Shown: one piece after another, positions 1 to 45,171 of the stretch | Position numbering within the stretch: the first letter of the stretch is position 1 | Layout: each line of letters begins with the position of its first letter | DNA from: an uncultured Planctomycetales bacterium | GTDB lineage: Bacteria; Omnitrophota; Gorgyraeia; Zapsychrales; GWA2-47-8 | Assembly (NCBI GenBank): GCA_964359575.1 | Contig: CAYHTV010000003.1 | Span: 1 to 45,171, forward strand | Length of the DNA: 45,171 bases | Reading direction: 5' to 3' | Notes under the pieces: generated by a model | The model's input: only the letters and a program-made list of their open reading frames with translations | Databases searched by the model: none | Told to the model about the DNA's origin: nothing | Position numbers and translations under genes: made by a program

Positions 1-50
1 TCCTCAATGATAAATCCAAATTTTTTTCTTTAGTTGTACAAAGGCCCATA
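1..50 (+). mobile_element. Element A (103-bp MITE-like), right-hand 50 nt, truncated by window start
   Basis: Identical to the last 50 nt of the copy at 6256-6358 (tcctcaatgataaatcc...tacaaaggcccata). Confidence 0.9.
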
Positions 51-105
51 AAATAATAGAATAATTTTTATTTTTTTAAGCGAGCAAATGTCGGTATTGG
101 CTACC

Positions 106-228
106 AGATAGTGTCGGAAAACCCTCCCGGTGTCATTGCGAGGAGCGTAGCGACGAAGCAATCCAGGAAAGATTGCTTCGCAAAAAACGCTCGCAATGAC
201 ACTGAAAGGAGATTTTCCGACACTATCT
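106..228. repeat. Nested palindromic element: outer 16-bp inverted repeat enclosing a REP-like double hairpin
   Basis: agatagtgtcggaaaa (106-121)/ttttccgacactatct (213-228); inner gtgtcattgcgag (130-142)/ctcgcaatgacac (190-202); cgaagcaatc (154-163)/gattgcttcg (171-180); ACC on both flanks. Confidence 0.8.
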
Positions 229-253
229 ACCACTCAATACAGGAAAGTGAATA

Positions 254-2824
254 ATGCCTGCAGCGAAGTTGTTTTTAATTGATGCTCATGCACTGTGCTA
301 CCGGTCTTATTTTGCTATCCGCGGTTTGACAACGAGCAAAGGGCAGGCCACCAATGCTATCTATGGCTTTGTCAGTACCTTGCGCAAAATCCTGCGTGAG
401 TACAAGCCGCGGTACACGGCGGTGTGTTTTGATGTGGGCAAGAAAACCCACCGGCAGGAAAAATTTGCGGCTTATAAAATTCAGCGGCCGACCATGCCGG
501 ACGATTTGATTAGCCAGATTCCTATTATCAAAAAGATTGTGGAAGCTTATCATCTGCCGGTTTTTGAGTGCGCAGGCTTTGAGGCGGATGATGTGATTGC
601 AACCATCGTGCATCAGGTTTCCAAAAGTGATTTGGATATTGTCATTGTCAGCGATGACAAGGATATGTACCAGCTGATGAGTGAAAATGTCAAAATTTTC
701 AGCGTCCGTAAGGATACGATGCTGGACTACAACCAAGCCCAGGAGCAGTTGGGCATCGCGCCCGAGCGCATCGTTGATTTCATCGGTTTAGCGGGGGATG
801 CCAGCGATAATATCCCGGGGGTTAACGGAATTGGGGAAGTCACGGCTAAATTGTTAGTTAAGGAATATGGAAAGTTGGAAAATATTTTTTCCCATCTCGA
901 CACAATAAAATCCGTTAAGGTAAAAGAAAAACTCAGCGAACAAAAGGCTGCTGCGTTATTCAGCCGCGAATTATCGCTTTTAGAAACCCAAGTGCCGATC
1001 CATTTTCAACTGCAGGATACGGAAGTTAAAGCACCCGATCCACAGAGGCTTTTTGAATTATTTAAAGAATTAGAATTCCGTAAATTTGCCGAGGAATTCT
1101 CTGGGACGGTATCGGAAAGCGCCCGTGTTGAGGTCAAGGCGATTGCGTCATCGGCCGAGGCGCGGGCCTTAGTCAGTGTCATACAAAAGGCTGGGGAATG
1201 TTCTGTACTTTTTGACGGCGGTCCGGCGGATTCTCTTTTCAGAGGGATGATGCTCTGCGCGCAAGGGAGTATGTATCAAGTTGCGGATGGCTGTGTAGCT
1301 GATTTAAAAATGATTTTTGAAGATACTACTGTCTTAAAAGTGACTCACAATATTAAGGAAGTGATGAAAACCCTGGCGGACAAGGGGATATCCCTCAAGG
1401 GGAAGATGTTTGATGTGATGCTTGCGGGGTATCTTTTAGATCCGGCAAAGTTGTCCTACACAGTGGAATCCTTGGCGTGGGAGTATTTGAAATTTTCGCC
1501 TTCTGTGCAGCCGCGGCTTGCGTTGGAAGTTAAATGCCTCGCGCAATTATATCCCATCCTCTCAAAACAGCTGGAAGACAAAGAGCTTTTTAAATTATTT
1601 ACTGAGATTGAAATGCCGCTCGCGTATGTTTTATTCCGTATGGAAACGGCCGGCGTCAAATTGGACATGGGCTTGCTTAAGAATTTGGCAAAAGAAATCG
1701 AAAAAAACATATCTTCGCTCGAAGAGCGGCTGTACAAAATAGCCGGCACGACTTTTAACCTCAATTCGCCCAAGCAGCTCAGCCAAGTTTTGTTTGAAAG
1801 ATTAAAGCTGCCTGTGATGAAGAAAACCAAGACAGGTTTCTCAACGGACGAAGAGGTCTTAACGAAATTAGCCGCCCGGCATGAACTGCCCGCGCTTCTT
1901 TTAGAGTTTCGCCAATTGGCAAAATTGAAATCAACTTATATCGATGCCCTGCCCAAATTGGTGGATGCGAAAACGGGGAGGCTGCATGCCTATTTTAATC
2001 AAGTGGGGACTGAGACTGGGCGGTTGAGCTCCAACAATCCTAATCTTCAGAACATTCCTATCCGTACCGAATTGGGGCGTGAAATCCGCAAAACATTTAT
2101 TGCTTCGAGCAAAAATCACGTGATTATCGCGGCGGATTATTCACAGATTGAGTTAAGAATTTTGGCACATCTTTCGCAAGATAAGAATTTGGCCGAGGCC
2201 TTCCGAAAAGGGGAAGATATTCATCAGTTTACCGCCGCGTTAATTTTTGATGTTCCCGAAAAAGCGGTGACGGATAAAATGCGCGATGCCGCTAAACGTG
2301 TCAATTTTGGGATCAGTTACGGGATGAGCGCTTACGGTTTAGCAAAGGATCTCAATGTGCCCGTGGCCGAGGCGCAGGATTTTATTGATAAATATTTTTT
2401 GCGCTATCCGAATGTCAAAAAGTTCATGGATCAGGAAATCGAAAAATGCCGGGACAAAGGTTATGTTGTGACTCTGCTGAATCGCCGCCGGTATATTCCG
2501 GAAATTCATAATTCCAATATCGTTATGAGGCAATTTGCCGAGCGCCAGGCCATCAATACCCCAGTTCAGGGATCAGCGGCGGATCTGTTAAAGCTGGCGA
2601 TGATCAATATTCAGCGAGAATTGGAAAAGCGGAAATTCCATTCGCAGATGATTATGACAATTCACGATGAATTGGTTTTTGATGTCCCCATCACCGAGAA
2701 AGCGGAAATGATCCAATTGATCGAGCGAGAGATGGAACATGCGGTAAAATTATCGGTCCCGATTAAGGTGAGTGTGAAGATGGGGAATAACTGGCTGCAG
2801 ACGAAAGGGATGGCAGAACGATGA
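254..2824 (+). CDS. polA: DNA polymerase I
   Basis: N-terminal 5'-3' exonuclease (LIDAHAL, EADDVIAT, GDASDNIPGV); polymerase motifs TGRLSSNNPNLQNIP, ADYSQIELR, AKRVNFGISYG, IHDELVF. Confidence 0.98.
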   Translation: MPAAKLFLIDAHALCYRSYFAIRGLTTSKGQATNAIYGFVSTLRKILREYKPRYTAVCFDVGKKTHRQEKFAAYKIQRPTMPDDLISQIPIIKKIVEAYHLPVFECAGFEADDVIATIVHQVSKSDLDIVIVSDDKDMYQLMSENVKIFSVRKDTMLDYNQAQEQLGIAPERIVDFIGLAGDASDNIPGVNGIGEVTAKLLVKEYGKLENIFSHLDTIKSVKVKEKLSEQKAAALFSRELSLLETQVPIHFQLQDTEVKAPDPQRLFELFKELEFRKFAEEFSGTVSESARVEVKAIASSAEARALVSVIQKAGECSVLFDGGPADSLFRGMMLCAQGSMYQVADGCVADLKMIFEDTTVLKVTHNIKEVMKTLADKGISLKGKMFDVMLAGYLLDPAKLSYTVESLAWEYLKFSPSVQPRLALEVKCLAQLYPILSKQLEDKELFKLFTEIEMPLAYVLFRMETAGVKLDMGLLKNLAKEIEKNISSLEERLYKIAGTTFNLNSPKQLSQVLFERLKLPVMKKTKTGFSTDEEVLTKLAARHELPALLLEFRQLAKLKSTYIDALPKLVDAKTGRLHAYFNQVGTETGRLSSNNPNLQNIPIRTELGREIRKTFIASSKNHVIIAADYSQIELRILAHLSQDKNLAEAFRKGEDIHQFTAALIFDVPEKAVTDKMRDAAKRVNFGISYGMSAYGLAKDLNVPVAEAQDFIDKYFLRYPNVKKFMDQEIEKCRDKGYVVTLLNRRRYIPEIHNSNIVMRQFAERQAINTPVQGSAADLLKLAMINIQRELEKRKFHSQMIMTIHDELVFDVPITEKAEMIQLIEREMEHAVKLSVPIKVSVKMGNNWLQTKGMAER

Positions 2825-4233
2825 GGATTGCCCTCTGTGCCGCTGAGGTTGTACCGTTTGTCAAGACGGGCGGGCTCGCCGATGTCGCGGGAACGCTGCC
2901 GCTGGCCTTGGAAAAGTTGGGCGAAGAAGTGGTTGTTTTTTTGCCCGGATACAAGAATATTGCAGTGGAAAATGGTAAAAAGAAGAAAGTCGGCGATGGT
3001 ATTTCCACAACCACCATCGGCAGAAATATTCCAGTGTATTTCATTGAGAATGACGAGTTGTACCATCGGAATGGCTTATATGGGGATAGCGGCGGTGATT
3101 ACCCTGATAATTTAGAACGTTTTCAATTTTTCTGCTGGAAGATTTTAAAAGTTTTAAAGCAGTTGAAAATTCCTGTGGATATTGTTCATTGCCATGATTG
3201 GCAGACAGGTTTGCTCCCAGCGTATTTGAAGTCTGTATATCATGCGGACCCATTTTTTCAAAGAACCAAGTCCGTGATGACCATTCATAACCTTGCCTAT
3301 CAAGGAGTATTTCCCAAAGCGGGATTTTCTAAATTAGGATTGGATAAAAAATTATTCTCCGCGGAAGGTTTTGAATTTTATGATCAAATAAATTTTTTAA
3401 AGGGTGGAATTATTTTTAGCGACTCTGTGACGACCGTGAGTCCGCAGTATGCCAAGGAAATTAAAATGGTAAAGTTCGGCTGCGGCCTGGAAGGGGTTTT
3501 GCAGCATCATAAAAGCGATGTTGTGGGGATCCTCAATGGATTGGATTATGCGACATGGAACCCAGAGACCGATCCGCTTATTGCCGAGCAATTTTCCGCG
3601 GAACATATCCACAAAAAATATCGCAATAAACAGAAACTGCAAGAGCAGTCCTCTCTGCCGGTCAAAGAAAGCGTTCCGATTTTTTGTTATGTGGGCCGTT
3701 TAGTCCATCAGAAGGGTTTCGATCTTTTGGCCGATGCGATTGAGGAGTTGATGAAAATGGATTTGCAGTTGGTTATTTTAGGCGTAGGCGAAGAAAAATA
3801 TCATACATTGCTTAATAGACTCATTGTTCAGTATCCAAATAAAATAGCCGGCCATTTAGAATTCAGCGAGTCTATGGCGCATCAGGTTTATGCGGGCTCA
3901 GATTTATTTTTGATGCCGTCTTGGTATGAGCCGTGCGGTTTGAGCCAAATGATTAGCCTGCGCTATGGAGCGATTCCGGTCGCGCATAAAACAGGCGGAT
4001 TAGCCGATACGATTGTCCCTTTTGATTTTTCTAAACGGCAGGGAAACGGATTTCTTTTTGAGGACTACCTCGTGGAAGATTTAGTGGCGGCGGTAAAAAA
4101 CGCGGTGAGTGTTTATCACGATAAAGACATTTTTCATCAGCTTATCACCAATGCCATGAAGCTGCGCTTTGCGTGGGATGATTCTGCCAAACAATATCAA
4201 AAGGTTTTTAAGCGATGCTTAGCGTTGGGATAA
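2821..4233 (+). CDS. glgA: Glycogen synthase
   Basis: KTGGLADV ADP-glucose motif, HCHDWQTG, TIHNLAYQG, EPCGLSQ. Confidence 0.96.
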   Translation: MRIALCAAEVVPFVKTGGLADVAGTLPLALEKLGEEVVVFLPGYKNIAVENGKKKKVGDGISTTTIGRNIPVYFIENDELYHRNGLYGDSGGDYPDNLERFQFFCWKILKVLKQLKIPVDIVHCHDWQTGLLPAYLKSVYHADPFFQRTKSVMTIHNLAYQGVFPKAGFSKLGLDKKLFSAEGFEFYDQINFLKGGIIFSDSVTTVSPQYAKEIKMVKFGCGLEGVLQHHKSDVVGILNGLDYATWNPETDPLIAEQFSAEHIHKKYRNKQKLQEQSSLPVKESVPIFCYVGRLVHQKGFDLLADAIEELMKMDLQLVILGVGEEKYHTLLNRLIVQYPNKIAGHLEFSESMAHQVYAGSDLFLMPSWYEPCGLSQMISLRYGAIPVAHKTGGLADTIVPFDFSKRQGNGFLFEDYLVEDLVAAVKNAVSVYHDKDIFHQLITNAMKLRFAWDDSAKQYQKVFKRCLALG

Positions 4234-4832
4234 CAGGAAGTTTTGGCACGGGAAAAAGTACGGTTGCTTGGATGTTCGCACGCCAAGGGGCTAAGGTCTT
4301 GGATGCGGATGAAATAGTCCATGAGCTGATGGCGCCCCGTGGAAAATGTTTTAAAGCCGTGCTCCGGCAATTTGGCCCAGGGATATTGCAGCACGGACGC
4401 ATTGATCGAAAAAAGCTGGCTGGACTTGTTTTTGCCGATCCAGATAAATTAAAAAAACTTGAAAATATCATTCATCCCGCTGTCAAACGAGAAATTCAAC
4501 AAAGGCTTAAGGAACTTGCAAAGCACACAGAGAATAGAATTGTCGCGGTTGAGGTGCCGCTGTTGCTGGAAGCGGGTTGGACCCATCTCGTGGACTGTGT
4601 GATTGTGGTTACAGCCAATCGATCAGCGCAATTGAAACGTATTCAATCGCGCCAGCGTATGGTGAAGGAAGAAATTTTCCGGCGGATTCAGTCCCAGATG
4701 CCGCTTAAAGAAAAAATCAAAATGGCTGATTTTGTCGTTGACAATTCAAGGGATTTGCGAAAGACGAAGAATCAGGTGAAAAATATATGGGAACATCTGG
4801 TAAAAAATAATTTTAAAAACATTAATCGATGA
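4215..4832 (+). CDS. coaE: Dephospho-CoA kinase
   Basis: GITGSFGTGKS P-loop, DADEIVH, IIHPAV, EVPLLLE. Confidence 0.95.
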   Translation: MLSVGITGSFGTGKSTVAWMFARQGAKVLDADEIVHELMAPRGKCFKAVLRQFGPGILQHGRIDRKKLAGLVFADPDKLKKLENIIHPAVKREIQQRLKELAKHTENRIVAVEVPLLLEAGWTHLVDCVIVVTANRSAQLKRIQSRQRMVKEEIFRRIQSQMPLKEKIKMADFVVDNSRDLRKTKNQVKNIWEHLVKNNFKNINR

Positions 4833-4843
4833 GGTGAACGGAT

Positions 4844-6220
4844 ATGCCAAGAATAAATTCAAAAGACAAAGTAAGAATCAATCAGGAGGAAGAAGCCATG
4901 GAAAACGGAAGTGCTAAAACAGCCGATAAGGAGAGAGTCCCTTCGGTCAAATCAGCTGATCGCGAGAATCAGCTGGATATTACTAAATTAAAGGATATGA
5001 AAATATCCGAGCTCAACAAGACCGCCAAGGATATGGGTATCGACGGGTTGAGTGGCATTAAAAAGCAGGATTTGATTTTTAAAATTCTGCAAAGTCAGGC
5101 GGAAAAAGAGGGCCTTATGTTCGGGGAGGGGACTCTCGAGATCCTCTCGGAAGGTTTTGGTTTCTTGCGCAGCGTGAATTACAATTATCTGCCGTGCCCG
5201 GATGATATTTATGTTTCTCCCTCACAAATCCGGCGGTTTGATTTGAAAACCGGCGACAGTGTCAGCGGCCATATCCGCCCGCCTAAAGATGGCGAGAAAT
5301 ACTTTGCGCTTTTGAAGGTTGAAGCGGTCAATTATGAAAATCCCGAGAAAGCGAAAGATAAAATTCTCTTCGACAATTTAACCCCGCTTTATCCGCAGGA
5401 GCGGATTGTTTTGGAGACAACGCAGAATGAGACATCAACGCGTATTATGGACATCATTACGCCCTTAGGCAAGGGGCAGCGCGCCTTAATCGTGGCCCCG
5501 CCTTATAGCGGGAAGACCGTCCTGCTGCAAAAAATTGCGAATTCCATCACGCAAAATAATCCGGATGTTATTTTGATGGTGCTGTTGATCGACGAACGGC
5601 CGGAAGAAGTCACGGATATGCAGCGGCACGTGAAGGGAGAGGTCATTGCCTCAACTTTCGATGAACCGGCGGAGCGGCACGTGCAGATTGCCGAAATTGT
5701 TTTGGAAAAGGCTAAGCGCCTCGTTGAACATAAAAGGGATGTGGTGATCCTTTTAGACAGCATTACCCGGTTGGCGCGGGCGTACAATACGGTTGTACCG
5801 CACAGCGGTAAAATTCTTTCTGGTGGCGTGGATTCCAACGCGCTGCATAAACCCAAGCGTTTTTTTGGGGCCGCGCGAGCGGTGGAAGAGGGTGGGAGCC
5901 TCACGATTATTGCCACCGCTTTGGTAGACACCGGCAGCCGCATGGACGAAGTTATTTTTGAGGAATTCAAAGGGACCGGCAATATGGAGTTGCAATTGGA
6001 TCGTAACTTATTCCAGCGCAGGATTTATCCGGCTATCGATATTAAACGCTCCAACACGCGCCATGAGGAGTTACTCGTAGGTAAAGACGAGTTGCAGAGG
6101 ATATGGCTGTTGCGCAAGGCTATCCATGATCTGAATTCGGCTGAGGCCATGGAGCTTTTGATCGATAAAGTTTCCAAATACAAGAGCAATAAAGAATTTT
6201 TTGACAATATGAATAAATAG
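4844..6220 (+). CDS. rho: Transcription termination factor Rho (start possibly 4898)
   Basis: [66 protein letters not shown]. Confidence 0.98.
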
Positions 6221-6255
6221 CTTATAATTTATCCTCTATTAATTGAGGATTCTCT

Positions 6256-6358
6256 TATTGACCTTTGTAGAACCAAAAGAATTGAGGTAGTCAATATTGG
6301 CCTTTGTCTCCTCAATGATAAATCCAAATTTTTTTCTTTAGTTGTACAAAGGCCCATA
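6256..6358 (+). mobile_element. Element A, 103-bp MITE-like repeat (length includes both flanking TA)
   Basis: Imperfect terminal inverted repeats tattgacctttgtagaacc / agttgtacaaaggcccata; near-identical copies elsewhere in the window. Confidence 0.85.
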
Positions 6359-6376
6359 AGATGACAAGGAGTCAAA

Positions 6377-6586
6377 ATGAAAGATAAAATTCACCCAACT
6401 TATGAAGAAACAACAATCACGTGTGCGTGCGGTGAGGTGATTCACACCCGATCCACGCGGAAAAATATCCGTGTGGAAATTTGTTCAAAGTGCCATCCCT
6501 TTTTCACCGGTGATAAGAAATTCGTTGATACCGCAGGACGCATTGAGCGGTTCTCTCGACGCTATCAGCCGCCCAAAAAAGCTTAA
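6377..6586 (+). CDS. rpmE: 50S ribosomal protein L31 (Zn-binding type)
   Basis: [32 protein letters not shown]; SD aaggag. Confidence 0.97.
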
Positions 6587-6589
6587 ACG

Positions 6590-7660
6590 ATGCTTGATAA
6601 GCTGGAAAAAATTGAGAAACGCTACCGGGAATTAGAGACCCAATTGGCGGATGCCAAAATTATTTCCGATCAGGGTCAGTACCAAAAGTTAGTGAAAGAA
6701 TACGCCAGCTTGACCCCCACCATCGAGGCCTTCAGCGAGTACCGCGAGACCCAAAGCCAAATCACCGAGCTTATCTATCTTCTTAAAGATAAACATGACA
6801 AGGATTTTGAAGAATTGGCCAAGGCGGAGTTAGAGGAGCTGCAAGCCCGTCAACACGCTTTAACCGCTACATTAGATATTCTCCTTCATCCACGAGAAGA
6901 AGACAAAGATCAAAATGTGATTTTTGAAATCCGCGCTGGGACCGGCGGCCAAGAGGCCAGCCTTTTTGCCGCTGATCTATACCGTATGTACAGCAAATAT
7001 GCGGATAAAAGGGGCTGGAAATTTGAATTATTGAGCAGCCATCCCTCGGAGGCCGGCGGATTTAAGGAAATTATTTTTAGTATCGGCGGGTCTGGTGCTT
7101 CGCGGACTTTAAAATGGGAAGGCGGTGTCCATCGTGTGCAGCGCGTTCCAACGACTGAGGCCTCGGGCCGGATTCACACCTCAGCGGCCACAGTAGCGAT
7201 TCTTCCCGAACCGGAAGAGGTTGAAATCAACATAGATTCCAAAGATTTGAAAATTGATGTGTTCCGTTCTTCGGGGCCGGGTGGACAAAGTGTTAACACA
7301 ACGGATTCTGCAGTCCGATTAACCCATATCCCAACGGGGATGGTCGTGGTGTGCCAGGATGAGCGATCGCAGTTAAAGAATAAAATTAAGGCTATGCGTG
7401 TTTTGCGCGCGCGGTTAAACGATAAAATCAAACAAGAAAATTTCGAAAAGACTTCCAAAGACCGCAAGGCCATGGTCGGCACCGGGGATCGCAGTGAAAA
7501 AATCCGCACTTACAATTTTCCCGATCGGCGGGTGACGGACCACCGCATTGGGTTTACGACTCACCAATTGATGAGTTTACTGGATGGAGAATTGGACGAA
7601 CTTATGGAAGCTCTGATGAAGGCGGAACGCAGCGCTCAAACCGGAGCAAAATCTCCATGA
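6590..7660 (+). CDS. prfA: Peptide chain release factor 1
   Basis: GGQ motif (GPGGQSVN), HRVQRVPTT (PxT), EKIRTYNF. Confidence 0.97.
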   Translation: MLDKLEKIEKRYRELETQLADAKIISDQGQYQKLVKEYASLTPTIEAFSEYRETQSQITELIYLLKDKHDKDFEELAKAELEELQARQHALTATLDILLHPREEDKDQNVIFEIRAGTGGQEASLFAADLYRMYSKYADKRGWKFELLSSHPSEAGGFKEIIFSIGGSGASRTLKWEGGVHRVQRVPTTEASGRIHTSAATVAILPEPEEVEINIDSKDLKIDVFRSSGPGGQSVNTTDSAVRLTHIPTGMVVVCQDERSQLKNKIKAMRVLRARLNDKIKQENFEKTSKDRKAMVGTGDRSEKIRTYNFPDRRVTDHRIGFTTHQLMSLLDGELDELMEALMKAERSAQTGAKSP

Positions 7661-8472
7661 CCGAGCAAGAACTCATGTTAACTTCTATCTTGGAATGCGA
7701 GCGCGTTGACTTATACGTGGATCATCCTGTCCTTTCGCCGTCGCAAAAACAGCGCCTGCAAGAAATGCGCATCTCCCGGCAGAGGGGTGAGCCGTTGCAG
7801 TATATTCTTGGCTCGAGTGAGTTTATGGGGTTAAAATTGAAAGTAGATCAGCGTGTCTTAATCCCTCGGCCGGAAACGGAATTGCTGGTTGAGGCAGTGA
7901 TCGAAAAGATTAAATTATTTTTTCAAAGGAAAAGTTTGCAGATTTTAGATCTGGGAACAGGGTCTGGCAATGTCGCGATCAGTTTAGCGAAATTTGTTGA
8001 GCATTGTCAGGTCACAGCCATAGACATTTCCCAGGAAGCGATTGATGTAGCTTCGCAAAATGCTAAAGCGCAGCAGGTGGATCAGAAGATCCATTTTGTC
8101 TGCGCTGATATGGCCGATTATCTTCGCGAGCCGTGCACGACTCAAAGCACATTCGACATAATCATCTCGAATCCTCCCTATATTCCAACGGATCAACTTG
8201 CGTATCTGCCGCGCGATGTTCAGCGCGAGCCTCATCGAGCGCTGGATGGGGGGAGCGAAGGTATGGATTTTTACCGATTGATTTTGGCGCAGAGTAAATA
8301 TTTTTTAAACCATTCAGGATTTCTTTTTTTTGAAGTTGGAGATGGCCAGCGGGCGAAGTTAGAAAAACTATGTTCATCTTATGTCCCATTTGCTAAAATT
8401 GAATTCCATAAAGATTATGCTCAAACAGAGCGAATTATGATTTTAATAAATTTTTCCGATACGAAAGGTTAA
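7657..8472 (+). CDS. prmC: Release factor glutamine methyltransferase
   Basis: VLIPRPETE, LDLGTGSG, SNPPY; follows prfA. Confidence 0.95.
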   Translation: MTEQELMLTSILECERVDLYVDHPVLSPSQKQRLQEMRISRQRGEPLQYILGSSEFMGLKLKVDQRVLIPRPETELLVEAVIEKIKLFFQRKSLQILDLGTGSGNVAISLAKFVEHCQVTAIDISQEAIDVASQNAKAQQVDQKIHFVCADMADYLREPCTTQSTFDIIISNPPYIPTDQLAYLPRDVQREPHRALDGGSEGMDFYRLILAQSKYFLNHSGFLFFEVGDGQRAKLEKLCSSYVPFAKIEFHKDYAQTERIMILINFSDTKG

Positions 8473-8476
8473 AAAT

Positions 8477-9739
8477 ATGGACAAACTCGTGATCGAAGGT
8501 GGCCGGCCCCTTAAGGGTGAAGTTAAAATCAGCGGTTCCAAGAATGCGACCCTGCCAATTCTTGCCGCGACTCTTCTTACCGATGACGAATGCGTGATTC
8601 ATAACGTGCCCAAGCTGCGCGATACGCTTACGATGATTAAACTTTTGCGTTCGTTGGGGAAAAATGCCAATTTAGAGGGCGATACGATTACAGTTTCAAG
8701 CAAGGGAGCGATCAGCCATGTGGCAGATTATAAATTGGTTTCAACAATGCGCGGGTCATTTTGCGTTTTAGGACCGCTTTTGGCCAAGCTGCATCACGCC
8801 AAGGTTTCGTTGCCCGGCGGGTGTGTTATTGGCGTGCGGCCGGTGGATTTGCATATTAAGGGAATCCAGGCGTTGGGTGCCAAGACTGAAGTTGAAGGCG
8901 GATATGTGATTGCCAAAGCGGATAAATTGAAAGGCGCGCAGATCTATTTGGCAGGCGGACTGGGTTCATCAGTTTTGGCTACCGCGAATGTGATGATGGC
9001 GGCCGTTTTAGCCCAAGGCCAAACAGTTATTGAGTCCGCTTCCTGCGAACCTGAGATTGAAGAACTGGCAAATTTTCTCAATGAAATGGGCGCAAAGGTT
9101 CAGGGTCAGGGAAGCCCGCGGATTATTATTAATGGAGTAAAGCGGTTGTATGGCGCGGAGTTTCGCATTGGCTCGGATCGGATTGAAGCTGGAACATTTA
9201 TGATCTTGGCGGCGGCGCTGCGTAATTCTATTACCTTGCGCAACGTGCCATTTGCCCAGCTGATGGCTTTGGTGGACAAATTGCAAGAGGCCGGGGTAAC
9301 CATTGAAGAAAAGGGAAATGCCGTTAAGGTAAATTGCAAAAAACACTTGAAACCAACGAGTGTTACAACCTATCCGCATCCCGGTTTTCCAACGGATTTG
9401 CAGGCACAGTTCATGACTTTGATGGCGATGACGCCCGGGGTGAGTATTATCACCGATAAAGTTTTTCCCGATCGTTTTATCCATATCGCGGAAATGAATC
9501 GTATGGGCGCGAATATCCGCCGTGAAGGAATCAGTGCCGTTATCGAGGGCGTCAATGTGTTGTTCGGGGCGCCGGTCATGGCTTCGGATTTGCGCGCTTC
9601 CGCGGCGCTGGTCATAGCCGGTTTGGCGGCCAGAGGCAAGACTGAAATTCATCGCATTTATCATTTAGAACGCGGCTATGAAGAAATGGATGAAAAATTG
9701 AAAAGCCTCGGGGCGAAGGTGTATAGAGAAAAGGAATAG
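8477..9739 (+). CDS. murA: UDP-N-acetylglucosamine 1-carboxyvinyltransferase
   Basis: SGSKNATLP, PGGCVIGVRPVDLH, PGFPTDLQ, DLRASAAL. Confidence 0.97.
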   Translation: MDKLVIEGGRPLKGEVKISGSKNATLPILAATLLTDDECVIHNVPKLRDTLTMIKLLRSLGKNANLEGDTITVSSKGAISHVADYKLVSTMRGSFCVLGPLLAKLHHAKVSLPGGCVIGVRPVDLHIKGIQALGAKTEVEGGYVIAKADKLKGAQIYLAGGLGSSVLATANVMMAAVLAQGQTVIESASCEPEIEELANFLNEMGAKVQGQGSPRIIINGVKRLYGAEFRIGSDRIEAGTFMILAAALRNSITLRNVPFAQLMALVDKLQEAGVTIEEKGNAVKVNCKKHLKPTSVTTYPHPGFPTDLQAQFMTLMAMTPGVSIITDKVFPDRFIHIAEMNRMGANIRREGISAVIEGVNVLFGAPVMASDLRASAALVIAGLAARGKTEIHRIYHLERGYEEMDEKLKSLGAKVYREKE

Positions 9740-9741
9740 AG

Positions 9742-9805
9742 AACTCAAAAATCAAAACTCAAAAGTTAAAGCTGAAGTTTAGTTTTGAGTTTTGATTTTT
9801 AAGTT
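9742..9805. repeat. Periodic (about 7-nt) AT-rich inverted repeat, family C
   Basis: 23-bp arms aactcaaaaatcaaaactcaaaa / ttttgagttttgatttttaagtt with 1 mismatch. Confidence 0.8.
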
Positions 9806-9818
9806 TTAAGATCAAGTC

Positions 9819-10379
9819 ATGCTTTTAATTATCGACAATTATGATTCATTCACCTATAACCTCGTTCAATATTTTGGGGAACTAAAAGCTGATGTCAAGG
9901 TCTATCGCAATGACGCCATTAATCTTTCCCAAATCAAGAAATTAAAACCCTCGCGTATTGTGATTTCTCCCGGGCCTGGCCGGCCGGAAGATGCAGGTAT
10001 TTCCGTAGATATCATTAAAAGCTTTACCGGAAAAATTCCTATCCTCGGGGTATGCTTAGGCCATCAAGCGATTGGTTACGCTTATGGCGGAAATATCATT
10101 CATGCCAAACAGCTCATGCATGGCAAGACATCGCTCATTGAGCATAACCACCAGGATTTGTTCAAGGGCATTAAGAGCCCTTTTGCCGCCACCCGCTACC
10201 ACTCTTTGGTGATTGAGCGAAAAACCCTTCCTGCGGTTTTAGAAATTACCGCTTGGACGAAGGATCAAGAGATCATGGGTGTGCGGCATAAACAATTTCC
10301 ATTATGGGGGGTCCAGTTCCATCCTGAATCGATTTTGACCAATGTCGGCAAAGACATCCTGCGGAATTTTTTGAAGTAA
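9819..10379 (+). CDS. trpG: Anthranilate synthase component II / glutamine amidotransferase
   Basis: [35 protein letters not shown]. Confidence 0.93.
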
Positions 10380-10395
10380 TTTCTTTAATCTTTCC

Positions 10396-11409
10396 ATGAA
10401 AGAATTTATACAAAAAATAAGATGTAAACAGAATTTGGATTCGCATGAAATTCGTAATGTCATGCAATGTATTATGTCAGGCTTGGCCGAGAAGGGGGAC
10501 GTCGCCGATTTTCTACTCGCCCTCAATGACAAAGGCGCGACGGTTGAAGAAATAACCGGCGCGGCCAAGATCCTGCGGGCTTTTTGTCTGGCGGTTAAGA
10601 CGGAGCATGAAGTGGTATTGGATACCTGCGGCACCGGCGGGGATCAGTTAAATACGTTCAACATATCGACGGCAACTGCTTTGGTCGTCGCGGGAACTGG
10701 GGTCATTGTTGCTAAACATGGGAATCGTTCTGCTTCCAGCCAGTGTGGCAGCGCGGATGTCTTGGAAGCTCTAGGAGTGAATCTCAATATTGAAGAAGAA
10801 CATGTGAGCGAATGCCTTGATAAGGTGGGTATTGCTTTTTTATTCGCGCAGCGACTGCATCCTGCCATGAAGAATGTAGCCAGCGTACGAAAGGAGCTGG
10901 GAGTAAAAACGATTTTTAATATCTTAGGGCCGCTTACTAATCCGGCTCAAGCGACCCATCAGGTCATGGGCGTGTACAGCCGGGATCTGGTAGAACCGAT
11001 GGCGTATGTTTTAAAAAATCTCGGCCTCAAACGCGCCCTCGTTGTACACGGCAGTGACGGCCTGGATGAAATCACGGTGACGGGAAAAACCTTTGTGAGC
11101 GAATTCGACGGCCGTGATGTGATTTCCTATGACATCGACCCGCATGAGCTGGGGATAAAAAAATATTCGATTGCCGATATACGGGGCGGTGACTTAGCAG
11201 CCAATGTTAAGATCATCAATCAGGTCTTCGATGGGATGGCCGGCGCCCATCGCGATATCGTGATTCTCAACGCCGCTTATGCCCTGTACACGGCTCAGAA
11301 GGTGGATACGATTAGCAAAGGAATCCATCTGGCGGAAAAGTCCATTGATTCGGGCCAGGCCGGTGAAAAGTTAGAGCAATTGAAAAAATACACCAATCAT
11401 GTCCGATAA
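10396..11409 (+). CDS. trpD: Anthranilate phosphoribosyltransferase
   Basis: DTCGTGGD, FNIST, KHGNRS, GSADVLEALG, GLDE. Confidence 0.96.
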   Translation: MKEFIQKIRCKQNLDSHEIRNVMQCIMSGLAEKGDVADFLLALNDKGATVEEITGAAKILRAFCLAVKTEHEVVLDTCGTGGDQLNTFNISTATALVVAGTGVIVAKHGNRSASSQCGSADVLEALGVNLNIEEEHVSECLDKVGIAFLFAQRLHPAMKNVASVRKELGVKTIFNILGPLTNPAQATHQVMGVYSRDLVEPMAYVLKNLGLKRALVVHGSDGLDEITVTGKTFVSEFDGRDVISYDIDPHELGIKKYSIADIRGGDLAANVKIINQVFDGMAGAHRDIVILNAAYALYTAQKVDTISKGIHLAEKSIDSGQAGEKLEQLKKYTNHVR

Positions 11410-12193
11410 TTTCCTAGAAAAAATTTTAAGGCATAAACGCCAGCAAAATGAAAAAAAGGCGCAATATTACGAAACATTAAAGAAGAAAATTCAGGGAGAA
11501 GAATTCCGCCGCTATCATTTATTCAAAAATGCCATCTCCGTGCCGGGCCGCATCAATCTCATCGCCGAAATCAAAAAGGCCTCACCATCTGGCGGCCTCT
11601 TACGCGAAGATTTTGAAATTTTGAAACTGGCTAAAATTTATGTTGACCAAGGCGCAGCGGCGCTTTCCATCTTGACGGAAGAAAAATATTTTTTAGGCAA
11701 GCCCATGTATGTCATCCGCGTGAGCGAAAATTATGGCATCCCGATTCTTACCAAAGATTTTATCCTTCACGAGGGGCAGATCTATGAAACATTTTCCTGC
11801 GGCAGCAGCGCGGTGCTGCTGATTGCGGCGGTTTTAAGCGATGCGGAATTAAAGCATTTGTTGGATATCGCGCATCATCTGGATTTAGACTGTCTGGTAG
11901 AGGTCCATGATGAAAAGGAATTGGATCGGGCACTGAAAGCGGGTGCCGAAATTATCGGTATTAATAACCGCGACCTGCGGACGTTTCATGTTGATTTCAA
12001 CGTGTGCGAACGGATCATCCCTAAAGTACCCAAGGGAAAAATCATCGTAGCGGAAAGCGGTATCAAAACGCACGCGGAGGTTAACATTTTAAAGGATTTA
12101 GGAGCCCACGCGGTTTTGATCGGTGAGACGTTTATGCGCTCCGCCAATATGGAAAAAAAAATTAAGGAAGTGATGCATGGCCAAATTTGTTAA
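11399..12193 (+). CDS. trpC: Indole-3-glycerol phosphate synthase
   Basis: IAEIKKASPS, SILTE, KDFI, GINNRDL, AESGI. Confidence 0.96.
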   Translation: MSDNFLEKILRHKRQQNEKKAQYYETLKKKIQGEEFRRYHLFKNAISVPGRINLIAEIKKASPSGGLLREDFEILKLAKIYVDQGAAALSILTEEKYFLGKPMYVIRVSENYGIPILTKDFILHEGQIYETFSCGSSAVLLIAAVLSDAELKHLLDIAHHLDLDCLVEVHDEKELDRALKAGAEIIGINNRDLRTFHVDFNVCERIIPKVPKGKIIVAESGIKTHAEVNILKDLGAHAVLIGETFMRSANMEKKIKEVMHGQIC

Positions 12194-12800
12194 AGTCAAA
12201 GTATGCGGTATCACAAATCGCGATGACGCATACTTAGCAGCGGAATTGGGGGCGTGGGCGATCGGGTTTGTCTTTTATAAGGAAAGCCCCCGATACATTT
12301 CTCCTTCTAAGGCAAAAAAAATTATTGAGGAGCTGCCGCCTTTTATTGCGCCCGTTGGGGTTTTTGTCAACCATCGGGAGGGGGCGGTCAAAGATATTGT
12401 CAATTTTTGCGGAATCCACACAATACAATTTCACGGAGACGAAATGCCGATGTATTGTCAGCGTTTTAAAAGTTATCAGGTGATTAAGGCTTTTCGAGTT
12501 TCTGAGGCTTTTGAGTTCACTGTTTTGAATAAGTACAATGTCTCGGCGTTTCTTTTTGATACTTATCAGGAAAATTCGTACGGCGGGACAGGAAAGATTT
12601 TTAATTGGAACTTATTGAAGGAAATGAAGTTTAAAAAGCCGTTGATTTTGTCCGGCGGGCTAAATCCGCAGAATGTTAGCCAGGCCATTGCGGCATGCCA
12701 TCCTTATGCCGTGGATGTTTCCAGCGGGGTTGAAAAGTCTCCCGGCAAAAAGGATGGGCATTTCTTGAAAGAATTCTTTGGACAAATCCGGGCGGTTTAG
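12177..12800 (+). CDS. trpF: Phosphoribosylanthranilate isomerase
   Basis: VKVCGIT, QFHGDE, GGTG, LSGGL, VDVSSGVE. Confidence 0.96.
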   Translation: MAKFVKVKVCGITNRDDAYLAAELGAWAIGFVFYKESPRYISPSKAKKIIEELPPFIAPVGVFVNHREGAVKDIVNFCGIHTIQFHGDEMPMYCQRFKSYQVIKAFRVSEAFEFTVLNKYNVSAFLFDTYQENSYGGTGKIFNWNLLKEMKFKKPLILSGGLNPQNVSQAIAACHPYAVDVSSGVEKSPGKKDGHFLKEFFGQIRAV

Positions 12801-12810
12801 TTTATCCCGT

Positions 12811-12913
12811 TATTGACCTTTGTAGAACCAAAAGAATTGAGGTAGTCAATATTGGCCTTTGTCTCCTCAATGATAAATCCAAATTTTTTTCTTTAGTTGT
12901 ACAAAGGCCCATA
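12811..12913 (+). mobile_element. Element A copy
   Basis: Matches the 6256-6358 copy; TA at both ends; 10 nt after the trpF stop. Confidence 0.85.
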
Positions 12914-12987
12914 GAGAGCGCAGTTTTCTAACAGGATTTATAGCTTGGCTAAGCGCGTTATAGGCCATTAGCGTGAAGGAGGGACCT

Positions 12988-13407
12988 ATGCTGGAAATGA
13001 CTGTCGAAAATATCATGTGTGATCATCCCATTAAGGTGAAAGATAATATCCGGGTGGGAAGTGTCGCGCATTTGCTTTTGCGGCATCAGATCAATGGGAT
13101 TTTGGTCGTGCGGGAAGATGATGAAAATCAACTGGTTGGAATCTTAACGACGACGGATCTGCTGCGGCTGATTAGCGAGGCGCTCTCAAAGCGCCGGCAG
13201 AGGATCAATGCCCTGAAGCGAGTGGCCGAACTGAAGGTCGGGCAAGTCGCTACGCGAAAGGTTATTTCACTTTCTAAAAATGATACGATTATGAAGGCCC
13301 TGGCTCTGATGCATCGAAAAAATGTGCACACGATTCCAGTATATAGCAAGAAAAAACTTGTTGGGGTTATTGGAAAACACGATATTTTGAACATGGCGCT
13401 TATTTAA
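12988..13407 (+). CDS. CBS-domain pair protein
   Basis: Two CBS repeats (LVGILTTTDL, LVGVIGKHDI); ATG 12988 follows SD aaggagg. Confidence 0.85.
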   Translation: MLEMTVENIMCDHPIKVKDNIRVGSVAHLLLRHQINGILVVREDDENQLVGILTTTDLLRLISEALSKRRQRINALKRVAELKVGQVATRKVISLSKNDTIMKALALMHRKNVHTIPVYSKKKLVGVIGKHDILNMALI

Positions 13408-13444
13408 AATTGCCGTTTTAACATTTCTGTTAAATTTTTTTTCA

Positions 13445-13537
13445 CAGCATAGGAAAGTATAAAACTTTCCTAGCTGCTAAAAAATCCTCTTCTATGCAGC
13501 AAAGAAGTTGCGACGAACGAAGTGAGGAGTTTTCTTG
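13445..13537 (+). mobile_element. Element B, 93-bp structured repeat
   Basis: cagcataggaaagtataaaactttcctagctg...gaggagttttcttg; 3 substitutions relative to the 15082 and 26578 copies. Confidence 0.8.
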
Positions 13538-13541
13538 AGTT

Positions 13542-14027
13542 ATGCCGATGGGAAACATGAAAAATAATCCAGAAAAGCGTAAATATGCGCGGTATGGTTC
13601 TAAAATGCCGATCATCTGCCGGGTCATTTATGATTTTAAAACGCAGATCAAATATCAGATTGTCGTGGATGGCCAGGAAAGAATTTTATCCGAAAAATAC
13701 GACGGGGTTAGCAAAGATGTCAGTGTGGAGGGTTTTAGTTTTTTTTCATCGCAGCGGCTCAGTAAAGGAGATGTTATCCGCATTGAGGTGTATGTCCCTA
13801 CCCAAAAAAATCCGGTGCATCTGGATGGCGAGGTGCGCTGGTCGCATCCCATGGCGGGCTTTGGTATGAGGGACCAGTATGAAACCGGTGTGCATGTCCT
13901 TAAGGTTAACGGCAAGTTGGTCGTGGATACGGTTCGGTTTGATAAGGTGCGGGGCATGCATTGGAGTGAGGTGCTGGATGCTGTTTTAAAACACTTTCTC
14001 GATCAGGATAAAGAGGATAAAGGGTAA
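13542..14027 (+). CDS. PilZ-domain protein (c-di-GMP receptor); start may be 13557
   Basis: RKYAR (RxxxR) and DVSVEG (DxSxxG) motifs, GEVRW. Confidence 0.8.
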   Translation: MPMGNMKNNPEKRKYARYGSKMPIICRVIYDFKTQIKYQIVVDGQERILSEKYDGVSKDVSVEGFSFFSSQRLSKGDVIRIEVYVPTQKNPVHLDGEVRWSHPMAGFGMRDQYETGVHVLKVNGKLVVDTVRFDKVRGMHWSEVLDAVLKHFLDQDKEDKG

Positions 14028-14176
14028 GGTGAAAGTGTGAATAAGTTTTATCCCTCGCTTCATTAAATTTGCAATATCCAGATTCTATTTCAATACTAGA
14101 AAGGCGAGGGATAATACCGCGTTTTTCTAAATGTAATATTGCAGATTTTTTGAAACGCGGTATAGGAGGAATCATT

Positions 14177-14818
14177 ATGGAAAATCTGACACTGGTCATT
14201 GGCAATAAAAATTATTCTTCCTGGTCAATGCGGCCGTGGGTTTTGCTGAAACATTTTAAAATTCCTTTTGATGAAGTTTTCATTCCCTTAGGGATGCCGG
14301 AAAGCAAACAAAATATTCTAAAGCATTCTCCTTCGGGCAAAGTCCCGGTCATTAAACATGGCAGGCTTATGGTTTGGGAAAGCCTCGCGATTGCCGAATA
14401 TCTGGCGGAAATTTTTCCGAAGAAAAATTTGTGGCCGAAGGATAAACCAGCGAGGGCCGTGGCCCGGGCGGTGAGCTCAGAGATGCACGCGGGATTCATC
14501 CATCTGCGTAAGGCCTGCCCGATGAATGTCAGAGCCCATAAACCTCTGGCAGAATTAACCCCTGAGATGCAAAAGGATACGGCGCGTATCAGTGCCTTAT
14601 GGGGGGATTGCCGTAAGCGTTTTGGCAAAGGCGGGGACTTTTTATTCGGAAAATTTTCCATCGCAGATGCGATGTACGCGCCCGTGATTTGGCGGTTTAA
14701 CACTTATGGGATTTCGGTTTCAGGCGCTGCCAAAAAATATTTTGCAACCATGCTTTATCTGCCCGCCATGCAGGAATGGCAGAAGGCGGCGCAAGAAGAA
14801 CCGCAGGTCATGGATTAA
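14177..14818 (+). CDS. Glutathione S-transferase family protein
   Basis: GNKNYSSWSMRPW, SPSGKVP, WESLAIAEYL, FSIADAMYAP; ATG 14177 after SD aggagg. Confidence 0.92.
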   Translation: MENLTLVIGNKNYSSWSMRPWVLLKHFKIPFDEVFIPLGMPESKQNILKHSPSGKVPVIKHGRLMVWESLAIAEYLAEIFPKKNLWPKDKPARAVARAVSSEMHAGFIHLRKACPMNVRAHKPLAELTPEMQKDTARISALWGDCRKRFGKGGDFLFGKFSIADAMYAPVIWRFNTYGISVSGAAKKYFATMLYLPAMQEWQKAAQEEPQVMD

Positions 14819-14826
14819 TATTGAAA

Positions 14827-14907
14827 AAAACTTAAAATTCAAAACTCAAAAGTCAGAAGGGAATGAATATTTCAGTTTTTACTTTTGAGTTTTGCCCTTT
14901 AACTTTT
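14827..14907. repeat. Periodic AT-rich inverted repeat, family C
   Basis: aaaacttaaaattcaaaactcaaaagt / acttttgagttttgccctttaactttt; ends immediately before ATG 14908. Confidence 0.75.
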
Positions 14908-15846
14908 ATGTCTGCCCAAGAATATTTAGCCCGCATGAAAACGATCCTTTGCGAAGGGGGAAAGGCTGCCCTTGGACTCATTGACAATAGCCGGCCCACG
15001 CTTAAAAAGGACGGCTCCGTGGTGACGCTGGCGGATGAGAAAGTTTCTCAGCTGGCGCACACTATTTTGCAAGATTTTTTACAGCATAGGAAAGTATAAA
15101 ACTTTCCTAGCTGCTAAAAACTCCTCTCCTATGCAGCAAAGAAGTTACGACGAACGAAGTGAGGAGTTTTCTTGAAAACGTCGCAGCATATTCTTATCGA
15201 TGAGGAGGATCCTGCTGGACATCGATATTTGGATCAGGCGATTTTGGAAAAGGTTCCTTTTATTTGGACGATCGATCCGATTGACGGCACCCGCAATTAT
15301 GTGAATCGTATGCCCAATTTTGGCATTTCGGTTGGGCTTATGAGGGATTTAAGGCCTTGGGTTGGGGCGGTGTATTTTCCGGCGCTGAAGGAGTTATTTT
15401 TTTGTGATGGCGTGGAAGCGTACTTTGTGCAAAATGCTTTTACCTTCGATGAGCGGCTGACCAGAATCCGTCCCCTGGACCAGCGGATCACGAACCAATC
15501 GATTTTTTTGTGCATCGACAATTTTGCAAAAAAATTTCAATGGGATTACCAAGATTGTCATTTGATGACGCAGGCCTGCGCGGCCGTGGACTTGTGCTGG
15601 CCGACGATTGGACGCGGGTGCGGGGCCTTTTTTAAATCATCGCTGTGGGATTTTGTGGGGCCGTGGCCGATCGTCTTGGCGGCTGGTTTGAATTTTCGTT
15701 CCCTTGCGTCCGGTAAAATATTAGACCGTATCCAAGTGGATTTATTTTTGGAAGAGCACACGCCTTGGAAATTGCGCGAGCCGTATATTCTTTCGTCCGA
15801 GCGTAATTTTTCTATTCTTAAAAGTAAAATTCGGACTCTTTATTGA
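14908..15846 (+). pseudogene. Inositol monophosphatase-family gene interrupted in frame by element B (pieces 14908-15099 and 15172-15846)
   Basis: N part KKDGSVVTLAD; C part LIDEE, WTIDPIDGT, LWD; both in the same frame; removing 15082-15174 gives ...QDFL-KTSQHILIDEE... Confidence 0.8.
15082..15174 (+). mobile_element. Element B copy inside the IMPase gene
   Basis: Identical to the 26578-26670 copy. Confidence 0.85.
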
Positions 15847-15943
15847 CCTTTGTAGAACCAAAAGAATTGAAGTAGTCAATATTGGCCTTTGTCTCCTCAA
15901 TGATAAATTCAAATTTTTTTCTTTAGTTGTACAAAGGCCCATA
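15841..15943 (+). mobile_element. Element A copy inserted in the IMPase stop codon
   Basis: 2 substitutions relative to the 6256 copy; reconstructed empty site reads act ctt TAA. Confidence 0.85.
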
Positions 15944-16054
15944 AGTAGGATCGCTGGCTGGTTTGCCCCTTGACAGATCGTAAAATATCGATTACACATA
16001 TAGAGAATTTTTACAGCAGTTTGAAACCTTTATTTGAAGAAAGGATGGAGTCAC

Positions 16055-16624
16055 GTGAAAAGTAATCATTTTTCAAAAATTTCAAAAATTTTTTTGATTG
16101 TCGTCATTATGATCGCCTGTGACAGATTTGCTGGGGCTAATACTCCGTATCAGAACGCCATTTTGGAAATGCAGCTGCGGGATTTTACGATGTTTCACAA
16201 CGAGTTTCCTAAAGGAATGTGGGACAATAACGCAAATGCCAGGATGTCGGCTGCTGAATTTCGCCAGATGCAGCAGCTTGCACGACAATTGAGTCAGGAA
16301 AATCATAGCCTTCAACAGGCCTTAACCGAGCGGCAAGCGGATCAAGCCAGTATGCTCGATAGCATCAAAAAGGCAGAAGAAGAAAAGCAACAGCTGCAAG
16401 CCGCGCAGCAGAAAATTCAGGATGAATATTCGCAGATGGAATCATCCTTAAGCCAGCAGCTGGCGGAAAATAAACGGTTGCAGGATGAGCTTACCCAAAG
16501 CCAGGAGGGATTTAATCAAAAATTGCTGGATTTTTATAAGGAGGAAGAGATACGCTTAACTCAGCGGATTGAGGAAATTAGGAAAAAACAGGAAGAGTTA
16601 AATAGTGCATCGGGAAATTTGTAG
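16055..16624 (+). CDS. Exported coiled-coil hypothetical protein
   Basis: N-terminal hydrophobic segment, long Q/E/K heptad region; GTG start after ggag. Confidence 0.7.
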   Translation: MKSNHFSKISKIFLIVVIMIACDRFAGANTPYQNAILEMQLRDFTMFHNEFPKGMWDNNANARMSAAEFRQMQQLARQLSQENHSLQQALTERQADQASMLDSIKKAEEEKQQLQAAQQKIQDEYSQMESSLSQQLAENKRLQDELTQSQEGFNQKLLDFYKEEEIRLTQRIEEIRKKQEELNSASGNL

Positions 16625-16743
16625 ACGCTATTGCCCCAAAATTTTGAAACCTCCCAAATCCCCCAAAACCACAATAACAAAATTGTCAACGCGGGATTAT
16701 AATGATACAATGAAGCCACAATTGGATTGGTTAAAGGACGGTC

Positions 16744-17355
16744 ATGATGAATAAAAAATTTTTTATGTTTGGCATTGCGATTTTTACCGGATTCCTTATG
16801 GGTTGTTCCACAACGAAGGTGGAGCGTCTTAAAGTCGAAGAGGTCGTGGATCTCAGCGGGCGCTGGAATGATACGGATGCGCAGATGGTCTCAAGGGAGA
16901 TGATTGGGAATTGTTTGGTTGCCGCCTGGCTGGATAGTTTTGTCAAGCAAACCGGCCGGGAACCCGTGGTTATTGTGGGAACCATTGAGAATAATAGCAG
17001 CGAGCATATCAATTCCGCAGTTTTTATTAAAAGTTTGGAGCGGGACATGATCAATTCCGGGAAAGTAAAATTTGTCGCCTCCAAACCCGAGCGCCCCGAA
17101 GTCCGTGACGAGCGTAAAAGTCAGAACGAGGAAGGCTATAGCGATCCCGCAACAATCAAGCCTCCGCGTAAAGAGGTGGGTGCGGATTTTATGCTGCGGG
17201 GCAGTATTAATACGGTGACCGACAATGCCAGCGGAAAATATGTTATCCTTTATCAAGTAAACTTGGAGCTGGTGGATTTGACCACGAATGAAGTTAAGTG
17301 GCTTGAGCAAACCGAGCTTAAAAAACTCGTCAAGAAATCCAAATATTCTCTTTAA
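16744..17355 (+). CDS. LpoB-like (PBP activator/CsgG-like) lipoprotein
   Basis: Lipobox LMGC, DLSGRWNDTD, ENNSSEHI, GADFMLRGSI, YQVNLELVD. Confidence 0.75.
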   Translation: MMNKKFFMFGIAIFTGFLMGCSTTKVERLKVEEVVDLSGRWNDTDAQMVSREMIGNCLVAAWLDSFVKQTGREPVVIVGTIENNSSEHINSAVFIKSLERDMINSGKVKFVASKPERPEVRDERKSQNEEGYSDPATIKPPRKEVGADFMLRGSINTVTDNASGKYVILYQVNLELVDLTTNEVKWLEQTELKKLVKKSKYSL

Positions 17356-17387
17356 AAGTTAATCCTATCCGATCATATCTCACCTTC

Positions 17388-18761
17388 ATGGGAAAAAGAA
17401 TATTTCTTCTGACCTGCCTTATTCTTCTTCCGGCCTGTGTCTTCTCATCTTCGCAGTCTCCAATATCCGCTAAAAAAGATATCTATTTCAACCAGGCCCA
17501 GGTGAATGCCTTAGTGGCAGCGGGCCGTTTTGAACAAGCCAGCCAATTATTTTATACCCACCAGTCCATGTATGGCTCTAAGAACGAATTGCTCTATTTA
17601 TTAGATCGCGCCTATGTTTTGCAGCTGGCTAAAAAATATGATGAGAGCAGCCGTTATTTTGAACAGGCAAAAAATACAATTGATCAGCTTTACACGAAAT
17701 CGGTCAGCAATATGGCTTCCACTTGGATGGTCAATGATAATCTTGCCCCTTATCGCGCCGAGGCCTTTGAGCAGATTCTCGTCAATGTGCTGCAGGGTTT
17801 AAATTATTTGGCCCGCGAAAATATTTTAGAGGCGCTGGTTGAGGCACGGGATGGAGATCAGAAGCTTTCTCTGCTTTGCGATTTATACTGCCATGAAAAA
17901 AATATTTACAGCGAGGACGGTTTTGCGCGCTTCATTTTCGGATTGATGTATGAAAGCAAAAATAACCGGCAGGATATTAATGACGCGGTTATTTCTTATA
18001 AAAAAGCCCTGCGGGCTTATGAGAATGATTTTTACAGAACGGCATCTCGGGGTGCGCCGCAAATCCTTAAAGAAAATTTATTAGCGGCAAGCCAGTATTT
18101 GGGGCAGGCTGACTTTCAAAATTATCAAAAAAATTTTTGGGGCGCTCCGTTTTCGCCGCTTCAGGAAAAAATGCGAAAAGCGGAAATTTACATCATTCAT
18201 TTCAATGGGCTTTCACCCGTTAAACATGCCACGACTATTGTTGTGCCATTATTATCGGGAATGACGCAGATGGCCTTCCCGCAGTATGCCCCGCGGTATT
18301 ATGAAATTCAATCGTCGGAATTTATAGCCGTTAAATCCGACGGCCAAAAATTTTCCGCCATCACCGAGGTTGGAGCGGATTTGGAAAAAATTGCCCAGCA
18401 GAGCTTGGATGGGCGCAAGGCTTGGTTATACGCCAAGGCGGCTCTGCGGCCTTTAGGGAAGTATACGGCTGAGTCGCACGTGGCGCAAAGGGTTGAGAAA
18501 CGACACGGTGAGTTGGCTGGCTGGGCGATCAAAGGTGTCAGCAGTTTGTATAATCTTTACTCTGAACAGGCCGATGTGCGCAGTTGGCAGACTTTGCCGG
18601 CACAGATCCGCATTGCCCGGGTGATTGTTGAGCCAGGGCAATACCACATCCGATTGACGTGTTTCAATTCCGGAAGACAAATGTTAGAGGAAGTGGATTT
18701 AGGCGGTGTCGTTGTGAATACTGGTCAAAAAAAATTTATTTTAGTACGAACGGTAAAATAG
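17388..18761 (+). CDS. COG3014-like TPR-containing lipoprotein
   Basis: Lipobox LPAC, ALVEAR, ADVRSWQTLP motif; typical neighbour of LpoB-like genes. Confidence 0.7.
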   Translation: MGKRIFLLTCLILLPACVFSSSQSPISAKKDIYFNQAQVNALVAAGRFEQASQLFYTHQSMYGSKNELLYLLDRAYVLQLAKKYDESSRYFEQAKNTIDQLYTKSVSNMASTWMVNDNLAPYRAEAFEQILVNVLQGLNYLARENILEALVEARDGDQKLSLLCDLYCHEKNIYSEDGFARFIFGLMYESKNNRQDINDAVISYKKALRAYENDFYRTASRGAPQILKENLLAASQYLGQADFQNYQKNFWGAPFSPLQEKMRKAEIYIIHFNGLSPVKHATTIVVPLLSGMTQMAFPQYAPRYYEIQSSEFIAVKSDGQKFSAITEVGADLEKIAQQSLDGRKAWLYAKAALRPLGKYTAESHVAQRVEKRHGELAGWAIKGVSSLYNLYSEQADVRSWQTLPAQIRIARVIVEPGQYHIRLTCFNSGRQMLEEVDLGGVVVNTGQKKFILVRTVK

Positions 18762-18797
18762 CAGTGGTGATATACTTAACTTAAAGATTTTTTATTT

Positions 18798-18890
18798 CAG
18801 CATAGGAAAGTATAAAACTTTCCTAGCTGCTAAAAACTCCTCTCCTGTGCAGCAAAGAAGTTACGACGAACGAAGTGAGGAGTTTTCTTG
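18798..18890 (+). mobile_element. Element B copy
   Basis: 1 substitution (cctgtgc for cctatgc) relative to consensus. Confidence 0.85.
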
Positions 18891-18917
18891 AGCCAACCCA
18901 ACCATCAAAGGAGGCCT

Positions 18918-19232
18918 ATGTCATCACCCAACTATGGCTTGAAAGTTGCGGAAGATTTTCAAGAATATTTGAAAACCGGCGATGAGAATTTAATTCAACA
19001 ATATTCGGTGAAAGAGTTAAAAGTCGCTATCAGCCGCTTGTCGCCCTATTATGATAACAATAAGCTTTGGTACCGCACCTTGGAGCAGCGGATTGAGGAA
19101 CTTTCCAGCATTGAGCAACGAAAGAAGAGAAGTCACAATCGCTGGAAGGAGGTTTTGAAGGAGAAGTGGCTGGATAAAATTGTTTCTTTTCTGCTGGGAG
19201 TTTTGGGCGGCTTGGCTTTACAGACTTTTTAA
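18918..19232 (+). CDS. Hypothetical protein with C-terminal transmembrane anchor
   Basis: SD aaggagg before ATG 18918; C-terminal IVSFLLGVLGGLAL. Confidence 0.65.
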   Translation: MSSPNYGLKVAEDFQEYLKTGDENLIQQYSVKELKVAISRLSPYYDNNKLWYRTLEQRIEELSSIEQRKKRSHNRWKEVLKEKWLDKIVSFLLGVLGGLALQTF

Positions 19233-19341
19233 TGTTATTGATCCGTTTCTCAAGAACTCCTCGTTAATATTCCTGTATTTTGCTTGTTGTCGCCTCTGTG
19301 CTAAGTTAAAATATAGCCAATTCGTAATATTCCAAAAAAAT

Positions 19342-21399
19342 ATGAAATTATCACGGATTTTTATTTATATTCTTTTCTGCTCACTCTCGGTATTTCCTGA
19401 TACGTCCCAGGCGAGTTTGGAAAGCGTTAGTTTTATCCAAGAAGTCAATTCCGGACTAGCGAAACCCGTTGATGTGGCTGTTTCCCATTCTGGCACCGAA
19501 GTGTATGTGATTGATGAAGAATCCTCCCGGGTGCTTGTTTTTGAATCCGATGGCACCCTGCGCTTAAGTTTTGGCGAGCGGGGCTTGCAGTCAGGCCAGC
19601 TGAATAAACCACGCGCGCTGGCGGTCTCGCCAGCTGATAAAATTATCGTGGCTGATACGGGCAACAATCGTTTACAAATTTTTAATAAAGCCGGCGAATT
19701 TATTTCTCAATTTGGAAGTTTGGGATCTCTGCCTGGGCAGTTGAATGCTCCTTTGGGTGTAGCGGTGGACCAGTTTGGTTTTATTTTTGTGGCTGATACC
19801 GGCAACCGGCGCGTTGAAATTTTCAGCCCCAACGGCGTATTTTTGGGAATGTTTGATACGGAATTTCATCCAGTGGACATTGGTATTGACGCACAGCGTA
19901 ATCTTTATGTGCTGCTTCCAGAGGCAGGAAAAATTGTTAAATATTCTTCCGCGGGAATAAAACTGCAGGAGATTTCGGGCGCCGTCCATAAGCACAATTA
20001 TTTAAGCCGGGCGAACGGTTTAGCGGTTGACAGCCGCGGGGATATTTATATCACCGAAGGCGCACAGCAGAGCATTAAAAAAATCGATAGCGACAGCACG
20101 CTTCTTTTATCATTCGGATCGGCGGGGAGCGGACGGGGACAATTTGACGGTGCTGCCGGCATTACTGCGGATATACAGGGACAGATTTTTATTGCCGATA
20201 TGAAAAACAGACGTGTTCAAATTTTCAAAATCACCGGAAGTAAAAAAAAATTTATCCCCGCGGCGGTTAACTCACCGCCAGTCGTGGATTTTGATTCGGT
20301 CATTGAAACCGAGGAGTCGCTCGTTGATTTGTTCTCGATCCCCGGGCGAGGGTTGTTTGCACTTTCGGATAGAGGGGCGCAGGTTTTGTTATACGGGCAT
20401 ACGCACAATATTTTTGGTAAAGAAGGAACAAATGCCGGTGAATTTAAAAAACCGATGTCGCTGAGCGCTGCTCTCAATGGCAAGGTTTTTGTCGCTGATA
20501 CCGGTAATCACCGGGTGCAAATTTTTAATTTGGATGGCGCAATGCTGTACGAATTTGGGAAAAGCGGAAGCAAGGCGGGTCAATTCAACTTTCCGCAGGG
20601 CGTGGCCGTCAATAGCAAAGGAAAAATTTTTGTGGCAGACACGCACAATAATCGTATTCAAGTTTTTAATCATGATGGGATTTATCTTGCGGCATTCGGC
20701 GGCCGCAGTGGAGGCGCGACAGCCAGTGGTCCGCCAAGCGAATTGCGATCCCCCAAAGTTTTAGCGGTTGATTCGCATGATCAAATTTTTGTCCTTGAAA
20801 CGGAGAGTAATCAAATTAAGATTTTCAGTGAAACGGGAAATTTTTTGGCAGCATTCGGCGAAAAGGGCAGTGGCCCGGGACAGTTTGATCGGCCGGTGGA
20901 TATCATCTTGGATGAGAATGACAATCTTTACGTGGCGGATGCCGGGAACAACCGGGTTCAGATTTTTAGTCCAAAACGAAATTTTATTCTCGCGTTTGGC
21001 TCTTTTGGCAAGGAAATTGGGGCATTTGAGAATCTCTCGGCAGTCGCAGCCTCGGAAGGGCGGATTTTTGTTGCGGATTATAAAGCGAAGCAGGTTGAGG
21101 TCTTCCGGTATTTTCCGGATGGATTGATAAAACCGTTGCGGATTTACGCTACCAAAACTGCGTACCCCTCAGATGACCCAGAGGTAAATGATGTGGCGAA
21201 ATACACATTAGCCCAAGAGGCAGCCGCCGGCGCAGCAAGGAAGGAATTGACCGCAGGTTTTGGATTTCGGGAAGAATATCTCAAACAATTTATCAAAATC
21301 GAATCGGTCGAAATCCTAAACGACGGACAGGTTAAAGTGACGGTCAGCGCACCTAAAAATATTCCACCGGAAAAAAAGCCGATAAAGAAGAGAAAGTAA
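19342..21399 (+). CDS. Secreted NHL-repeat (double beta-propeller) protein
   Basis: Many GQF/L-x-x-P-x-GVAV...IFVADTGNxRVQIF repeats; signal peptide from ATG 19342. Confidence 0.9.
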   Translation: MKLSRIFIYILFCSLSVFPDTSQASLESVSFIQEVNSGLAKPVDVAVSHSGTEVYVIDEESSRVLVFESDGTLRLSFGERGLQSGQLNKPRALAVSPADKIIVADTGNNRLQIFNKAGEFISQFGSLGSLPGQLNAPLGVAVDQFGFIFVADTGNRRVEIFSPNGVFLGMFDTEFHPVDIGIDAQRNLYVLLPEAGKIVKYSSAGIKLQEISGAVHKHNYLSRANGLAVDSRGDIYITEGAQQSIKKIDSDSTLLLSFGSAGSGRGQFDGAAGITADIQGQIFIADMKNRRVQIFKITGSKKKFIPAAVNSPPVVDFDSVIETEESLVDLFSIPGRGLFALSDRGAQVLLYGHTHNIFGKEGTNAGEFKKPMSLSAALNGKVFVADTGNHRVQIFNLDGAMLYEFGKSGSKAGQFNFPQGVAVNSKGKIFVADTHNNRIQVFNHDGIYLAAFGGRSGGATASGPPSELRSPKVLAVDSHDQIFVLETESNQIKIFSETGNFLAAFGEKGSGPGQFDRPVDIILDENDNLYVADAGNNRVQIFSPKRNFILAFGSFGKEIGAFENLSAVAASEGRIFVADYKAKQVEVFRYFPDGLIKPLRIYATKTAYPSDDPEVNDVAKYTLAQEAAAGAARKELTAGFGFREEYLKQFIKIESVEILNDGQVKVTVSAPKNIPPEKKPIKKRK

Positions 21400-22149
21400 A
21401 TGCGGGCAAAGTTTTTACGAAAAGTTTTGGGATTTTTATTTTTTCTGCCTGCGGGGATGGGGCAGGTCGCCGTGGCCCAGGATGCCGAAACGATCCCGGC
21501 CATGAATACGCTCGTGCCCGCGTTTGAATCATCTGCGCCAAAACGCGCAGCGGAATTACGGCCGTATAAACGGTATTTTGTTGAGTCGGGAATTGTAGAA
21601 TATATTATCAGCGGGACCCAAAGCGGTATCGAAATTGCTTATTTTGACCGTTGGGGCAGACGCGAGGCCAGATATACAAAGTCCGAAGTCGCCGGGTTGG
21701 GATTCTCGAATACTTTGACTATTATTGACGGCGAATGGATTTACACGATTCATTTGGACAAAAAGATCGGCAGTAAAATCAAAAATGAATTACTCATGAA
21801 AGCCCTTGAGGAATCCAGCCCTGAAGATAAGACTCCGCTGGGTGAGAAAATGATGAGTCTAGTTGGCGGAGAAAAAATTGATAACGAGCGGATTGGTGAG
21901 AAAATGTGTGATATTTGGGAAATCAAGCATCAAGGGCAAAAATTTTGGATATGGAATGGGATCCCGCTTAAAAGCGAGCAAAAGACCGCCTTCGTTGATA
22001 CGACGTTTGCGGCGGTGAGCCTGCAGGCGGGAGCCCTGATCTCCGAAGAAAAATTTAAAATCCCGGAAGATATTAATTTTATTGAAGGCAATATTAATGA
22101 TATGTTGTTGAGTTTATTGACCTTTGTAGAACCGAAAGAATTGAGGTAG
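21400..22149 (+). CDS. Exported hypothetical protein (C-terminus supplied by element A)
   Basis: Signal peptide ...AVAQ; beta-rich body; last 10 residues LTFVEPKELR encoded by element A. Confidence 0.75.
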   Translation: MRAKFLRKVLGFLFFLPAGMGQVAVAQDAETIPAMNTLVPAFESSAPKRAAELRPYKRYFVESGIVEYIISGTQSGIEIAYFDRWGRREARYTKSEVAGLGFSNTLTIIDGEWIYTIHLDKKIGSKIKNELLMKALEESSPEDKTPLGEKMMSLVGGEKIDNERIGEKMCDIWEIKHQGQKFWIWNGIPLKSEQKTAFVDTTFAAVSLQAGALISEEKFKIPEDINFIEGNINDMLLSLLTFVEPKELR

Positions 22150-22217
22150 TCAATATTGGCCTTTGTCTCCTCAATGATAAATTCAAATTTTTTTCTTTAG
22201 TTGTACAAAGGCCCATA
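22115..22217 (+). mobile_element. Element A copy overlapping a CDS 3' end
   Basis: 2 substitutions relative to the 6256 copy; TA at both ends. Confidence 0.85.
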
Positions 22218-22236
22218 AAGAAATGGCCGGCTTTCC

Positions 22237-23142
22237 ATGATAGATATCCTTAAAAAAATTAGCCTAACTATTCTTTTGATTTATGCGCTTTTTTTGCCGA
22301 TCCCAGCTTTTGCCTTGATGGAGGGTGAGCGGATTGCTAGTCTTTTTGAGGAACAGGCAGATTCTGTGGTTTTGATCGCTGCCGCACAAAAAAATGATCA
22401 AGAGAACAAATTGGGCAGTGGGTTTGTAGTGAGTGAAGATGGTTTGATTGTTACCAACGCGCATCTGGTAAGTCAGGTGGATAAAATTATTGTTAAGCTG
22501 CGCAATAACCGGGCGTATCGCCATGTGCGTGTCGTTGCTGTTGATGAGGAAAAGGACATTGCCGTATTAAAAATCAACGCGCAGGGATTAAAGGCCGTCA
22601 AAGTAGGCAATAGCAAACATGTTGAGATTGGGCAGAGGGTGGTAACGATCGGCAACCCCTTAGGGTTTGAAGGAACGGTTTCCGATGGGCTCATCAGTTC
22701 GCTGAGGGAAGGCAACAAGGGGTTTAGAATTTTTCAAACGAGTGTTCCATTATCCAATGGCAGCAGCGGCGGGCCTTTGTTTGATCTTAAGGGAAAAGTA
22801 ATTGGGATTACTACTGCCTCGCATTTAAAGGGACAGAATTTGAATTTTGCCGTCCCCATCAATTATGTTAAGCCGCTTTTGCGGCGCGTGCGGCGGCAGA
22901 CGGATCATGCTGTTGACTTTCCGAAACGTTCCTATAAAAGGTTGACGAAAAAATTTTTTCAGCCAGTGATGCCTTTGGCATTAAAGGAAAAAATTGAACC
23001 AGAATTTTATACGGTTCAGCCGGGAGACACTTTATATGGCATCGCGCAAAGATTTGATAAAAGTATGGAAGAAATACGCGTCCGCAACCAACTTACTACA
23101 TCCACCATCAGGGTGGGACAACGATTACGAATGAGTGAATAG
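22237..23142 (+). CDS. Trypsin-like (HtrA-type) serine protease with C-terminal LysM domain
   Basis: GSGF, TNAH, DIAVL, GSSGGPL; LysM YTVQPGDTLYGIA...IRVGQRL. Confidence 0.9.
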   Translation: MIDILKKISLTILLIYALFLPIPAFALMEGERIASLFEEQADSVVLIAAAQKNDQENKLGSGFVVSEDGLIVTNAHLVSQVDKIIVKLRNNRAYRHVRVVAVDEEKDIAVLKINAQGLKAVKVGNSKHVEIGQRVVTIGNPLGFEGTVSDGLISSLREGNKGFRIFQTSVPLSNGSSGGPLFDLKGKVIGITTASHLKGQNLNFAVPINYVKPLLRRVRRQTDHAVDFPKRSYKRLTKKFFQPVMPLALKEKIEPEFYTVQPGDTLYGIAQRFDKSMEEIRVRNQLTTSTIRVGQRLRMSE

Positions 23143-23815
23143 CATGTCGAAAATTGTTTTTGATATCGAAACGGTGGGGCAGGATTTTGGTGTTTTGGAT
23201 AAATCTTCCCAAGAATATTTCCTGAAATTTGCCGAGACTGAGCAGGAAATCGAAGAGGCGAAGAACAGCCTTAATTTTTACCCTTTAACCGCTCAAGTGG
23301 TGGCTATCGGCATGCTGGAAGTGGAAAGTGAGCAAGGCATTGTGTATTTTCAAAATGGCTCACCGCAGAAAGAAAAATTTATTGAAGGGAGTATCACCTA
23401 TATTTCCGGCAATGAAAAAGAGATACTCAGTCATTTTTGGGCCCAGTTGAGCCGTTATGAACAATTTGTCACCTTTAACGGCCGGGTTTTTGATTGCCCG
23501 TTTTTATTGATCCGTTCAGCCATCCAAAAAATTCGAGCGACGAAAAATTTAGTCCCGTATCGCTATGATTATAAGCTGCACATTGATTTAGCCGATCAGT
23601 TAAGTTTTTATGATGCCATGCGCCGTAAGTTTGGCCTGCATATGTGGTGTCAGGCCTTTGGGATTGAAAGCCCCAAACAGGAAGGGATCACGGGACTGCA
23701 AGTTAAGGACTTTTTCAAACAAGGGAAATATCATGATATCGCCCGCTATTGTATGCGGGACATCAAGGCCACCAAAGAGCTGTATTCGCATTGGGAAAAG
23801 TATATTAAGCTTTAG
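23135..23815 (+). CDS. PolB-like/RNase H-fold 3'-5' exonuclease (DEDDy)
   Basis: VFDIET, TFNGRVFDCP, YCMRD. Confidence 0.85.
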   Translation: MNSMSKIVFDIETVGQDFGVLDKSSQEYFLKFAETEQEIEEAKNSLNFYPLTAQVVAIGMLEVESEQGIVYFQNGSPQKEKFIEGSITYISGNEKEILSHFWAQLSRYEQFVTFNGRVFDCPFLLIRSAIQKIRATKNLVPYRYDYKLHIDLADQLSFYDAMRRKFGLHMWCQAFGIESPKQEGITGLQVKDFFKQGKYHDIARYCMRDIKATKELYSHWEKYIKL

Positions 23816-23897
23816 ACGGGCAATTTTTATATTACAACATGAGTGCAAGTAATTGATATATAATATGTTATGAGTATTTATGCATTTTGCCACACCC

Positions 23898-23926
23898 TTG
23901 CCTAGCAGCCTCGCATGTGATATAGT
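23898..23926 (+). promoter_or_regulatory. Sigma70-type promoter for the riboswitch leader
   Basis: TTGCCT-17 nt-TATAGT with extended TG; predicted start just before the aptamer. Confidence 0.65.
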
Positions 23927-23932
23927 TGAAAT

Positions 23933-24083
23933 AAGCCGATAAAGGTAAACCCGGGGAAACCCGGGGACACAAAGCCAACAGGCCTACGTTGCCGCAAAAC
24001 CGGGAAGGCTCACAACCCCGTGGGGTGGGCATAAAAGACAAACGGTGGGAATAGGGGCAATAGGGTGGCTGGGTTGCCGAAGT
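23933..24083 (+). ncRNA. Cyclic di-GMP-I (GEMM) riboswitch with enlarged P3
   Basis: aaaggtaaa-cccgg-ggaaac-ccggg-gacacaaagcc...ggcct...ggtggctgggttgccgaa follows the GEMM-I pattern with a GAAA tetraloop; the G20-equivalent position is G. Confidence 0.85.
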
Positions 24084-24123
24084 GCGATGGGGGGATACAT
24101 CCCTGTCTTTATCGGCTTTTTTA
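24076..24123 (+). terminator. Probable riboswitch expression platform/intrinsic terminator
   Basis: gccga...gggatacatccc...tcggc followed by a T-tract. Confidence 0.55.
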
Positions 24124-24278
24124 TTCTTCCGTAATTCTTGCCATTTCAGCATTTTCTTAAGAAAAATTCCAAAAAATTCCAAAAACACATTCGGTGAAAT
24201 TATTTGAGTATGTTATAATGAGCCCTAATATTTGCTTTTTCTTGACTATCGAATTTTGAATTTAAAGGGAACATTGAG

Positions 24279-24581
24279 ATGAATGAGAAATTTATGCGCG
24301 TTTATAAAAAATTGGACATCAATGATGTTAGAAATCACCTCATGATTTATGGAGATTTATCTGCCAGCTGCGCGAAGTGCAAGACGCTGGATATAAAATT
24401 TGATACTGCGTTGTGCCCCAGCTGTCAGACAGAATTCAAATACCTCGCCTTTCGCAGTATAAAAAATCATATCCTTAAGGTACAAAGGATGATAGAAGAG
24501 CGACCGCAGATTATTTTAGTTGATTACGAAGACTATTCCCGTCTTATCGGTGTCTTGAAGGCAGAAGAGTTTTTAAAATAA
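24279..24581 (+). CDS. Hypothetical zinc-ribbon protein
   Basis: CAKC...CPSC; TGtTATAAT at 24211-24219 upstream. Confidence 0.7.
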   Translation: MNEKFMRVYKKLDINDVRNHLMIYGDLSASCAKCKTLDIKFDTALCPSCQTEFKYLAFRSIKNHILKVQRMIEERPQIILVDYEDYSRLIGVLKAEEFLK

Positions 24582-24603
24582 CTAAATTTAATAAGAATTT
24601 AAA

Positions 24604-25746
24604 ATGATTCATAAGTCCCGACTCATTTCGCTTACGCAAAAAGTCATCCGATTTAATTCCGTTAATCCTCCGGGGAATGAGCTCGCCCTTTCTAAATTTA
24701 TTGAAAAAGATATGCGGTCTTTGCGATTGGAGGTTAAAACCTATTCATTCGCAAAAAGCCGTCCTAATGTTGTTGCTGCGCTGAAAGGAAATCTGCCGCG
24801 TAGGCAAGCCGCCCAAGCGGCCATTTTAGTTACGCCGCATTTTGATACTGTCCCTATTGGCACGGGGTGGAAATTCGATCCGCTAGGCGGACAAATTTAT
24901 AACGGCCGGATTTATGGACGCGGGGCAAGCGATGATAAAGGAAATCTGGCGTGCTGCCTGGAAGTGATGCGCAGTCTCGTTGAGGATCGTGTCCGTTTGC
25001 GCAAGGATATTATTATGGCGGCGACCGTTGATGAAGAAACCGGAAGCCATTGCGGGATCATCCCGCTTTTGGACAAAAAGATTTTGCGGCCACAGGCGGC
25101 TTTGATCATGGATTCCGATGAGTTTGATACGATTATTGCGCAAAAGGGTTTGCTGCATTTACGAATTCAGATTTTCGGAAAAAAGGCGCACGGCGCTTAT
25201 AATTGGCGTGGGGTCAATTCGATTGAGCTCGCTGCTAAAGTTATTGAAAAATTGAAAGCGCATCAATTTGCATTCAAAAGTCATCCTTTTTTACATGCGC
25301 CAACGAAGAATATTGGCACCGTGCGTGGGGGCGATAAGGTCAATATGGTGGCGGATTTTTGCGAATTTTCGTTGGACACGCGATTTTTGCCAGGCATGCA
25401 GGATAAAAAGGTGCTGGAAGAAATTACCGGTATTGTCGCCAGTGTGGCTAAAAAATTTAAAATCGAAATTGATGATCTGCAGCAACCATATGAAATCGAT
25501 CGCCGCCACCAGCTTGTAAAAACTTATGTGGATACGGCCAGGCGGATGGGGTTTCGGGCTCGTTTTAAGGGGAGTGAGGGGGCTACCGTGATCACATTTT
25601 TTAAAAAATATGGAATTCCGGCGTTTGCTACCGGGTATGGCTCTTGCGGTACCGCGCATACCACTGACGAATATGTGAAGATAAATGATCTTTATAATGG
25701 GTCACGGCTTTTGGAGCAATTTCTAAAGAGTTACGATAATCTATGA
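24604..25746 (+). CDS. M20 metallopeptidase (ArgE/DapE family)
   Basis: HFDTVP, YGRGASDDKG, VDEETG, AHTTDEY. Confidence 0.92.
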   Translation: MIHKSRLISLTQKVIRFNSVNPPGNELALSKFIEKDMRSLRLEVKTYSFAKSRPNVVAALKGNLPRRQAAQAAILVTPHFDTVPIGTGWKFDPLGGQIYNGRIYGRGASDDKGNLACCLEVMRSLVEDRVRLRKDIIMAATVDEETGSHCGIIPLLDKKILRPQAALIMDSDEFDTIIAQKGLLHLRIQIFGKKAHGAYNWRGVNSIELAAKVIEKLKAHQFAFKSHPFLHAPTKNIGTVRGGDKVNMVADFCEFSLDTRFLPGMQDKKVLEEITGIVASVAKKFKIEIDDLQQPYEIDRRHQLVKTYVDTARRMGFRARFKGSEGATVITFFKKYGIPAFATGYGSCGTAHTTDEYVKINDLYNGSRLLEQFLKSYDNL

Positions 25747-26453
25747 AGCCGATCATCTGCTTAAAATGGGTGGTCATCCTTGCAGTTTTTTTCTTTGAGG
25801 CAGGATCGGCGCAGGCCCAAAATTCTCCTTTTCCCTTTCCGGCAGATGAGATCATCACGTATGCCATTAAGAAATTTGGGGTGAAGGTGGGTGAGGCAAG
25901 CCTTAGCTTTAGGGGCTTAGAAAAAATAGAGGCGCGGGATTTGTACCGTATTACTTTTGTTGCCAATGCCCCAAATTTCTTCGATCAGGAAGAAATTTTC
26001 GTGGATCCGGTGACATTGTATCCCTTTATGGTGAAGCGGAATTTGAATATTTTTGGAAAAAGGGAAAAGATTACGGAAAAATATGATTTGAACACGGGAG
26101 AAATTAAAATTGTTAAGGATGCGGGTGGAAAAACTTCCGAACAAATCCTGAAGGGAAAAACAAAGGTTGATAATATTTATTGTTTTCTTTACCGTTTTCG
26201 CATCCAGGGAGATGTCCAGAAGGGTTTGACCTTTACCATGCAATTGCCAACGAAGAATGTGCGGATTGCCGTCAAGGATAAAACGCGTTTAAAAATTACG
26301 GATCGCACCTACGAGGCGATTTACTTAGAGAGCGACCCTAAAGAATACAAGATATGGTTCGATACAAGCCCGCGGATGATTCCGCTGCGTATTGACGGGG
26401 CCATGGGTATCGTCAGCACTGCCCTCGTCCTCACGGGATATAAAAAGCCATAA
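25743..26453 (+). CDS. DUF3108-like exported protein
   Basis: Signal peptide; EIITY...GVKVGEA start; IWFDTSPRMIPLRI near the end. Confidence 0.6.
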   Translation: MKPIICLKWVVILAVFFFEAGSAQAQNSPFPFPADEIITYAIKKFGVKVGEASLSFRGLEKIEARDLYRITFVANAPNFFDQEEIFVDPVTLYPFMVKRNLNIFGKREKITEKYDLNTGEIKIVKDAGGKTSEQILKGKTKVDNIYCFLYRFRIQGDVQKGLTFTMQLPTKNVRIAVKDKTRLKITDRTYEAIYLESDPKEYKIWFDTSPRMIPLRIDGAMGIVSTALVLTGYKKP

Positions 26454-26487
26454 TTTTTGACAGACCAAATGAAGTGTGATTTAATGT

Positions 26488-26572
26488 AAATTTTGAAATC
26501 TTAAATACTAAATTCGAAACAATTTCGAAATTAGAAATTCTAATTTGTCTTGTATTTAGTATTCAGAATTTT
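26488..26572. repeat. Periodic ttcgaaa-type hairpin repeat, family D
   Basis: aatactaaat / atttagtatt arms; shares cgaaacaatttcgaaatt with the reverse complement of 35130-35173. Confidence 0.65.
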
Positions 26573-26577
26573 TTTGA

Positions 26578-26670
26578 CAGCATAGGAAAGTATAAAACTT
26601 TCCTAGCTGCTAAAAACTCCTCTCCTATGCAGCAAAGAAGTTACGACGAACGAAGTGAGGAGTTTTCTTG
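26578..26670 (+). mobile_element. Element B copy upstream of trpB
   Basis: Identical to the 15082-15174 copy. Confidence 0.85.
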
Positions 26671-26681
26671 GAGGGGTTTTC

Positions 26682-27863
26682 ATGAGGACTATCCCAGACA
26701 AAAAGGGACATTTTGGTGAGTTTGGAGGGAGATTCGTTCCAGAGACGCTCATGTCGATGCTGGAAGAATTGGAAAAGGAATTCTTCCACCTTAAAAAAGA
26801 CAAAAAATTCCAGAAGGAATTTCATTTCTACCTTCAAGAGTACGCGGGTCGTCCGACCAATCTTTACTTTGCTCAGCGTTTAAGCGGGCATCTTAAAACA
26901 CTTAAGGTGTATTTTAAGCGTGAGGATATGCTCCACACCGGCGCGCATAAAATCAATAACACACTTGGCCAAATTCTCATCGCCAAGCGCATGGGCAAAC
27001 GGCGTATCATTGCCGAAACCGGCGCGGGACAGCATGGCGTTGCGACGGCCACCGCGGCCGCCTTGTTTGGGTTGCCATGTCGGGTTTATATGGGCATGGA
27101 AGACATCGAGCGCCAAGCCTTGAATGTCTCTCGTATGAAATTATTGGGCGCGGAAGTTTTTCCGGTGAACAGCGGTTCTCAAACGCTTAAGGATGCGATG
27201 AACGAAGCGATCCGCGATTGGGTGACCCATGTGCGCGATACTTTTTATGTGATTGGCTCGGTGGCGGGACCGCATCCGTATCCGCTTTTGGTGCGGGAAT
27301 TTCAATCCGTTATCGGGAAGGAAGCCCGCAAACAATTTATAAAAAAAGAAAAGCGATTGCCGGATTATTTGGTGGCATGTGTCGGCGGGGGCAGCAATGC
27401 GATGGGTTTGTTTCATCCCTTTTTTAAAGACAAAAGTGTCAAAATGATCGGTGTGGAAGCCGCCGGTGAAGGCCTAAAAACCGGCAAACATGCGGCGGCA
27501 ATTGCGGGCGGCCAAATTGGAGTGCTGCATGGCAGCAAAAGCAATCTTTTGCAGACCGCCGATGGCCAGGTCAAAATTGCGCACTCCATCGCCGCTGGAT
27601 TAGATTATCCTGGGGTCGGGCCGGAGCATGCGTATTACAAAAGAATCGGACGGGCACAGTATACTGCGGTCACCGATAAGGAAGCGTTGCAGGGGCTCAC
27701 TTTGCTTTCCCAAATGGAGGGAATCATCCCGGCGCTTGAAACCGCCCATGCCATTCATTATTTGGAAAAATTAGCTAAAAAAATTCGAAAATCAGCGACA
27801 GTCATTGTCTGTCTTTCCGGTCGGGGTGATAAGGATATGACGATCATTAGAAATGTACTATAG
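26682..27863 (+). CDS. trpB: Tryptophan synthase beta chain
   Basis: [39 protein letters not shown]. Confidence 0.98.
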
Positions 27864-27943
27864 TCACACTTGCCTACCGGCAGGCGGAAAAGTTTAAAAC
27901 ATTTGTGACCTTGTGACGTGTGACTTTGTGACCCGTGACTTTT
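27862..27943. repeat. gtcac/gtgac periodic repeat containing the short palindrome gcctaccggcaggc
   Basis: Five tandem gtgac units at 7-8 nt period just before the trpA ATG. Confidence 0.65.
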
Positions 27944-27946
27944 ATT

Positions 27947-28741
27947 ATGAATCGCATTACTCAAAAATTCCAAGAATTAAGGAGGCGAAAGAAAAAGGCC
28001 TTCATCGGTTTTCTCACCGCGGGCGATCCGAGCTTGCAAGTCACGGAGCAGCTGGTTTTATCCTTTGAAAAGGTTGGCGTGGATATCATTGAATTAGGCG
28101 TGCCTTTTTCCGACCCTTTGGCGGATGGTAAAACCATTCAGGCCGCTTCTGAGCGCGCGCTGGCCCAGCATGTTACGCTGGATAAAATTTTGCAGCTAGT
28201 CAAGCGCCTGCGCGCTCATTCGCAAATTCCCATTGCCTTAATGACGTATTACAATCCGATTTTTCATTTTGGAGAGGAAAAATTTATTTCCAATGCCCAA
28301 GAGGCTGGTGTAGATGGGATAATTATTCCTGATCTGCCACCGGAAGAAGCCAGCGTCTTAATACGAGCGTCGCGCGCCAAGAAAATAGCGACGATTTTCT
28401 TTTTGTCGCCGACAACCGATAAAGAGCGGATTAAAAGAATCGCCACTGCCTCCCGCGGATTTATTTATTATGTCTCAATGACCGGTGTGACCGGAACCGC
28501 GCAGATGATTTTTACGGATGAAATAAAAAAACAGATTGAATTGGCGCGAAAATTAACACAGAAGCCGATCTGTGTGGGGTTTGGGGTCTCTACGCTTTCC
28601 GACATCAGGGCGATTTTGGAAATTGCCGATGGCGTGATTGTCGGAAGCGCCATCATTAAAGAAATTGTGAGGCATAAAGGCAAGAAAAATATTGTGCGAA
28701 ACGTCAGCCGTTTTGTTGGACAATTAGCTAAGGTGGTGTAG
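27947..28741 (+). CDS. trpA: Tryptophan synthase alpha chain
   Basis: TAGDP, ELGVPFSDPLADG, GVTG, VGFG, DGVIVGSA. Confidence 0.97.
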   Translation: MNRITQKFQELRRRKKKAFIGFLTAGDPSLQVTEQLVLSFEKVGVDIIELGVPFSDPLADGKTIQAASERALAQHVTLDKILQLVKRLRAHSQIPIALMTYYNPIFHFGEEKFISNAQEAGVDGIIIPDLPPEEASVLIRASRAKKIATIFFLSPTTDKERIKRIATASRGFIYYVSMTGVTGTAQMIFTDEIKKQIELARKLTQKPICVGFGVSTLSDIRAILEIADGVIVGSAIIKEIVRHKGKKNIVRNVSRFVGQLAKVV

Positions 28742-30016
28742 ATGTCATACCAAAGAACTGTGCTTGATAATGGTTTACGTATTGTCACCCATGCGATGAA
28801 AAATCGTGACAGTGCCGCGTTGGGATTTTTGGTCTCAACAGGCGGGCGCTATGAAGAGGATCATCTTAAAGGCGCGGCGCATTTTTTGGAGCATATCCTT
28901 TTTAAAGGAAGCCAAAAGTATTCCTGTGAGGAAATCAAGGAAAGTATTGAGGGCATTGGCGGAACCTTGAATGCCTTTACGGCCGAGGAGGTGACCTGTT
29001 ATTACGCCAAAATTCCGGCTAAACATTTGAGAATGACGTTTGATGTGCTGTCGGATATGGTTTTTCGTCCGATCATTTCTCCTGAAGATGTCCAAAAAGA
29101 AAGTGCCGTGATCATCGAGGAAATCAAAATGTACCATGACTTGCCGCAATACCGGGTTATGGAATTGCTGGATGCCTTGATGTGGCCTGACCATCCGTTA
29201 GGGAAGAATCTGACGGGAACCGAGGCGACCGTAGGCAGTATGACGAGTGAGAATTTACATAAATTTCATAGTGAGTATTACTCCCCGCACAATATTGTGA
29301 TTGCTGCCTGCGGACGATTAGAGCACGAAAAGTTTGTCAGGTTTGTCAAAAAGTATTTAAATAAAATTTCTAAAACACAAAGCCGGAATTTTTTGCCAGC
29401 GGACAATTCGCAGTCCCATCCCCGGGTCCATTTTTTGGAAAAGAATATTGAACAGATGCATCTGGCATTGGGAACATTGGGACTCCCGGAAGGGCACAAA
29501 GACCGATATATTTTCACGCTGTTAAATATTATTATGGGCGGGAACATGTCCAGCCGGTTGTTTAATGAGATCCGTGAGAAACGGGGTTTGGCCTATTCGA
29601 TCGGCAGCGGCATCAAGTCTTATAAAGATAGCGGGATTTTTATGGTGCGCGCGGGGGTGGATAACCAGAAGATCGTCAAGACTTTGGAGGTCGTTTTGCA
29701 GGAGTTTAAGAAGATGAAGGAGGGTGGAATTAATAAAAGTGAATTTACCCGGGCTAAAGACTATGCCATAGGCCAACTGCTATTGAGTATGGAAGAAACC
29801 ATGGATCACATGCTGTGGATTGGGGAAGAAACTGTTTCGCATGATAAGATTCGCACGCTTAAAAATGTAATCAATCAAGTCAATAAGGTGACCATGAAGG
29901 ACATCCAGCGGCTGGCCGATGACATCTTTAACGAGCAGCGTTTTAATTTAGCCCTGGTAGGGCCCATCACCGAAGATCAGAAGAGGGACTTACGCGCGTT
30001 GATGGGGGTACGATAA
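28742..30016 (+). CDS. M16 family zinc peptidase
   Basis: HFLEH (HxxEH), NAFT, SSRLFNEIREKRGLAY. Confidence 0.93.
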   Translation: MSYQRTVLDNGLRIVTHAMKNRDSAALGFLVSTGGRYEEDHLKGAAHFLEHILFKGSQKYSCEEIKESIEGIGGTLNAFTAEEVTCYYAKIPAKHLRMTFDVLSDMVFRPIISPEDVQKESAVIIEEIKMYHDLPQYRVMELLDALMWPDHPLGKNLTGTEATVGSMTSENLHKFHSEYYSPHNIVIAACGRLEHEKFVRFVKKYLNKISKTQSRNFLPADNSQSHPRVHFLEKNIEQMHLALGTLGLPEGHKDRYIFTLLNIIMGGNMSSRLFNEIREKRGLAYSIGSGIKSYKDSGIFMVRAGVDNQKIVKTLEVVLQEFKKMKEGGINKSEFTRAKDYAIGQLLLSMEETMDHMLWIGEETVSHDKIRTLKNVINQVNKVTMKDIQRLADDIFNEQRFNLALVGPITEDQKRDLRALMGVR

Positions 30017-32429
30017 TCCCTATCGTTAAATATAAAATTCCTATCAGCCAGCCCAATGCTACTAGCCCCCAAAAATAATATAAAGCAGTGAGTTTCGTAG
30101 ATTCGAAATGAAAGCGGACAACATTCTCGCCAAAAGTTAAGGGAATGGCCTTATAAGCCAGGTTGGCTTTATAGATAGTCACCGCCTGACCATTGACGGT
30201 TGCGTTCCACTGCGGGTGCCATACGTCACTATAAAAGAGATAGACTTTTTCCTTCCCCGGAACATCGATCCGGATTTCCAAATTATTGGCATCGAATCGG
30301 TCAATATCATTTTTCAGATCAATACGATAATGAGCTGACAAGCCTTCTGGCGAGATGGCCTGAGGGAGACCGAATTTTTTAAAAGGATGTTCATCAGATA
30401 AAAAAAGGATATCTCCCTGGTAGGCAGGATGACGCATGAGCTGCGCGATATCTTCTTCGGAAGAAAGAAAAATGGGATTAGTGAAGAATTGAATTTTGTC
30501 GGTTGAAACCGCCGCCATTTTTCTTGCGGCGGGATGATTTAAAGGAAAGGTCAGGGACTTATACGGTAAAAATCCTTTGGGAATTTCCGAAGGGTTGAGG
30601 GGTTGTTCCCAATACGCCTTCATCAGTTGGTCGAATGGTTTTAACCAATGATCGGTTCGCAGTGTATGTCCAGCGTCATCTTTAAAAAGAAAGGCATAGG
30701 TTGACCAATAGGCGGGAGTCAATTTCAATTTAGACAAGATCCGATCGCGTGAATCATGTAATAGAAATTCGCTTTTTCGCCGCTGATGAAAAGGCATCGA
30801 TTGAAATACCGTAATATCAAGCATCTCCCGAGGAAGTGAAATTGTTTTTGAATTTGCTTCGGTAATTTTATATTGATAGATGTGGACGGTATGAACAATA
30901 AGGAGGATCATGGTCAGACTTGGCAGCAGGCGTGTGTTTTTTTCTGAGGCCATGATGAACAAAAGCAGGGCCAGTATGAACGCAAAAAGCGATGCAAAGA
31001 CAAGCTGGGCAACTAATACACTTTTATCAAGATACGAAGGAAGACTAGGAATATATCTATACAATTTTTGAATATGGTCAGCCCAATAGGTTCCTCCTTC
31101 AACAAGGCTTAGCAGAAGTTTTTCAGCGAACGATGCATCTTGACTGATGGTCAACAGAAAAATTCCCAATCCCAGAAATAGAGAACTTAACACCATAAGG
31201 ATCCTGTTCCATTTTAATAGATGAGTGCTGTTTTCTTTAAGCTGAAGAAGTGCTTCCCACCCAAATCCAGCCCAAAAACAAATAAAAAGTTTGACAATGG
31301 GAGAAATAAGGGCCAGATGCCGAAAGAAATGCATCGCCGGCCATAGATAATAGAAAAAGGTGGCCAGAAAACTCCCTGTGCTGAATAAAAGGAGTGTAAT
31401 GATCATAGCGAAGATGTGGAGATTTCCTCGATGGATATAGAAGATAAGAGCAAACAGGGAGAGGGCCAATGGGAGAAATCCAATAAAAAGGGTGTAATCC
31501 GATGCCGGCGAGACACCGAAAAGCATTTCCACCCATTTTAAGAGAGACATATTACGTCCGTAAGTGAGGAATCCGTTCAAATCGACATGGGCGTCAGCGC
31601 CGCGGCCATAATTGTAATTGGTAATTTCGGCCGTGTTAATTTCCAAAAGCGTGTAGGCGAGATAAAAAAGGGCTGCTATGACCAGGAAGGTCAAAACGGC
31701 TGGCCACGAAAATTTTATAGAGCGTAATTGGGGAAGGACTTCTTGGAAGTTAAAGGCTGCAAAAAAAAGAAAGTACAAAAATATTACTAAAGTCGTCACC
31801 GGAATAAAATATGGCAGATTGCCGAGTGTCTGCAGTGCCAGGAGGGTCCCGGTTAAGGCGAGATAGCGCCACCGGCCGGTTTCTAGGAATCTGTGTGTGC
31901 AGTGAAGCAGCAAGGGAATCAGATAGTAAAAATGAAAATTGTACCACACCTGGATGAACCAGATACAAGATCCGCTTATTGTAACCACAACCAAAAAAAC
32001 AGTGGATAGCGAGTGATAAAATCGTCGAGCTAAAAGCCAGGCACCTACAATGAGGGCAAACTCATCAACAAACATTCCCAGTTGAAAAATATAAACGAAA
32101 TTAATCCCCTTTAGGATCCAGGCCACCCAATGCCCAAAAGCGAGGAGAGCGGTTTGGAGAATACCGGCCGCGATTGCATACCACCATGTGGCAACGGTCC
32201 CATGGGTCATAAAGGGTATCCACTGTGGGACTTCATCAGCGGTAACGGCATTATTGAGAAAAAAATACTGTAAATGAAAATATTGGAAGGTATCAAATCC
32301 TGCCGGAATACGCCGCTGCCAACAAAGCCATATATAAAAAAGGAGCTGAAGAATTAAGAGTAGGCCGAAGAGAAATCCTTCGGATCGGGGGATTTGTGGT
32401 TTATGGGATGAGGGATGTTCTGGGTTCAT
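29967..32429 (-). CDS. YfhO-like polytopic membrane protein (GT-C type)
   Basis: Many TM segments; C-terminal DVWHPQWNATVNG...IYKANLAYKAIPL. Confidence 0.75.
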   Translation of the reverse strand: MNPEHPSSHKPQIPRSEGFLFGLLLILQLLFYIWLCWQRRIPAGFDTFQYFHLQYFFLNNAVTADEVPQWIPFMTHGTVATWWYAIAAGILQTALLAFGHWVAWILKGINFVYIFQLGMFVDEFALIVGAWLLARRFYHSLSTVFLVVVTISGSCIWFIQVWYNFHFYYLIPLLLHCTHRFLETGRWRYLALTGTLLALQTLGNLPYFIPVTTLVIFLYFLFFAAFNFQEVLPQLRSIKFSWPAVLTFLVIAALFYLAYTLLEINTAEITNYNYGRGADAHVDLNGFLTYGRNMSLLKWVEMLFGVSPASDYTLFIGFLPLALSLFALIFYIHRGNLHIFAMIITLLLFSTGSFLATFFYYLWPAMHFFRHLALISPIVKLFICFWAGFGWEALLQLKENSTHLLKWNRILMVLSSLFLGLGIFLLTISQDASFAEKLLLSLVEGGTYWADHIQKLYRYIPSLPSYLDKSVLVAQLVFASLFAFILALLLFIMASEKNTRLLPSLTMILLIVHTVHIYQYKITEANSKTISLPREMLDITVFQSMPFHQRRKSEFLLHDSRDRILSKLKLTPAYWSTYAFLFKDDAGHTLRTDHWLKPFDQLMKAYWEQPLNPSEIPKGFLPYKSLTFPLNHPAARKMAAVSTDKIQFFTNPIFLSSEEDIAQLMRHPAYQGDILFLSDEHPFKKFGLPQAISPEGLSAHYRIDLKNDIDRFDANNLEIRIDVPGKEKVYLFYSDVWHPQWNATVNGQAVTIYKANLAYKAIPLTFGENVVRFHFESTKLTALYYFWGLVALGWLIGILYLTIGIIVPPSTRVSPSSDLR

Positions 32430-32642
32430 GTGGATATTTTATTGTAAATGATTTTAACGGATATGAGGAGATAATTTTAGAAAAGTTTGGGGCGATTTTT
32501 TTTAGATTTTAAAAAAAAAACCCCCCCAAAAAAAATTTTTAAAATTAAAAAAAGTTAATTATTTTTTTTATATTTTTATTTTTTTGGTGTTTTTTTTTTT
32601 AACTTTAAAAAAAACCCCCCCCACCCTAAAATATTTTTTAAA

Positions 32643-32671
32643 TTGACAAGCGTTTAATTATTGGATAGACT
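32643..32671 (+). promoter_or_regulatory. Near-consensus sigma70 promoter
   Basis: TTGACA-17 nt-TAGACT. Confidence 0.7.
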
Positions 32672-32723
32672 GTGACAGATTCTTAAACCCTAACAGCCAA
32701 AGTATCAAAGGAGGATATGTATT

Positions 32724-32897
32724 ATGCCAGAAGAACTCTCTTTCTACGATGTGAAAACCAAGGCAAAGTTTAAGACAGGGGAGTATCAAGTTAGACAAAA
32801 GGCTGGACGTTTTTTTGCGGTAGCTAAATCTAAGGCTGGTACGCATGAATGCTGGAGAGTTTTAAGCAAAGACCAAGCGGCCAAAATGAAGAAATAA
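32724..32897 (+). CDS. 57-aa basic protein resembling archaeal chromatin protein CC1 (not in the ORF track)
   Basis: MPEELSFYDVKTKAKFKTGEYQVRQKAGRFFAVAKSKAGTHECWRVLSKDQAAKMKK; SD aaggagga; promoter upstream. Confidence 0.8.
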   Translation: MPEELSFYDVKTKAKFKTGEYQVRQKAGRFFAVAKSKAGTHECWRVLSKDQAAKMKK

Positions 32898-32933
32898 GCA
32901 TGAAAGGTTGCCGGTCGTATTAAAGACACATCC

Positions 32934-33278
32934 TTGACACCACTGAAGCTTGCCAAATTAATCGCAGAATGCGCCTCAGATAAAAAAGCCGCTGAAATTA
33001 CGGTTCTTGATATGCGTAAGGTGGCTAATTTCTGCGATTATTTTGTTCTCTGTACAGGAAATACCGATCGCCAAGTTCGGGCCGTGGCTTTGGGAATCGA
33101 AGAAAAAATCCACGAGTTGAATCTTCGTTCTGTGAAAAAACAGGGTTTGAGCGATTCGCGCTGGATCGCGATGGATTTTGGTGATGTGGTGGTTCATATT
33201 TTTGAAAAGCTTACGCGCGAATTTTACGGTTTGGATTATCTCTGGCAAGATGCTAAAAAAGTAAACTGGGAGAAATAA
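32934..33278 (+). CDS. rsfS: Ribosome silencing factor
   Basis: DKKAAEITVLD, DYFVLCTG, WIAMDFGDVVVHIF, REFYGLDYLW. Confidence 0.95.
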   Translation: MTPLKLAKLIAECASDKKAAEITVLDMRKVANFCDYFVLCTGNTDRQVRAVALGIEEKIHELNLRSVKKQGLSDSRWIAMDFGDVVVHIFEKLTREFYGLDYLWQDAKKVNWEK

Positions 33279-33339
33279 GCGCCAGTAACCGAAACGTTTC
33301 TCCAATATCTTCTCATGAATAAGCTTATTCTGTGTTGCC

Positions 33340-35010
33340 ATGTTAGTCAATCTCCAAGAGCAGTTAAAAGACGTTATTTCCCAATCGCTTCGCGAATCGC
33401 ATAAATCTCTCACCGAATTTCCTCCAATCGTCCTGGAAATTCCCAATGACAAAAAGCACGGGGAATTTTCCTGTAATATTTCTCTGCAGTTAGCCAAACC
33501 GCTTCGCCGGTCCCCCTTAGAGTTAGCCGCCCAACTAGTAGCGGCCATTCAAAAAAATGTTGAAAGCAGTCCCTTAAACGGGCATCTTCAGAAAATTGAT
33601 GTGGTGCGGCCGGGATTCATCAATTTTTATTTAAGCCCTGGGGCGCTTTATGTCACCTTGAGCGAGGTTTTAAAAGAAGGAAAGAATTTCGGTTCATCGG
33701 CGTTTGGCAAGAAGAAAAGAGTTCAAGTGGAATTTGTCAGCGCCAATCCGACGGGACCGTTGAGTGTCGCCCATGCCCGTCAGGCAGCCGTAGGGGATGC
33801 CTTGGTGAATATTTTGAATTTTGTCGGGTTCGCTGCCCAAAAAGAATTTTATGTGAATGATGAGGGAAATCAGATTAATATTTTGGGGCGTTCGGTAGAG
33901 CTGCGCAGCCGCGAAGTTTTAGGTGAAAAAATTGAGTTTCCCGAAGATTGTTATCAGGGCGATTATATCCTCGACATGGCTAGAATTTATATGGAGCAAA
34001 ACAAGGTGGGGAAAATTGCGGATTTGGAAGGTAAGGCCGATCGTATCCGGCAGTTTGCGGTAGATTATTTGCTCAATGTGATTAAAAAGGAATTGGATGA
34101 TTTTGGCGTGCATTTTGATGTGTGGGCGCATCAGTCGAAAATTGCAACCAAAGAGAATATTGAAGCGGTTTTGGATTTTCTAGGTGAAAAGGGATTCCTT
34201 TATGAAAAAGAAGGGGCATTGTGGTTTAGGTCCACGGATTTTGGTGATGACAAGGACCGAGTGGTTGAAAAAAGCGATGGTAACTATACCTACCTCACCC
34301 CTGACATCGTTTATCACCAAAATAAGTTCAAGCGGGGATTTGAAAAGGTTATCAATATTTGGGGGCCGGATCACCACGGGTATATTCCGCGTATTAAAGC
34401 CGTGGTGGAGGCCTTAGGGTATGACCGCGATGATGTGGAGGTCTTGATTGTGCAGCTGGCGACGCTTTATCGTGGCGGCCAGCCGATTTCGATGTCGACG
34501 CGGCGGGGGCAGTATATCAGCTTACGGGAAGTGATGAGTGAGGTGGGGGTGGATGCGGCCCGTTTTTTCTTTCTAATGCGGCGCATCAGTGCGCATCTGG
34601 ATTTTGATCTGGAATTAGCCAAAAAAGAGACACCGGAAAATCCCGTCTATTATATTCAATACGCGCACGCACGCATTTATAGTGTCTGGGATAAGGCCAA
34701 GGAAGTCAATCTGGCAGCGAGGCATACGCATTTTTCTCTCCTTAAAAATGAAGAGGAGCTGGATTTGCTTAAAAAAATCGGTCAGTTTCCGGGAGTTTTG
34801 ATTTTATGCGCCGAGCAGCTCGACCCTTACGCGTTGGTGAATTATCTGCACGAATTGGCCACGATGTTTCACCGATTTTACGATAAGCACCGCGTGATTG
34901 ACCAAAATCCTGATCTTGCCGCAGAGCGGTTGGCTCTTTTGGACGCGGCGCGCATTGTTTTGGCTAATGGCTTAAAATTGTTGGGTGTCGGCGCGCCGAA
35001 GAAAATGTAG
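33340..35010 (+). CDS. argS: Arginine--tRNA ligase
   Basis: EFVSANPTGPL, WGPDHHGY, MSTRRG, YYIQYAHARI, APKKM. Confidence 0.97.
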   Translation: MLVNLQEQLKDVISQSLRESHKSLTEFPPIVLEIPNDKKHGEFSCNISLQLAKPLRRSPLELAAQLVAAIQKNVESSPLNGHLQKIDVVRPGFINFYLSPGALYVTLSEVLKEGKNFGSSAFGKKKRVQVEFVSANPTGPLSVAHARQAAVGDALVNILNFVGFAAQKEFYVNDEGNQINILGRSVELRSREVLGEKIEFPEDCYQGDYILDMARIYMEQNKVGKIADLEGKADRIRQFAVDYLLNVIKKELDDFGVHFDVWAHQSKIATKENIEAVLDFLGEKGFLYEKEGALWFRSTDFGDDKDRVVEKSDGNYTYLTPDIVYHQNKFKRGFEKVINIWGPDHHGYIPRIKAVVEALGYDRDDVEVLIVQLATLYRGGQPISMSTRRGQYISLREVMSEVGVDAARFFFLMRRISAHLDFDLELAKKETPENPVYYIQYAHARIYSVWDKAKEVNLAARHTHFSLLKNEEELDLLKKIGQFPGVLILCAEQLDPYALVNYLHELATMFHRFYDKHRVIDQNPDLAAERLALLDAARIVLANGLKLLGVGAPKKM

Positions 35011-35025
35011 GCTTTGCATAGATAC

Positions 35026-35128
35026 TATTGACCTTTGTAGAGCCAAAAGAATTGAAGTAGTCAATATTGGCCTTTGTCTCCTCAATGATAAATTCAAATT
35101 TTTTTCTTTAGTTGTACAAAGGCCCATA
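35026..35128 (+). mobile_element. Element A copy
   Basis: 3 substitutions relative to the 6256 copy; TA at both ends. Confidence 0.85.
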
Positions 35129-35129
35129 A

Positions 35130-35173
35130 GAGTTCGAATTTCGAAATTGTTTCGTATTTCGTGATTAAAATTT
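35130..35173. repeat. Half copy of family D repeat before recJ
   Basis: aatttcgaaattgtttcg is the reverse complement of a segment in 26488-26572. Confidence 0.6.
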
Positions 35174-35176
35174 TCT

Positions 35177-36871
35177 ATGAGCATATTGATAACCAAACGC
35201 TGGATCATCAAACCACCTCATCCGCAATTGCAGGTGCAGCTGAGCAACGCCCTGCAGATTCACCCCATTATTGCGCAGCTTTTGGTTAATCGAGAAGTTG
35301 ACCAAGAAGCAGATGCGAGGGATTTTCTTTTTGGGAATTTGGCGGATCTCCATGACCCGTTCTTACTTAAGGATATGGATCGGGCGGTAAATCGCATTCA
35401 TAAAGCGAGAGACAGCGATGAGCTGGTTTTGATTTTTGGCGATTATGATGTGGATGGGGTTACATCTTCCGCGCTTTTGAACTTTGTCCTCAAAAAAATT
35501 GGGGTCAGGGTCATGCATTATATTCCGCACCGGATGCATGATGGGTATGGATTGAATCATGACATCGCGCAGTTAGCGAAGGAAAAAGGAGTCAGCCTGC
35601 TTATTGCCGTTGATTGCGGTATCACGGCCCACAGCGAGGTTGCCAATCTCAATTCCGTTGGGGTTGAGGTCATAATTTTTGACCATCATGAACCTCCGCC
35701 GGAAGGAATTCCATCGGCTGTCGCCGTTGTTAACCCTAAACGGGCTGATTGCGCCTATCCTTTCAAAAGTTTGGCCTCCGTTGGGTTGATGGCAAAATTG
35801 ATCCAGGCTTTGCTTGGAAAAATCGACGAAGATTATTTGGATTTGGTGGCCTTGGGGACGATTGCCGATGTGGTGCCACTGCGCGGAGAAAATCGGATTT
35901 TTGTCAAAAACGGTTTGCCGAAAATCGCCCAGACTAAAAATCCAGGACTGTCCGCCCTTTTAGATGTCGCGAAGATTAAAGGAAAAGCGATGCGGCCATT
36001 TTATGTGGGATTTATTTTAGGCCCGCGGATCAACGCGACCGGCCGTATGGACTCGGCCCAAAAGTCTTTAGAATTATTTTTAAGTGAAGACGCTGATGAG
36101 GCTTATGCGCTAGCGCAATTTTTAGACAAACAAAATTCCGAACGGCAAAAAATGCAGCGCGATATTGTTCAAGAGGCGTTTGATATCGTTGAGCGGGAGG
36201 TCAATTTTAAAGATCACAAGGTGATTGTGGTTGGAAAGGCAGGCTGGCATAAAGGGGTTTTAGGCATCGTGGCATCGCGTTTGACGGAAACCTATTATCG
36301 GCCGAGTATCGTGATTTCCTTTAGCGAGGGGATAGGAACAGCCTCGGCCCGCTCTATAGAGGGTTTTCACTTGCATGAGGCTTTAACGCATTGCGCAGAA
36401 ATGCTGGAAGGCTACGGCGGCCACCGCCTCGCCGCTGGCTTGACGATCAAAGAAGAAAACATTGATCCTTTCCGCGGTTTGATTAATCAATTCGCGCACA
36501 GTGTTTTGCGGGAAGAGCATCTTATCCCGACTTTAAAAATTGATTGTGAAATTTCTTTAGGGAGTTTGGATCTCAAACTCGTGGAAATTGTGGATTCGCT
36601 GGAACCGTATGGAGAAGGAAACCCTTTACCGGTTTTTTGCTCGCGGAATCTCACCGTCAAAAGTCCGCCGGCGATTTTAGGTAAAGACACGCTTAAATTC
36701 TGGGTGACCGATGGTGAGGCCGCGTTCTCAGCGGTGGGTTTCGGTATGGCCAAGTACCGTGATCTGGTACAATTAGGGCAAAAGGTCGACCTCGCCTATC
36801 ATTTGACAATCGATGACTACCACAAACAACCCACGGTGCAGTTGAAGTTGAAGGATATTAGGGAAAGTTGA
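35177..36871 (+). CDS. recJ: ssDNA exonuclease RecJ
   Basis: GDYDVDG, DCG, DHH, GTIADVVPL, PRINATGR, GGH, LEPYGEGN. Confidence 0.97.
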   Translation: MSILITKRWIIKPPHPQLQVQLSNALQIHPIIAQLLVNREVDQEADARDFLFGNLADLHDPFLLKDMDRAVNRIHKARDSDELVLIFGDYDVDGVTSSALLNFVLKKIGVRVMHYIPHRMHDGYGLNHDIAQLAKEKGVSLLIAVDCGITAHSEVANLNSVGVEVIIFDHHEPPPEGIPSAVAVVNPKRADCAYPFKSLASVGLMAKLIQALLGKIDEDYLDLVALGTIADVVPLRGENRIFVKNGLPKIAQTKNPGLSALLDVAKIKGKAMRPFYVGFILGPRINATGRMDSAQKSLELFLSEDADEAYALAQFLDKQNSERQKMQRDIVQEAFDIVEREVNFKDHKVIVVGKAGWHKGVLGIVASRLTETYYRPSIVISFSEGIGTASARSIEGFHLHEALTHCAEMLEGYGGHRLAAGLTIKEENIDPFRGLINQFAHSVLREEHLIPTLKIDCEISLGSLDLKLVEIVDSLEPYGEGNPLPVFCSRNLTVKSPPAILGKDTLKFWVTDGEAAFSAVGFGMAKYRDLVQLGQKVDLAYHLTIDDYHKQPTVQLKLKDIRES

Positions 36872-36884
36872 AAATAGAAAAATG

Positions 36885-36918
36885 TGCTATACTTATTATG
36901 TACGTAAAAACGTACATA
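36885..36918 (+). promoter_or_regulatory. TA promoter (extended -10) and palindromic operator
   Basis: TGcTATACT 36885-36893; tatgtacgt-aaaa-acgtacata 36897-36918 (TGTAC half-sites as in YefM operators). Confidence 0.65.
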
Positions 36919-36947
36919 TATAAGCTTATTATAAGGAGGAGGGGATA

Positions 36948-37202
36948 ATGACTGTCTTAAGCGCTACTGATGCACGTAATCAATGGTTTGAATTATTAAG
37001 GAGATCGGTTAAGGGACACCGCGTTTATCGAATTCTCTCCAAAGAAGGAGAAGTCGTTCTTCTTTCTAAAGAAGATTACGAAAATCTTTTGGAGACTTTG
37101 GAATTGTTGTCCACCCCTGGTTTTAAGCAAAGTATTCGTCAGGCTAAAAAGGAAATCAAGCAAGGGAAGACGTATTCCATGGATGAGGTATTTGGTGGTT
37201 GA
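36948..37202 (+). CDS. Phd/YefM family antitoxin
   Basis: LSATDARNQ...VVLLSKEDYENLLETLELLS. Confidence 0.9.
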   Translation: MTVLSATDARNQWFELLRRSVKGHRVYRILSKEGEVVLLSKEDYENLLETLELLSTPGFKQSIRQAKKEIKQGKTYSMDEVFGG

Positions 37203-37461
37203 GAGAAAATCTTATACTATCCGCATCACCCAGCGCGCAAAGAAGGATATCGATAAATTAGATCCTCATTCTAAGAAAAAACTGCACGACATTCTTGCCG
37301 AAGTTATTATTTACAATCCTTATGAAGGAAAAAAATTGATCGGCGATCTGTTAGGACATTACTCCTATAGACTGAATTATAAAGATAGGATTGTTTACAG
37401 CATCGATGAGCAGAATAAAGTCATTTATATTGAACGGGCTCGAACGCATTATGGGACATAA
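37195..37461 (+). CDS. RelE/YoeB (Txe) family toxin; start 37195 or 37183
   Basis: AKKDIDKL, GKKLIGDLLGHYSYRLNYKDRIVY, RTHYG; overlaps the antitoxin. Confidence 0.9.
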   Translation: MVERKSYTIRITQRAKKDIDKLDPHSKKKLHDILAEVIIYNPYEGKKLIGDLLGHYSYRLNYKDRIVYSIDEQNKVIYIERARTHYGT

Positions 37462-37491
37462 AAGCTTCTCACTGATGAACCCGCCAATGAT

Positions 37492-38850
37492 TTACGGAAT
37501 CGTCTCAACCGCAAGTTCGAGTATTAGGCCGTTATTTGGGCTTGGAGCGTAAACCGATTTTAATGGGCTGAAAATTCCGGTTGTTAAATCCCCGGTCGTA
37601 AACAAGATTTTTTGTTGACGTATACCTGTAGTACGATTATCTTCATATAAAACCGCAATGGGAACGGTGTTGGAATATCTTCCTTGGAGTGTAGCCACAA
37701 AGCCATAACTCTCCGATACTGGAGTATTGACTTGTCCAAGAGGGATTTGTTGAAGATTTTGATAAAGGGGTGGTCCGGAAAAAAGATAAGCTGTTAAGGT
37801 GTCAGCCCCAGCCCATTGCCCCCGCGTTAGTCGAGCAGCGGCAAAAAATAAAGAAGGCGCAAGATTAGAATCTGCTGTGCCCATCTGTTGAACATTTTCA
37901 GCATCAGGAACGGTTAAAAGATCCTGCCAAGTTCCCGAAATTTTCGCCCTAAAGGCTGCGCCAGTGAACGGAATTCCAGTTTTTTGTATCGGCAAGGACA
38001 TCGAATTTATCGAAGGAGAATATTGCATCCCACTCCCCAGTAATTGCGTATTTATCGTATGATTCCCGCTAATTATCTGCGGTGGATTTTTGACAGCTAA
38101 AGTCAGGGGATCAAGAGTCATTTCATATATGGAACGAGAGGCGGCTGGCAAGAAAAATCCGTTGGTATGAAATCTCACCAATAGTTCATTTTTTTGTGAA
38201 TCATACATTATTCCCATGCCATCGGGCAGATCCCCGCTTTGATTTACTGTGGTAATCTTTTGCCATTGTGGTTGGGTCGTAAAATTTGGACTTTTGCCCA
38301 CCCAAATGTCCAGTGCATTAGTGCCGGATAAAGGATCAGCCACCCCACAAACAAAGTATTGCTCAATGGTTACTGGATTAACGGCCTGATCGCAGCCAAC
38401 AACATTTAGTGTTCCACCTGTGGGAACAGGGAGGTTGATGGTTCGATAAATAAAACTATTGGGCGCGCTAAGATTCGGAATTGTCACTTCATGGAAGTTA
38501 GGTATCGCATAGATGCCGTTACCCTTTATTTCTTCAAATGTAATGTAGGTTAAACCAGCCAAATCTTTGTTTATTTTTATATCAACCGGCACATGAGTAC
38601 TTCCTGTGTATAAGACAACCGGCGCGGCACTCACCCCTATTTTTGAGTCAACCCGAATGAGTTCCACTGTCCTATTGTTTGCAGTGAAATTGATTTTGGA
38701 ATAAACGACAAAATGATCATAGGAAGGTTGACTGAGGGGTGCCTTTAATTTTTGAGAATTAAAGGAATCGACTGCGGCTTGGCCTGGAGTGGTTAATAAA
38801 ACATAAAATCCGCATAAAATGTAGCCCATGGTTCGTAGTATATTTTTCAA
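37492..38850 (-). CDS. Secreted hypothetical protein (about 452 aa), beta-rich
   Basis: TTG start after SD aaggag; signal peptide; rich in N/P/Q/T/S. Confidence 0.75.
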   Translation of the reverse strand: MKNILRTMGYILCGFYVLLTTPGQAAVDSFNSQKLKAPLSQPSYDHFVVYSKINFTANNRTVELIRVDSKIGVSAAPVVLYTGSTHVPVDIKINKDLAGLTYITFEEIKGNGIYAIPNFHEVTIPNLSAPNSFIYRTINLPVPTGGTLNVVGCDQAVNPVTIEQYFVCGVADPLSGTNALDIWVGKSPNFTTQPQWQKITTVNQSGDLPDGMGIMYDSQKNELLVRFHTNGFFLPAASRSIYEMTLDPLTLAVKNPPQIISGNHTINTQLLGSGMQYSPSINSMSLPIQKTGIPFTGAAFRAKISGTWQDLLTVPDAENVQQMGTADSNLAPSLFFAAARLTRGQWAGADTLTAYLFSGPPLYQNLQQIPLGQVNTPVSESYGFVATLQGRYSNTVPIAVLYEDNRTTGIRQQKILFTTGDLTTGIFSPLKSVYAPSPNNGLILELAVETIP

Positions 38851-38929
38851 TTTCTTCTCCTTGGTTAAAAAGTTTCTTAATCTCCTAAACGAAAGGATAA
38901 CATTTTTTTTGGGGGGGGGCAAGGGCTGT

Positions 38930-39035
38930 CAATAATTTTTGAGAAAACGAATTCAGCCGTTAAAAAGAATTCTTACGCCTTGGTGATTTTGCCGGCTTTG
39001 ATGCAGCCGGTGCAGACGAGAATTGTCTTGATGGT
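38930..39035 (-). repeat. Duplicate of the rpmB 3' end and downstream sequence (att-like direct repeat)
   Basis: 38973-39035 matches 40584-40646 at 60/63 nt; weaker similarity continues about 40 nt past the stop. Confidence 0.9.
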
Positions 39036-39038
39036 AGC

Positions 39039-39068
39039 AGCTGAGGGACCTAAATTCGTCCCTCAGCT
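39039..39068. other. 11-bp perfect hairpin at the cassette junction
   Basis: agctgagggac-ctaaattc-gtccctcagct. Confidence 0.7.
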
Positions 39069-39089
39069 TAGTAGCGCCGTGGCAGTAAT

Positions 39090-40445
39090 CTATTTTTTTT
39101 GCCAAAGAGGTTCAATTGTGTATAAAGGAAGCTGAGGCAGGGATATAACCACAGTATTCCATTTTTGAAGATTACTATTATGTCCTAAAATAAGTTTTAC
39201 GGAAAATTTTTGATTCGCCGCATCGTATTCGGTAAAAGCAACAGCGAGGTTATAAATTGCGGAATTGGGAAGTGCGTATACACTGTCTGAAAGATTAAAC
39301 CCACCAACACGAGCATTGTTGGGTACTGTATAAACGGTATTTTTTGTCCAACTCCATTGATTGTTTATAAGTAATCCGTCGTAGAGATCAATAGTGTTTC
39401 TAATGGGGAGGCAGATACCAAAATTGCACACGAGGCTGTTTATATCGACAGCAATATAACCGCTTTGATTGTTCGATGCCATCAGTTGATGAGCAAAATA
39501 TGCCTGAGGGAAAGACAGATAATTGACCCAAGTTCCAGCGCTTGACTTGTAGAGAAAACTAATTCCTCTTGGATCTGTCTGGATGTTAAGGGGTTCCGCC
39601 ATTGTCAAATGTGACGCGTTTAAATTTCCTTGTTTTAATGAGTTGAAACGATCGTTTGAATAGGCTGGGTTCGTGGTCGTAGGTAAGGCTATGGCCGGAA
39701 CGACAATATTTCCATTAAGGTCTATGGACATAATTTCAGGGGCAGGAGGAAGAGGATTGCCACTAAAAATATTAGGTTGAGGGTAGTACATGACCTGAAT
39801 TTGACGGTTCGTAGTATCGAGCGTTGCCGCAAATTCTGAGGTAAATCCTCCTGTCAAGGATATAACTACTGGAGTCCCTATTGGGACAAATTGAGGTACG
39901 GCAGGTGTCTTTTTAAACAAGCTCAGTGTTGCAGCGTTTTGATTATTAAGAGGGGAAAGATTGATAGTCACTAAATAGTATTCCGCAGATATTGAGTCAT
40001 AAAGGATTTCGGTTTCAAGTAAGTTGCCGGGAAGGGAGATTTTCTGGGTAATCATTTTCGCGATATCCCCTTGCGGAAGAGTTACTATCGTAATGTCGGG
40101 GATTTGACTCACCGGCAAAGCGATGGTGAGAGTATTATCTGGGGCAATATGAGACATTGTGTTATATAAACTAGGCGATAAATTATTTAAAAGCCTTGAA
40201 TCCAAAACAGTCCTTTTATTAAGGACATTAACCTGTGCCAAATGCAATTCTGTAGGACCTTGGCTTGATGCTCGACTCAGATAAACTAGATTTAAATCGT
40301 AAGGCGTAGAAGGATAAAAGGGTTGAGTTTGAGTGACAGTTTGTTGAAAAGCCGCTGAGGCCGCGGAACAGCTAATCGCTAGCAAATATCCAAATATTAA
40401 AAGTAAAAATTTTTTTATGAATACTTCATTTAAATAAGTTACCAT
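39090..40445 (-). CDS. Secreted hypothetical protein (451 aa), beta-rich
   Basis: SD aaggagg; signal peptide ...SAASAA; composition like 37492-38850. Confidence 0.8.
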   Translation of the reverse strand: MVTYLNEVFIKKFLLLIFGYLLAISCSAASAAFQQTVTQTQPFYPSTPYDLNLVYLSRASSQGPTELHLAQVNVLNKRTVLDSRLLNNLSPSLYNTMSHIAPDNTLTIALPVSQIPDITIVTLPQGDIAKMITQKISLPGNLLETEILYDSISAEYYLVTINLSPLNNQNAATLSLFKKTPAVPQFVPIGTPVVISLTGGFTSEFAATLDTTNRQIQVMYYPQPNIFSGNPLPPAPEIMSIDLNGNIVVPAIALPTTTNPAYSNDRFNSLKQGNLNASHLTMAEPLNIQTDPRGISFLYKSSAGTWVNYLSFPQAYFAHQLMASNNQSGYIAVDINSLVCNFGICLPIRNTIDLYDGLLINNQWSWTKNTVYTVPNNARVGGFNLSDSVYALPNSAIYNLAVAFTEYDAANQKFSVKLILGHNSNLQKWNTVVISLPQLPLYTIEPLWQKK

Positions 40446-40583
40446 AATTCCTCCTTGGTATTTTTTGGTTTTTTAAAAATATCATGCTATTTTTGTCATC
40501 TTAGAAAGGATATACTCATTCCTGGAAAAAAGCAAGAATACCAAAAAATTTTGAGAAAACGCTCTCAGCCGTTAAATAATTTT

Positions 40584-40808
40584 TTACGCTTTGGTGATTT
40601 TGCCGGCTTTGATACAGCCGGTGCAGACGAGGATTGTCTTGATGGTGCCTTGGAGGTTGACTTTGACTCGCTGGAGATTAGGGAGGAAGCGGCGTAATGT
40701 TTTGCCGACGATTTTAGAACCGGCCCCGCCTTTACGCCTGATCATACCGCGTCTTTTATATTTATTTCCGGGGATTGATCCTTTTTCGCAAATGGCGCAT
40801 CTTTTCAT
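40584..40808 (-). CDS. rpmB: 50S ribosomal protein L28
   Basis: CAICEK...GN...RRFLPNLQ...VCTGCIKAGK. Confidence 0.95.
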   Translation of the reverse strand: MKRCAICEKGSIPGNKYKRRGMIRRKGGAGSKIVGKTLRRFLPNLQRVKVNLQGTIKTILVCTGCIKAGKITKA

Positions 40809-40823
40809 AGAAGATTCCTGATG

Positions 40824-40902
40824 AACTTAAAAGTTAAAGGTCAAAACTTAAAATGAGAGAGCGTATATTAGTTTTGACTTTTTAGTTTTGAATTTTAACT
40901 TT
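40824..40902. repeat. Periodic AT-rich inverted repeat, family C, upstream of rpmB
   Basis: aacttaaaagttaaaggtcaaaact...agttttgactttttagttttgaattttaactt. Confidence 0.7.
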
Positions 40903-40972
40903 CTTTAGTTTGCTATTTAATGAAGTATGAGTATAATGGAAAAAGATATTTTGTCAATTATTTTTTGTCCAG

Positions 40973-42715
40973 GTGGAGCAAATGACCGGAATAGCCAAAG
41001 ACCTCAATTTTGCAGCCTTGCCGCATTATCAAAAGCGAAAATTTTTACCCGAAAAAGTCAATTTTAGCAATAAAGAGGAAGCGGCGGCGGTCTATGAAAG
41101 GCTGCTGAGCCGCTCCATTAACTCAGCCAAAGATTTAGAGCAATGGCTGCTGGACCGTTCGGAATTAGAAACCGCCTTAGATCAAGCCGGATCGGTACTC
41201 TACATCCGCATGACCTGCCAGACAAACGACCCAGAGAGAGCCAAGGCCTATCAGCATTTTATCGAAACGGTCGTACCAGCGGTTAAACCTCTTGACCATC
41301 AGCTTAATCAAAAATATTTGCAGGCAGTGAGCAATTTTCCGTTGGAGTCTAAGCGTTATGCGCTGTATGATCGGCGGATTCGCAGTGATATGGATTTATT
41401 TCGTCAGGAGAATATCCCTCTGCAGACCGCGGTGGCGCTTTTGGCACAGGAATATCAAACGATCTGCGGCGCGATGATGGTCAATTTTCAAAGTAAAGAG
41501 CAGACACTCCCGCAGATGGGGAAATTTTTGCTGGAGCCTGAGCGTGGACTGCGTGAGGCAGCCTGGCGCGCCACAGCCCATCGGCGGCTTCAGGATAGCG
41601 CCAAACTGGATGCTCTCTTCGATGAAATGCTCAAACTCCGCGATAAAATTGCCCACAATGCGGGACTGAAGAATTTCTGTGAATATCAATTCCAAACCTA
41701 TCATCGTTTCGATTACACGCAGAAAGATTGTGAACAATACCATCAAGCCATTGAGCAACTGGTTGTTCCTCTTTGGAAAAAGATTTTGGAGAAACGCCGT
41801 CAACAGATGAAGCTGGATACTCTCCGTCCTTGGGATACGGCAGTGGATCCTTTGGGAAGAAAGCCGCTTAAGCCATTTCAAGAAGTCCCCGAGCTGCTGG
41901 AGGGGGTAAAGAATATTTTTTTAAAAATGGATCAAGACCTAGGCCAACAATTCGCCGAAATGATAAAGCTTGGTCTTTTGGATTTAGCCAGTTATAAAGG
42001 CAAGGCGCCAGGCGGGTACCAAACCGTTTTGGCCGAGGCGCGCAAACCTTTTATTTTTATGAATGCCGTTGGCGTCGACGATGATGTGCGTACCCTTTTG
42101 CATGAAGCAGGGCACGCCTTTCATGCGCTTGCCAGCAGTCATCATCCGTTGTTTGCCTATCGTCATGCGCCTATGGAATTTTGCGAAGTTGCTTCGATGA
42201 GTATGGAACTTTTAGGCGGTGAGTACTTATCGGTTTTTTATGATTCCGAAGATTGGCAGCGCTCGCATGCGATACAACTTGAGGAAATGGTTTATATCTT
42301 GATTTGGGTGGCGGTGATTGACGCTTTTCAGCAATGGATTTATCAGAGCCCTGACCATAACTTAGAGGAAAGATCCGCGGCATGGCTGCGGATTCATCGC
42401 CGTTTTGGCGCGGACTTAGTTGATTGGAGCGGCTTGGAAAAAGAGCAGGGCTGGCTGTGGCACCGGCAGCTGCATATTTTTGAAGTACCTTTTTATTATA
42501 TTGAGTACGGCATCGCGCAACTGGGGGCCTTACAGTTATGGACAAGGGCGAAGAAAGATTTAGCCGGGACGTTGGCTGATTATCGCAAGGCCTTGAGTCT
42601 CGGAGCCTCACGTCCGCTGCCAGAGCTGTTTACCGCGGCTGGTCTAAAATTTGATTTTTCAGAAAAGACAATTGCCCCGCTCATGCAGGCGATCAAAGCA
42701 GAGCTAAAAGTTTAA
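40973..42715 (+). CDS. M3 family oligoendopeptidase
   Basis: HEAGHAFH, EVASMSME, PFYYIEY. Confidence 0.93.
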   Translation: MEQMTGIAKDLNFAALPHYQKRKFLPEKVNFSNKEEAAAVYERLLSRSINSAKDLEQWLLDRSELETALDQAGSVLYIRMTCQTNDPERAKAYQHFIETVVPAVKPLDHQLNQKYLQAVSNFPLESKRYALYDRRIRSDMDLFRQENIPLQTAVALLAQEYQTICGAMMVNFQSKEQTLPQMGKFLLEPERGLREAAWRATAHRRLQDSAKLDALFDEMLKLRDKIAHNAGLKNFCEYQFQTYHRFDYTQKDCEQYHQAIEQLVVPLWKKILEKRRQQMKLDTLRPWDTAVDPLGRKPLKPFQEVPELLEGVKNIFLKMDQDLGQQFAEMIKLGLLDLASYKGKAPGGYQTVLAEARKPFIFMNAVGVDDDVRTLLHEAGHAFHALASSHHPLFAYRHAPMEFCEVASMSMELLGGEYLSVFYDSEDWQRSHAIQLEEMVYILIWVAVIDAFQQWIYQSPDHNLEERSAAWLRIHRRFGADLVDWSGLEKEQGWLWHRQLHIFEVPFYYIEYGIAQLGALQLWTRAKKDLAGTLADYRKALSLGASRPLPELFTAAGLKFDFSEKTIAPLMQAIKAELKV

Positions 42716-42788
42716 GAGTTAAGTTAAACCTTGAGGGGGCTGGTAAGCCGCAGTAAAATACATTTTTAATGATTTTGGAATACAATTC

Positions 42789-43349
42789 ATGACCCTGAGT
42801 AAAAACAATTTCAAAAATAAGAAAGTAAACATTGTTTATGAAGGAAAATTTATCCGTTTCGTGAAATTAGCTGAGTGGGAATTCGTTGAGCGGGTTAATT
42901 GTACCGCCATTGTCATTATCGTAGCCATGACCCATGATTATAAAGTGGTTTTGACCGAGCAGTATCGGCCGCCGGTCAAACGTAAGGTGATCGAATTTCC
43001 GGCTGGTCTGGTTAATGACGAAGCCGAGAAGGAAAGTATTTTTGCGGCAGCCAAGCGGGAGTTATTTGAGGAAACCGGTTATGAGGCCAAGCGGATGATC
43101 AAGTTGATTACCGGGCCGGTGTCGAGCGGTTTTACCTCAGATAGGGTGACGATTCTAAAGGCCGTGGATATTAAAAAGGCAGGGCCTGGCGGAGGCGATA
43201 TGTTAGAAAATATCACTGTGTACGAAATCCCTCTTGCTCAGGTGGAATCCTGGCTCGTGCAGATGCAAAAAAAGGGGCGACTGGTGGATCCCAAGATTTA
43301 CGCGGGTTTATATTTTCTTAATAAGAGTCGGAAGGTGAAAAATTGTTGA
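42789..43349 (+). CDS. NUDIX hydrolase (ADP-ribose pyrophosphatase-like)
   Basis: EQYRPP, EFPAGL...AAKRELFEETGY. Confidence 0.92.
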   Translation: MTLSKNNFKNKKVNIVYEGKFIRFVKLAEWEFVERVNCTAIVIIVAMTHDYKVVLTEQYRPPVKRKVIEFPAGLVNDEAEKESIFAAAKRELFEETGYEAKRMIKLITGPVSSGFTSDRVTILKAVDIKKAGPGGGDMLENITVYEIPLAQVESWLVQMQKKGRLVDPKIYAGLYFLNKSRKVKNC

Positions 43350-43954
43350 AAAAAAACTTGTTTTTGTTAGTATTAAGCTCTGTTATGACTGGCTGCGCCG
43401 GATCAGCGGTTTTGAATATCCCGCCACAATTTACCCTTAATCCCAAAACACAGAATAGTATCGTTTTGGGAAAAATAGTTTTTGAAGGGATTGCACCGGG
43501 ATTTGGGGAGCTTCTCTTTGTTGTCCAGGACACGGCCATTGAAAAGGACTATTTTCTCAAGTTGGCTCCGCCGCAAATCCGGGATAATGACGCAGGGGAC
43601 GCAAGACGCGTGGATTATCATTATTTTGTGGAGCTGCCTGCGGGGCATTACAGTATCAGGGAAATTGCCGCAACGCACAGCAAGTTTGAAATCGTTGAGG
43701 CCTATTTACTGCATGCCAATTTTACCATCCCGCAAAGTTCCATTGTTTACATTGGAACGATTAAGGTTAAAAATATAAAAAGTTCGTTGAATCTGCTGGC
43801 GCCGATCACGGAGAATGAAATTGTCGATGAGCGCAGCGAAGTGACCAAGATTTTTAAGGAAAATTATCCGCAGTTTCAGGGCCAAAGGGTTGAAACGAAA
43901 CTCATTGATGAATATGAGTTTTTTAAAGAGGGCGGCATAGGCGGGAAATTTTAA
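43343..43954 (+). CDS. Hypothetical lipoprotein
   Basis: Lipobox MTGC; LPAGHY, IVYIGTI. Confidence 0.7.
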   Translation: MLKKNLFLLVLSSVMTGCAGSAVLNIPPQFTLNPKTQNSIVLGKIVFEGIAPGFGELLFVVQDTAIEKDYFLKLAPPQIRDNDAGDARRVDYHYFVELPAGHYSIREIAATHSKFEIVEAYLLHANFTIPQSSIVYIGTIKVKNIKSSLNLLAPITENEIVDERSEVTKIFKENYPQFQGQRVETKLIDEYEFFKEGGIGGKF

Positions 43955-43995
43955 CATTGTTGCGTGTTAACCCACCATGAAAGAAGGAGTGAGAA

Positions 43996-45054
43996 GTGAT
44001 GAACATCACACAGATAACGGATATTTTAGGAAAAGATGCAAAAAATTTACTAGACCATAAATGCGAAACCATTCCTAAAGAGGATTTGACGCTGCCGGGA
44101 GGGGATTTTGTCGATCGGATTTTTATAGGAACGGAGCGGCCAAACAATGTATTAAAACATCTCAACTGGATTTATCATCACGGCCGATTAGGTGGAACCG
44201 GATACCTTTCCATTCTTCCCGTTGATCAAGGGATCGAGCATTCCGCCGGCGCCTCTTTTGCCCCGAACCCCGCGTATTTTGACCCAGAAAACATTGTTAA
44301 ATTAGCCATCGAAGGCGGCTGTAACGCTGTTGCCTCAACACTTGGCGTCTTAGGTCTAGTCTCGCGCCGGTATGCCCACAAAATTCCGTTTGTTGTCAAA
44401 ATTAATCATAATGAATTTTTAACATATCCAAATAAATATGATCAGATTCTTTTTGCCAATGTCGAGCAGGCCTTTGCGATGGGAGCGGCCGGGGTTGGCG
44501 CGACCATCTATTTTGGTTCTGAGGAATCCGCCCGCCAGATTCAAGAAGTCACACAAGCCTTCGCCCGCGCTCACGAATTAGGATTATTTACGATCCTTTG
44601 GTGCTATACCCGCAACGCGGCTTTTAAGCAGGGCGATAAAGATTATCATACGGCAGCGGATTTGACCGGCCAGGCCAATCATCTGGGTGTGACGATCGAG
44701 GCGGATATCATCAAGCAGAAACTCCCCAACTGTAACGGCGGTTACAATGCCCTGAAGTTTGGAAAGACCCATAAATTGGTTTATGAAAAATTGAGTTCCG
44801 ATCATCCGATTGACTTGACGCGCTATCAAGTGGCGAACTGTTACATGGGCAAAATCGGTTTGATCAATTCTGGCGGTGCTTCCGGAGAGAATGATTTGCA
44901 AGAAGCCGTGGCCACCGCTGTCATCAACAAGCGCGCTGGCGGTATGGGTTTGATTTCGGGCCGTAAGGCCTTTCAGAAGCCTATGAAAGAGGGTGTCTCA
45001 TTGCTTAATGCCATTCAAGATGTATATCTGTGTAAGGAAGTAACCGTGGCTTAG
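43996..45054 (+). CDS. fbaB: Class I fructose-bisphosphate aldolase (DhnA type)
   Basis: [35 protein letters not shown]. Confidence 0.96.
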
Positions 45055-45120
45055 AATAGGTTTTTATTAATGCGCACAAGTGCTTGCAGTACAAATGGTT
45101 ATGATTTGTTTAAGTTTGCT

Positions 45121-45171
45121 TATTGACCTTTGTAGAACCAAAAGAATTGAGGTAGTCAATATTGGCCTTTG
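45121..45171 (+). mobile_element. Element A, left 51 nt, truncated by window end
   Basis: Identical to the first 51 nt of the 6256 copy. Confidence 0.9.

Follow-up and report, generated by a model that had tools for sequence, protein, structure and literature searches.

Recent spread of a small, gene-less mobile element with two conserved hairpins in the genome of an uncultured groundwater bacterium

What are the near-identical 93-bp repeats that recur along a 45,171-nt stretch of DNA (the window) from an uncultured groundwater bacterium, and how did they get there? The window belongs to genome G000, a 1.97-Mb Candidatus Omnitrophota MAG (91% complete, 152 contigs); the Omnitrophota are uncultured bacteria with small genomes. 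The initial annotation had described four copies of an "element B" on the same strand, starting at 13445, 15082, 18798, and 26578, each of 93 bp with 0–3 substitutions. This census holds: a 45-nt probe with up to three mismatches gave exactly four matches in the window, with zero expected in 100 shuffles, and the copies are, in order, 97, 100, 99, and 100% identical to the 15082 copy. The features are as follows.

13438..13444, plus strand: target motif TTTTTCA (TTTTT-N-A), abutting copy 1
13445..13537, plus strand: copy 1, 93 bp, 3 substitutions
14908..15099, plus strand: N-terminal fragment of a split inositol-monophosphatase-family gene
15075..15081, plus strand: target motif TTTTTTA, abutting copy 2, within the interrupted coding sequence
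15082..15174, plus strand: copy 2, the reference copy, 93 bp
15082..15113: hairpin P1 of copy 2
15117..15126 with 15161..15170: stem P2 of copy 2
15124..15134: alternative arm c of copy 2
15172..15846, plus strand: C-terminal fragment of the split inositol-monophosphatase gene (Pfam Inositol_P profile positions 62–236 of 271)
18798..18890, plus strand: copy 3, 93 bp, 1 substitution
26571..26577, plus strand: target motif TTTTTGA, abutting copy 4
26578..26670, plus strand: copy 4, 93 bp, identical to copy 2; trpB (ATG 26682) 11 nt downstream

Copy 1 is flanked by a CBS-domain gene (12973–13407) and a PilZ-domain gene (13542–14027). The substitution in copy 3 is A>G in arm c and is G-U compatible; the left junction of this copy is a variant, TTTATTT, found at three other copies genome-wide. 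Three window copies precede likely start codons by the 4–27 nt originally reported, namely 4 nt (ATG 13542), 27 nt (ATG 18918), and 11 nt (ATG 26682), whereas the one at 15082 sits within a gene.

Element B has undergone a recent burst in G000. The genome-wide search, which the initial annotation had called for, identified 59 heads and 64 tails. Head and tail lie on one contig in 36 pairs, of which 26 are 93 bp long, and 16 of the 25 full-length matches at 96% identity or above are identical to the query. A single copy is present in the congener G001 (same genus, DNA identity 72–78%).

The comparison with G001 also supplied the empty site that had been proposed as a check. At the site of copy 2, the G001 inositol-monophosphatase orthologue is a single 288-codon frame (...ILQDLLKTPEH...) lacking element B, whereas the window gene is broken between ...QDFL and KTSQH.... 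Since the interruption adds exactly 93 bp and duplicates no bases, we count the element as mobile. The N-terminal fragment now stops at a TAA in the loop of hairpin 1 (15097–15099), and the C-terminal open frame restarts at a TTG formed by the last three bases of copy 2, 5 nt past GAGGAG. At the site of copy 4, the intergenic region of G001 is about 155 nt shorter and likewise lacks the element. The Memo-AMMECR1 gene (C1:55592) was rejected as a second clean empty site, because the insertion lies in a length-variable linker and the alignment shows no exact 31-residue gap. Twelve DNA runs from five studies contain the stretch, and no RNA run is among the listed holders. The filled 15082 site is seen in runs X1 and X4 (two studies), where contigs pass from the gene into the element at 15102; no joint skipping exactly one element was found in the Logan contigs of four runs, which break at repeats.

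What does an insertion look like at its ends? The T-tract noted before each window copy proved to be part of a genome-wide left-flank motif, TTTTT-N-A, in 58 aligned heads: T occupies each of the five T positions in 51–57 of 58 and A occupies position -1 in 51, position -2 being variable. The variable N adjoins otherwise identical copies, and the right flank shows no conservation alongside these 58 left flanks. At 7 nt, this target differs from those of IS608 and ISDra2, which measure 4–5 nt. The flanks differ on the two sides and, in agreement with the empty-site comparison and the original observation, carry no duplication. The 3' end is fixed as TTTTCTTG, and the termini, CAGCATAGG... and ...GTTTTCTTG, show no inverted-repeat relationship. 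Without terminal inverted repeats and without target-site duplication, the element is not a classical MITE derived from a DDE transposon. A promoter reading was also rejected: TTGACA arises only when N = G (11/58), and it then lies 11 nt from TATAAA, by eye too close for a sigma-70 spacer.

The hairpins were drawn correctly at the outset. Hairpin P1 (CAGC-A-TAGGAAAGT / ACTTTCCTA-GCTG) and stem P2 (AAAACTCCTC / GAGGAGTTTT) are both contained in the minimum-energy fold, with z-scores of -3.8 as RNA and of -4.5 and -3.9 for the two DNA strands. P1 starts at the first base of the element; P2 is built as A-run plus stem and stem plus T-run around a loop of 34 nt. The alternative pairing GCATAGG/CCTATGC (arm a with arm c) exists as described, excludes P1, and covaries in relatives, with columns 13–83 showing four pair types. 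Covariation was assessed over 32 sequences drawn from 15 genomes. Both partners change in 13 of 23 pairs, and pairing holds in 93.7% of cells, compared with 44–57% when the partner is slid; none of 500 shuffles reaches the observed covariation. Both hairpins and the third pairing are kept by compensatory changes. The top strand is favored, since G-T exceeds A-C in the helices by 18 to 8.

The initial annotation took these structures for a possible mobile 5'-UTR switch, that is, a structured RNA leader in which P1 and the a:c pairing would compete to regulate the downstream gene. Besides the three window copies close to starts, this idea draws on the 47 of 61 tails that face a co-oriented ORF (among tails with a callable downstream ORF, by crude ORF calls), on two mutually exclusive pairings that both covary with G-U exceeding A-C, and on the GAGGAG of P2 positioned 5 nt ahead of a TTG. 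We nevertheless regard it as highly improbable. The other 14 tails face an opposite ORF, and the distance to the next ORF ranges from overlapping up to 614 nt; among the 36 paired elements, four are opposed to both neighbors, two lie between convergent genes, and some lie in ORFs. The genes 3' of the window copies are unrelated (PilZ, inositol monophosphatase, unknown, TrpB). No Rfam family was matched at the gathering score, and a permissive threshold yielded only chance miRNA-hairpin matches (E at least 0.31), so a curated cis-regulatory RNA or riboswitch was rejected. In relatives, other stem sequences take the place of the SD-like GAGGAG, and arm c is missing entirely from the short relatives; moreover, a:c overlaps P2 by just 3 bp and would barely open it. 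Near-identical copies together with an empty site speak of transposition rather than conservation in place. The stop codon and the SD-plus-TTG restart in the split gene, as well as the 31 codons added on read-through, are by-products and not a function.

Insertions show an orientation bias. When only contigs ≥8 kb with |skew| ≥0.04 are considered, 35 of 38 tails and 34 of 38 heads run along the GC skew. When paired elements and unpaired ends are combined (n = 49), 45 follow the skew and 41 follow the flanking genes, and in all four cases where genes and skew disagree the element follows the skew. The skew is still seen when minority-strand genes (+0.035) or intergenic DNA (+0.091) are taken alone, although the orientation bias is not fully separable from gene co-orientation, given that gene direction and skew coincide for 85% of genes. 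Target supply was rejected as the cause of the bias: the approximately 7,400 TTTTT-N-A sites have no sense bias between genes (289 vs. 326). In IS200/IS605 members, as described for this family, the active strand is inserted in the lagging-strand template (PMC5027513). The orientation of element B agrees with this preference if the usual rule of a G-rich leading strand applies to this phylum.

Anatomy and strand bias thus fit a single-strand HUH-type substrate, the likeness suggested originally. At about even chances, we propose that element B, a non-autonomous and gene-less mobile DNA, moves as single-stranded DNA by an enzyme of the HUH/Y1 type. Its top strand would fold into P1 and P2, a peel-and-paste reaction of the HUH/Y1 (IS200/IS605-like) type would move the single-stranded element, and insertion would occur in one orientation directly 3' of TTTTT-N-A, duplicating nothing. 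Two features argue against this model. Firstly, P1 begins at the very first base and leaves no linker for a guide sequence, unlike in IS608. Secondly, P1 and P2 are unlike each other.

Element B is not new as a kind: it behaves like IS200/IS605-derived or REP-type repeats. Among the former, PATEs are described as non-autonomous derivatives of IS200/IS605 insertion sequences (PMC7290912, PMC3119063). They resemble element B in lacking terminal inverted repeats and target duplications, in oriented insertion 3' of a short fixed motif, in hairpins at or near both ends, in orientation with replication direction, and in the presence of short gene-less copies in many places. In contrast to PATEs, element B has a left hairpin starting at base 1, two hairpins unrelated in sequence, a conserved third, competing pairing, and long forms with nested extra hairpins; a search of G000, of 27 Y1 loci in five relatives, and of 80 metagenome loci, within incomplete assemblies, revealed no IS200/IS605 parent sharing its ends.

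Which enzyme might move it? The initial reading of a mobile structured element stands as regards its non-autonomous character, its ends, and its empty site, but not as regards a link to an HUH enzyme gene: no copy was found flanking a TnpA(Y1)/RAYT, IS110, or reverse transcriptase gene. Neither of the outcomes named beforehand as refuting the initial reading occurred, since no Rfam family matched and an empty site exists. G000 encodes two Y1_Tnp proteins of RAYT size (C79:6708–7373 and C13:4249–4926; 221 and 225 aa), and these were rejected, since the C13 RAYT is flanked by AACCATCCTACAC...GTGTAGGATGGTT and the C79 RAYT by GGGGACAGCGACC palindromes. C13-type orthologues are present in 6 of the 15 element-bearing genomes and in 12 of the 136 that lack the element, an association that is weak and shared by kin. 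Five element-bearing relatives (G067, G079, G097, G071, G124) have 27 Y1_Tnp loci, and the P1 core lies near none of them; the IS200-size TnpA genes of G071 are bordered by different hairpins. The ORFs situated up to 3 kb from the element at 80 metagenome loci comprise no recurrent transposase family or Y1-like protein, and those clustered around P1 are only syntenic housekeeping genes. Neither TnpB-type nor RVT_1 domains were matched in G000; Y2_Tnp also gave no matches there, a zero that carries no weight because the control genomes were silent as well. In G124, two opposed copies are separated by 560 nt with no convincing ORF. A search of G000 for a coding full-length copy led, at every unpaired head and tail, into hairpin modules that are non-coding and reach the end of the contig; a coding copy might be unassembled, because many of the 152 contigs of this 91% complete assembly end inside long forms of the element.

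The missing Y1 linkage, together with the dissimilar hairpins and the P1 placement unlike IS608 ends, lends some weight to non-HUH machinery, which we consider possible but somewhat unlikely: an IS110-type (bridge-RNA) recombinase, a homing-type nuclease followed by repair, or reverse transcription primed on the T-run. IS110-type recombinases likewise leave no inverted repeats or long duplications, yet in their targets both sides of the crossover are conserved, whereas element B has a conserved left flank only, and the sole IS110-like sequence of G000 is a decayed fragment with stops, far from any copy. The complementary strand of the element ends in a short A-run (T-N-AAAAA), as priming might suggest; this run is just 5 nt long and includes a variable base, and T-run-primed reverse transcription would keep the head and lose the tail, while the shortened copies inspected lack 5' or internal sequence and still have the 3' tail. 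A small GIY-YIG gene (C87:5609–5830) does indicate that nuclease-borne repeats occur in this genome, but it is embedded in the CGCAATGACA repeat family and was rejected as the enzyme of element B.

A host-tolerated repeat of the REP/BIME kind, mobilized in trans by a RAYT-like Y1 protein and retained because it is useful between genes, where P2 and its U-run would stop transcription or protect mRNA 3' ends, also appears unlikely. REPs, REPINs, and BIMEs with their RAYT (TnpA-REP) transposases (PMC3333891, PMC3733652) resemble element B as hairpin repeats that are mostly intergenic, that form composite mosaics, and that occur in genomes with RAYT-size Y1 genes. The long forms of element B are mosaics recalling BIMEs, and RAYT-like genes are present in 107 of 151 genomes of the order. 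REPs have a conserved GTAG (or CGTC) tag at the hairpin foot; near its 5' foot, P1 reads ATAGG in G000, G001, and G006 and GTAGG in G007, G012, G097, and two old G000 copies, within the stem and 4 nt from the end. P2 resembles a two-way terminator, and of the roughly 55 copies for which an upstream ORF can be called, about 40 trail it in the same direction, often 8–20 nt past its stop. On the other hand, each G000 RAYT has its own, different palindrome, the P2 loop spans 34 nt, and element B is a single oriented 93-bp two-hairpin unit with a defined target motif, not a 20–40-bp palindrome or inverted doublet. Among all matches in G000, inspected by eye, there are no inverted doublets; the units run head to tail and stand singly, apart from one tandem pair (C147). 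In three long ORFs, one of them no shorter than 5,902 codons, the reading frame continues through a copy (93 bp equal 31 codons, and one frame through the element is open); these genes would be ended if P2 terminated efficiently.

The phylogenetic distribution is likewise not that of a conserved host function. A covariance model detected the family in 15 of 151 genomes of the order, in seven of them besides G000 as multiple copies, and it is absent from the remaining 136. In the genomes sampled, the family is confined to one class of Candidatus Omnitrophota. Plasmid and phage collections gave no match, and neither these collections nor the inspected Y1 loci yielded a match to a known IS end. 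Among the papers searched, none treated Omnitrophota together with repetitive extragenic palindromic or MITE-type repeats.

The window shows the short form alone, which at 93 bp is the minimal unit; elsewhere in G000, forms of 167–433 bp share the same head and tail. These nest extra hairpin pairs at three fixed points (after CCTAG, after GCAG, and after ACG), each module being bounded by a repeated trinucleotide. The BOX elements of Streptococcus pneumoniae have a modular boxA-boxB(n)-boxC organization and similarly combine a constant head and tail with a variable number of internal modules; in element B the modules are hairpin pairs nested at fixed points, and there is no sequence relation. 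Rickettsia palindromic elements are hairpin-forming repeats that survive in protein-coding genes by in-frame read-through, as do the three copies above, but most copies of element B are intergenic, its target motif and orientation bias are defined, and the sequences are unrelated. It is rather improbable that element B represents a class of single-strand hairpin transposons moved by an enzyme outside the known Y1 families, or by a single-copy host enzyme unlinked to any repeat, with the two exclusive pairings (a:b, which is P1, and a:c) acting as a conformational switch of the transposition intermediate and the three nesting points serving as a landing pad that stacks small elements.

This one family accounts for about 60 insertions in 2 Mb. 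They interrupt the assembly in dozens of places and split one enzyme gene, and at least three proteins, including a giant one, have gained a 31-residue loop from them. Recognizing the family avoids mis-annotation in the form of false starts (GTG at -16, TTG at -3), genes wrongly called split or fused, and spurious regulatory RNAs. A 7-nt target, an invariant hairpin top, and a fixed 3' end make it a well-defined substrate for finding a hairpin-DNA-moving enzyme in the phylum, and genome engineering is a further reason for interest in single-strand transposases that have a defined target. Eighty metagenome contigs with an exact P1 top follow the same plan (T-run plus A, P1 with a covarying base, then A-run-stem...stem-TTTCTTG) with quite different P2 sequences; in 13 copies the tail lies beyond the 130-nt views, and most of the elements read in these views measure about 60–190 nt.

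The 93-bp hairpin repeat called element B is a genuine non-autonomous element that was amplified recently. It has a defined target of 7 nt, which it does not duplicate, a two-state fold that is conserved, and an orientation linked to replication. The four same-strand repeats of the initial annotation proved exact in position, strand and length, and a 45-nt probe (up to 3 mismatches; 0 matches expected) matched only these four in the window.

Repeats and other features of the window; differences are counted against copy 2
13445–13537, + strand: element B copy 1, 93 bp, 3 differences
15082–15174, + strand: element B copy 2, 93 bp, identical to copy 4
18798–18890, + strand: element B copy 3, 93 bp, 1 difference
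26578–26670, + strand: element B copy 4, 93 bp, identical to copy 2
13542–14027: PilZ-domain gene
23934–24081: c-di-GMP-I riboswitch, 63.8 bits, upstream of the ORF 24279–24581
6260–6365, 12810–12913, 15840–15945, 22115–22218, 35025–35130, 45110–end and 1–50: second repeat, ~105 bp
91–240 (and G000:C87:5300–6200): CGCAATGACA-type palindromic repeat, 138 arm matches genome-wide

The source genome, G000 (1.97 Mb in 152 contigs, 91% complete, 44.6% G+C; the window is contig C3), contains 59 heads, or 5' ends (29 nt, CAGCATAGGAAAGTATAAAACTTTCCTAG), and 64 tails, or 3' ends (25 nt, ACGAACGAAGTGAGGAGTTTTCTTG), at up to 3 mismatches. In 36 cases a head and a tail are paired within the same contig, 26 of these pairs being 93 bp long and the rest 167–433 bp; the 23 heads and 28 tails left unpaired lie nearly all at contig ends. 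Identity to the query is 100% in 16 of the 25 full-length matches at or above 96%, 99% in three, 97% in five (a second subfamily) and 96% in one. The amplification in G000 is a recent burst. Older copies on contigs C75 (89%) and C24 (82%) are of a type seen in other families of the order. The relatives of the window TrpB at 67–79% identity belong to MAGs that are classed either as Candidatus Omnitrophota or as uncultured Planctomycetes-type bacteria.

Evidence of mobility comes from G001, the one further member of the genus in the comparison, which is syntenic with the window at 72–78% DNA identity and has one copy of element B, located elsewhere. At the site of copy 2 it carries an inositol-monophosphatase-family gene as a single uninterrupted frame of 288 codons (...VSRLAQEILQDLLKTPEHILIDEEDP...). 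The window orthologue (14908–15846) is split into pieces of 63 and 224 codons: the frame reads ...VSQLAHTILQDFL, enters copy 2, stops at a TAA in the loop of the 5' hairpin (P1) and resumes past the copy as (TTG)KTSQHILIDEEDP..., the C-terminal piece matching Pfam Inositol_P from profile position 62 on. Filled and empty sites differ by exactly 93 bp with no duplicated bases. One possibility, suggested by the GAGGAG-N5-TTG motif in copy 2, is that translation of the C-terminal part could restart there. At the copy 4 site, the intergenic region of G001 is ~155 nt shorter and lacks element B. At the copy 1 site, a CBS-domain gene (12973–13407) and element B are extra in G000, separating two genes that adjoin each other in G001; there the orthologous CBS-domain gene lies on a different contig (C87), and hence this gene has been rearranged or relocated. 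The copy 3 site coincides with a contig break in G001. The stretch itself is present in 12 DNA runs from five studies, with no RNA runs among those listed. Logan contigs from four runs break at the repeats, with no contig bridging a site that lacks the element; in contigs from the runs of two studies, the phosphatase gene continues into element B, and thus the filled copy 2 site is present in both studies.

The T-tract said to precede each copy holds genome-wide in a more specific form. The seven nucleotides left of 58 heads read TTTTT-N-A: depending on the T position, 51–57 heads have the T, 51 have A at position −1, and position −2 is free (T 30, C 13, G 11, A 4). Since this free base adjoins otherwise identical copies, and since the motif at copy 2 forms part of host codons, TTTTT-N-A is the target and not part of the element. 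A TTTATTT junction is common to copy 3 of the window and three further copies; the right flank is weakly A/T at +1. A T-run followed by A also precedes relatives of element B in other genomes and in metagenomes. Approximately 6,600 of ~7,400 TTTTT-N-A sites in G000 are located inside ORFs, yet most copies are intergenic, and hence genic insertions have evidently been purged. One of the six reading frames through element B is open, and three in-frame copies, each adding a peptide encoded by 31 codons, were found in long ORFs, two of them of 532 and 633 aa and the third at least 5,902 codons long; in one of these hosts, a Memo-AMMECR1 gene, the insert is situated in a length-variable linker.

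The two hairpins drawn in the initial annotation, P1 and the second stem P2, were recovered as the minimum-energy fold of the top strand, with z −3.8 for RNA (−28.7 kcal/mol) and z −4.5 for DNA; the bottom strand also folds (z −3.9). A covariance model built from 13 copies identified the family in 15 of the order's 151 sampled genomes, with a patchy distribution over seven families. With at most 26 candidates scored per genome, the multi-copy genomes besides G000 are G071 (at least 26), G067 (17), G124 (15), G007 (11), G082 (9), G006 (8) and G097 (7). In 32 sequences from the 15 family-bearing genomes, aligned by fitting to the covariance model, which favours structure, 13 of 23 pairs of P1 and P2 change on both sides. 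The pairing cells of these stems reach 93.7%, compared with 44–57% for slid partners, and none of 500 shuffles attains the observed values. Variants at the P1 base include CAGC/GCTG, CAGT/ACTG and CCG/CGG, and those of P2 CTCC/GGAG, TTCC/GGAA, TCGC/GCGA and CGCC/GGCG.

The mutually exclusive alternative pairing suggested earlier, between arm a of P1 (bases 3–13) and a downstream arm c (bases 43–53), covaries too: 23 cells change on both sides (0/500 shuffles), but counted by pairs only 3 of 11 do (115/500). The base bulged in P1 pairs with arm c as G-C in 10 cases, A-U in 9, C-G in 2 and U-A in 2. One subfamily (G082, G112, G124 and G079) has lost arm b, the partner of arm a in P1, so that a:c alone can form; short relatives of 68–77 nt (G085, G067) have no arm c. 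Helix mismatches comprise 18 G-T and 8 A-C, and this excess is a modest sign that the top strand may be the folding one.

Copies of element B show an orientation bias. By crude ORF calls, 47 ORFs downstream of tails are co-oriented and 14 opposite. Of the 36 paired elements, 20 share the direction of both neighbours, four are opposed to both, three lie between divergent and two between convergent genes, and the rest have no callable neighbour on one or both sides. One explanation, that target supply dictates this bias, was ruled out, as intergenic target sites occur 289 times in sense and 326 times in antisense context. GC skew in G000 is strong (~±0.1 per contig) and is followed by 85% of ORFs; its sign is kept in minority-strand genes (+0.035) and intergenic DNA (+0.091), and therefore part of it is not a coding-strand effect. 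On informative contigs, 35/38 tails and 34/38 heads point with the skew. Counting paired elements together with unpaired ends, 45 of 49 follow the skew and 41 of 49 the flanking genes; where the two disagree, all four cases follow the skew, though their contigs are weakly skewed (0.041–0.043). The active strand of IS200/IS605 elements lies in the lagging-strand template, and a skew-following orientation such as that of element B is the pattern reported for these elements (PMC5027513).

By these properties, element B appears to work most like a derivative of an IS200/IS605-type single-strand transposon; its membership stays putative, since the search for a cognate transposase, which would define it, found none. 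The suggested link to a TnpA(Y1)/RAYT, IS110 or reverse transcriptase gene was not found. Both Y1_Tnp genes of G000 (C13:4249–4926 and C79:6708–7373) are of RAYT size, and each is flanked by its own palindrome family. In five element-rich relatives, the P1 core is absent from the fetched flanks of all 27 Y1 loci. G000 gave no TnpB-type and no RVT_1 matches, and the sole IS110-like sequence in its assembly is a decayed transposase fragment with in-frame stops (C71:4717–5016). Of the order's 151 genomes, 107 have RAYT-like genes; orthologues of the C13-type Y1 gene occur in 6 of 15 genomes with element B and 12 of 136 without it. Genuine IS200-size TnpA genes are present in G071, but with other end hairpins. 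At 80 metagenome loci, every cluster of ORFs within 3 kb of element B was a syntenic housekeeping family, and no ORF is similar to either RAYT of G000. With assemblies incomplete and contigs broken by repeats, a coding copy may have gone unassembled. The small GIY-YIG gene of G000 belongs to the CGCAATGACA repeat, whose C87 copy encloses it as a 96-aa nuclease gene.

An alternative reading, a mobile 5'-UTR switch, is not supported, as the genes following copies 1–4 are unrelated (they encode a PilZ protein, the interrupted phosphatase, an unknown protein and TrpB) and the SD-like stem of P2 is not conserved in relatives. Starts inside element B (GTG at −16, TTG at −3) were rejected as ORF-extension artefacts wherever a normal SD and ATG follow. 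Element B has no convincing Rfam match in searches at either the gathering or the permissive threshold: the sole gathering-score match in the window is the c-di-GMP-I riboswitch, and the permissive search of element B returned chance miRNA-hairpin matches alone (E ≥ 0.31). Plasmid and phage collections contain no match to element B.

The long forms retain head and tail but hold additional hairpin pairs, which are nested at three fixed positions: one follows CCTAG in the 3' arm of P1, one GCAG and one ACG. The last three bases of a nested insert repeat the trinucleotide in front of it (TAG, CAG or ACG). The loops of nested modules have a common CCTCTAAA...TTTAGG motif, the stems differ, and some modules are themselves invaded by a third repeat, the CGCAATGACA type, copies of which are nested in the loops of long forms. 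In the long form at G000:C1:66736–66905, a 6-nt remnant at the first nesting point (CCTAG-TACTAG-CTG) looks like the excision footprint of a nested TA- or CTAG-flanked module. One copy has shrunk to the head and the final 13 nt. In a tandem pair (G000:C147:52–95), the tail TTTTCTTG is followed directly by the head CAGC, and apparently the element's own 3' end can act as a target-like site. These mosaic forms explain why so many contigs end in element B.

The exact 23-nt top of P1 was found in 92 metagenome stretches. Among the 80 that were fetched, most have the arrangement T-run+A / TGGT[GA]-P1 top-[C]ACCA / CTGAAA-stem...stem-TTTCTTG, and an inner GC-rich hairpin is frequent among them. In a set of 401 genomes sampled over the phylum, the P1 top (up to 1 mismatch) occurs in eight, namely G000, two more of the order and five from the class's other orders, and in none of the sampled genomes from other classes. 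An invariant hairpin top above freely covarying stems looks like a protein-recognition site. In two metagenome contigs (L173 and L214), the 23-nt top sits alone in another hairpin's loop (CCCAAAAT[AT]AAA ... TTT[AT]ATTTTGGGG). In L214 this other hairpin adjoins the end of an apparent tRNA gene. The P1 top may travel alone.

The second repeat of the window (TATTGACCTTTGTAGAAC ... GTTGTACAAAGGCCCATA) has imperfect inverted ends and is more abundant than element B, with ~100 genome matches per tile; it ends the window contig on both sides.

What the first reader, a model, noticed from the sequence alone, without database searches (positions are those of the whole stretch)
14908..15846. IMPase gene split in frame by a 93-bp element that supplies its own stop and a possible RBS-TTG restart
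Seen: element B (15082-15174, exactly 31 codons) lies between the IMPase-family motifs VVTLAD and LIDEE. Precise removal restores one continuous frame (QDFL-KTSQHILIDEE). The insert carries in-frame stops, the first TAA at 15097, and ends in GAGGAG-ttttc-TTG, a Shine-Dalgarno sequence plus a TTG in frame with the C-terminal half. Both halves are otherwise intact. At 18888 the same TTG is also in frame with the downstream gene; at the other two copies it is not. Inference: this is a fresh knockout, a split two-peptide enzyme, or an element removed precisely at DNA or RNA level (intron-like or reversible switch).
Basis: partly seen in the sequence, partly recalled or inferred. Interest (0 to 1): 0.8.

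Follow-up and report, generated by a model that had tools for sequence, protein, structure and literature searches.

The report
Small mobile element splits a phosphatase gene
A 93-base jumping element, present about 60 times in this small groundwater bacterial genome, has recently landed inside an inositol-phosphatase-type gene and cut it into two reading frames, which is most likely a fresh gene knockout.

Summary
At 15082-15174 an exact 93-nt repeat interrupts an IMPase-family gene after codon 58. 22 orthologues in related genomes are uninterrupted, and the two halves abut without gap or overlap.

The insert is one of about 60 copies of a non-autonomous mobile element in this 1.97-Mb Omnitrophota MAG.
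- It inserts right after TTTTTNA, with no target duplication and no terminal inverted repeats. An exact empty site confirms this.
- It folds into helices supported by covariation.
- Relatives occur in 14 of 121 genomes of the order.
- One sense frame is open. Copies in that phase are read through as a 31-residue insert, much like Rickettsia palindromic elements.
- In the IMPase phase the sixth codon is TAA. A PP-loop ATPase gene is split the same way.

Both phase-0 copies match the family consensus, so they are young. I saw no excised allele, though the data are weak.

Best reading: a recent insertional disruption. Restart at the element's own GAGGAG-N5-TTG and seamless excision stay possible. 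The mobilising enzyme is unidentified.

The parts
14908..15081 (+). N-terminal 58 codons of the IMPase-family gene (MSAQEY...ILQDFL)
   Evidence: ORF list. Aligns to residues 1-58 of eight orthologues. 74% identical to the same-genus orthologue.
15075..15081 (+). Target motif TTTTTTA, part of the gene (codons D-F-L), immediately 5' of the insert
   Evidence: Left flanks of 58 copies: T at -7..-3 in 51-57 of 58, and A at -1 in 51 of 58. The same motif class is present in three uninterrupted paralogous sites.
15082..15174 (+). Element B: 93-nt non-autonomous mobile element, 100% identical to the family consensus
   Evidence: Exact empty-site comparison with no target duplication.
15082..15114 (+). 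Hairpin 1 of element B (element nt 1-33). Nt 1-13 can pair instead with nt 43-55 (15124-15136).
   Evidence: DNA and RNA folds. Pair counts: hairpin 1 is 80.5% paired and the long-range helix 89.5% paired, with three pair types at one position.
15097..15099 (+). TAA, sixth codon of the element in codon phase 0; it ends the N-terminal reading frame (...QDFL-QHRKV*)
15117..15170 (+). Helix 2 of element B: AAAACTCCTC (15117-15126) pairs with GAGGAGTTTT (15161-15170), so it contains the Shine-Dalgarno-like GAGGAG (15161-15166)
   Evidence: Folds. 96.9% of cells paired, with CG 11 and UA 11 at one pair.
15172..15174 (+). TTG, the last three bases of the element; in frame with the C-terminal part and 5 nt after GAGGAG
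   Evidence: A spacing of 5 is within the range seen at this genome's SD-like starts (a crude census).
15175..15846 (+). C-terminal 223 codons plus stop of the IMPase-family gene (KTSQHILIDEE...DPIDGT...WDFVG...)
   Evidence: Pfam Inositol_P E 3.6e-20. 80-81% identical to the same-genus orthologue. The 224-aa TTG-started product is on record from 3 contigs.
15840..15947 (+). Element A, a second unrelated repeat that abuts the gene and supplies its last codon and TGA stop
   Evidence: Repeat families D1, D3 and D4. 74 near-full copies in the genome. The alignment to the orthologue diverges here.
13445..13537 (+). Element B copy, 4 nt upstream of the ATG of a PilZ-domain gene
18798..18890 (+). 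Element B copy in an intergenic leader; the downstream gene keeps its own AGGAGG-ATG
26578..26670 (+). Element B copy in an intergenic leader; the downstream gene keeps its own GGAGGGG-ATG

Best explanation
The IMPase-family gene (14908-15846) was hit recently by a transposition of element B, a 93-nt non-autonomous, structured mobile element.

Shown:
- B has about 60 copies in this genome.
- It has no terminal inverted repeats.
- It inserts exactly 3' of TTTTTNA without duplicating the target.
- It lies almost always in the sense orientation of nearby genes.
- It has one open sense frame.
- In codon phase 2 it is read through as a 31-residue hydrophilic insert, which is tolerated in linkers and tails.
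- In codon phase 0, as here, its sixth codon is TAA, so the IMPase frame ends after 58 native and 5 element-encoded residues.

Inferred: the gene is now dead or crippled, a pseudogene too young to show decay. The 224-aa C-terminal piece keeps the LIDEE, DPIDGT and WD motifs. It could still be made from the element's GAGGAG-N5-TTG, but nothing shows that it is.

The transposition chemistry is also inferred. The anatomy points to single-strand HUH/Y1-type (IS200/IS605- or RAYT-like) mobilisation in trans. The enzyme is not identified.
For: Insertion and exactness:
- Orthologues are uninterrupted.
- An exact empty site in three paralogous repeats shows a 93-nt gain with no duplication or loss.

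Mobile family:
- 27 near-full copies, 16 of them 100% identical.
- 35 paired ends of 93-433 nt, plus 23 orphan left ends and 27 orphan right ends, most of them at contig tips.
- The target motif is TTTTTNA.
- The family occurs in 14 of 121 genomes of the order, with the same target and ends.

Youth:
- The IMPase copy and the other phase-0 copy (contig C76) are both 100% consensus.
- Read-through copies include diverged ones, at 96.8%, 98.9% and 88.6%.

Phase pattern:
- In G000 the clear intragenic copies are phase 2 read-through in three cases (C1 in the Memo-AMMECR1 linker, C33, C93) and phase 0 in two (IMPase, PP-loop ATPase). None is antisense or phase 1.
- In other genomes 3 of the 26 fetched copies lie in long ORFs. 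All three are phase 2 read-through, and none is a phase-0 split.

The gene is dispensable in relatives: no match in 15 of 41 relatives, including 3 of 4 genomes of the same family.

The insertion looks stable:
- The left junction is present in a 1006-nt contig of run X1.
- The TTG-started 224-aa product is recorded from 3 contigs.
- No near-identical full-length allele exists in 5.8 billion clustered proteins; the next best is 80% identical.
Against: - Two conserved genes are split, both in the one stop-bearing class that also offers an in-frame restart. Of coding TTTTTNA sites, phase 0 sense is 492, against 1091 for phase 1 and 3734 for antisense. Two of two stop-introducing insertions in phase 0 has chance about 0.01 without strand bias and about 0.05-0.1 with the strand bias seen in intergenic copies (my arithmetic; n = 2).
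- The PP-loop ATPase is 84-90% identical across families, so it looks important.
- No intact paralogue of either gene was found in the 91%-complete assembly.
- The split in IMPase falls at a helix-to-strand loop, a place where a two-piece protein could reassemble.
- The SD spacing is plausible for this genome.
- No expression or raw-read data could be examined.
Confidence: 0.55

Rival explanations
1. Functional split gene. Translation ends at the element's TAA and starts again at its own GAGGAG-N5-TTG. The 63-residue N-piece and the 224-residue C-piece then assemble into an active enzyme. On this view, stop plus restart in phase 0 is a damage-limiting property of the element, alongside read-through in phase 2.
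For: - The SD-like GAGGAG lies 5 nt before an in-frame TTG. In a crude census of SD-preceded starts, TTG is used at 48 of 419, and a spacing of 5 occurs 56 times.
- A second gene, a PP-loop ATPase on C76, is split in the same phase at the same local sequence, GATTTTTTA|AA. Both of its halves are intact and match Pfam positions 1-65 and 84-162. Its orthologues are single frames of about 254 aa.
- No antisense or phase-1 intragenic copy exists, although those classes hold 4825 of the 6652 coding target motifs.
- The IMPase split site is a loop between helix 55-58 and strand 63-67 in a model with pLDDT 86.
- The C-piece keeps the LIDEE, DPIDGT and WD motifs.
Against: - There are only two cases, and both copies are identical to the consensus, so selection has had no time to act.
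- No phase-0 split was seen among 26 copies in other genomes.
- The GAGGAG is the 3' arm of a conserved helix and would be sequestered in RNA.
- A 68-nt short form of the family has the same ends but no SD-like helix, so the SD is not a family-wide feature.
- An in-frame TTG is automatic in phase 0.
- The TAA lies 72 nt upstream of the TTG, so termination-coupled restart is unlikely (inference).
Confidence: 0.25
2. Reversible insertion. Because the element makes no target duplication, its transposase can excise it seamlessly, as IS200/IS605 elements do when they form a donor joint. The gene would then switch between off and on within the population.
For: - Insertion is exact, with no duplication or deletion, so excision would restore the frame.
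- The IS200/IS605 mechanism reseals the donor backbone. Passages of PMC3597680 were read.
- Two Y1/HUH transposase-like genes are present in the genome.
Against: - No contig in four runs joins 15081 to 15175. These are contigs, which drop rare variants.
- No near-identical uninterrupted allele exists among public proteins, and the split product is seen on 3 contigs.
- Neither Y1 gene has B-like ends. Each has its own different flanking palindromes.
- No autonomous B was found here or in the 14 extra loci fetched from relatives.
Confidence: 0.12
3. RNA-level removal. The 93 nt would be spliced out of the mRNA like an intron, leaving the protein whole.
For: The length is a multiple of three. The element has conserved secondary structure supported by covariation.
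Against: - No Rfam family matches the element at gathering score, or at E up to 5.
- 93 nt is far below the size of self-splicing introns (established knowledge).
- Copies in phase 2 keep an open frame and appear inside predicted proteins in several organisms. Removal of the RNA would make that unnecessary.
- Most copies are intergenic.
Confidence: 0.02
4. Assembly artefact. The repeat was placed inside the gene by mis-joining of metagenomic contigs.
For: The genome is a 152-contig MAG. Many contigs end inside this repeat.
Against: - Both flanks are the two halves of one gene, in order, orientation and frame.
- An independent 1006-nt Logan contig in run X1 runs from 14500 to 21 nt inside the element with no mismatch.
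- The TTG-started product is recorded on 3 contigs.
Confidence: 0.02

Closest known systems
Rickettsia palindromic elements (RPEs)
   Same: Both are small, structured, high-copy repeats that sit inside protein-coding genes in frame and are translated as a conserved peptide. Passages of the review PMC10969869 were read. Here the peptide S[IV]GKYKTFL[AT]AKNS[SF]P..QQR..D[ED]R.EEFS is read through in at least three G000 genes and in proteins of other organisms.
   Different: - There is no sequence relation, and the phylum is different (Omnitrophota).
- B is 93 nt, against about 150 bp for RPEs.
- Most B copies are intergenic.
- The IMPase copy is not in the open phase, so it stops translation.
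- B shows a defined target (TTTTTNA) and exact insertion without duplication. I did not check these features for RPEs.
IS200/IS605 family and its ORF-less derivatives (palindrome-associated transposable elements, PATEs)
   Same: Both lack terminal inverted repeats and make no target duplication. Both insert 3' of a short specific sequence and have structured ends. Seamless excision is possible. Family features come from passages of PMC3597680. For B.
   Different: - The target is a 7-nt T-rich motif rather than a tetra- or pentanucleotide.
- The left hairpin starts at element nt 1, with no linker.
- The right 'hairpin' is a 10-bp helix that closes a 34-nt loop.
- No cognate TnpA with matching ends and no TnpB was found.

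Membership is therefore not established.
REP/REPIN elements mobilised by RAYT (REP-associated tyrosine transposases)
   Same: Both are short palindrome-bearing repeats dispersed in intergenic regions. Two RAYT-like genes are present; their best NCBIfam match is NF047646, at 71 and 65 bits, below the cut-off of 80.
   Different: Each RAYT-like gene is flanked by its own, different palindromes, not by B. B is not an inverted doublet of REPs. RAYT-like genes occur in 87 of 121 genomes of the order, against 14 of 121 for B, so there is no co-occurrence signal.
Classical bacterial MITEs (Correia, ERIC, RUP, BOX and the like)
   Same: All are non-autonomous, about 100 nt, high in copy number, often in 5' leaders, and sometimes carry ORFs or expression signals (review PMC10969869, passages).
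   Different: Those elements are defined by terminal inverted repeats and target-site duplications. B has neither.

Membership tests
Inositol monophosphatase family (host gene) | Match to Pfam PF00459 above the gathering score | tested here: met
   The C-terminal part scores 73 bits against a cut-off of 27, E 3.6e-20. The 58-aa N-terminal part alone gives no hit.
Inositol monophosphatase family (host gene) | Conserved metal-binding motifs (the EE of LIDEE, DPIDGT, WD..AG). The roles of these residues are recalled from human IMPase. | tested here: met
   The motifs are present in the C-terminal part and nearly invariant in the orthologue alignment. They align to human IMPase 7vce. Residue roles are recalled and were not tested.
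IS200/IS605-derived non-autonomous element (PATE) | No terminal inverted repeats | tested here: met
   The ends are CAGCATAGG... and ...TTTTCTTG. The alignment of copies with flanks shows no inverted termini.
IS200/IS605-derived non-autonomous element (PATE) | No target-site duplication; exact insertion | tested here: met
   Three uninterrupted paralogous sites read ..aattcttca|caaaggg.. The filled site has exactly the 93 nt between them.
IS200/IS605-derived non-autonomous element (PATE) | Insertion 3' of a specific short sequence | tested here: met
   TTTTTNA lies immediately 5' of the element in 58 copies and in copies from ten other genomes. At 7 nt it is longer than the family's usual 4-5 nt.
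IS200/IS605-derived non-autonomous element (PATE) | Sub-terminal imperfect palindromes at both ends, recognised by TnpA | tested here: inconclusive
   Structure is present and supported by covariation. However, the left hairpin is terminal, the right helix closes a 34-nt loop, and the two do not resemble each other.
IS200/IS605-derived non-autonomous element (PATE) | A cognate Y1 transposase whose own element shares the ends | tested here: not met
   The two Y1_Tnp genes have other flanking palindromes. No TnpB was found. No autonomous copy was found in the loci fetched from relatives. The MAG is 91% complete, so absence is not shown.
IS200/IS605-derived non-autonomous element (PATE) | Orientation bias relative to replication (lagging-strand template) | tested here: inconclusive
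   Copies are co-oriented with tandem genes 17 to 3, and 5 to 0 inside genes. But genes themselves are almost all co-oriented (1351 tandem against 121 other junctions), so replication and gene effects cannot be separated on short contigs.
Classical MITE | Terminal inverted repeats plus target-site duplication | tested here: not met
REPIN/RAYT system | The repeats flank the RAYT gene and occur as inverted doublets | tested here: not met
   The flanks of both RAYT-like genes carry other palindromes. B is a single asymmetric unit.
RPE-like coding repeat (works like) | In-frame, stop-free insertion in host ORFs that encodes a conserved peptide | tested here: met
   Met for the family: C1, C33 and C93 in G000, L017, L018 and L023 in relatives, and P0005 and P0006 in public proteins. 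Not met for the IMPase copy itself, which is in the stop phase.
Self-splicing intron or other curated RNA family | Match to an Rfam covariance model | tested here: not met
   No match for the element at gathering score over the whole window, nor at E up to 5 over 14700-16100.

The most novel reading that the evidence does not exclude
Element B may be a 'gene-compatible' transposon whose sequence has been shaped so that landing inside genes is often survivable.

- In one codon phase it would be translated as a flexible 31-residue linker.
- In a second phase it would act as a stop-and-restart cassette, using its own Shine-Dalgarno sequence and TTG, which turns the host into a working two-piece protein.
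- Because it inserts without target duplication through an as yet unidentified, probably HUH-type enzyme acting in trans, it could also leave without a scar.

On this reading the IMPase and PP-loop ATPase genes of this organism are live, split and potentially switchable genes, and not pseudogenes.
Probability: 0.15. Interest if true: 0.7.

Novelty: new member of a known kind. Interest (0 to 1): 0.4.

Why it matters
For the gene itself, the result is an ordinary, recent transposon hit.

The family behind it is more interesting. It is an apparently undescribed, structured 93-nt element. It is spread over several families of Omnitrophota at 75-95% nucleotide identity. Its target is strict and it makes no duplication. 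One of its frames is open and is really found inside proteins. This extends the RPE phenomenon ('selfish DNA inside protein-coding genes') to an uncultivated groundwater phylum.

It also gives annotators a concrete rule: a 31-residue S[IV]GKYK...EEFS insert, or a gene split at TTTTTNA|CAGC...CTTG, marks this element. No paper in the held library contains both 'Omnitroph...' and 'miniature inverted'.

If the restart or excision readings proved true, the element would be a natural stop-restart or reversible gene-splitting cassette.

Tried and rejected
- Sequencing runs. The look-up of sequencing runs listed 11 DNA holders, all kept as Logan contigs, and no RNA holder. Expression could therefore not be examined.
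- Read laying on X1, X4, X8 and X9. No contig joins 15081 to 15175. X1 covers 14500-15102 and 15406-15866. X4, X8 and X9 do not cover the junctions. The two joints listed (15177 to 15841 and 15178 to 15877) have short sides of 24-27 nt and link repeat edges, so I did not use them. Holes in contig cover prove nothing.
- Search for the mobilising enzyme.
  - Y1_Tnp gave two RAYT-like genes, each with its own flanking palindromes.
  - TnpB models gave nothing.
  - An IS110-type match is a relic with an internal TGA and no ORF of at least 60 aa.
  - One DDE_Tnp_1 gene on C52 was not followed up.
  - Homologues of the C79 RAYT-like protein occur in 87 of 121 genomes, so they show no association with B.
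  - Loci around left-only or right-only matches in relatives were only further ORF-less variants.
  - The multi-copy Y1 genes of G071 have no B-like ends.
- Peptide searches. The word-index search found 3 proteins. The full HMMER search of 1.84 billion representatives found 4 at E up to 0.001, one of them (P0007) a spurious eukaryote-like repeat protein. A 30-residue query and 50% clustering make this a floor and not a census.
- Promoter scan. No sigma-70-like site in 14700-16100.
- Open frame in relatives. 13 of the 15 copies of exactly 93 nt are open in phase 2. These copies are related by descent, and 11 of the 26 fetched copies have lengths that are not multiples of three, so I make no claim of selection for coding in intergenic copies.
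- Orientation of element A. 38 co-oriented against 21 anti. This is less biased than B, but the difference is not significant.
- Complex prediction on the two halves was not run.
- Supplements of papers were not consulted.
Full report
What is there

The window is one whole contig (C3) of a 152-contig, 1.97-Mb, 44.6% G+C assembly. The same-genus orthologue of the gene lies on a record titled as an Omnitrophica WOR_2 MAG. The runs that hold the stretch are groundwater metagenomes.

From ATG 14908 a frame encodes MSAQEY...VVTLADEKVSQLAHTILQDFL. It then runs into a 93-nt repeat at 15082 and stops at TAA 15097-15099. A TTG at 15172-15174, the last three bases of the repeat, opens a 224-codon frame to 15846. 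That frame matches Pfam Inositol_P over profile positions 62-236.

Is the gene really interrupted?

Yes. A search of 41 related genomes with the C-terminal part found 22 other genomes with strong matches, each in a single open frame of 285-354 aa with no internal stop. In an alignment with eight of them, the two window pieces meet at columns 60|61 with no residue lost or gained, and no orthologue has an insert there.

At DNA level the same-genus gene reads GACCTTTTG-AAAACG where the window reads GATTTTTTA-[93 nt]-AAAACG.

An AlphaFold model of the same-genus orthologue (pLDDT 86) places the break between a short helix (55-58) and the strand that carries LIDEE (63-67). The site aligns to the variable 'KE--KYPSH' stretch of human IMPase.

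What the insert is

The 93-nt string occurs four times in the window.
- Genome-wide there are 27 near-full copies, 16 of them identical to the IMPase copy.
- Matching the two ends separately gives 35 complete elements: 25 of 93 nt, and others of 167-433 nt. It also gives 23 orphan left ends and 27 orphan right ends, most within about 50 nt of a contig tip. The element breaks the assembly, and the true number is about 60.
- The longer forms carry extra internal modules. These modules occur only inside B.

The element has no terminal inverted repeats. The seven bases to its left are TTTTTNA in nearly all copies: T in 51-57 of 58 at positions -7 to -3, and A in 51 of 58 at -1.

One copy (C42:8671-8763) lies inside another repeat that has three uninterrupted paralogues. 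They read ..aattcttca|caaaggg.., and the filled site has exactly the 93 nt between those bases. Insertion is therefore exact, without target duplication or deletion, and precise removal would restore the host sequence.

Structure and spread

As DNA or RNA the element folds into a 5' hairpin (nt 1-33) and a helix that pairs AAAACTCCTC with GAGGAGTTTT.

Relatives at 75-95% identity occur in 14 of 121 sampled genomes of the order, in several families. I fetched 26 copies from ten other genomes. They show the same left-flank motif and the same ..TTTTCTTG end.

On an alignment of 26 sequences:
- Hairpin 1 plus helix 2 is 87.6% paired, with 25 double-change cells against 8.9 in shuffles. One pair is CG in 11 sequences and UA in 11.
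- An alternative long-range pairing of nt 1-13 with nt 43-55 is 89.5% paired, with GC, AU and UA at one position. It survives in variants that have lost hairpin 1.

Related sequences can beat shuffles without any structure. Here the slid controls are also much lower, at 37-57% paired.

A 68-nt short form in two genomes keeps hairpin 1, an AAAA...TTTT-based helix, the CTTG end and the TTTTTTA target, but has no SD-like sequence.

Rfam has no match.

In sense orientation, codon phase 2 is open through the whole element ([30 protein letters not shown]). Phase 0 stops at codon 6, and phase 1 stops at codon 3. Reading the reverse complement of the element by eye, all three antisense frames also have stops; no tool call checked this.

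Because the length is 93 nt, every copy preserves the downstream frame.

After removing each of the 36 complete copies in silico, I found these cases:
- Five clear cases where a long ORF spans the site. All five are in sense orientation.
- Three are phase 2 and are read through: C1:55592, C33:16496 in a giant ORF, and C93:7006. C1:55592 lies between the Memo domain (residues 26-290) and the AMMECR1 domain (345-511).
- Two are phase 0: the IMPase gene, and a PP-loop ATPase on C76. The halves of the ATPase match Pfam ATP_bind_3 positions 1-65 and 84-162. Its orthologues are single frames of about 254 aa at 84-90% identity.
- Two more phase-2 copies sit at the very start (C75, a gene I read, without a family search, as an N-acyltransferase-like gene) or near the end (C18) of ORFs. 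One phase-1 copy truncates the last codons of a gene (C100).

In relatives, 3 of the 26 fetched copies lie in long ORFs. All three are phase 2 read-through. Public protein sets hold the peptide inside a 616-aa TPR membrane protein, twice in a 230-aa NYN-domain protein, and in the tail of a nitrilase-family protein.

This is how Rickettsia palindromic elements behave (review PMC10969869, passages).

Where copies sit

- TTTTTNA occurs 3734 times antisense in coding sequence and 2918 times sense (phase 0: 492; phase 1: 1091; phase 2: 1335). It occurs 1001 times between genes (on my own crude gene calls).
- Of the 36 complete copies, the script put 31 between my called genes and 5 inside them. That tally places the IMPase and C76 copies among the 31, because my gene caller splits those genes, and one of the 5 is a doubtful ORF (C102).
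- In tandem intergenic sites the orientation is 17 co-oriented against 3 anti.
- Many copies lie 4-100 nt upstream of a start codon. The downstream gene usually keeps its own SD.
- None of the five clear intragenic copies falls in the antisense or phase-1 classes, which hold 73% of the coding targets. This suggests either purifying selection or a mechanistic strand bias. Genes here are almost all co-oriented (1351 tandem junctions against 121 others), so the two cannot be separated.

Knockout, split enzyme or switch?

For a recent knockout:
- Both phase-0 copies are identical to the consensus, while read-through copies include diverged ones.
- No phase-0 split was seen in other genomes.
- The IMPase gene was not found in 15 of 41 relatives, including three of four genomes of the same family.

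For a working split:
- Two of two stop-introducing insertions are in the only class that offers an in-frame SD-TTG. The chance is about 0.01 with no strand bias and about 0.05-0.1 with the observed bias (my arithmetic; n = 2).
- The second gene is highly conserved.
- No intact paralogue of either gene was found.
- The IMPase break is in a loop.
- In a crude census, TTG and a spacing of 5 are both in use.

Against a working split:
- The GAGGAG is half of a conserved helix.
- The TAA lies 72 nt upstream of the TTG.

For a switch:
- Insertion is scarless, and HUH/Y1 transposition reseals the donor (PMC3597680, passages).

Against a switch:
- No contig of four runs joins 15081 to 15175. The left junction is present in X1.
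- The TTG-started 224-aa product is on record from three contigs.
- No near-identical uninterrupted allele exists; the next best is 80% identical.

Contigs and clustered proteins cannot show rare alleles, so this evidence is weak.

How the element moves

This is unknown. The anatomy fits single-strand HUH/Y1 transposition (IS200/IS605 or RAYT type): no inverted repeats, no duplication, a fixed sequence 5' of the insertion point, and structured ends.

However, the defining partner was not found.
- The two Y1-type genes are flanked by their own, different palindromes.
- There is no TnpB.
- The IS110-like match is a relic.
- Searches around partial matches, and around multi-copy Y1 genes in relatives, gave only more ORF-less variants.
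- RAYT-like genes are near-universal in the order, so co-occurrence says nothing.

I therefore say that B works like a PATE-type element, but I do not file it as a member.

Verdict

The insert is a young copy of a mobile element family that I did not find described. The only literature check was one search for 'Omnitroph' together with 'miniature inverted', which found no paper.

My odds for the state of the gene:
- about 0.55 for a fresh insertional disruption;
- about 0.25 for a functional stop-restart split;
- about 0.12 for a reversible insertion;
- small odds for RNA removal or an assembly artefact.

As a gene-level event it is ordinary. The family-level behaviour is worth a note but is of a known kind: RPE-like read-through, a strict target, scarless insertion, and a possible restart cassette.

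Noticed in passing
window 15840-15947 (also 1-57, 6254-6365, 12809-12920, 22113-22224, 35024-35135, 45119-45171): Element A is a second, unrelated repeat of about 105 nt. It has 74 near-full copies and 143 BLAST hits in the genome, and it lies at both ends of this contig. At 15840 it abuts the IMPase gene and supplies its last codon and TGA stop (KIRTLY* against KIRPRE* in the same-genus orthologue). In tandem intergenic sites its orientation is 38 co-oriented against 21 anti.
   Followed up: partly
G000 contig C76:3305-4150 (- strand), element at 3752-3844: A PP-loop ATPase gene (the SGGKDS motif is in the N-half) is split by an identical copy of element B in the same codon phase and at the same local sequence, GATTTTTTA|AA. 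Orthologues are single frames of about 254 aa at 84-90% identity.
   Followed up: yes
G000 contigs C22, C57, C67 (two copies), C110, C102, C1:66736, C53, C134, C81: There are longer forms of element B, of 167-433 nt. They carry internal two-hairpin modules of 74-80 nt at fixed positions. The modules were found only inside B, so the composites seem to spread as units, or the 93-nt form is a deletion derivative.
   Followed up: partly
G000 contig C13:4249-4926 and flanks: A RAYT-like Y1 gene sits inside a run of genes that look, by eye and without a family search, like biotin-synthesis genes. It is bracketed by an inverted pair of a palindrome of about 31 nt (CCATCCTACAC...GTGTAGGATGG). That palindrome has about a dozen further copies in the genome, which is a classic REP/RAYT layout unrelated to element B.
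   Followed up: partly
window 23934-24081 (+): A c-di-GMP-I riboswitch scores 63.8 bits against a gathering score of 35. A PilZ-domain gene lies at 13542-14027.
   Followed up: no
window 14827-14907; also 9742-9805 and 40825-40906: An AT-rich palindrome family (AACTCAAAA...) with arms of about 37 nt. One copy lies directly upstream of the IMPase start codon, between it and the GST-like gene.
   Followed up: no
window 15811-15994 (- strand): A weak Rfam match to the group I intron model lies over element A: 24.5 bits against a gathering score of 50, E 0.001. It is probably chance.
   Followed up: no
whole genome G000: Genes are extremely co-oriented in my crude gene calls: 1351 tandem junctions against 63 convergent and 58 divergent.
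   Followed up: no
L050-L052 (G085, G067), position 301 onward: A 68-nt short relative of element B has the same TTTTTTA target, the same 5' hairpin and the same TTTTCTTG end. Its second helix is different (AAAATCGC/GCGATTTT) and has no SD-like sequence.
   Followed up: partly
L064 (G001:C67), within the PP-loop ATPase orthologue: The stretch that would show the same-genus empty site reads N (withheld), so exactness for that gene rests on a more distant orthologue (G014).
   Followed up: no

What the first reader, a model, noticed from the sequence alone, without database searches (positions are those of the whole stretch)
32724..32897. Unannotated 57-aa gene resembling archaeal chromatin protein CC1, with strong expression signals
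Seen: an ORF below the track cut-off, MPEELSFYDVKTKAKFKTGEYQVRQKAGRFFAVAKSKAGTHECWRVLSKDQAAKMKK. It is Lys-rich, has SD aaggagga and a TTGACA-17-TAGACT promoter, and heads rsfS-argS. From memory, the pattern L-x-FYD-x-K-x-K-x-x-F-x-T-x-x-Y-x-V...FAVAKS...W/Y-R-x-L matches Thermoproteales CC1, a small beta-sheet ss/dsDNA-binding protein of the Cren7/CC1-like group. Inference: an abundant archaeal-type nucleoid protein in a bacterium.
Basis: partly seen in the sequence, partly recalled or inferred. Interest (0 to 1): 0.8.

Follow-up and report, generated by a model that had tools for sequence, protein, structure and literature searches.

The report
Bacterial homologue of archaeal CC1 protein
A small, basic, strongly conserved 57-residue protein in an Omnitrophota bacterium is a true relative of CC1, a DNA-binding chromatin protein so far described only in a few heat-loving archaea, and the family turns out to be spread over many bacteria and archaea.

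Summary
The ORF at 32724..32897 (+) is real: 57 aa, pI 9.9, 555 homologues, and mostly third-position/synonymous differences among orthologues. Its TTGACA-17-TAGACT promoter and AAGGAGGA Shine-Dalgarno site are present, and they are conserved in 23 of 24 distinct loci (promoter) and all 24 (SD).

A profile without Thermoproteales sequences hits the 55-57-aa proteins that NCBI names "DNA-binding protein CC1" in Pyrobaculum and Thermoproteus at 53-62 bits. hhalign gives 97.6% probability (E 3.9e-12). A CC1-only profile finds only this ORF in the 1.97-Mb genome. AlphaFold predicts the same five strands in both.

"Archaeal-type" is too narrow. The family also occurs in Bacteroidota, Alphaproteobacteria, Chloroflexota, DPANN and Thermoplasmatota, with up to 85% identity across domains. 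Thermoproteales CC1 is its divergent branch.

In Omnitrophota the gene is confined to one order plus a few families. It always precedes rsfS-argS and coexists with HU.

DNA binding and abundance are inferred, not shown. The Cren7/Sul7d grouping is only a weak fold resemblance. No Pfam or NCBIfam model and no solved structure covers the family.

The parts
32643..32671 (+). sigma-70-type promoter: -35 TTGACA (32643-32648), 17-nt spacer, -10 TAGACT (32666-32671)
   Evidence: Scan gives 10 of 12 matches. The same TTGACA-17-TAnAnT arrangement lies 34-70 nt upstream of the start in 23 of 24 distinct orthologous loci.
32708..32715 (+). Shine-Dalgarno AAGGAGGA, 8 nt before the ATG
   Evidence: Sequence. 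A GGAGG-type site is present in all 25 rows examined.
32724..32897 (+). CC1-family gene, 57 aa, pI 9.9. Predicted five beta-strands (residues 5-9, 14-18, 22-26, 29-35, 42-47) plus a C-terminal helix (49-56).
   Evidence: ORF. Homologues. Homology to CC1. Model pLDDT 83.5. Purifying selection.
32934..33278 (+). rsfS (ribosomal silencing factor), the next gene, 36 nt downstream
   Evidence: Pfam RsfS, E 1.7e-30. It follows the CC1-like gene on the same strand in 19 of 19 Omnitrophota loci, and in 35 of 38 named Omnitrophota-type loci.
33340..35010 (+). argS (arginyl-tRNA synthetase), third gene of the conserved cluster
   Evidence: Pfam DALR_1, tRNA-synt_1d and Arg_tRNA_synt_N. Synteny.

Best explanation
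The ORF encodes a bacterial member of the CC1 family. This is a ~6-kDa, basic, all-beta protein family whose only characterised member, Thermoproteus tenax CC1, is an abundant monomer that binds single- and double-stranded DNA without sequence specificity.

The Omnitrophota protein keeps the five-strand core and the conserved aromatic and basic positions: F7, Y8, D9, K11, K13, F16, Y21, F31-A32-V33, W44, R45. It lacks the 4-residue insertion of the Thermoproteales proteins and adds a short C-terminal helix.

It is transcribed from its own conserved near-consensus sigma-70 promoter with a strong ribosome-binding site, as the first gene of a conserved CC1-like, rsfS, argS cluster.

Most likely it acts as a small, highly expressed, sequence-unspecific nucleic-acid-binding protein alongside HU, coating or bending DNA and possibly single strands or RNA.

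Shown: the gene is real and under purifying selection; it is homologous to CC1; the predicted strand pattern is shared; the expression signals and synteny are conserved; HU coexists.

Inferred: nucleic-acid binding, abundance, and a role at the nucleoid.
For: Homology:
- A1 profile hits named CC1 proteins at 53-62 bits.
- hhalign 97.6% probability, E 3.9e-12, 50 columns.
- BLASTP 39% identity over 51 residues, E 4e-10.
- The CC1-only profile A3 gives one match in the 1.97-Mb genome, this ORF, at E 1.4e-6.

Fold: AF2 models have the same strand order, window pLDDT 83.5 and Thermoproteus CC1 pLDDT 93.2. The rank-1 Foldseek hit for both is a Sac7d-derived binder, though neither is significant.

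Size and charge: 57 aa, pI 9.9, against CC1 at 56 aa, pI 10 (Table 1 of PMC7613761, passage seen).

CC1 properties: abundant, monomeric, beta-rich, binds ss and dsDNA (review PMC4200833, passage seen).

Constraint: 68-84% identity among 19 orthologues, while RsfS next door is 42-61% and ArgS 46-59%. Synonymous differences exceed non-synonymous ones.

Expression signals are conserved.

The gene stands alone with varied neighbours in other phyla, as is usual for architectural proteins.
Against: - No binding, abundance or localisation data exist for any non-Thermoproteales member.
- HU is present in G000 and in all 29 of 29 genomes of the CC1-like-positive order, so a nucleoid role is not required.
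- The Omnitrophota branch differs from CC1 (39-43% identity, no insertion, extra helix, an HECW motif where CC1 has G-I-K-V-[YW]), so function may have shifted.
- The conserved link to rsfS/argS could point to translation rather than chromatin.
- CC1's own cellular function is called unresolved in the review.
- The CC1 primary paper (PMC1797387) is not held, so its data come second-hand.
Confidence: 0.7

Rival explanations
1. It is a CC1-family protein whose main ligand is RNA or the ribosome, acting as an RNA chaperone or a translation/hibernation-linked factor rather than on the chromosome.
For: The gene sits directly upstream of rsfS (ribosomal silencing factor) and argS on the same strand in 19 of 19 and 35 of 38 Omnitrophota-type loci. 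No terminator-like site was found between it and rsfS. CC1 binds single strands cooperatively. HU is already present. An archaeal copy (L060) lies beside aIF2-beta, and Pyrobaculum and Nanoarchaeia copies lie near eRF1.
Against: None of the 64 family loci outside the Omnitrophota-type group shows an rsfS or argS match nearby. Neighbours elsewhere are unrelated: GH10, TRAP transporter, MCM/RPA/TBP. No chain of any solved ribosome or other structure matches the family.
Confidence: 0.2
2. The domain is a general ligand- or protein-binding module, and the free-standing protein is an adaptor or sensor rather than a nucleic-acid coat.
For: The domain occurs at the C-terminus of larger proteins. One carries TIR_2 (P0161, E 1.4e-25). 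Several have transmembrane or coiled-coil N-termini.
Against: Most family members are free-standing, 50-65 aa and basic with pI 9-10. The one characterised member binds DNA. Lys-rich linkers precede the domain in the fusions, which fits tethered nucleic-acid binding.
Confidence: 0.07
3. The ORF is a chance open frame, or the resemblance to CC1 is a compositional artefact of short Lys-rich sequences.
For: The protein is short. There are no Pfam, NCBIfam or PDB sequence hits.
Against: 555 homologues. The codon-position pattern shows selection on this frame. Reciprocal profile hits cover the full length. hhalign gives 97.6%. In viral contigs, 27 of 28 motif matches gave no family hit and the one weak hit (E 0.029, 11.5 bits) is not significant, against 102 of 117 family hits in genomes.
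Confidence: 0.01

Closest known systems
CC1 (crenarchaeal chromatin protein 1; NCBI 'DNA-binding protein CC1', older name PaREP4) of Thermoproteus and Pyrobaculum
   Same: Homologous over the whole core. Same size (55-57 aa) and pI of about 10. Same predicted five-strand order. Free-standing gene.
   Different: - 39-43% identity only.
- The Thermoproteales proteins carry a 4-residue insertion before strand 4 and end right after strand 5. The window protein has no insertion, an HECW motif before the conserved W/Y-R, and a C-terminal helix.
- One copy per Omnitrophota genome against typically 3 strong copies plus one weak copy in Thermoproteales.
- Bacterial host, HU present, and a sigma-70 promoter.
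Sul7d/Sac7d and Cren7 (small beta-sheet chromatin proteins of Crenarchaeota)
   Same: Small, basic, five beta-strands. Sul7d also has a C-terminal helix (recalled). Sac7d-derived binders are the rank-1 Foldseek hit for both models. Reviews liken CC1 to them in beta-rich organisation.
   Different: No sequence similarity: no Pfam match at E <= 10. The Foldseek matches are not significant (E 0.33 and 1.0, TM 0.46-0.47). The same fold is not established.
DUF5679 (PF18930), a ~40-residue four-cysteine zinc ribbon
   Same: Similar length. The hhalign alignment falls in a plausible register, Y-C-V-K against Y-D-V-K, G-R, and [FY]-R against W-R. An ESM Atlas feature neighbour at rank 6, score 0.90, has 40% of members carrying DUF5679. 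There is a precedent of Cren7 arising from a zinc ribbon (PMC5906684, passages seen).
   Different: The four cysteines are absent. hhalign is not significant: 0.2% probability with A1, and 28% over 18 columns with A3. None of 26 family members hits PF18930. This is a lead only.
HU (PF00216), the general bacterial nucleoid protein
   Same: Small, basic and free-standing. Presumed sequence-unspecific DNA binder.
   Different: Unrelated fold and sequence. Present alongside the CC1-like gene in G000 and in 295 of 301 Omnitrophota genomes.

Membership tests
CC1 family | Significant sequence or profile similarity to Thermoproteus/Pyrobaculum CC1 | tested here: met
   53-62 bits with profile A1. The targets are named CC1 by NCBI. 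hhalign 97.6%, E 3.9e-12. Reciprocal hit E 1.4e-6. The T. tenax entry G4RKF6 itself could not be fetched.
CC1 family | About 6 kDa and strongly basic | tested here: met
   57 aa, pI 9.94, against 56 aa, pI 10 for T. tenax CC1.
CC1 family | Beta-sheet-rich fold | tested here: met
   Prediction only. Five strands in the same order in both AF2 models. No solved CC1 structure is in the PDB copy.
CC1 family | Binds ssDNA and dsDNA without sequence specificity; monomeric | not testable with these tools
   Needs EMSA and gel filtration or AUC.
CC1 family | High cellular abundance | not testable with these tools
   Only indirect evidence: the conserved near-consensus promoter and SD.
CC1 family | Restriction to a few Crenarchaeota, as stated in the literature | tested here: not met
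   The host is an Omnitrophota bacterium. The family was found in at least 5 bacterial and 4 archaeal groups. This revises the family's range and is not grounds for exclusion.
Cren7 / Sul7d (SH3-like chromatin proteins) | Match to Pfam Cren7 or 7kD_DNA_binding, or a significant structural match | tested here: not met
   No Pfam match at E <= 10. Best Foldseek E 0.33 and 1.0, TM < 0.5. The more sensitive aligners were unavailable, so fold identity stays open.
DUF5679 zinc ribbon | Two CxxC knuckles and a match to PF18930 | tested here: not met
   Only one Cys in the protein. PF18930 gives no match over its cut-off in G000. hhalign is not significant.

The most novel reading that the evidence does not exclude
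CC1 is not a crenarchaeal oddity. It is the thermophilic offshoot of a pan-domain, horizontally mobile family of ~57-residue nucleic-acid-coating proteins.

The mesophilic branch is up to 85% identical between Omnitrophota bacteria and DPANN archaea on contigs that carry MCM, TBP and RPA. On this reading it is a highly expressed second chromatin protein exchanged among lineages of very small or host-associated cells.

The family may descend from a DUF5679-type zinc ribbon by loss of the cysteines, in parallel with Cren7.
Probability: 0.25. Interest if true: 0.8.

Novelty: new member of a known kind. Interest (0 to 1): 0.6.

Why it matters
CC1 is listed in reviews as a lineage-specific chromatin protein of a few Crenarchaeota (passages seen). 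It has no Pfam or NCBIfam model and no solved structure.

This work shows it belongs to a large family present in Omnitrophota, Bacteroidota, Alphaproteobacteria, Chloroflexota, DPANN and Thermoplasmatota. That changes the picture of its origin. It adds a candidate non-HU, non-histone chromatin or nucleic-acid-binding protein to bacteria.

It also offers tractable entry points. One is a cultured carrier, Confluentibacter lentus. Another is a set of mesophilic proteins that are easy to express.

The very high cross-domain identity is an unusually clear case of either inter-domain transfer or extreme constraint on a 57-residue protein.

Four searches of the held library found no paper reporting bacterial or DPANN CC1 homologues. 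Subscription papers and supplements, such as the species table of PMC7613761, could not be seen.

Tried and rejected
**Searches that gave nothing usable**
- Pfam, NCBIfam and PHROGs scans of the window protein. Pfam and NCBIfam returned no family; PHROGs returned only phrog_2385 at E 0.17.
- PDB sequence and profile searches. The only hits were chance-level, at E 0.4 and 0.51.
- Pfam scan of all 26 members of A1. Only FF (E 0.04) and DUF5528 (E 0.56), one member each.
- Two cluster-member runs meant to get taxonomy for distant hits gave almost no names.

**Tests that came out negative**
- HU-replacement idea: rejected, because HU is present.
- DUF5679 origin: tested by hhalign and not significant.
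- Mis-binning as the cause of the cross-domain hits: rejected for L060, L081 and L140, whose flanking genes are archaeal (aIF2-beta, eRF1, MCM, TBP, RPA). Labels also cluster on the tree, with 16 changes against 55.3 in shuffles.
- Viral origin: 27 of 28 motif matches in viral contigs gave no family hit. One (L030) scored E 0.029, 11.5 bits, which is not significant.

**Expression:** no RNA holder was listed by the look-up of sequencing runs.

**Limits on the tree:** it has 57 columns and used the quick method. Two of the 103 rows, both shorter than 48 aa (L114 and L117, cut by locus ends), were dropped. Deep branches are unresolved, so no direction of transfer is claimed.

**Limits on the genome scan:** It also requires the FYD-x-K-x-K motif. 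Its taxon counts are therefore a biased sample, not a census.

Full report
**Observation.** It has 14 Lys+Arg against 6 Asp+Glu, and its pI is 9.94. AAGGAGGA lies at 32708-32715, 8 nt before the ATG. TTGACA (32643-32648), a 17-nt spacer and TAGACT (32666-32671) are reported by the consensus scan, scoring 10 of 12. The genes that follow on the same strand are rsfS (Pfam RsfS, E 1.7e-30), argS and recJ. Upstream, on the other strand, lies an 820-aa membrane protein without any Pfam family.

**The gene is real.**
- The word-indexed search found 555 proteins at E <= 0.01. The best 120 are 55-74 aa and 74-100% identical, and where named they are 'hypothetical protein' of Candidatus Omnitrophota.
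- The exhaustive search of 50%-identity representatives gave 77 clusters at E <= 0.001.
- Among 20 orthologous 39-codon cores (the window plus L002-L020), differences fall 1457/982/4184 on codon positions 1/2/3. Differing codon pairs are 2945 synonymous against 1715 non-synonymous.
- In the same 19 loci the small protein is 68-84% identical to the window's. RsfS is 42-61% identical and ArgS 46-59%.

**Expression signals are conserved.** I examined 25 rows: the window, L002-L020, L053, L116, L125, L128 and L143. L053 and L008 are the same record. A perfect TTGACA with a 17-nt spacer and a TAnAnT-type -10 hexamer (TAGACT, TAAACT, TACACT, TAATAT or TAGAAT) lies 34-70 nt before the start in 24 rows; only L009 failed my pattern. 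A GGAGG-type Shine-Dalgarno site is present in all 25.

**Is it CC1?**
- No curated model exists. Pfam and NCBIfam find nothing for the window protein or for CC1 itself. Hocher et al. state that no HMM existed for Cc1, and give T. tenax CC1 as 56 aa with pI 10 (PMC7613761, passages seen).
- I built alignment A1 from 26 sequences, none from Thermoproteales.
- An hmmsearch of A1 against all six-frame ORFs of those loci found family members in 102 of the 117.
- These include all 11 loci from Thermoproteus, Pyrobaculum or 'Thermoproteales'. The ten full-length ones score 52.7-58.9 bits. The eleventh, L114, is cut by the locus end and scores 41.0 bits.
- Motif-independent six-frame profile searches confirmed this. 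Pyrobaculum oguniense TE7 has 3 matches and Thermoproteus sp. CP80 has 3 strong matches plus 1 weak. In that order, 28 of 61 genomes have matches, typically 3 strong and 1 weak, with the best at 53-62 bits.
- A search with the P. oguniense protein (P0203) returned 107 proteins. NCBI names several of them 'DNA-binding protein CC1' (P. aerophilum, P. neutrophilum, Thermoproteus sp.) or PaREP4.
- BLASTP of the window protein against P0203 gives 39% identity over 51 residues, E 4e-10.
- hhalign of an Omnitrophota-only alignment (A4) against a CC1-only alignment (A3) gives 97.6% probability, E 3.9e-12, over 50 columns.
- In the reverse direction, the CC1-only profile has a single match in the 1.97-Mb genome, and it is this ORF (E 1.4e-6, model positions 1-53 of 55).
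- The T. tenax entry itself was not fetched, and the primary CC1 paper is not held.

**Fold.** AlphaFold2 predicts strands at residues 5-9, 14-18, 22-26, 29-35 and 42-47 plus a helix at 49-56 for the window protein (pLDDT 83.5). For a 56-aa Thermoproteus CC1 it predicts strands at 6-10, 15-19, 23-29, 32-40 and 47-54 and no helix (pLDDT 93.2). Foldseek against the PDB gives no match at E <= 0.001 for either model. The rank-1 hit in both cases is a Sac7d-derived binder (E 0.33, TM 0.46 and E 1.0, TM 0.47). This agrees with the review's remark that CC1 resembles Sul7 and Cren7 in beta-rich organisation without sequence similarity. It does not establish a common fold. The more sensitive aligners were not available.

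**Range of the family.** The 102 family loci carry these labels:
- Omnitrophota: 25.
- 'Uncultured Planctomycetales': 11. These share the Omnitrophota synteny, so they are probably Omnitrophota.
- Unclassified bacteria: 2.
- Bacteroidota lineages: 19, including the isolate Confluentibacter lentus.
- Alphaproteobacteria: 4.
- Chloroflexota: 3.
- DPANN and unclassified archaea: 20.
- Thermoplasmatota or 'Methanosarcinales'-labelled: 7.
- Thermoproteales: 11.

Flanking genes confirm that at least L060 (aIF2-beta, DUF424), L081 (eRF1) and L140 (MCM, TBP, RPA, KH) are archaeal contigs, and that L086, L155 and L120 are bacterial. Identity across domains reaches 85% (L140 against L053) and 81% (L081 against L054), while the window protein is 38-47% identical to Thermoproteales CC1.

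On a quick tree of 101 rows and 57 columns, the Thermoproteales proteins form one starred clade on a long branch (0.61). The bacterial and DPANN/Thermoplasmatota proteins are interleaved on short branches. Labels are far more clustered than in shuffles, with 16 changes against 55.3. Deep forks are open, so no donor is inferred.

Within Omnitrophota, 38 of 301 genomes have the gene. These are G000, all 29 of 29 sampled genomes of its order, and 8 genomes of five other families of the class. None was found in the other classes sampled. Each positive genome has one copy.

**Context.** The CC1-like gene is followed by rsfS and argS on the same strand in 19 of 19 loci and in 35 of 38 named Omnitrophota-type loci. 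The other 3 have the gene at a locus end. No rsfS or argS match lies nearby in any of the other 64 family loci, and neighbours elsewhere vary. HU (PF00216) is present in 295 of 301 Omnitrophota genomes, including G000 and all families that carry the CC1-like gene. The protein is therefore an addition to HU, not a replacement.

**Other architectures.** The domain also occurs at the C-terminus of longer proteins. One has a TIR_2 domain (P0161). Several have transmembrane or coiled-coil N-termini and Lys-rich linkers.

**Origin.** An ESM Atlas neighbour (rank 6, score 0.90, 40% of members with DUF5679) suggested a Cys-less zinc-ribbon origin, like that proposed for Cren7 (PMC5906684). The register of the hhalign alignment is suggestive too. 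But hhalign against DUF5679 sequences taken from 10 loci is not significant: 0.2% probability, and 28% over 18 columns. This remains a lead.

**Verdict.** The functional reading is inferred from one characterised, distant relative together with the conserved expression signals, strong purifying selection, charge and fold. That reading is a small, strongly expressed, sequence-unspecific nucleic-acid-binding protein acting beside HU. A translation- or RNA-linked role is the main rival, because of the rsfS-argS linkage. The protein is a new bacterial member of a known family. The wider result is the more interesting part: CC1 is the divergent tip of a family that spans both domains, with near-identical bacterial and archaeal copies. 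Four searches of the held literature turned up no report of it.

Noticed in passing
window 32486-32635: The divergent intergenic region upstream of the promoter holds two ~55-nt copies, 95 nt apart and 71% identical, of a homopolymer-rich block (runs of T8, A10, C7, A8, T5). Each has G/T-rich and A/C-rich arms that can pair. The closest relative, L128, has no such block upstream. It could be an assembly artefact, a slippage-prone tract or a structured element.
   Followed up: partly
window 29967-32429 (-): An 820-aa, multi-pass membrane protein with no Pfam family at E <= 0.001.
   Followed up: no
P0161 (260 aa, metagenomic): An N-terminal TIR_2 domain (E 1.4e-25) is fused to a C-terminal CC1-like domain. 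This may be a nucleic-acid-sensing defence protein.
   Followed up: partly
P0152, P0154, P0170, P0178, P0192, P0193, P0172, P0190, P0196; L104:968-1495: The CC1-like domain sits at the C-terminus of proteins with coiled-coil or transmembrane N-termini and Lys-rich linkers. One of these is on a locus labelled Woesearchaeota.
   Followed up: no
L140 (archaeal contig, gene near 3115-3270) against L053 (Omnitrophota): The proteins are 85% identical over 53 residues across the two domains. The L140 copy lies between a KH-domain gene and RPA, MCM and TBP genes.
   Followed up: partly
G301, G302 and 26 further genomes of that order: Thermoproteales genomes carry about 3 strong CC1 copies, two of which in P. 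oguniense have identical scores, plus a fourth, weak, divergent paralogue (21-37 bits) in a longer open frame of 72-100 aa.
   Followed up: no
L059, L065, L082, L105, L130, L132, L135, L141, L142, L143, L166: Eleven genome records labelled 'uncultured Planctomycetales' carry the Omnitrophota-type CC1-like, rsfS, argS cluster and nest among Omnitrophota sequences on the tree. Their taxonomic label is probably wrong or outdated.
   Followed up: partly

Follow-up and report, generated by a model that had tools for sequence, protein, structure and literature searches.

In the genome of a groundwater Omnitrophota bacterium, the 3′ end of rpmB, the gene of ribosomal protein L28, is present twice, and the two direct copies enclose a small insert in which no recombinase is visible. 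Because the other species of the genus in the collections searched carries a displaced rpmB end and a different insert at the same place, the rpmB gene end is a recurrent landing site. Tentatively, we read the duplicated gene end as a scar left when small foreign cassettes were captured without an integrase at the junction between rpmB and recJ; it would probably also serve as the anchor at work in their capture and exchange. The window, that is, the whole stretch of DNA analyzed here, comprises 45,171 nt (assembly GCA_964359575.1, contig CAYHTV010000003.1, positions 1-45,171; the assembly totals 1.97 Mb). The features referred to below are collected in Table 1.

Table 1. Features at and around the rpmB locus of the window.
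Feature	Position	Strand	Remarks
recJ, ancestral convergent neighbor of rpmB	35177-36871	+	Pfam DHH, DHHA1, RecJ_OB
Phd/YefM antitoxin gene	36948-37202	+	Pfam PF02604; low GC3; within the inserted interval
ParE-like toxin gene	37183-37461	+	Pfam PF15781/PF05016; low GC3; within the inserted interval
Gene of a 452-aa exported protein, all-β propeller-like model	37492-38850	−	AlphaFold pLDDT 61, pTM 0.68
Repeat copy B	38930-39035	−	Displaced rpmB end (38973-39035) plus ~43 nt past the stop codon; weaker similarity to ~38885
Hairpin after the cargo gene	39039-39068	−	Perfect 11-bp stem; −24.2 kcal/mol, z −3.5
Cargo gene, 451-aa exported/lipoprotein-like ORFan (predicted)	39090-40445	−	Strong ribosome-binding site; GC 0.395, GC3 0.347
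Repeat copy A	40542-40646	−	Working rpmB end (40584-40646) plus ~43 nt past the stop codon; weaker similarity to ~40497
rpmB, ribosomal protein L28, 74 aa, intact	40584-40808	−	Pfam PF00830 (Ribosomal_L28), E 1.3e-11
M3 peptidase gene, conserved neighbor on the other side of rpmB	40973-42715	+	PF01432; syntenic in many relatives

Full-length matches to rpmB were found in 60 of the 61 genomes searched. The displaced copy (copy B) comprises its last 20 codons and the stop codon and contains no start codon in the L28 frame. Between the coding parts of copies A and B, 3 of 63 nt differ (ATC/ATT, TGT/TGC, AAA/AAG, respectively), and all three changes are synonymous in the L28 frame, as a preliminary description of this DNA had stated; the greater divergence behind the stop codon that it had reported was also observed. 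There, the similarity continues for ~43 nt at 78% and then fades out ~85 nt behind the stop, where a 9-nt block is shared; the alignment matches in 31 of the 40 columns nearest the stop and in 35 of the 60 beyond. It thus exceeds the gene end and is not confined to an att core. 5′ of the repeat boundary, identity drops from 95% to 20% (12 of 60 nt), which is the random level. When used for BLAST against the whole assembly, the two copies paired with each other (89% identity, E 1e-32), and no third copy was present in the 1.97 Mb. Copy B lies in frame with the ORF of the cargo gene, with a TAG and a TGA codon in between. Overall, direct repeats containing the 3′ end of the target gene flank the insert, and rpmB itself is kept intact. 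The proposal that both copies were once under coding selection finds weak support: it draws on three synonymous differences, and comparison with outgroups suggests that at least one of them (TGT) arose in the working copy. The stretch behind the stop codon looks promoter-like by eye only, as promoter and terminator scans gave the same counts as shuffled sequences. Rfam returned no match in 36800-41000.

Misjoining of two strains, or of a small circle and the chromosome, at the shared sequence is most improbable as the source of this layout. The assembly is a metagenome bin of 152 contigs with ~5x depth in the runs compared, but the copies differ at 11% of positions, which makes each junction unique, and both junctions were bridged, with zero to one mismatch and no alternative joint, by contigs from runs of two studies. 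The displaced-end junction is contained in single contigs spanning 38383-39136 (run X5), 38912-39379 (X4), and 38917-39345 (X1), and the rpmB-side junction in contigs spanning 39914-40734 (X1) and 40525-40970 (X4). A run from a third study (X8) contained parts of the region only, with the same likeness. The same layout in the sister species (one observation) also speaks against an artifact, and the possibility of a chimeric assembly, raised with the preliminary description, can be set aside.

The cargo gene contains the only ORF between the two rpmB-end copies, in accordance with what had been described, and is single-copy in the genome. Its product had been called secreted; export is likewise suggested by our reading, by eye, of the N-terminus (basic residues, a hydrophobic run, and a lipobox-like or Ala-X-Ala motif) and by a modeled N-terminal helix, which is the confident part of an overall uninformative single-sequence AlphaFold model (pLDDT 36). 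The protein matched no family in Pfam, PHROGs, or NCBIfam, and in two protein collections it retrieved itself alone. GC3 is 0.35-0.40 in the island versus 0.50-0.56 in its flanks. The hairpin behind the cargo gene stops 3 nt short of the displaced rpmB end and is not followed by a T-run. It is a single perfect hairpin, and no attC-like repeat family was found in 35000-42000; as the contig also lacks a tyrosine recombinase, an integron cassette array was rejected. A transposon or insertion sequence was rejected as well: no ORF of the island matched a transposase family (Pfam, PHROGs, NCBIfam), terminal inverted repeats are absent from the locus, and the flanking duplication is 60-105 nt long rather than short. 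We know of no described prokaryotic mobile element that makes duplications of 60-160 nt.

Beyond the displaced copy lies the gene of the 452-aa protein, for which paralogues exist on another contig (C25) of the same assembly. This protein belongs to no Pfam, PHROGs, or NCBIfam family, and its model is best matched in Foldseek by sialidase-type propellers (TM 0.36-0.49). Since both genes encode exported proteins of ~450 aa behind the same rpmB end and promoter-like stretch, a tandem duplication of “rpmB end plus downstream gene”, followed by divergence of the gene copies, was considered. A protein language-model search placed both proteins near the same clusters (scores 0.85-0.90, which are leads only), and one short colinear stretch was found at residues ~282-324. 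However, profile comparison of the two proteins gave a probability of 0.5% (E 0.12), the family of the 452-aa protein did not come up when the 451-aa protein was run through a full HMMER search, and the gene bodies share neither DNA nor six-frame similarity (best blastn E 0.34, best tblastx E 0.16). Unrecognizable bodies thus adjoin flanks that are 78-95% identical, and a single duplication cannot date both, which excludes this course of events for all practical purposes; we consider it very improbable.

That the unit is an insertion, as had been proposed, follows from its absence in relatives. Tail-to-tail adjacency of rpmB and recJ, with a gap of −4 to 754 nt, is found in 55 of the order's 58 other genomes; of the remaining three, two loci run off their contigs, and the third (G054) has been rearranged with nrd genes. 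The same arrangement was seen in all 21 further metagenome contigs that carry both recJ and rpmB (gap 14-234 nt). The tail-to-tail arrangement is therefore the ancestral state. The gap measures 3,713 nt in the genome studied here and 5,689 nt in the sister species (G001), and foreign DNA between rpmB and recJ occurs in this genus alone among the order genomes searched. In the collections searched, the genus is represented by these two genomes only, and two states are what the idea of cassette turnover builds on. Scanning metagenomes with recJ yielded no additional member; an 84%-identical locus was on the G001 contig itself, which stems from the same assembly as the genome record and counts as one observation.

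In the sister species, a copy of the rpmB end (60 of 60 nt identical) is located 1,729 nt downstream of rpmB. Its left boundary is 3 nt away from that of copy B, and its identity to rpmB ends exactly at the stop codon; similarity past the stop was found in the genome studied here only. The cargo consists of a 73-aa ORF and an AAA_14/DUF4143 ATPase gene, and the inserts of the two species share no similarity beyond the rpmB ends. The arrangement is thus not fixed, and the sister species carries different cargo at the same place. In 965 kb of DNA from relatives, the G001 repeat was the sole direct repeat of 50-250 nt at a spacing of 0.5-8 kb, which makes two random insertions at one site very unlikely. 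Each species has one displaced rpmB end, and no further remnant of it was found beside recJ in either; the growing cassette array envisaged in the preliminary description was, therefore, not borne out. Copies of the ATPase in other families share 74-89% identity with it, where RecJ at the same distance is ~60-65% identical. Nine other genomes with the ATPase have the gene and ~50-125 nt upstream in common, and nothing further; no comparable flanking duplications were found there, although two of the loci have 20-70-nt repeats. Judged from ORFan status, low GC3, and the ATPase likeness, the cargo of both species looks foreign. Five small ORFs of the G001 locus had no match in Pfam, PHROGs, or NCBIfam, the by-eye impression that a 172-aa ORF encodes a GIY-YIG nuclease was not supported by family scans, and Rfam gave sub-threshold chance matches only.

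The shared position could also go back to the genus ancestor, in which the rpmB end would have been duplicated once, with gene conversion keeping the copies alike and unrelated events replacing the flanking DNA, so that the rpmB end would have no role in mobility. Consistent with this, both species have one displaced copy, its start differing by no more than 3 nt between them, and no genome outside the genus has one (order genomes and metagenome contigs searched). Moreover, each displaced copy is closest to the rpmB of its own genome (3 sites separate copies A and B, whereas copy B is 7 sites away from either G001 copy), a hallmark of concerted evolution. On the other hand, flanking genes are ~77% identical between the two species, and an unselected 60-nt relic kept at 95-100% would need frequent conversion. 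Gene conversion needs a minimum length that 60 nt hardly exceeds. In addition, none of the cargo flanking the copy on either side is the same in the two species, and the similarity past the stop codon would require a second event. Taken together, an old duplication appears unlikely.

The repeats might instead be attL and attR of an element whose integrase inserted it at the rpmB 3′ end and was then lost, as in cis-mobilizable elements (CIMEs), or acts in trans. Integrases are known to target the 3′ ends of ribosomal protein genes (rplL, rpmE, rpmG, rpsI), and CIMEs by definition retain attL and attR without integration or transfer genes (PMC5704250), a layout that fits the one described here. 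The use of one site in two species with different cargo and boundaries 3 nt apart, the precise halt of the G001 identity at the stop codon, and the presence of tyrosine recombinases on other contigs (two of Xer size per genome, plus two fragments in this genome and two full-length ones in G001) all agree with such an origin, as does a flanked one-gene insert at the tmRNA gene end in the same genome. The tmRNA gene end is a classical att site. Nonetheless, the absence of a nearby recombinase that had been reported was confirmed: Pfam searches of all island ORFs revealed no integrase or resolvase, or fragment of one, in either island, and neither PF00589 nor PF00239 matched anything on this contig or on the corresponding G001 contig (C13) when both genomes were searched. 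No cognate integrative or mobilizable element occupies rpmB in the 58 relatives, no viral contig carried the rpmB end in a pattern scan, and in the genome collection further copies were seen only in G001 and in unrelated actinobacterial records. No third copy, be it of the repeat in this genome or of the rpmB end in G001, lies near any integrase. No motif usable as arm sites is common to the cargo ends of both species (229 and 135 of 300 shuffles reach the local alignment scores), and the cargo spans just 1.5-1.7 kb. Finally, similarity that extends into non-coding DNA would not be accounted for by an attP holding a copied gene end; it rather fits a related rpmB locus as donor and is in keeping with the relative that had been suggested as the source. 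Thus, att-site remnants are improbable, too.

Homology-anchored capture, the explanation favored here, would proceed as follows. DNA of a related cell, comprising an rpmB end and cargo, would have recombined with the resident rpmB end via host homologous recombination, and the far side of the insertion would be an illegitimate joint directly after the strong hairpin of the cargo. The incoming copy would now complete L28, and the old rpmB end, together with its downstream promoter-like stretch and gene, would have been pushed downstream. From the two direct copies, host recombination could then loop out a circle of one rpmB end plus cargo, and this circle could re-enter at rpmB only. Such loop-out and re-entry would explain the shared boundary, the likeness of the copies within a genome, and the turnover of cargo. 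Circular or empty-site joints, or loose ends indicative of excision, were not present in the contigs of the runs, which hide rare variants. Several points weigh against the rpmB end as an anchor. A homology of 60 nt is short for host recombination, the origin of the first duplication is left unexplained, and the left boundaries of the two species are 3 nt apart. Furthermore, similarity past the stop codon exists here but not in G001, the synonymous-only pattern amounts to three sites, cassette turnover rests on two states, and the rpmB end exceeds its flanks in between-species likeness by little: its codons differ at 5 of 19 shared residues versus about half in recJ and the M3 peptidase gene, and 5.4% of 20-codon windows reach a value that low.

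Elsewhere in the genome, similar flanking duplications were found at the tmRNA gene end, at the start of a membrane-protein gene, and within a fabZ-like gene. One locus raises another objection: on contig C30, 96 nt of the target are duplicated with 100% identity, and three of three relatives have the empty site. As a donor with the same flank is hard to imagine at this locus, a target-duplicating insertion process may exist, and it could apply to rpmB, too, which counts against an anchor. No empty site was demonstrable for the fabZ-like locus (contig C26), as it had no DNA counterpart in four relatives. The earlier view that a ribosomal protein gene is targeted may be too narrow given the other gene types affected. 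In its boldest form, which we hold to be rather unlikely, the anchor reading makes the rpmB end an attachment site that is portable and needs no recombinase: cassettes carrying it would loop out and come back in solely through homologous recombination of the host, or a site-specific break near codon 55/56 would initiate their capture; the locus would then be one face of a general single-gene uptake in Omnitrophota with target duplications of 60-160 nt. The genome also harbors two classical Rhs orphan arrays (contigs C39 and C12), in which a conserved gene-end piece precedes each displaced module; the rpmB insert has the same layout, which speaks for homology-anchored capture.

Islands in conserved gene ends that bring a replacement end are textbook knowledge, defined by their integrase. 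In Streptococcus, integrative elements (IMEs and ICEs) and decayed CIMEs reside at ribosomal protein gene 3′ ends (PMC5704250, PMC4701971); as in these, the insert sits at such an end, one repeat restores the gene, and the displaced copy marks the far border, and, as in CIMEs, there is no integrase. Unlike Streptococcus IMEs and ICEs, the rpmB island contains no integrase, relaxase, or remnant thereof and has one ORFan gene as cargo, the repeat continues into non-coding DNA, and a cognate element is absent from 58 relatives. The review PMC5704250 does not mention rpmB, and the papers listed in a literature search on rpmB as an integration target have titles and abstracts on unrelated subjects. 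In orphan modules of rhs and cdiA, a conserved 3′ gene piece is repeated ahead of displaced modules, a new module takes over as the working end, and homologous recombination among the repeats rearranges the locus (PMC3967940). The rpmB locus likewise has a conserved gene-end piece before the displaced module and retains the old module downstream, but the piece stems from a housekeeping gene with an unchanged product, the variable part is not a swapped protein tip with an immunity gene but an independent gene that has a ribosome-binding site of its own, and the repeat is 60-105 nt long as compared with 280-520 nt in Rhs arrays. Homology-facilitated illegitimate recombination, described from laboratory crosses, combines one homologous anchor with one joint devoid of homology (PMC3240628). 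It requires no dedicated recombinase and resembles the abrupt loss of identity at the rpmB boundary; reuse of one site is not known for it, and it would not by itself explain a boundary common to two species. The repeat unit of a tandem lipoprotein cluster in Staphylococcus aureus consists of the 3′ region of one ORF, the intergenic region, and the 5′ region of the next ORF (PMC2568036). Here, too, a gene end and intergenic block is repeated between variable bodies of exported-protein genes, but instead of a long array of paralogues there are two unrelated bodies, and the gene end is that of rpmB. Finally, in tRNA-anchored additive islands and tycheposons, cassettes pile up between partial copies of gene 3′ ends (bioRxiv 10.1101/2020.12.28.424599; papers on Alteromonas). 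The shared trait is a hot spot behind a conserved gene; at rpmB, the anchor is protein-coding, and no recombinase is visible. tRNA-anchored islands and tycheposons depend on element-encoded recombinases.

At rpmB, by contrast, the footprint of such an island is seen in two species, each with cargo unrelated to that of the other and with no recombinase in sight. If host recombination acting on a carried gene end suffices to render a cassette mobile and site-specific, it would offer a simple route of gene gain and exchange to small uncultivated genomes devoid of the classical machinery of mobile elements, and island finders that seek integrases would miss it.

The last 20 codons and the stop codon of rpmB (copy A) recurred downstream, beyond a single ORF, as a displaced end (copy B) differing at 3 of 63 nt. 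All three differences (ATC/ATT, TGT/TGC and AAA/AAG) were synonymous, as the preliminary description had stated; it was also right that the DNA behind the stop is more diverged than the coding part, in which 60 of 63 positions matched. After the stop, 31 of the first 40 alignment columns were identical, then 35 of 60, and the copies shared a 9-nt block ∼85 nt past the stop. On the opposite side of the repeat boundary, identity fell abruptly to 12 of 60. BLAST against the whole 1.97-Mb assembly (152 contigs, 91% complete; the window is the entire contig C3) paired 38930-39035 with 40542-40646 (89% identity, E 1e-32) and found only these two copies. Read by eye, copy B lacks a start codon in the frame of L28 and is cut off from the 451-aa ORF by two stops.

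Features of the rpmB-recJ region (rows from copy A to recJ in their order from rpmB) and of repeats and flanked inserts elsewhere in the same genome
Feature	Position	Orientation	Remarks
M3 peptidase gene		divergent to rpmB	upstream of rpmB
rpmB	40584-40808	minus	ribosomal protein L28, 74 aa; Pfam E 1.3e-11
Copy A	40584-40646		end of working rpmB
451-aa ORF	39090-40445		strong ribosome-binding site; signal- or lipoprotein-like N-terminus
Hairpin	39039-39068		perfect 11-bp stem; -24.2 kcal/mol, z -3.5; ends 3 nt short of copy B
Copy B	38973-39035		displaced rpmB end
452-aa exported protein gene	37492-38850		downstream of copy B
Phd/ParE toxin-antitoxin pair	36948-37461	opposite to rpmB	
recJ	35177-36871	convergent on rpmB	
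∼104-nt repeat family	6255-6358, 12810-12913, 15840-15943, 22114-22218, 35026-35130		partial copies 1-54, 45121-45171
Second ∼100-nt repeat family	13436-13537, 15075-15174, 18785-18890, 26569-26670		93-99% identical
tmRNA gene, contig C14 (L179)	15089-15538		
Repeats at tmRNA gene end, C14	15521-15615, 16469-16563		95 nt, 98% identical
Repeats, contig C30 (L180)	13171-13266, 14047-14142		96 nt, 100% identical
Repeats, contig C26 (L181)	5398-5533, 7994-8129		136 nt, 99% identical
Rhs locus, contig C39 (L190)	66-7068		main gene 1289 aa
Rhs locus, contig C12 (L191)	305-5366		main gene 1384 aa

Because the two copies differ, each junction is unique. Copy B was spanned by single contigs from the public sequencing runs X5 (38383-39136), X4 (38912-39379) and X1 (38917-39345), and copy A by contigs from X1 (39914-40734) and X4 (40525-40970). 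Mismatches numbered 0-1, and no alternative joint appeared. X1 comes from one study and X4 and X5 from another (X8, from a third, spans parts only), and one of the runs may be the bin's own source. With both junctions bridged by contigs from two studies, an assembly artefact, including the chimera of two strains that had been considered, was ruled out. Separately, the ∼104-nt interspersed family (96-100% identical, with internal inverted segments and many copies on other contigs) has one copy between argS and recJ; it probably breaks the assembly, since partial copies lie at both contig ends. The second ∼100-nt family is unrelated to it.

That the copies bracket one gene was borne out, and the N-terminus of its product suggests export. 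The 451-aa protein matched no family in Pfam, PHROGs or NCBIfam, and its sole match was itself both in a word-indexed search of 5.8 billion clustered proteins and in a full HMMER search of 1.84 billion representatives. The 452-aa protein has three homologues (48-54% identity; one labelled Omnitrophica by its source) and two paralogues on contig C25 of the same genome; its model from a 6-sequence alignment was all-beta (pLDDT 61, pTM 0.68), with a loose likeness only to six-bladed sialidase-type propellers (TM 0.36-0.49). GC3 was 0.35-0.40 in all four genes of the island between rpmB and recJ versus 0.50-0.56 in rpmB, recJ, argS and the M3 gene.

The rpmB neighbourhood was compared with that of 59 other genomes: the sister species G001, with no third species of the genus among the collections searched, and 58 of the order. 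For 55 of these 58, recJ and rpmB are convergent, their stops lying -4 to 754 nt apart, mostly <150 nt; two loci run into a contig edge within 300 nt, and one (G054, contig C18, L098) is rearranged, lacking both the repeat and, within 5.7 kb downstream of rpmB, recJ, with ribonucleotide reductase genes and a DUF433/DUF5615 pair instead. A metagenome scan for recJ returned 52 loci, 21 of them also with rpmB (G001's own contig excluded) at gaps of 14-234 nt. The gap is 3713 nt in the window and 5689 nt in G001, where a displaced copy, 60 nt long and identical to the rpmB end of G001, sits 1729 nt downstream. The G001 metagenome contig was counted once because it is the same record as the genome contig. 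Identity of the G001 repeat ends exactly at the stop codon, and its left edge falls at codon 56, 3 nt from that in the window (codon 55). Its cargo is a 73-aa ORF plus an AAA_14/DUF4143 ATPase gene on the other strand; beyond the displaced end lie, among others, a lipoprotein-like ORF and genes for an HNH endonuclease, an HTH protein and an AbiEii toxin. The two inserts have nothing in common except the rpmB ends. Thus, the arrangement is not fixed in all relatives; variation in cargo was found within this genus only. A search of 965 kb from relatives for direct repeats 50-250 nt long and 0.5-8 kb apart gave the G001 repeat alone, which makes two independent random hits on one site very unlikely.

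As had been noted, no recombinase lies nearby: none is encoded in either island or on either contig. A classical integrase island, which that gene defines, was therefore rejected. Similarity beyond the gene end, as observed in the window, is not expected of an att duplication. Integrase elements at the 3′ ends of rplL, rpmE, rpmG and rpsI have been described, as have integrase-less CIMEs (PMC5704250); this review does not mention rpmB, and in the literature searched nothing linked rpmB with attB and an integrase. A CIME-like origin through a lost or trans-acting integrase would fit the missing gene, but we consider it unlikely; no element was found at rpmB among the 58 relatives, no rpmB end on viral contigs, and no common motif at the cargo ends of the window and G001. 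Tandem duplication followed by divergence was discarded, as no similarity between the gene bodies was found at the protein, profile, DNA or six-frame level, yet the flanks are 78-95% identical. Copy B has 3 differences to its own rpmB end versus 7 to the G001 copies; an old duplication homogenized by gene conversion is an improbable source of this likeness. The insertion site at the rpmB end is real, has been used repeatedly and lacks an integrase.

In the likeliest of these models, DNA of a related cell carrying an rpmB end plus cargo would have aligned with the rpmB end of the resident, and the far side would have been joined without homology directly after the cargo's hairpin. L28 would now be completed by the incoming end, the old end having been displaced downstream with the stretch and gene behind it. 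Host recombination between the direct copies could excise a circle of one end plus cargo, which might re-enter at rpmB only. Such anchoring by homology would explain the boundary common to both species, each displaced copy's likeness to its own rpmB, the unrelated cargo, the missing recombinase and the similarity beyond the stop. The substitution pattern argues for it weakly because only three synonymous sites are involved, of which TGT is probably a change that occurred in the working gene. Between the window and G001, codons differ at 5 of 19 common residues in the rpmB end versus about half in the flanking genes, where 5.4% of 20-codon windows are as low. The proposal that the unit came from a relative and integrated at rpmB was partly supported: insertion at the junction stood, and a relative is a plausible donor.

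Copies of the G001 ATPase gene dispersed among other families of the order are 74-89% identical to it, where recJ reaches ∼60-65%; it therefore looks like a horizontally moving single gene. Loci in nine other genomes share only the gene and ∼50-125 nt upstream. A palindrome lies upstream of these genes (L158-L167). Just ahead of the displaced G001 end (L043, ∼7340-7505) is non-coding DNA that contains a hairpin and conserved blocks and matched no Rfam family. Inspection and alignment showed that intergenic regions in other genera contain partial counterparts (G006, G031, G035, G058; that of G035 adjoins an NYN-like gene). Weaker search hits fell in G012, G024 and G033.

The genome was also compared with itself for two-copy direct repeats around small inserts. 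On C14, 18 nt of the tmRNA gene 3′ end plus 77 nt beyond are repeated around a single NYN/LabA-like gene, without an integrase. The tag of this tmRNA is unusually long (32 residues) and marked 'not identified' by ARAGORN. On C30, the start of a membrane-protein gene is duplicated around 780 nt with a broken NYN-like gene; the site is empty, with a single copy, in G001, G003 and G004 (3/3). The insertion looks to have duplicated ∼96 nt of its target, and suggests that some process may do so at the moment of insertion, which could bear on the origin of the first rpmB duplication. On C26, the 5′ part of a fabZ-like gene occurs twice, bracketing three genes (one Rhs-tip-like by eye); no DNA counterpart was found among four relatives. 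The rpmB, C14 and C30 inserts, the three tested, are single-copy and mutually unrelated. Both Rhs loci have the classical orphan layout: behind the main gene lie Sel1 or TPR proteins as well as short ORFs repeating the conserved Rhs piece (280-366 nt, ∼87% identical), which precedes each displaced module. Orphan Rhs modules have been described as displaced fragments that still carry some of the conserved region and undergo recombination with the main gene (PMC3967940); the rpmB locus resembles such an array, except that its anchor is a housekeeping gene and its module a separate gene. Given the flanked inserts at the tmRNA end, C30, C26 and Rhs, insertion between duplicated gene pieces is habitual in this genome rather than peculiar to rpmB.
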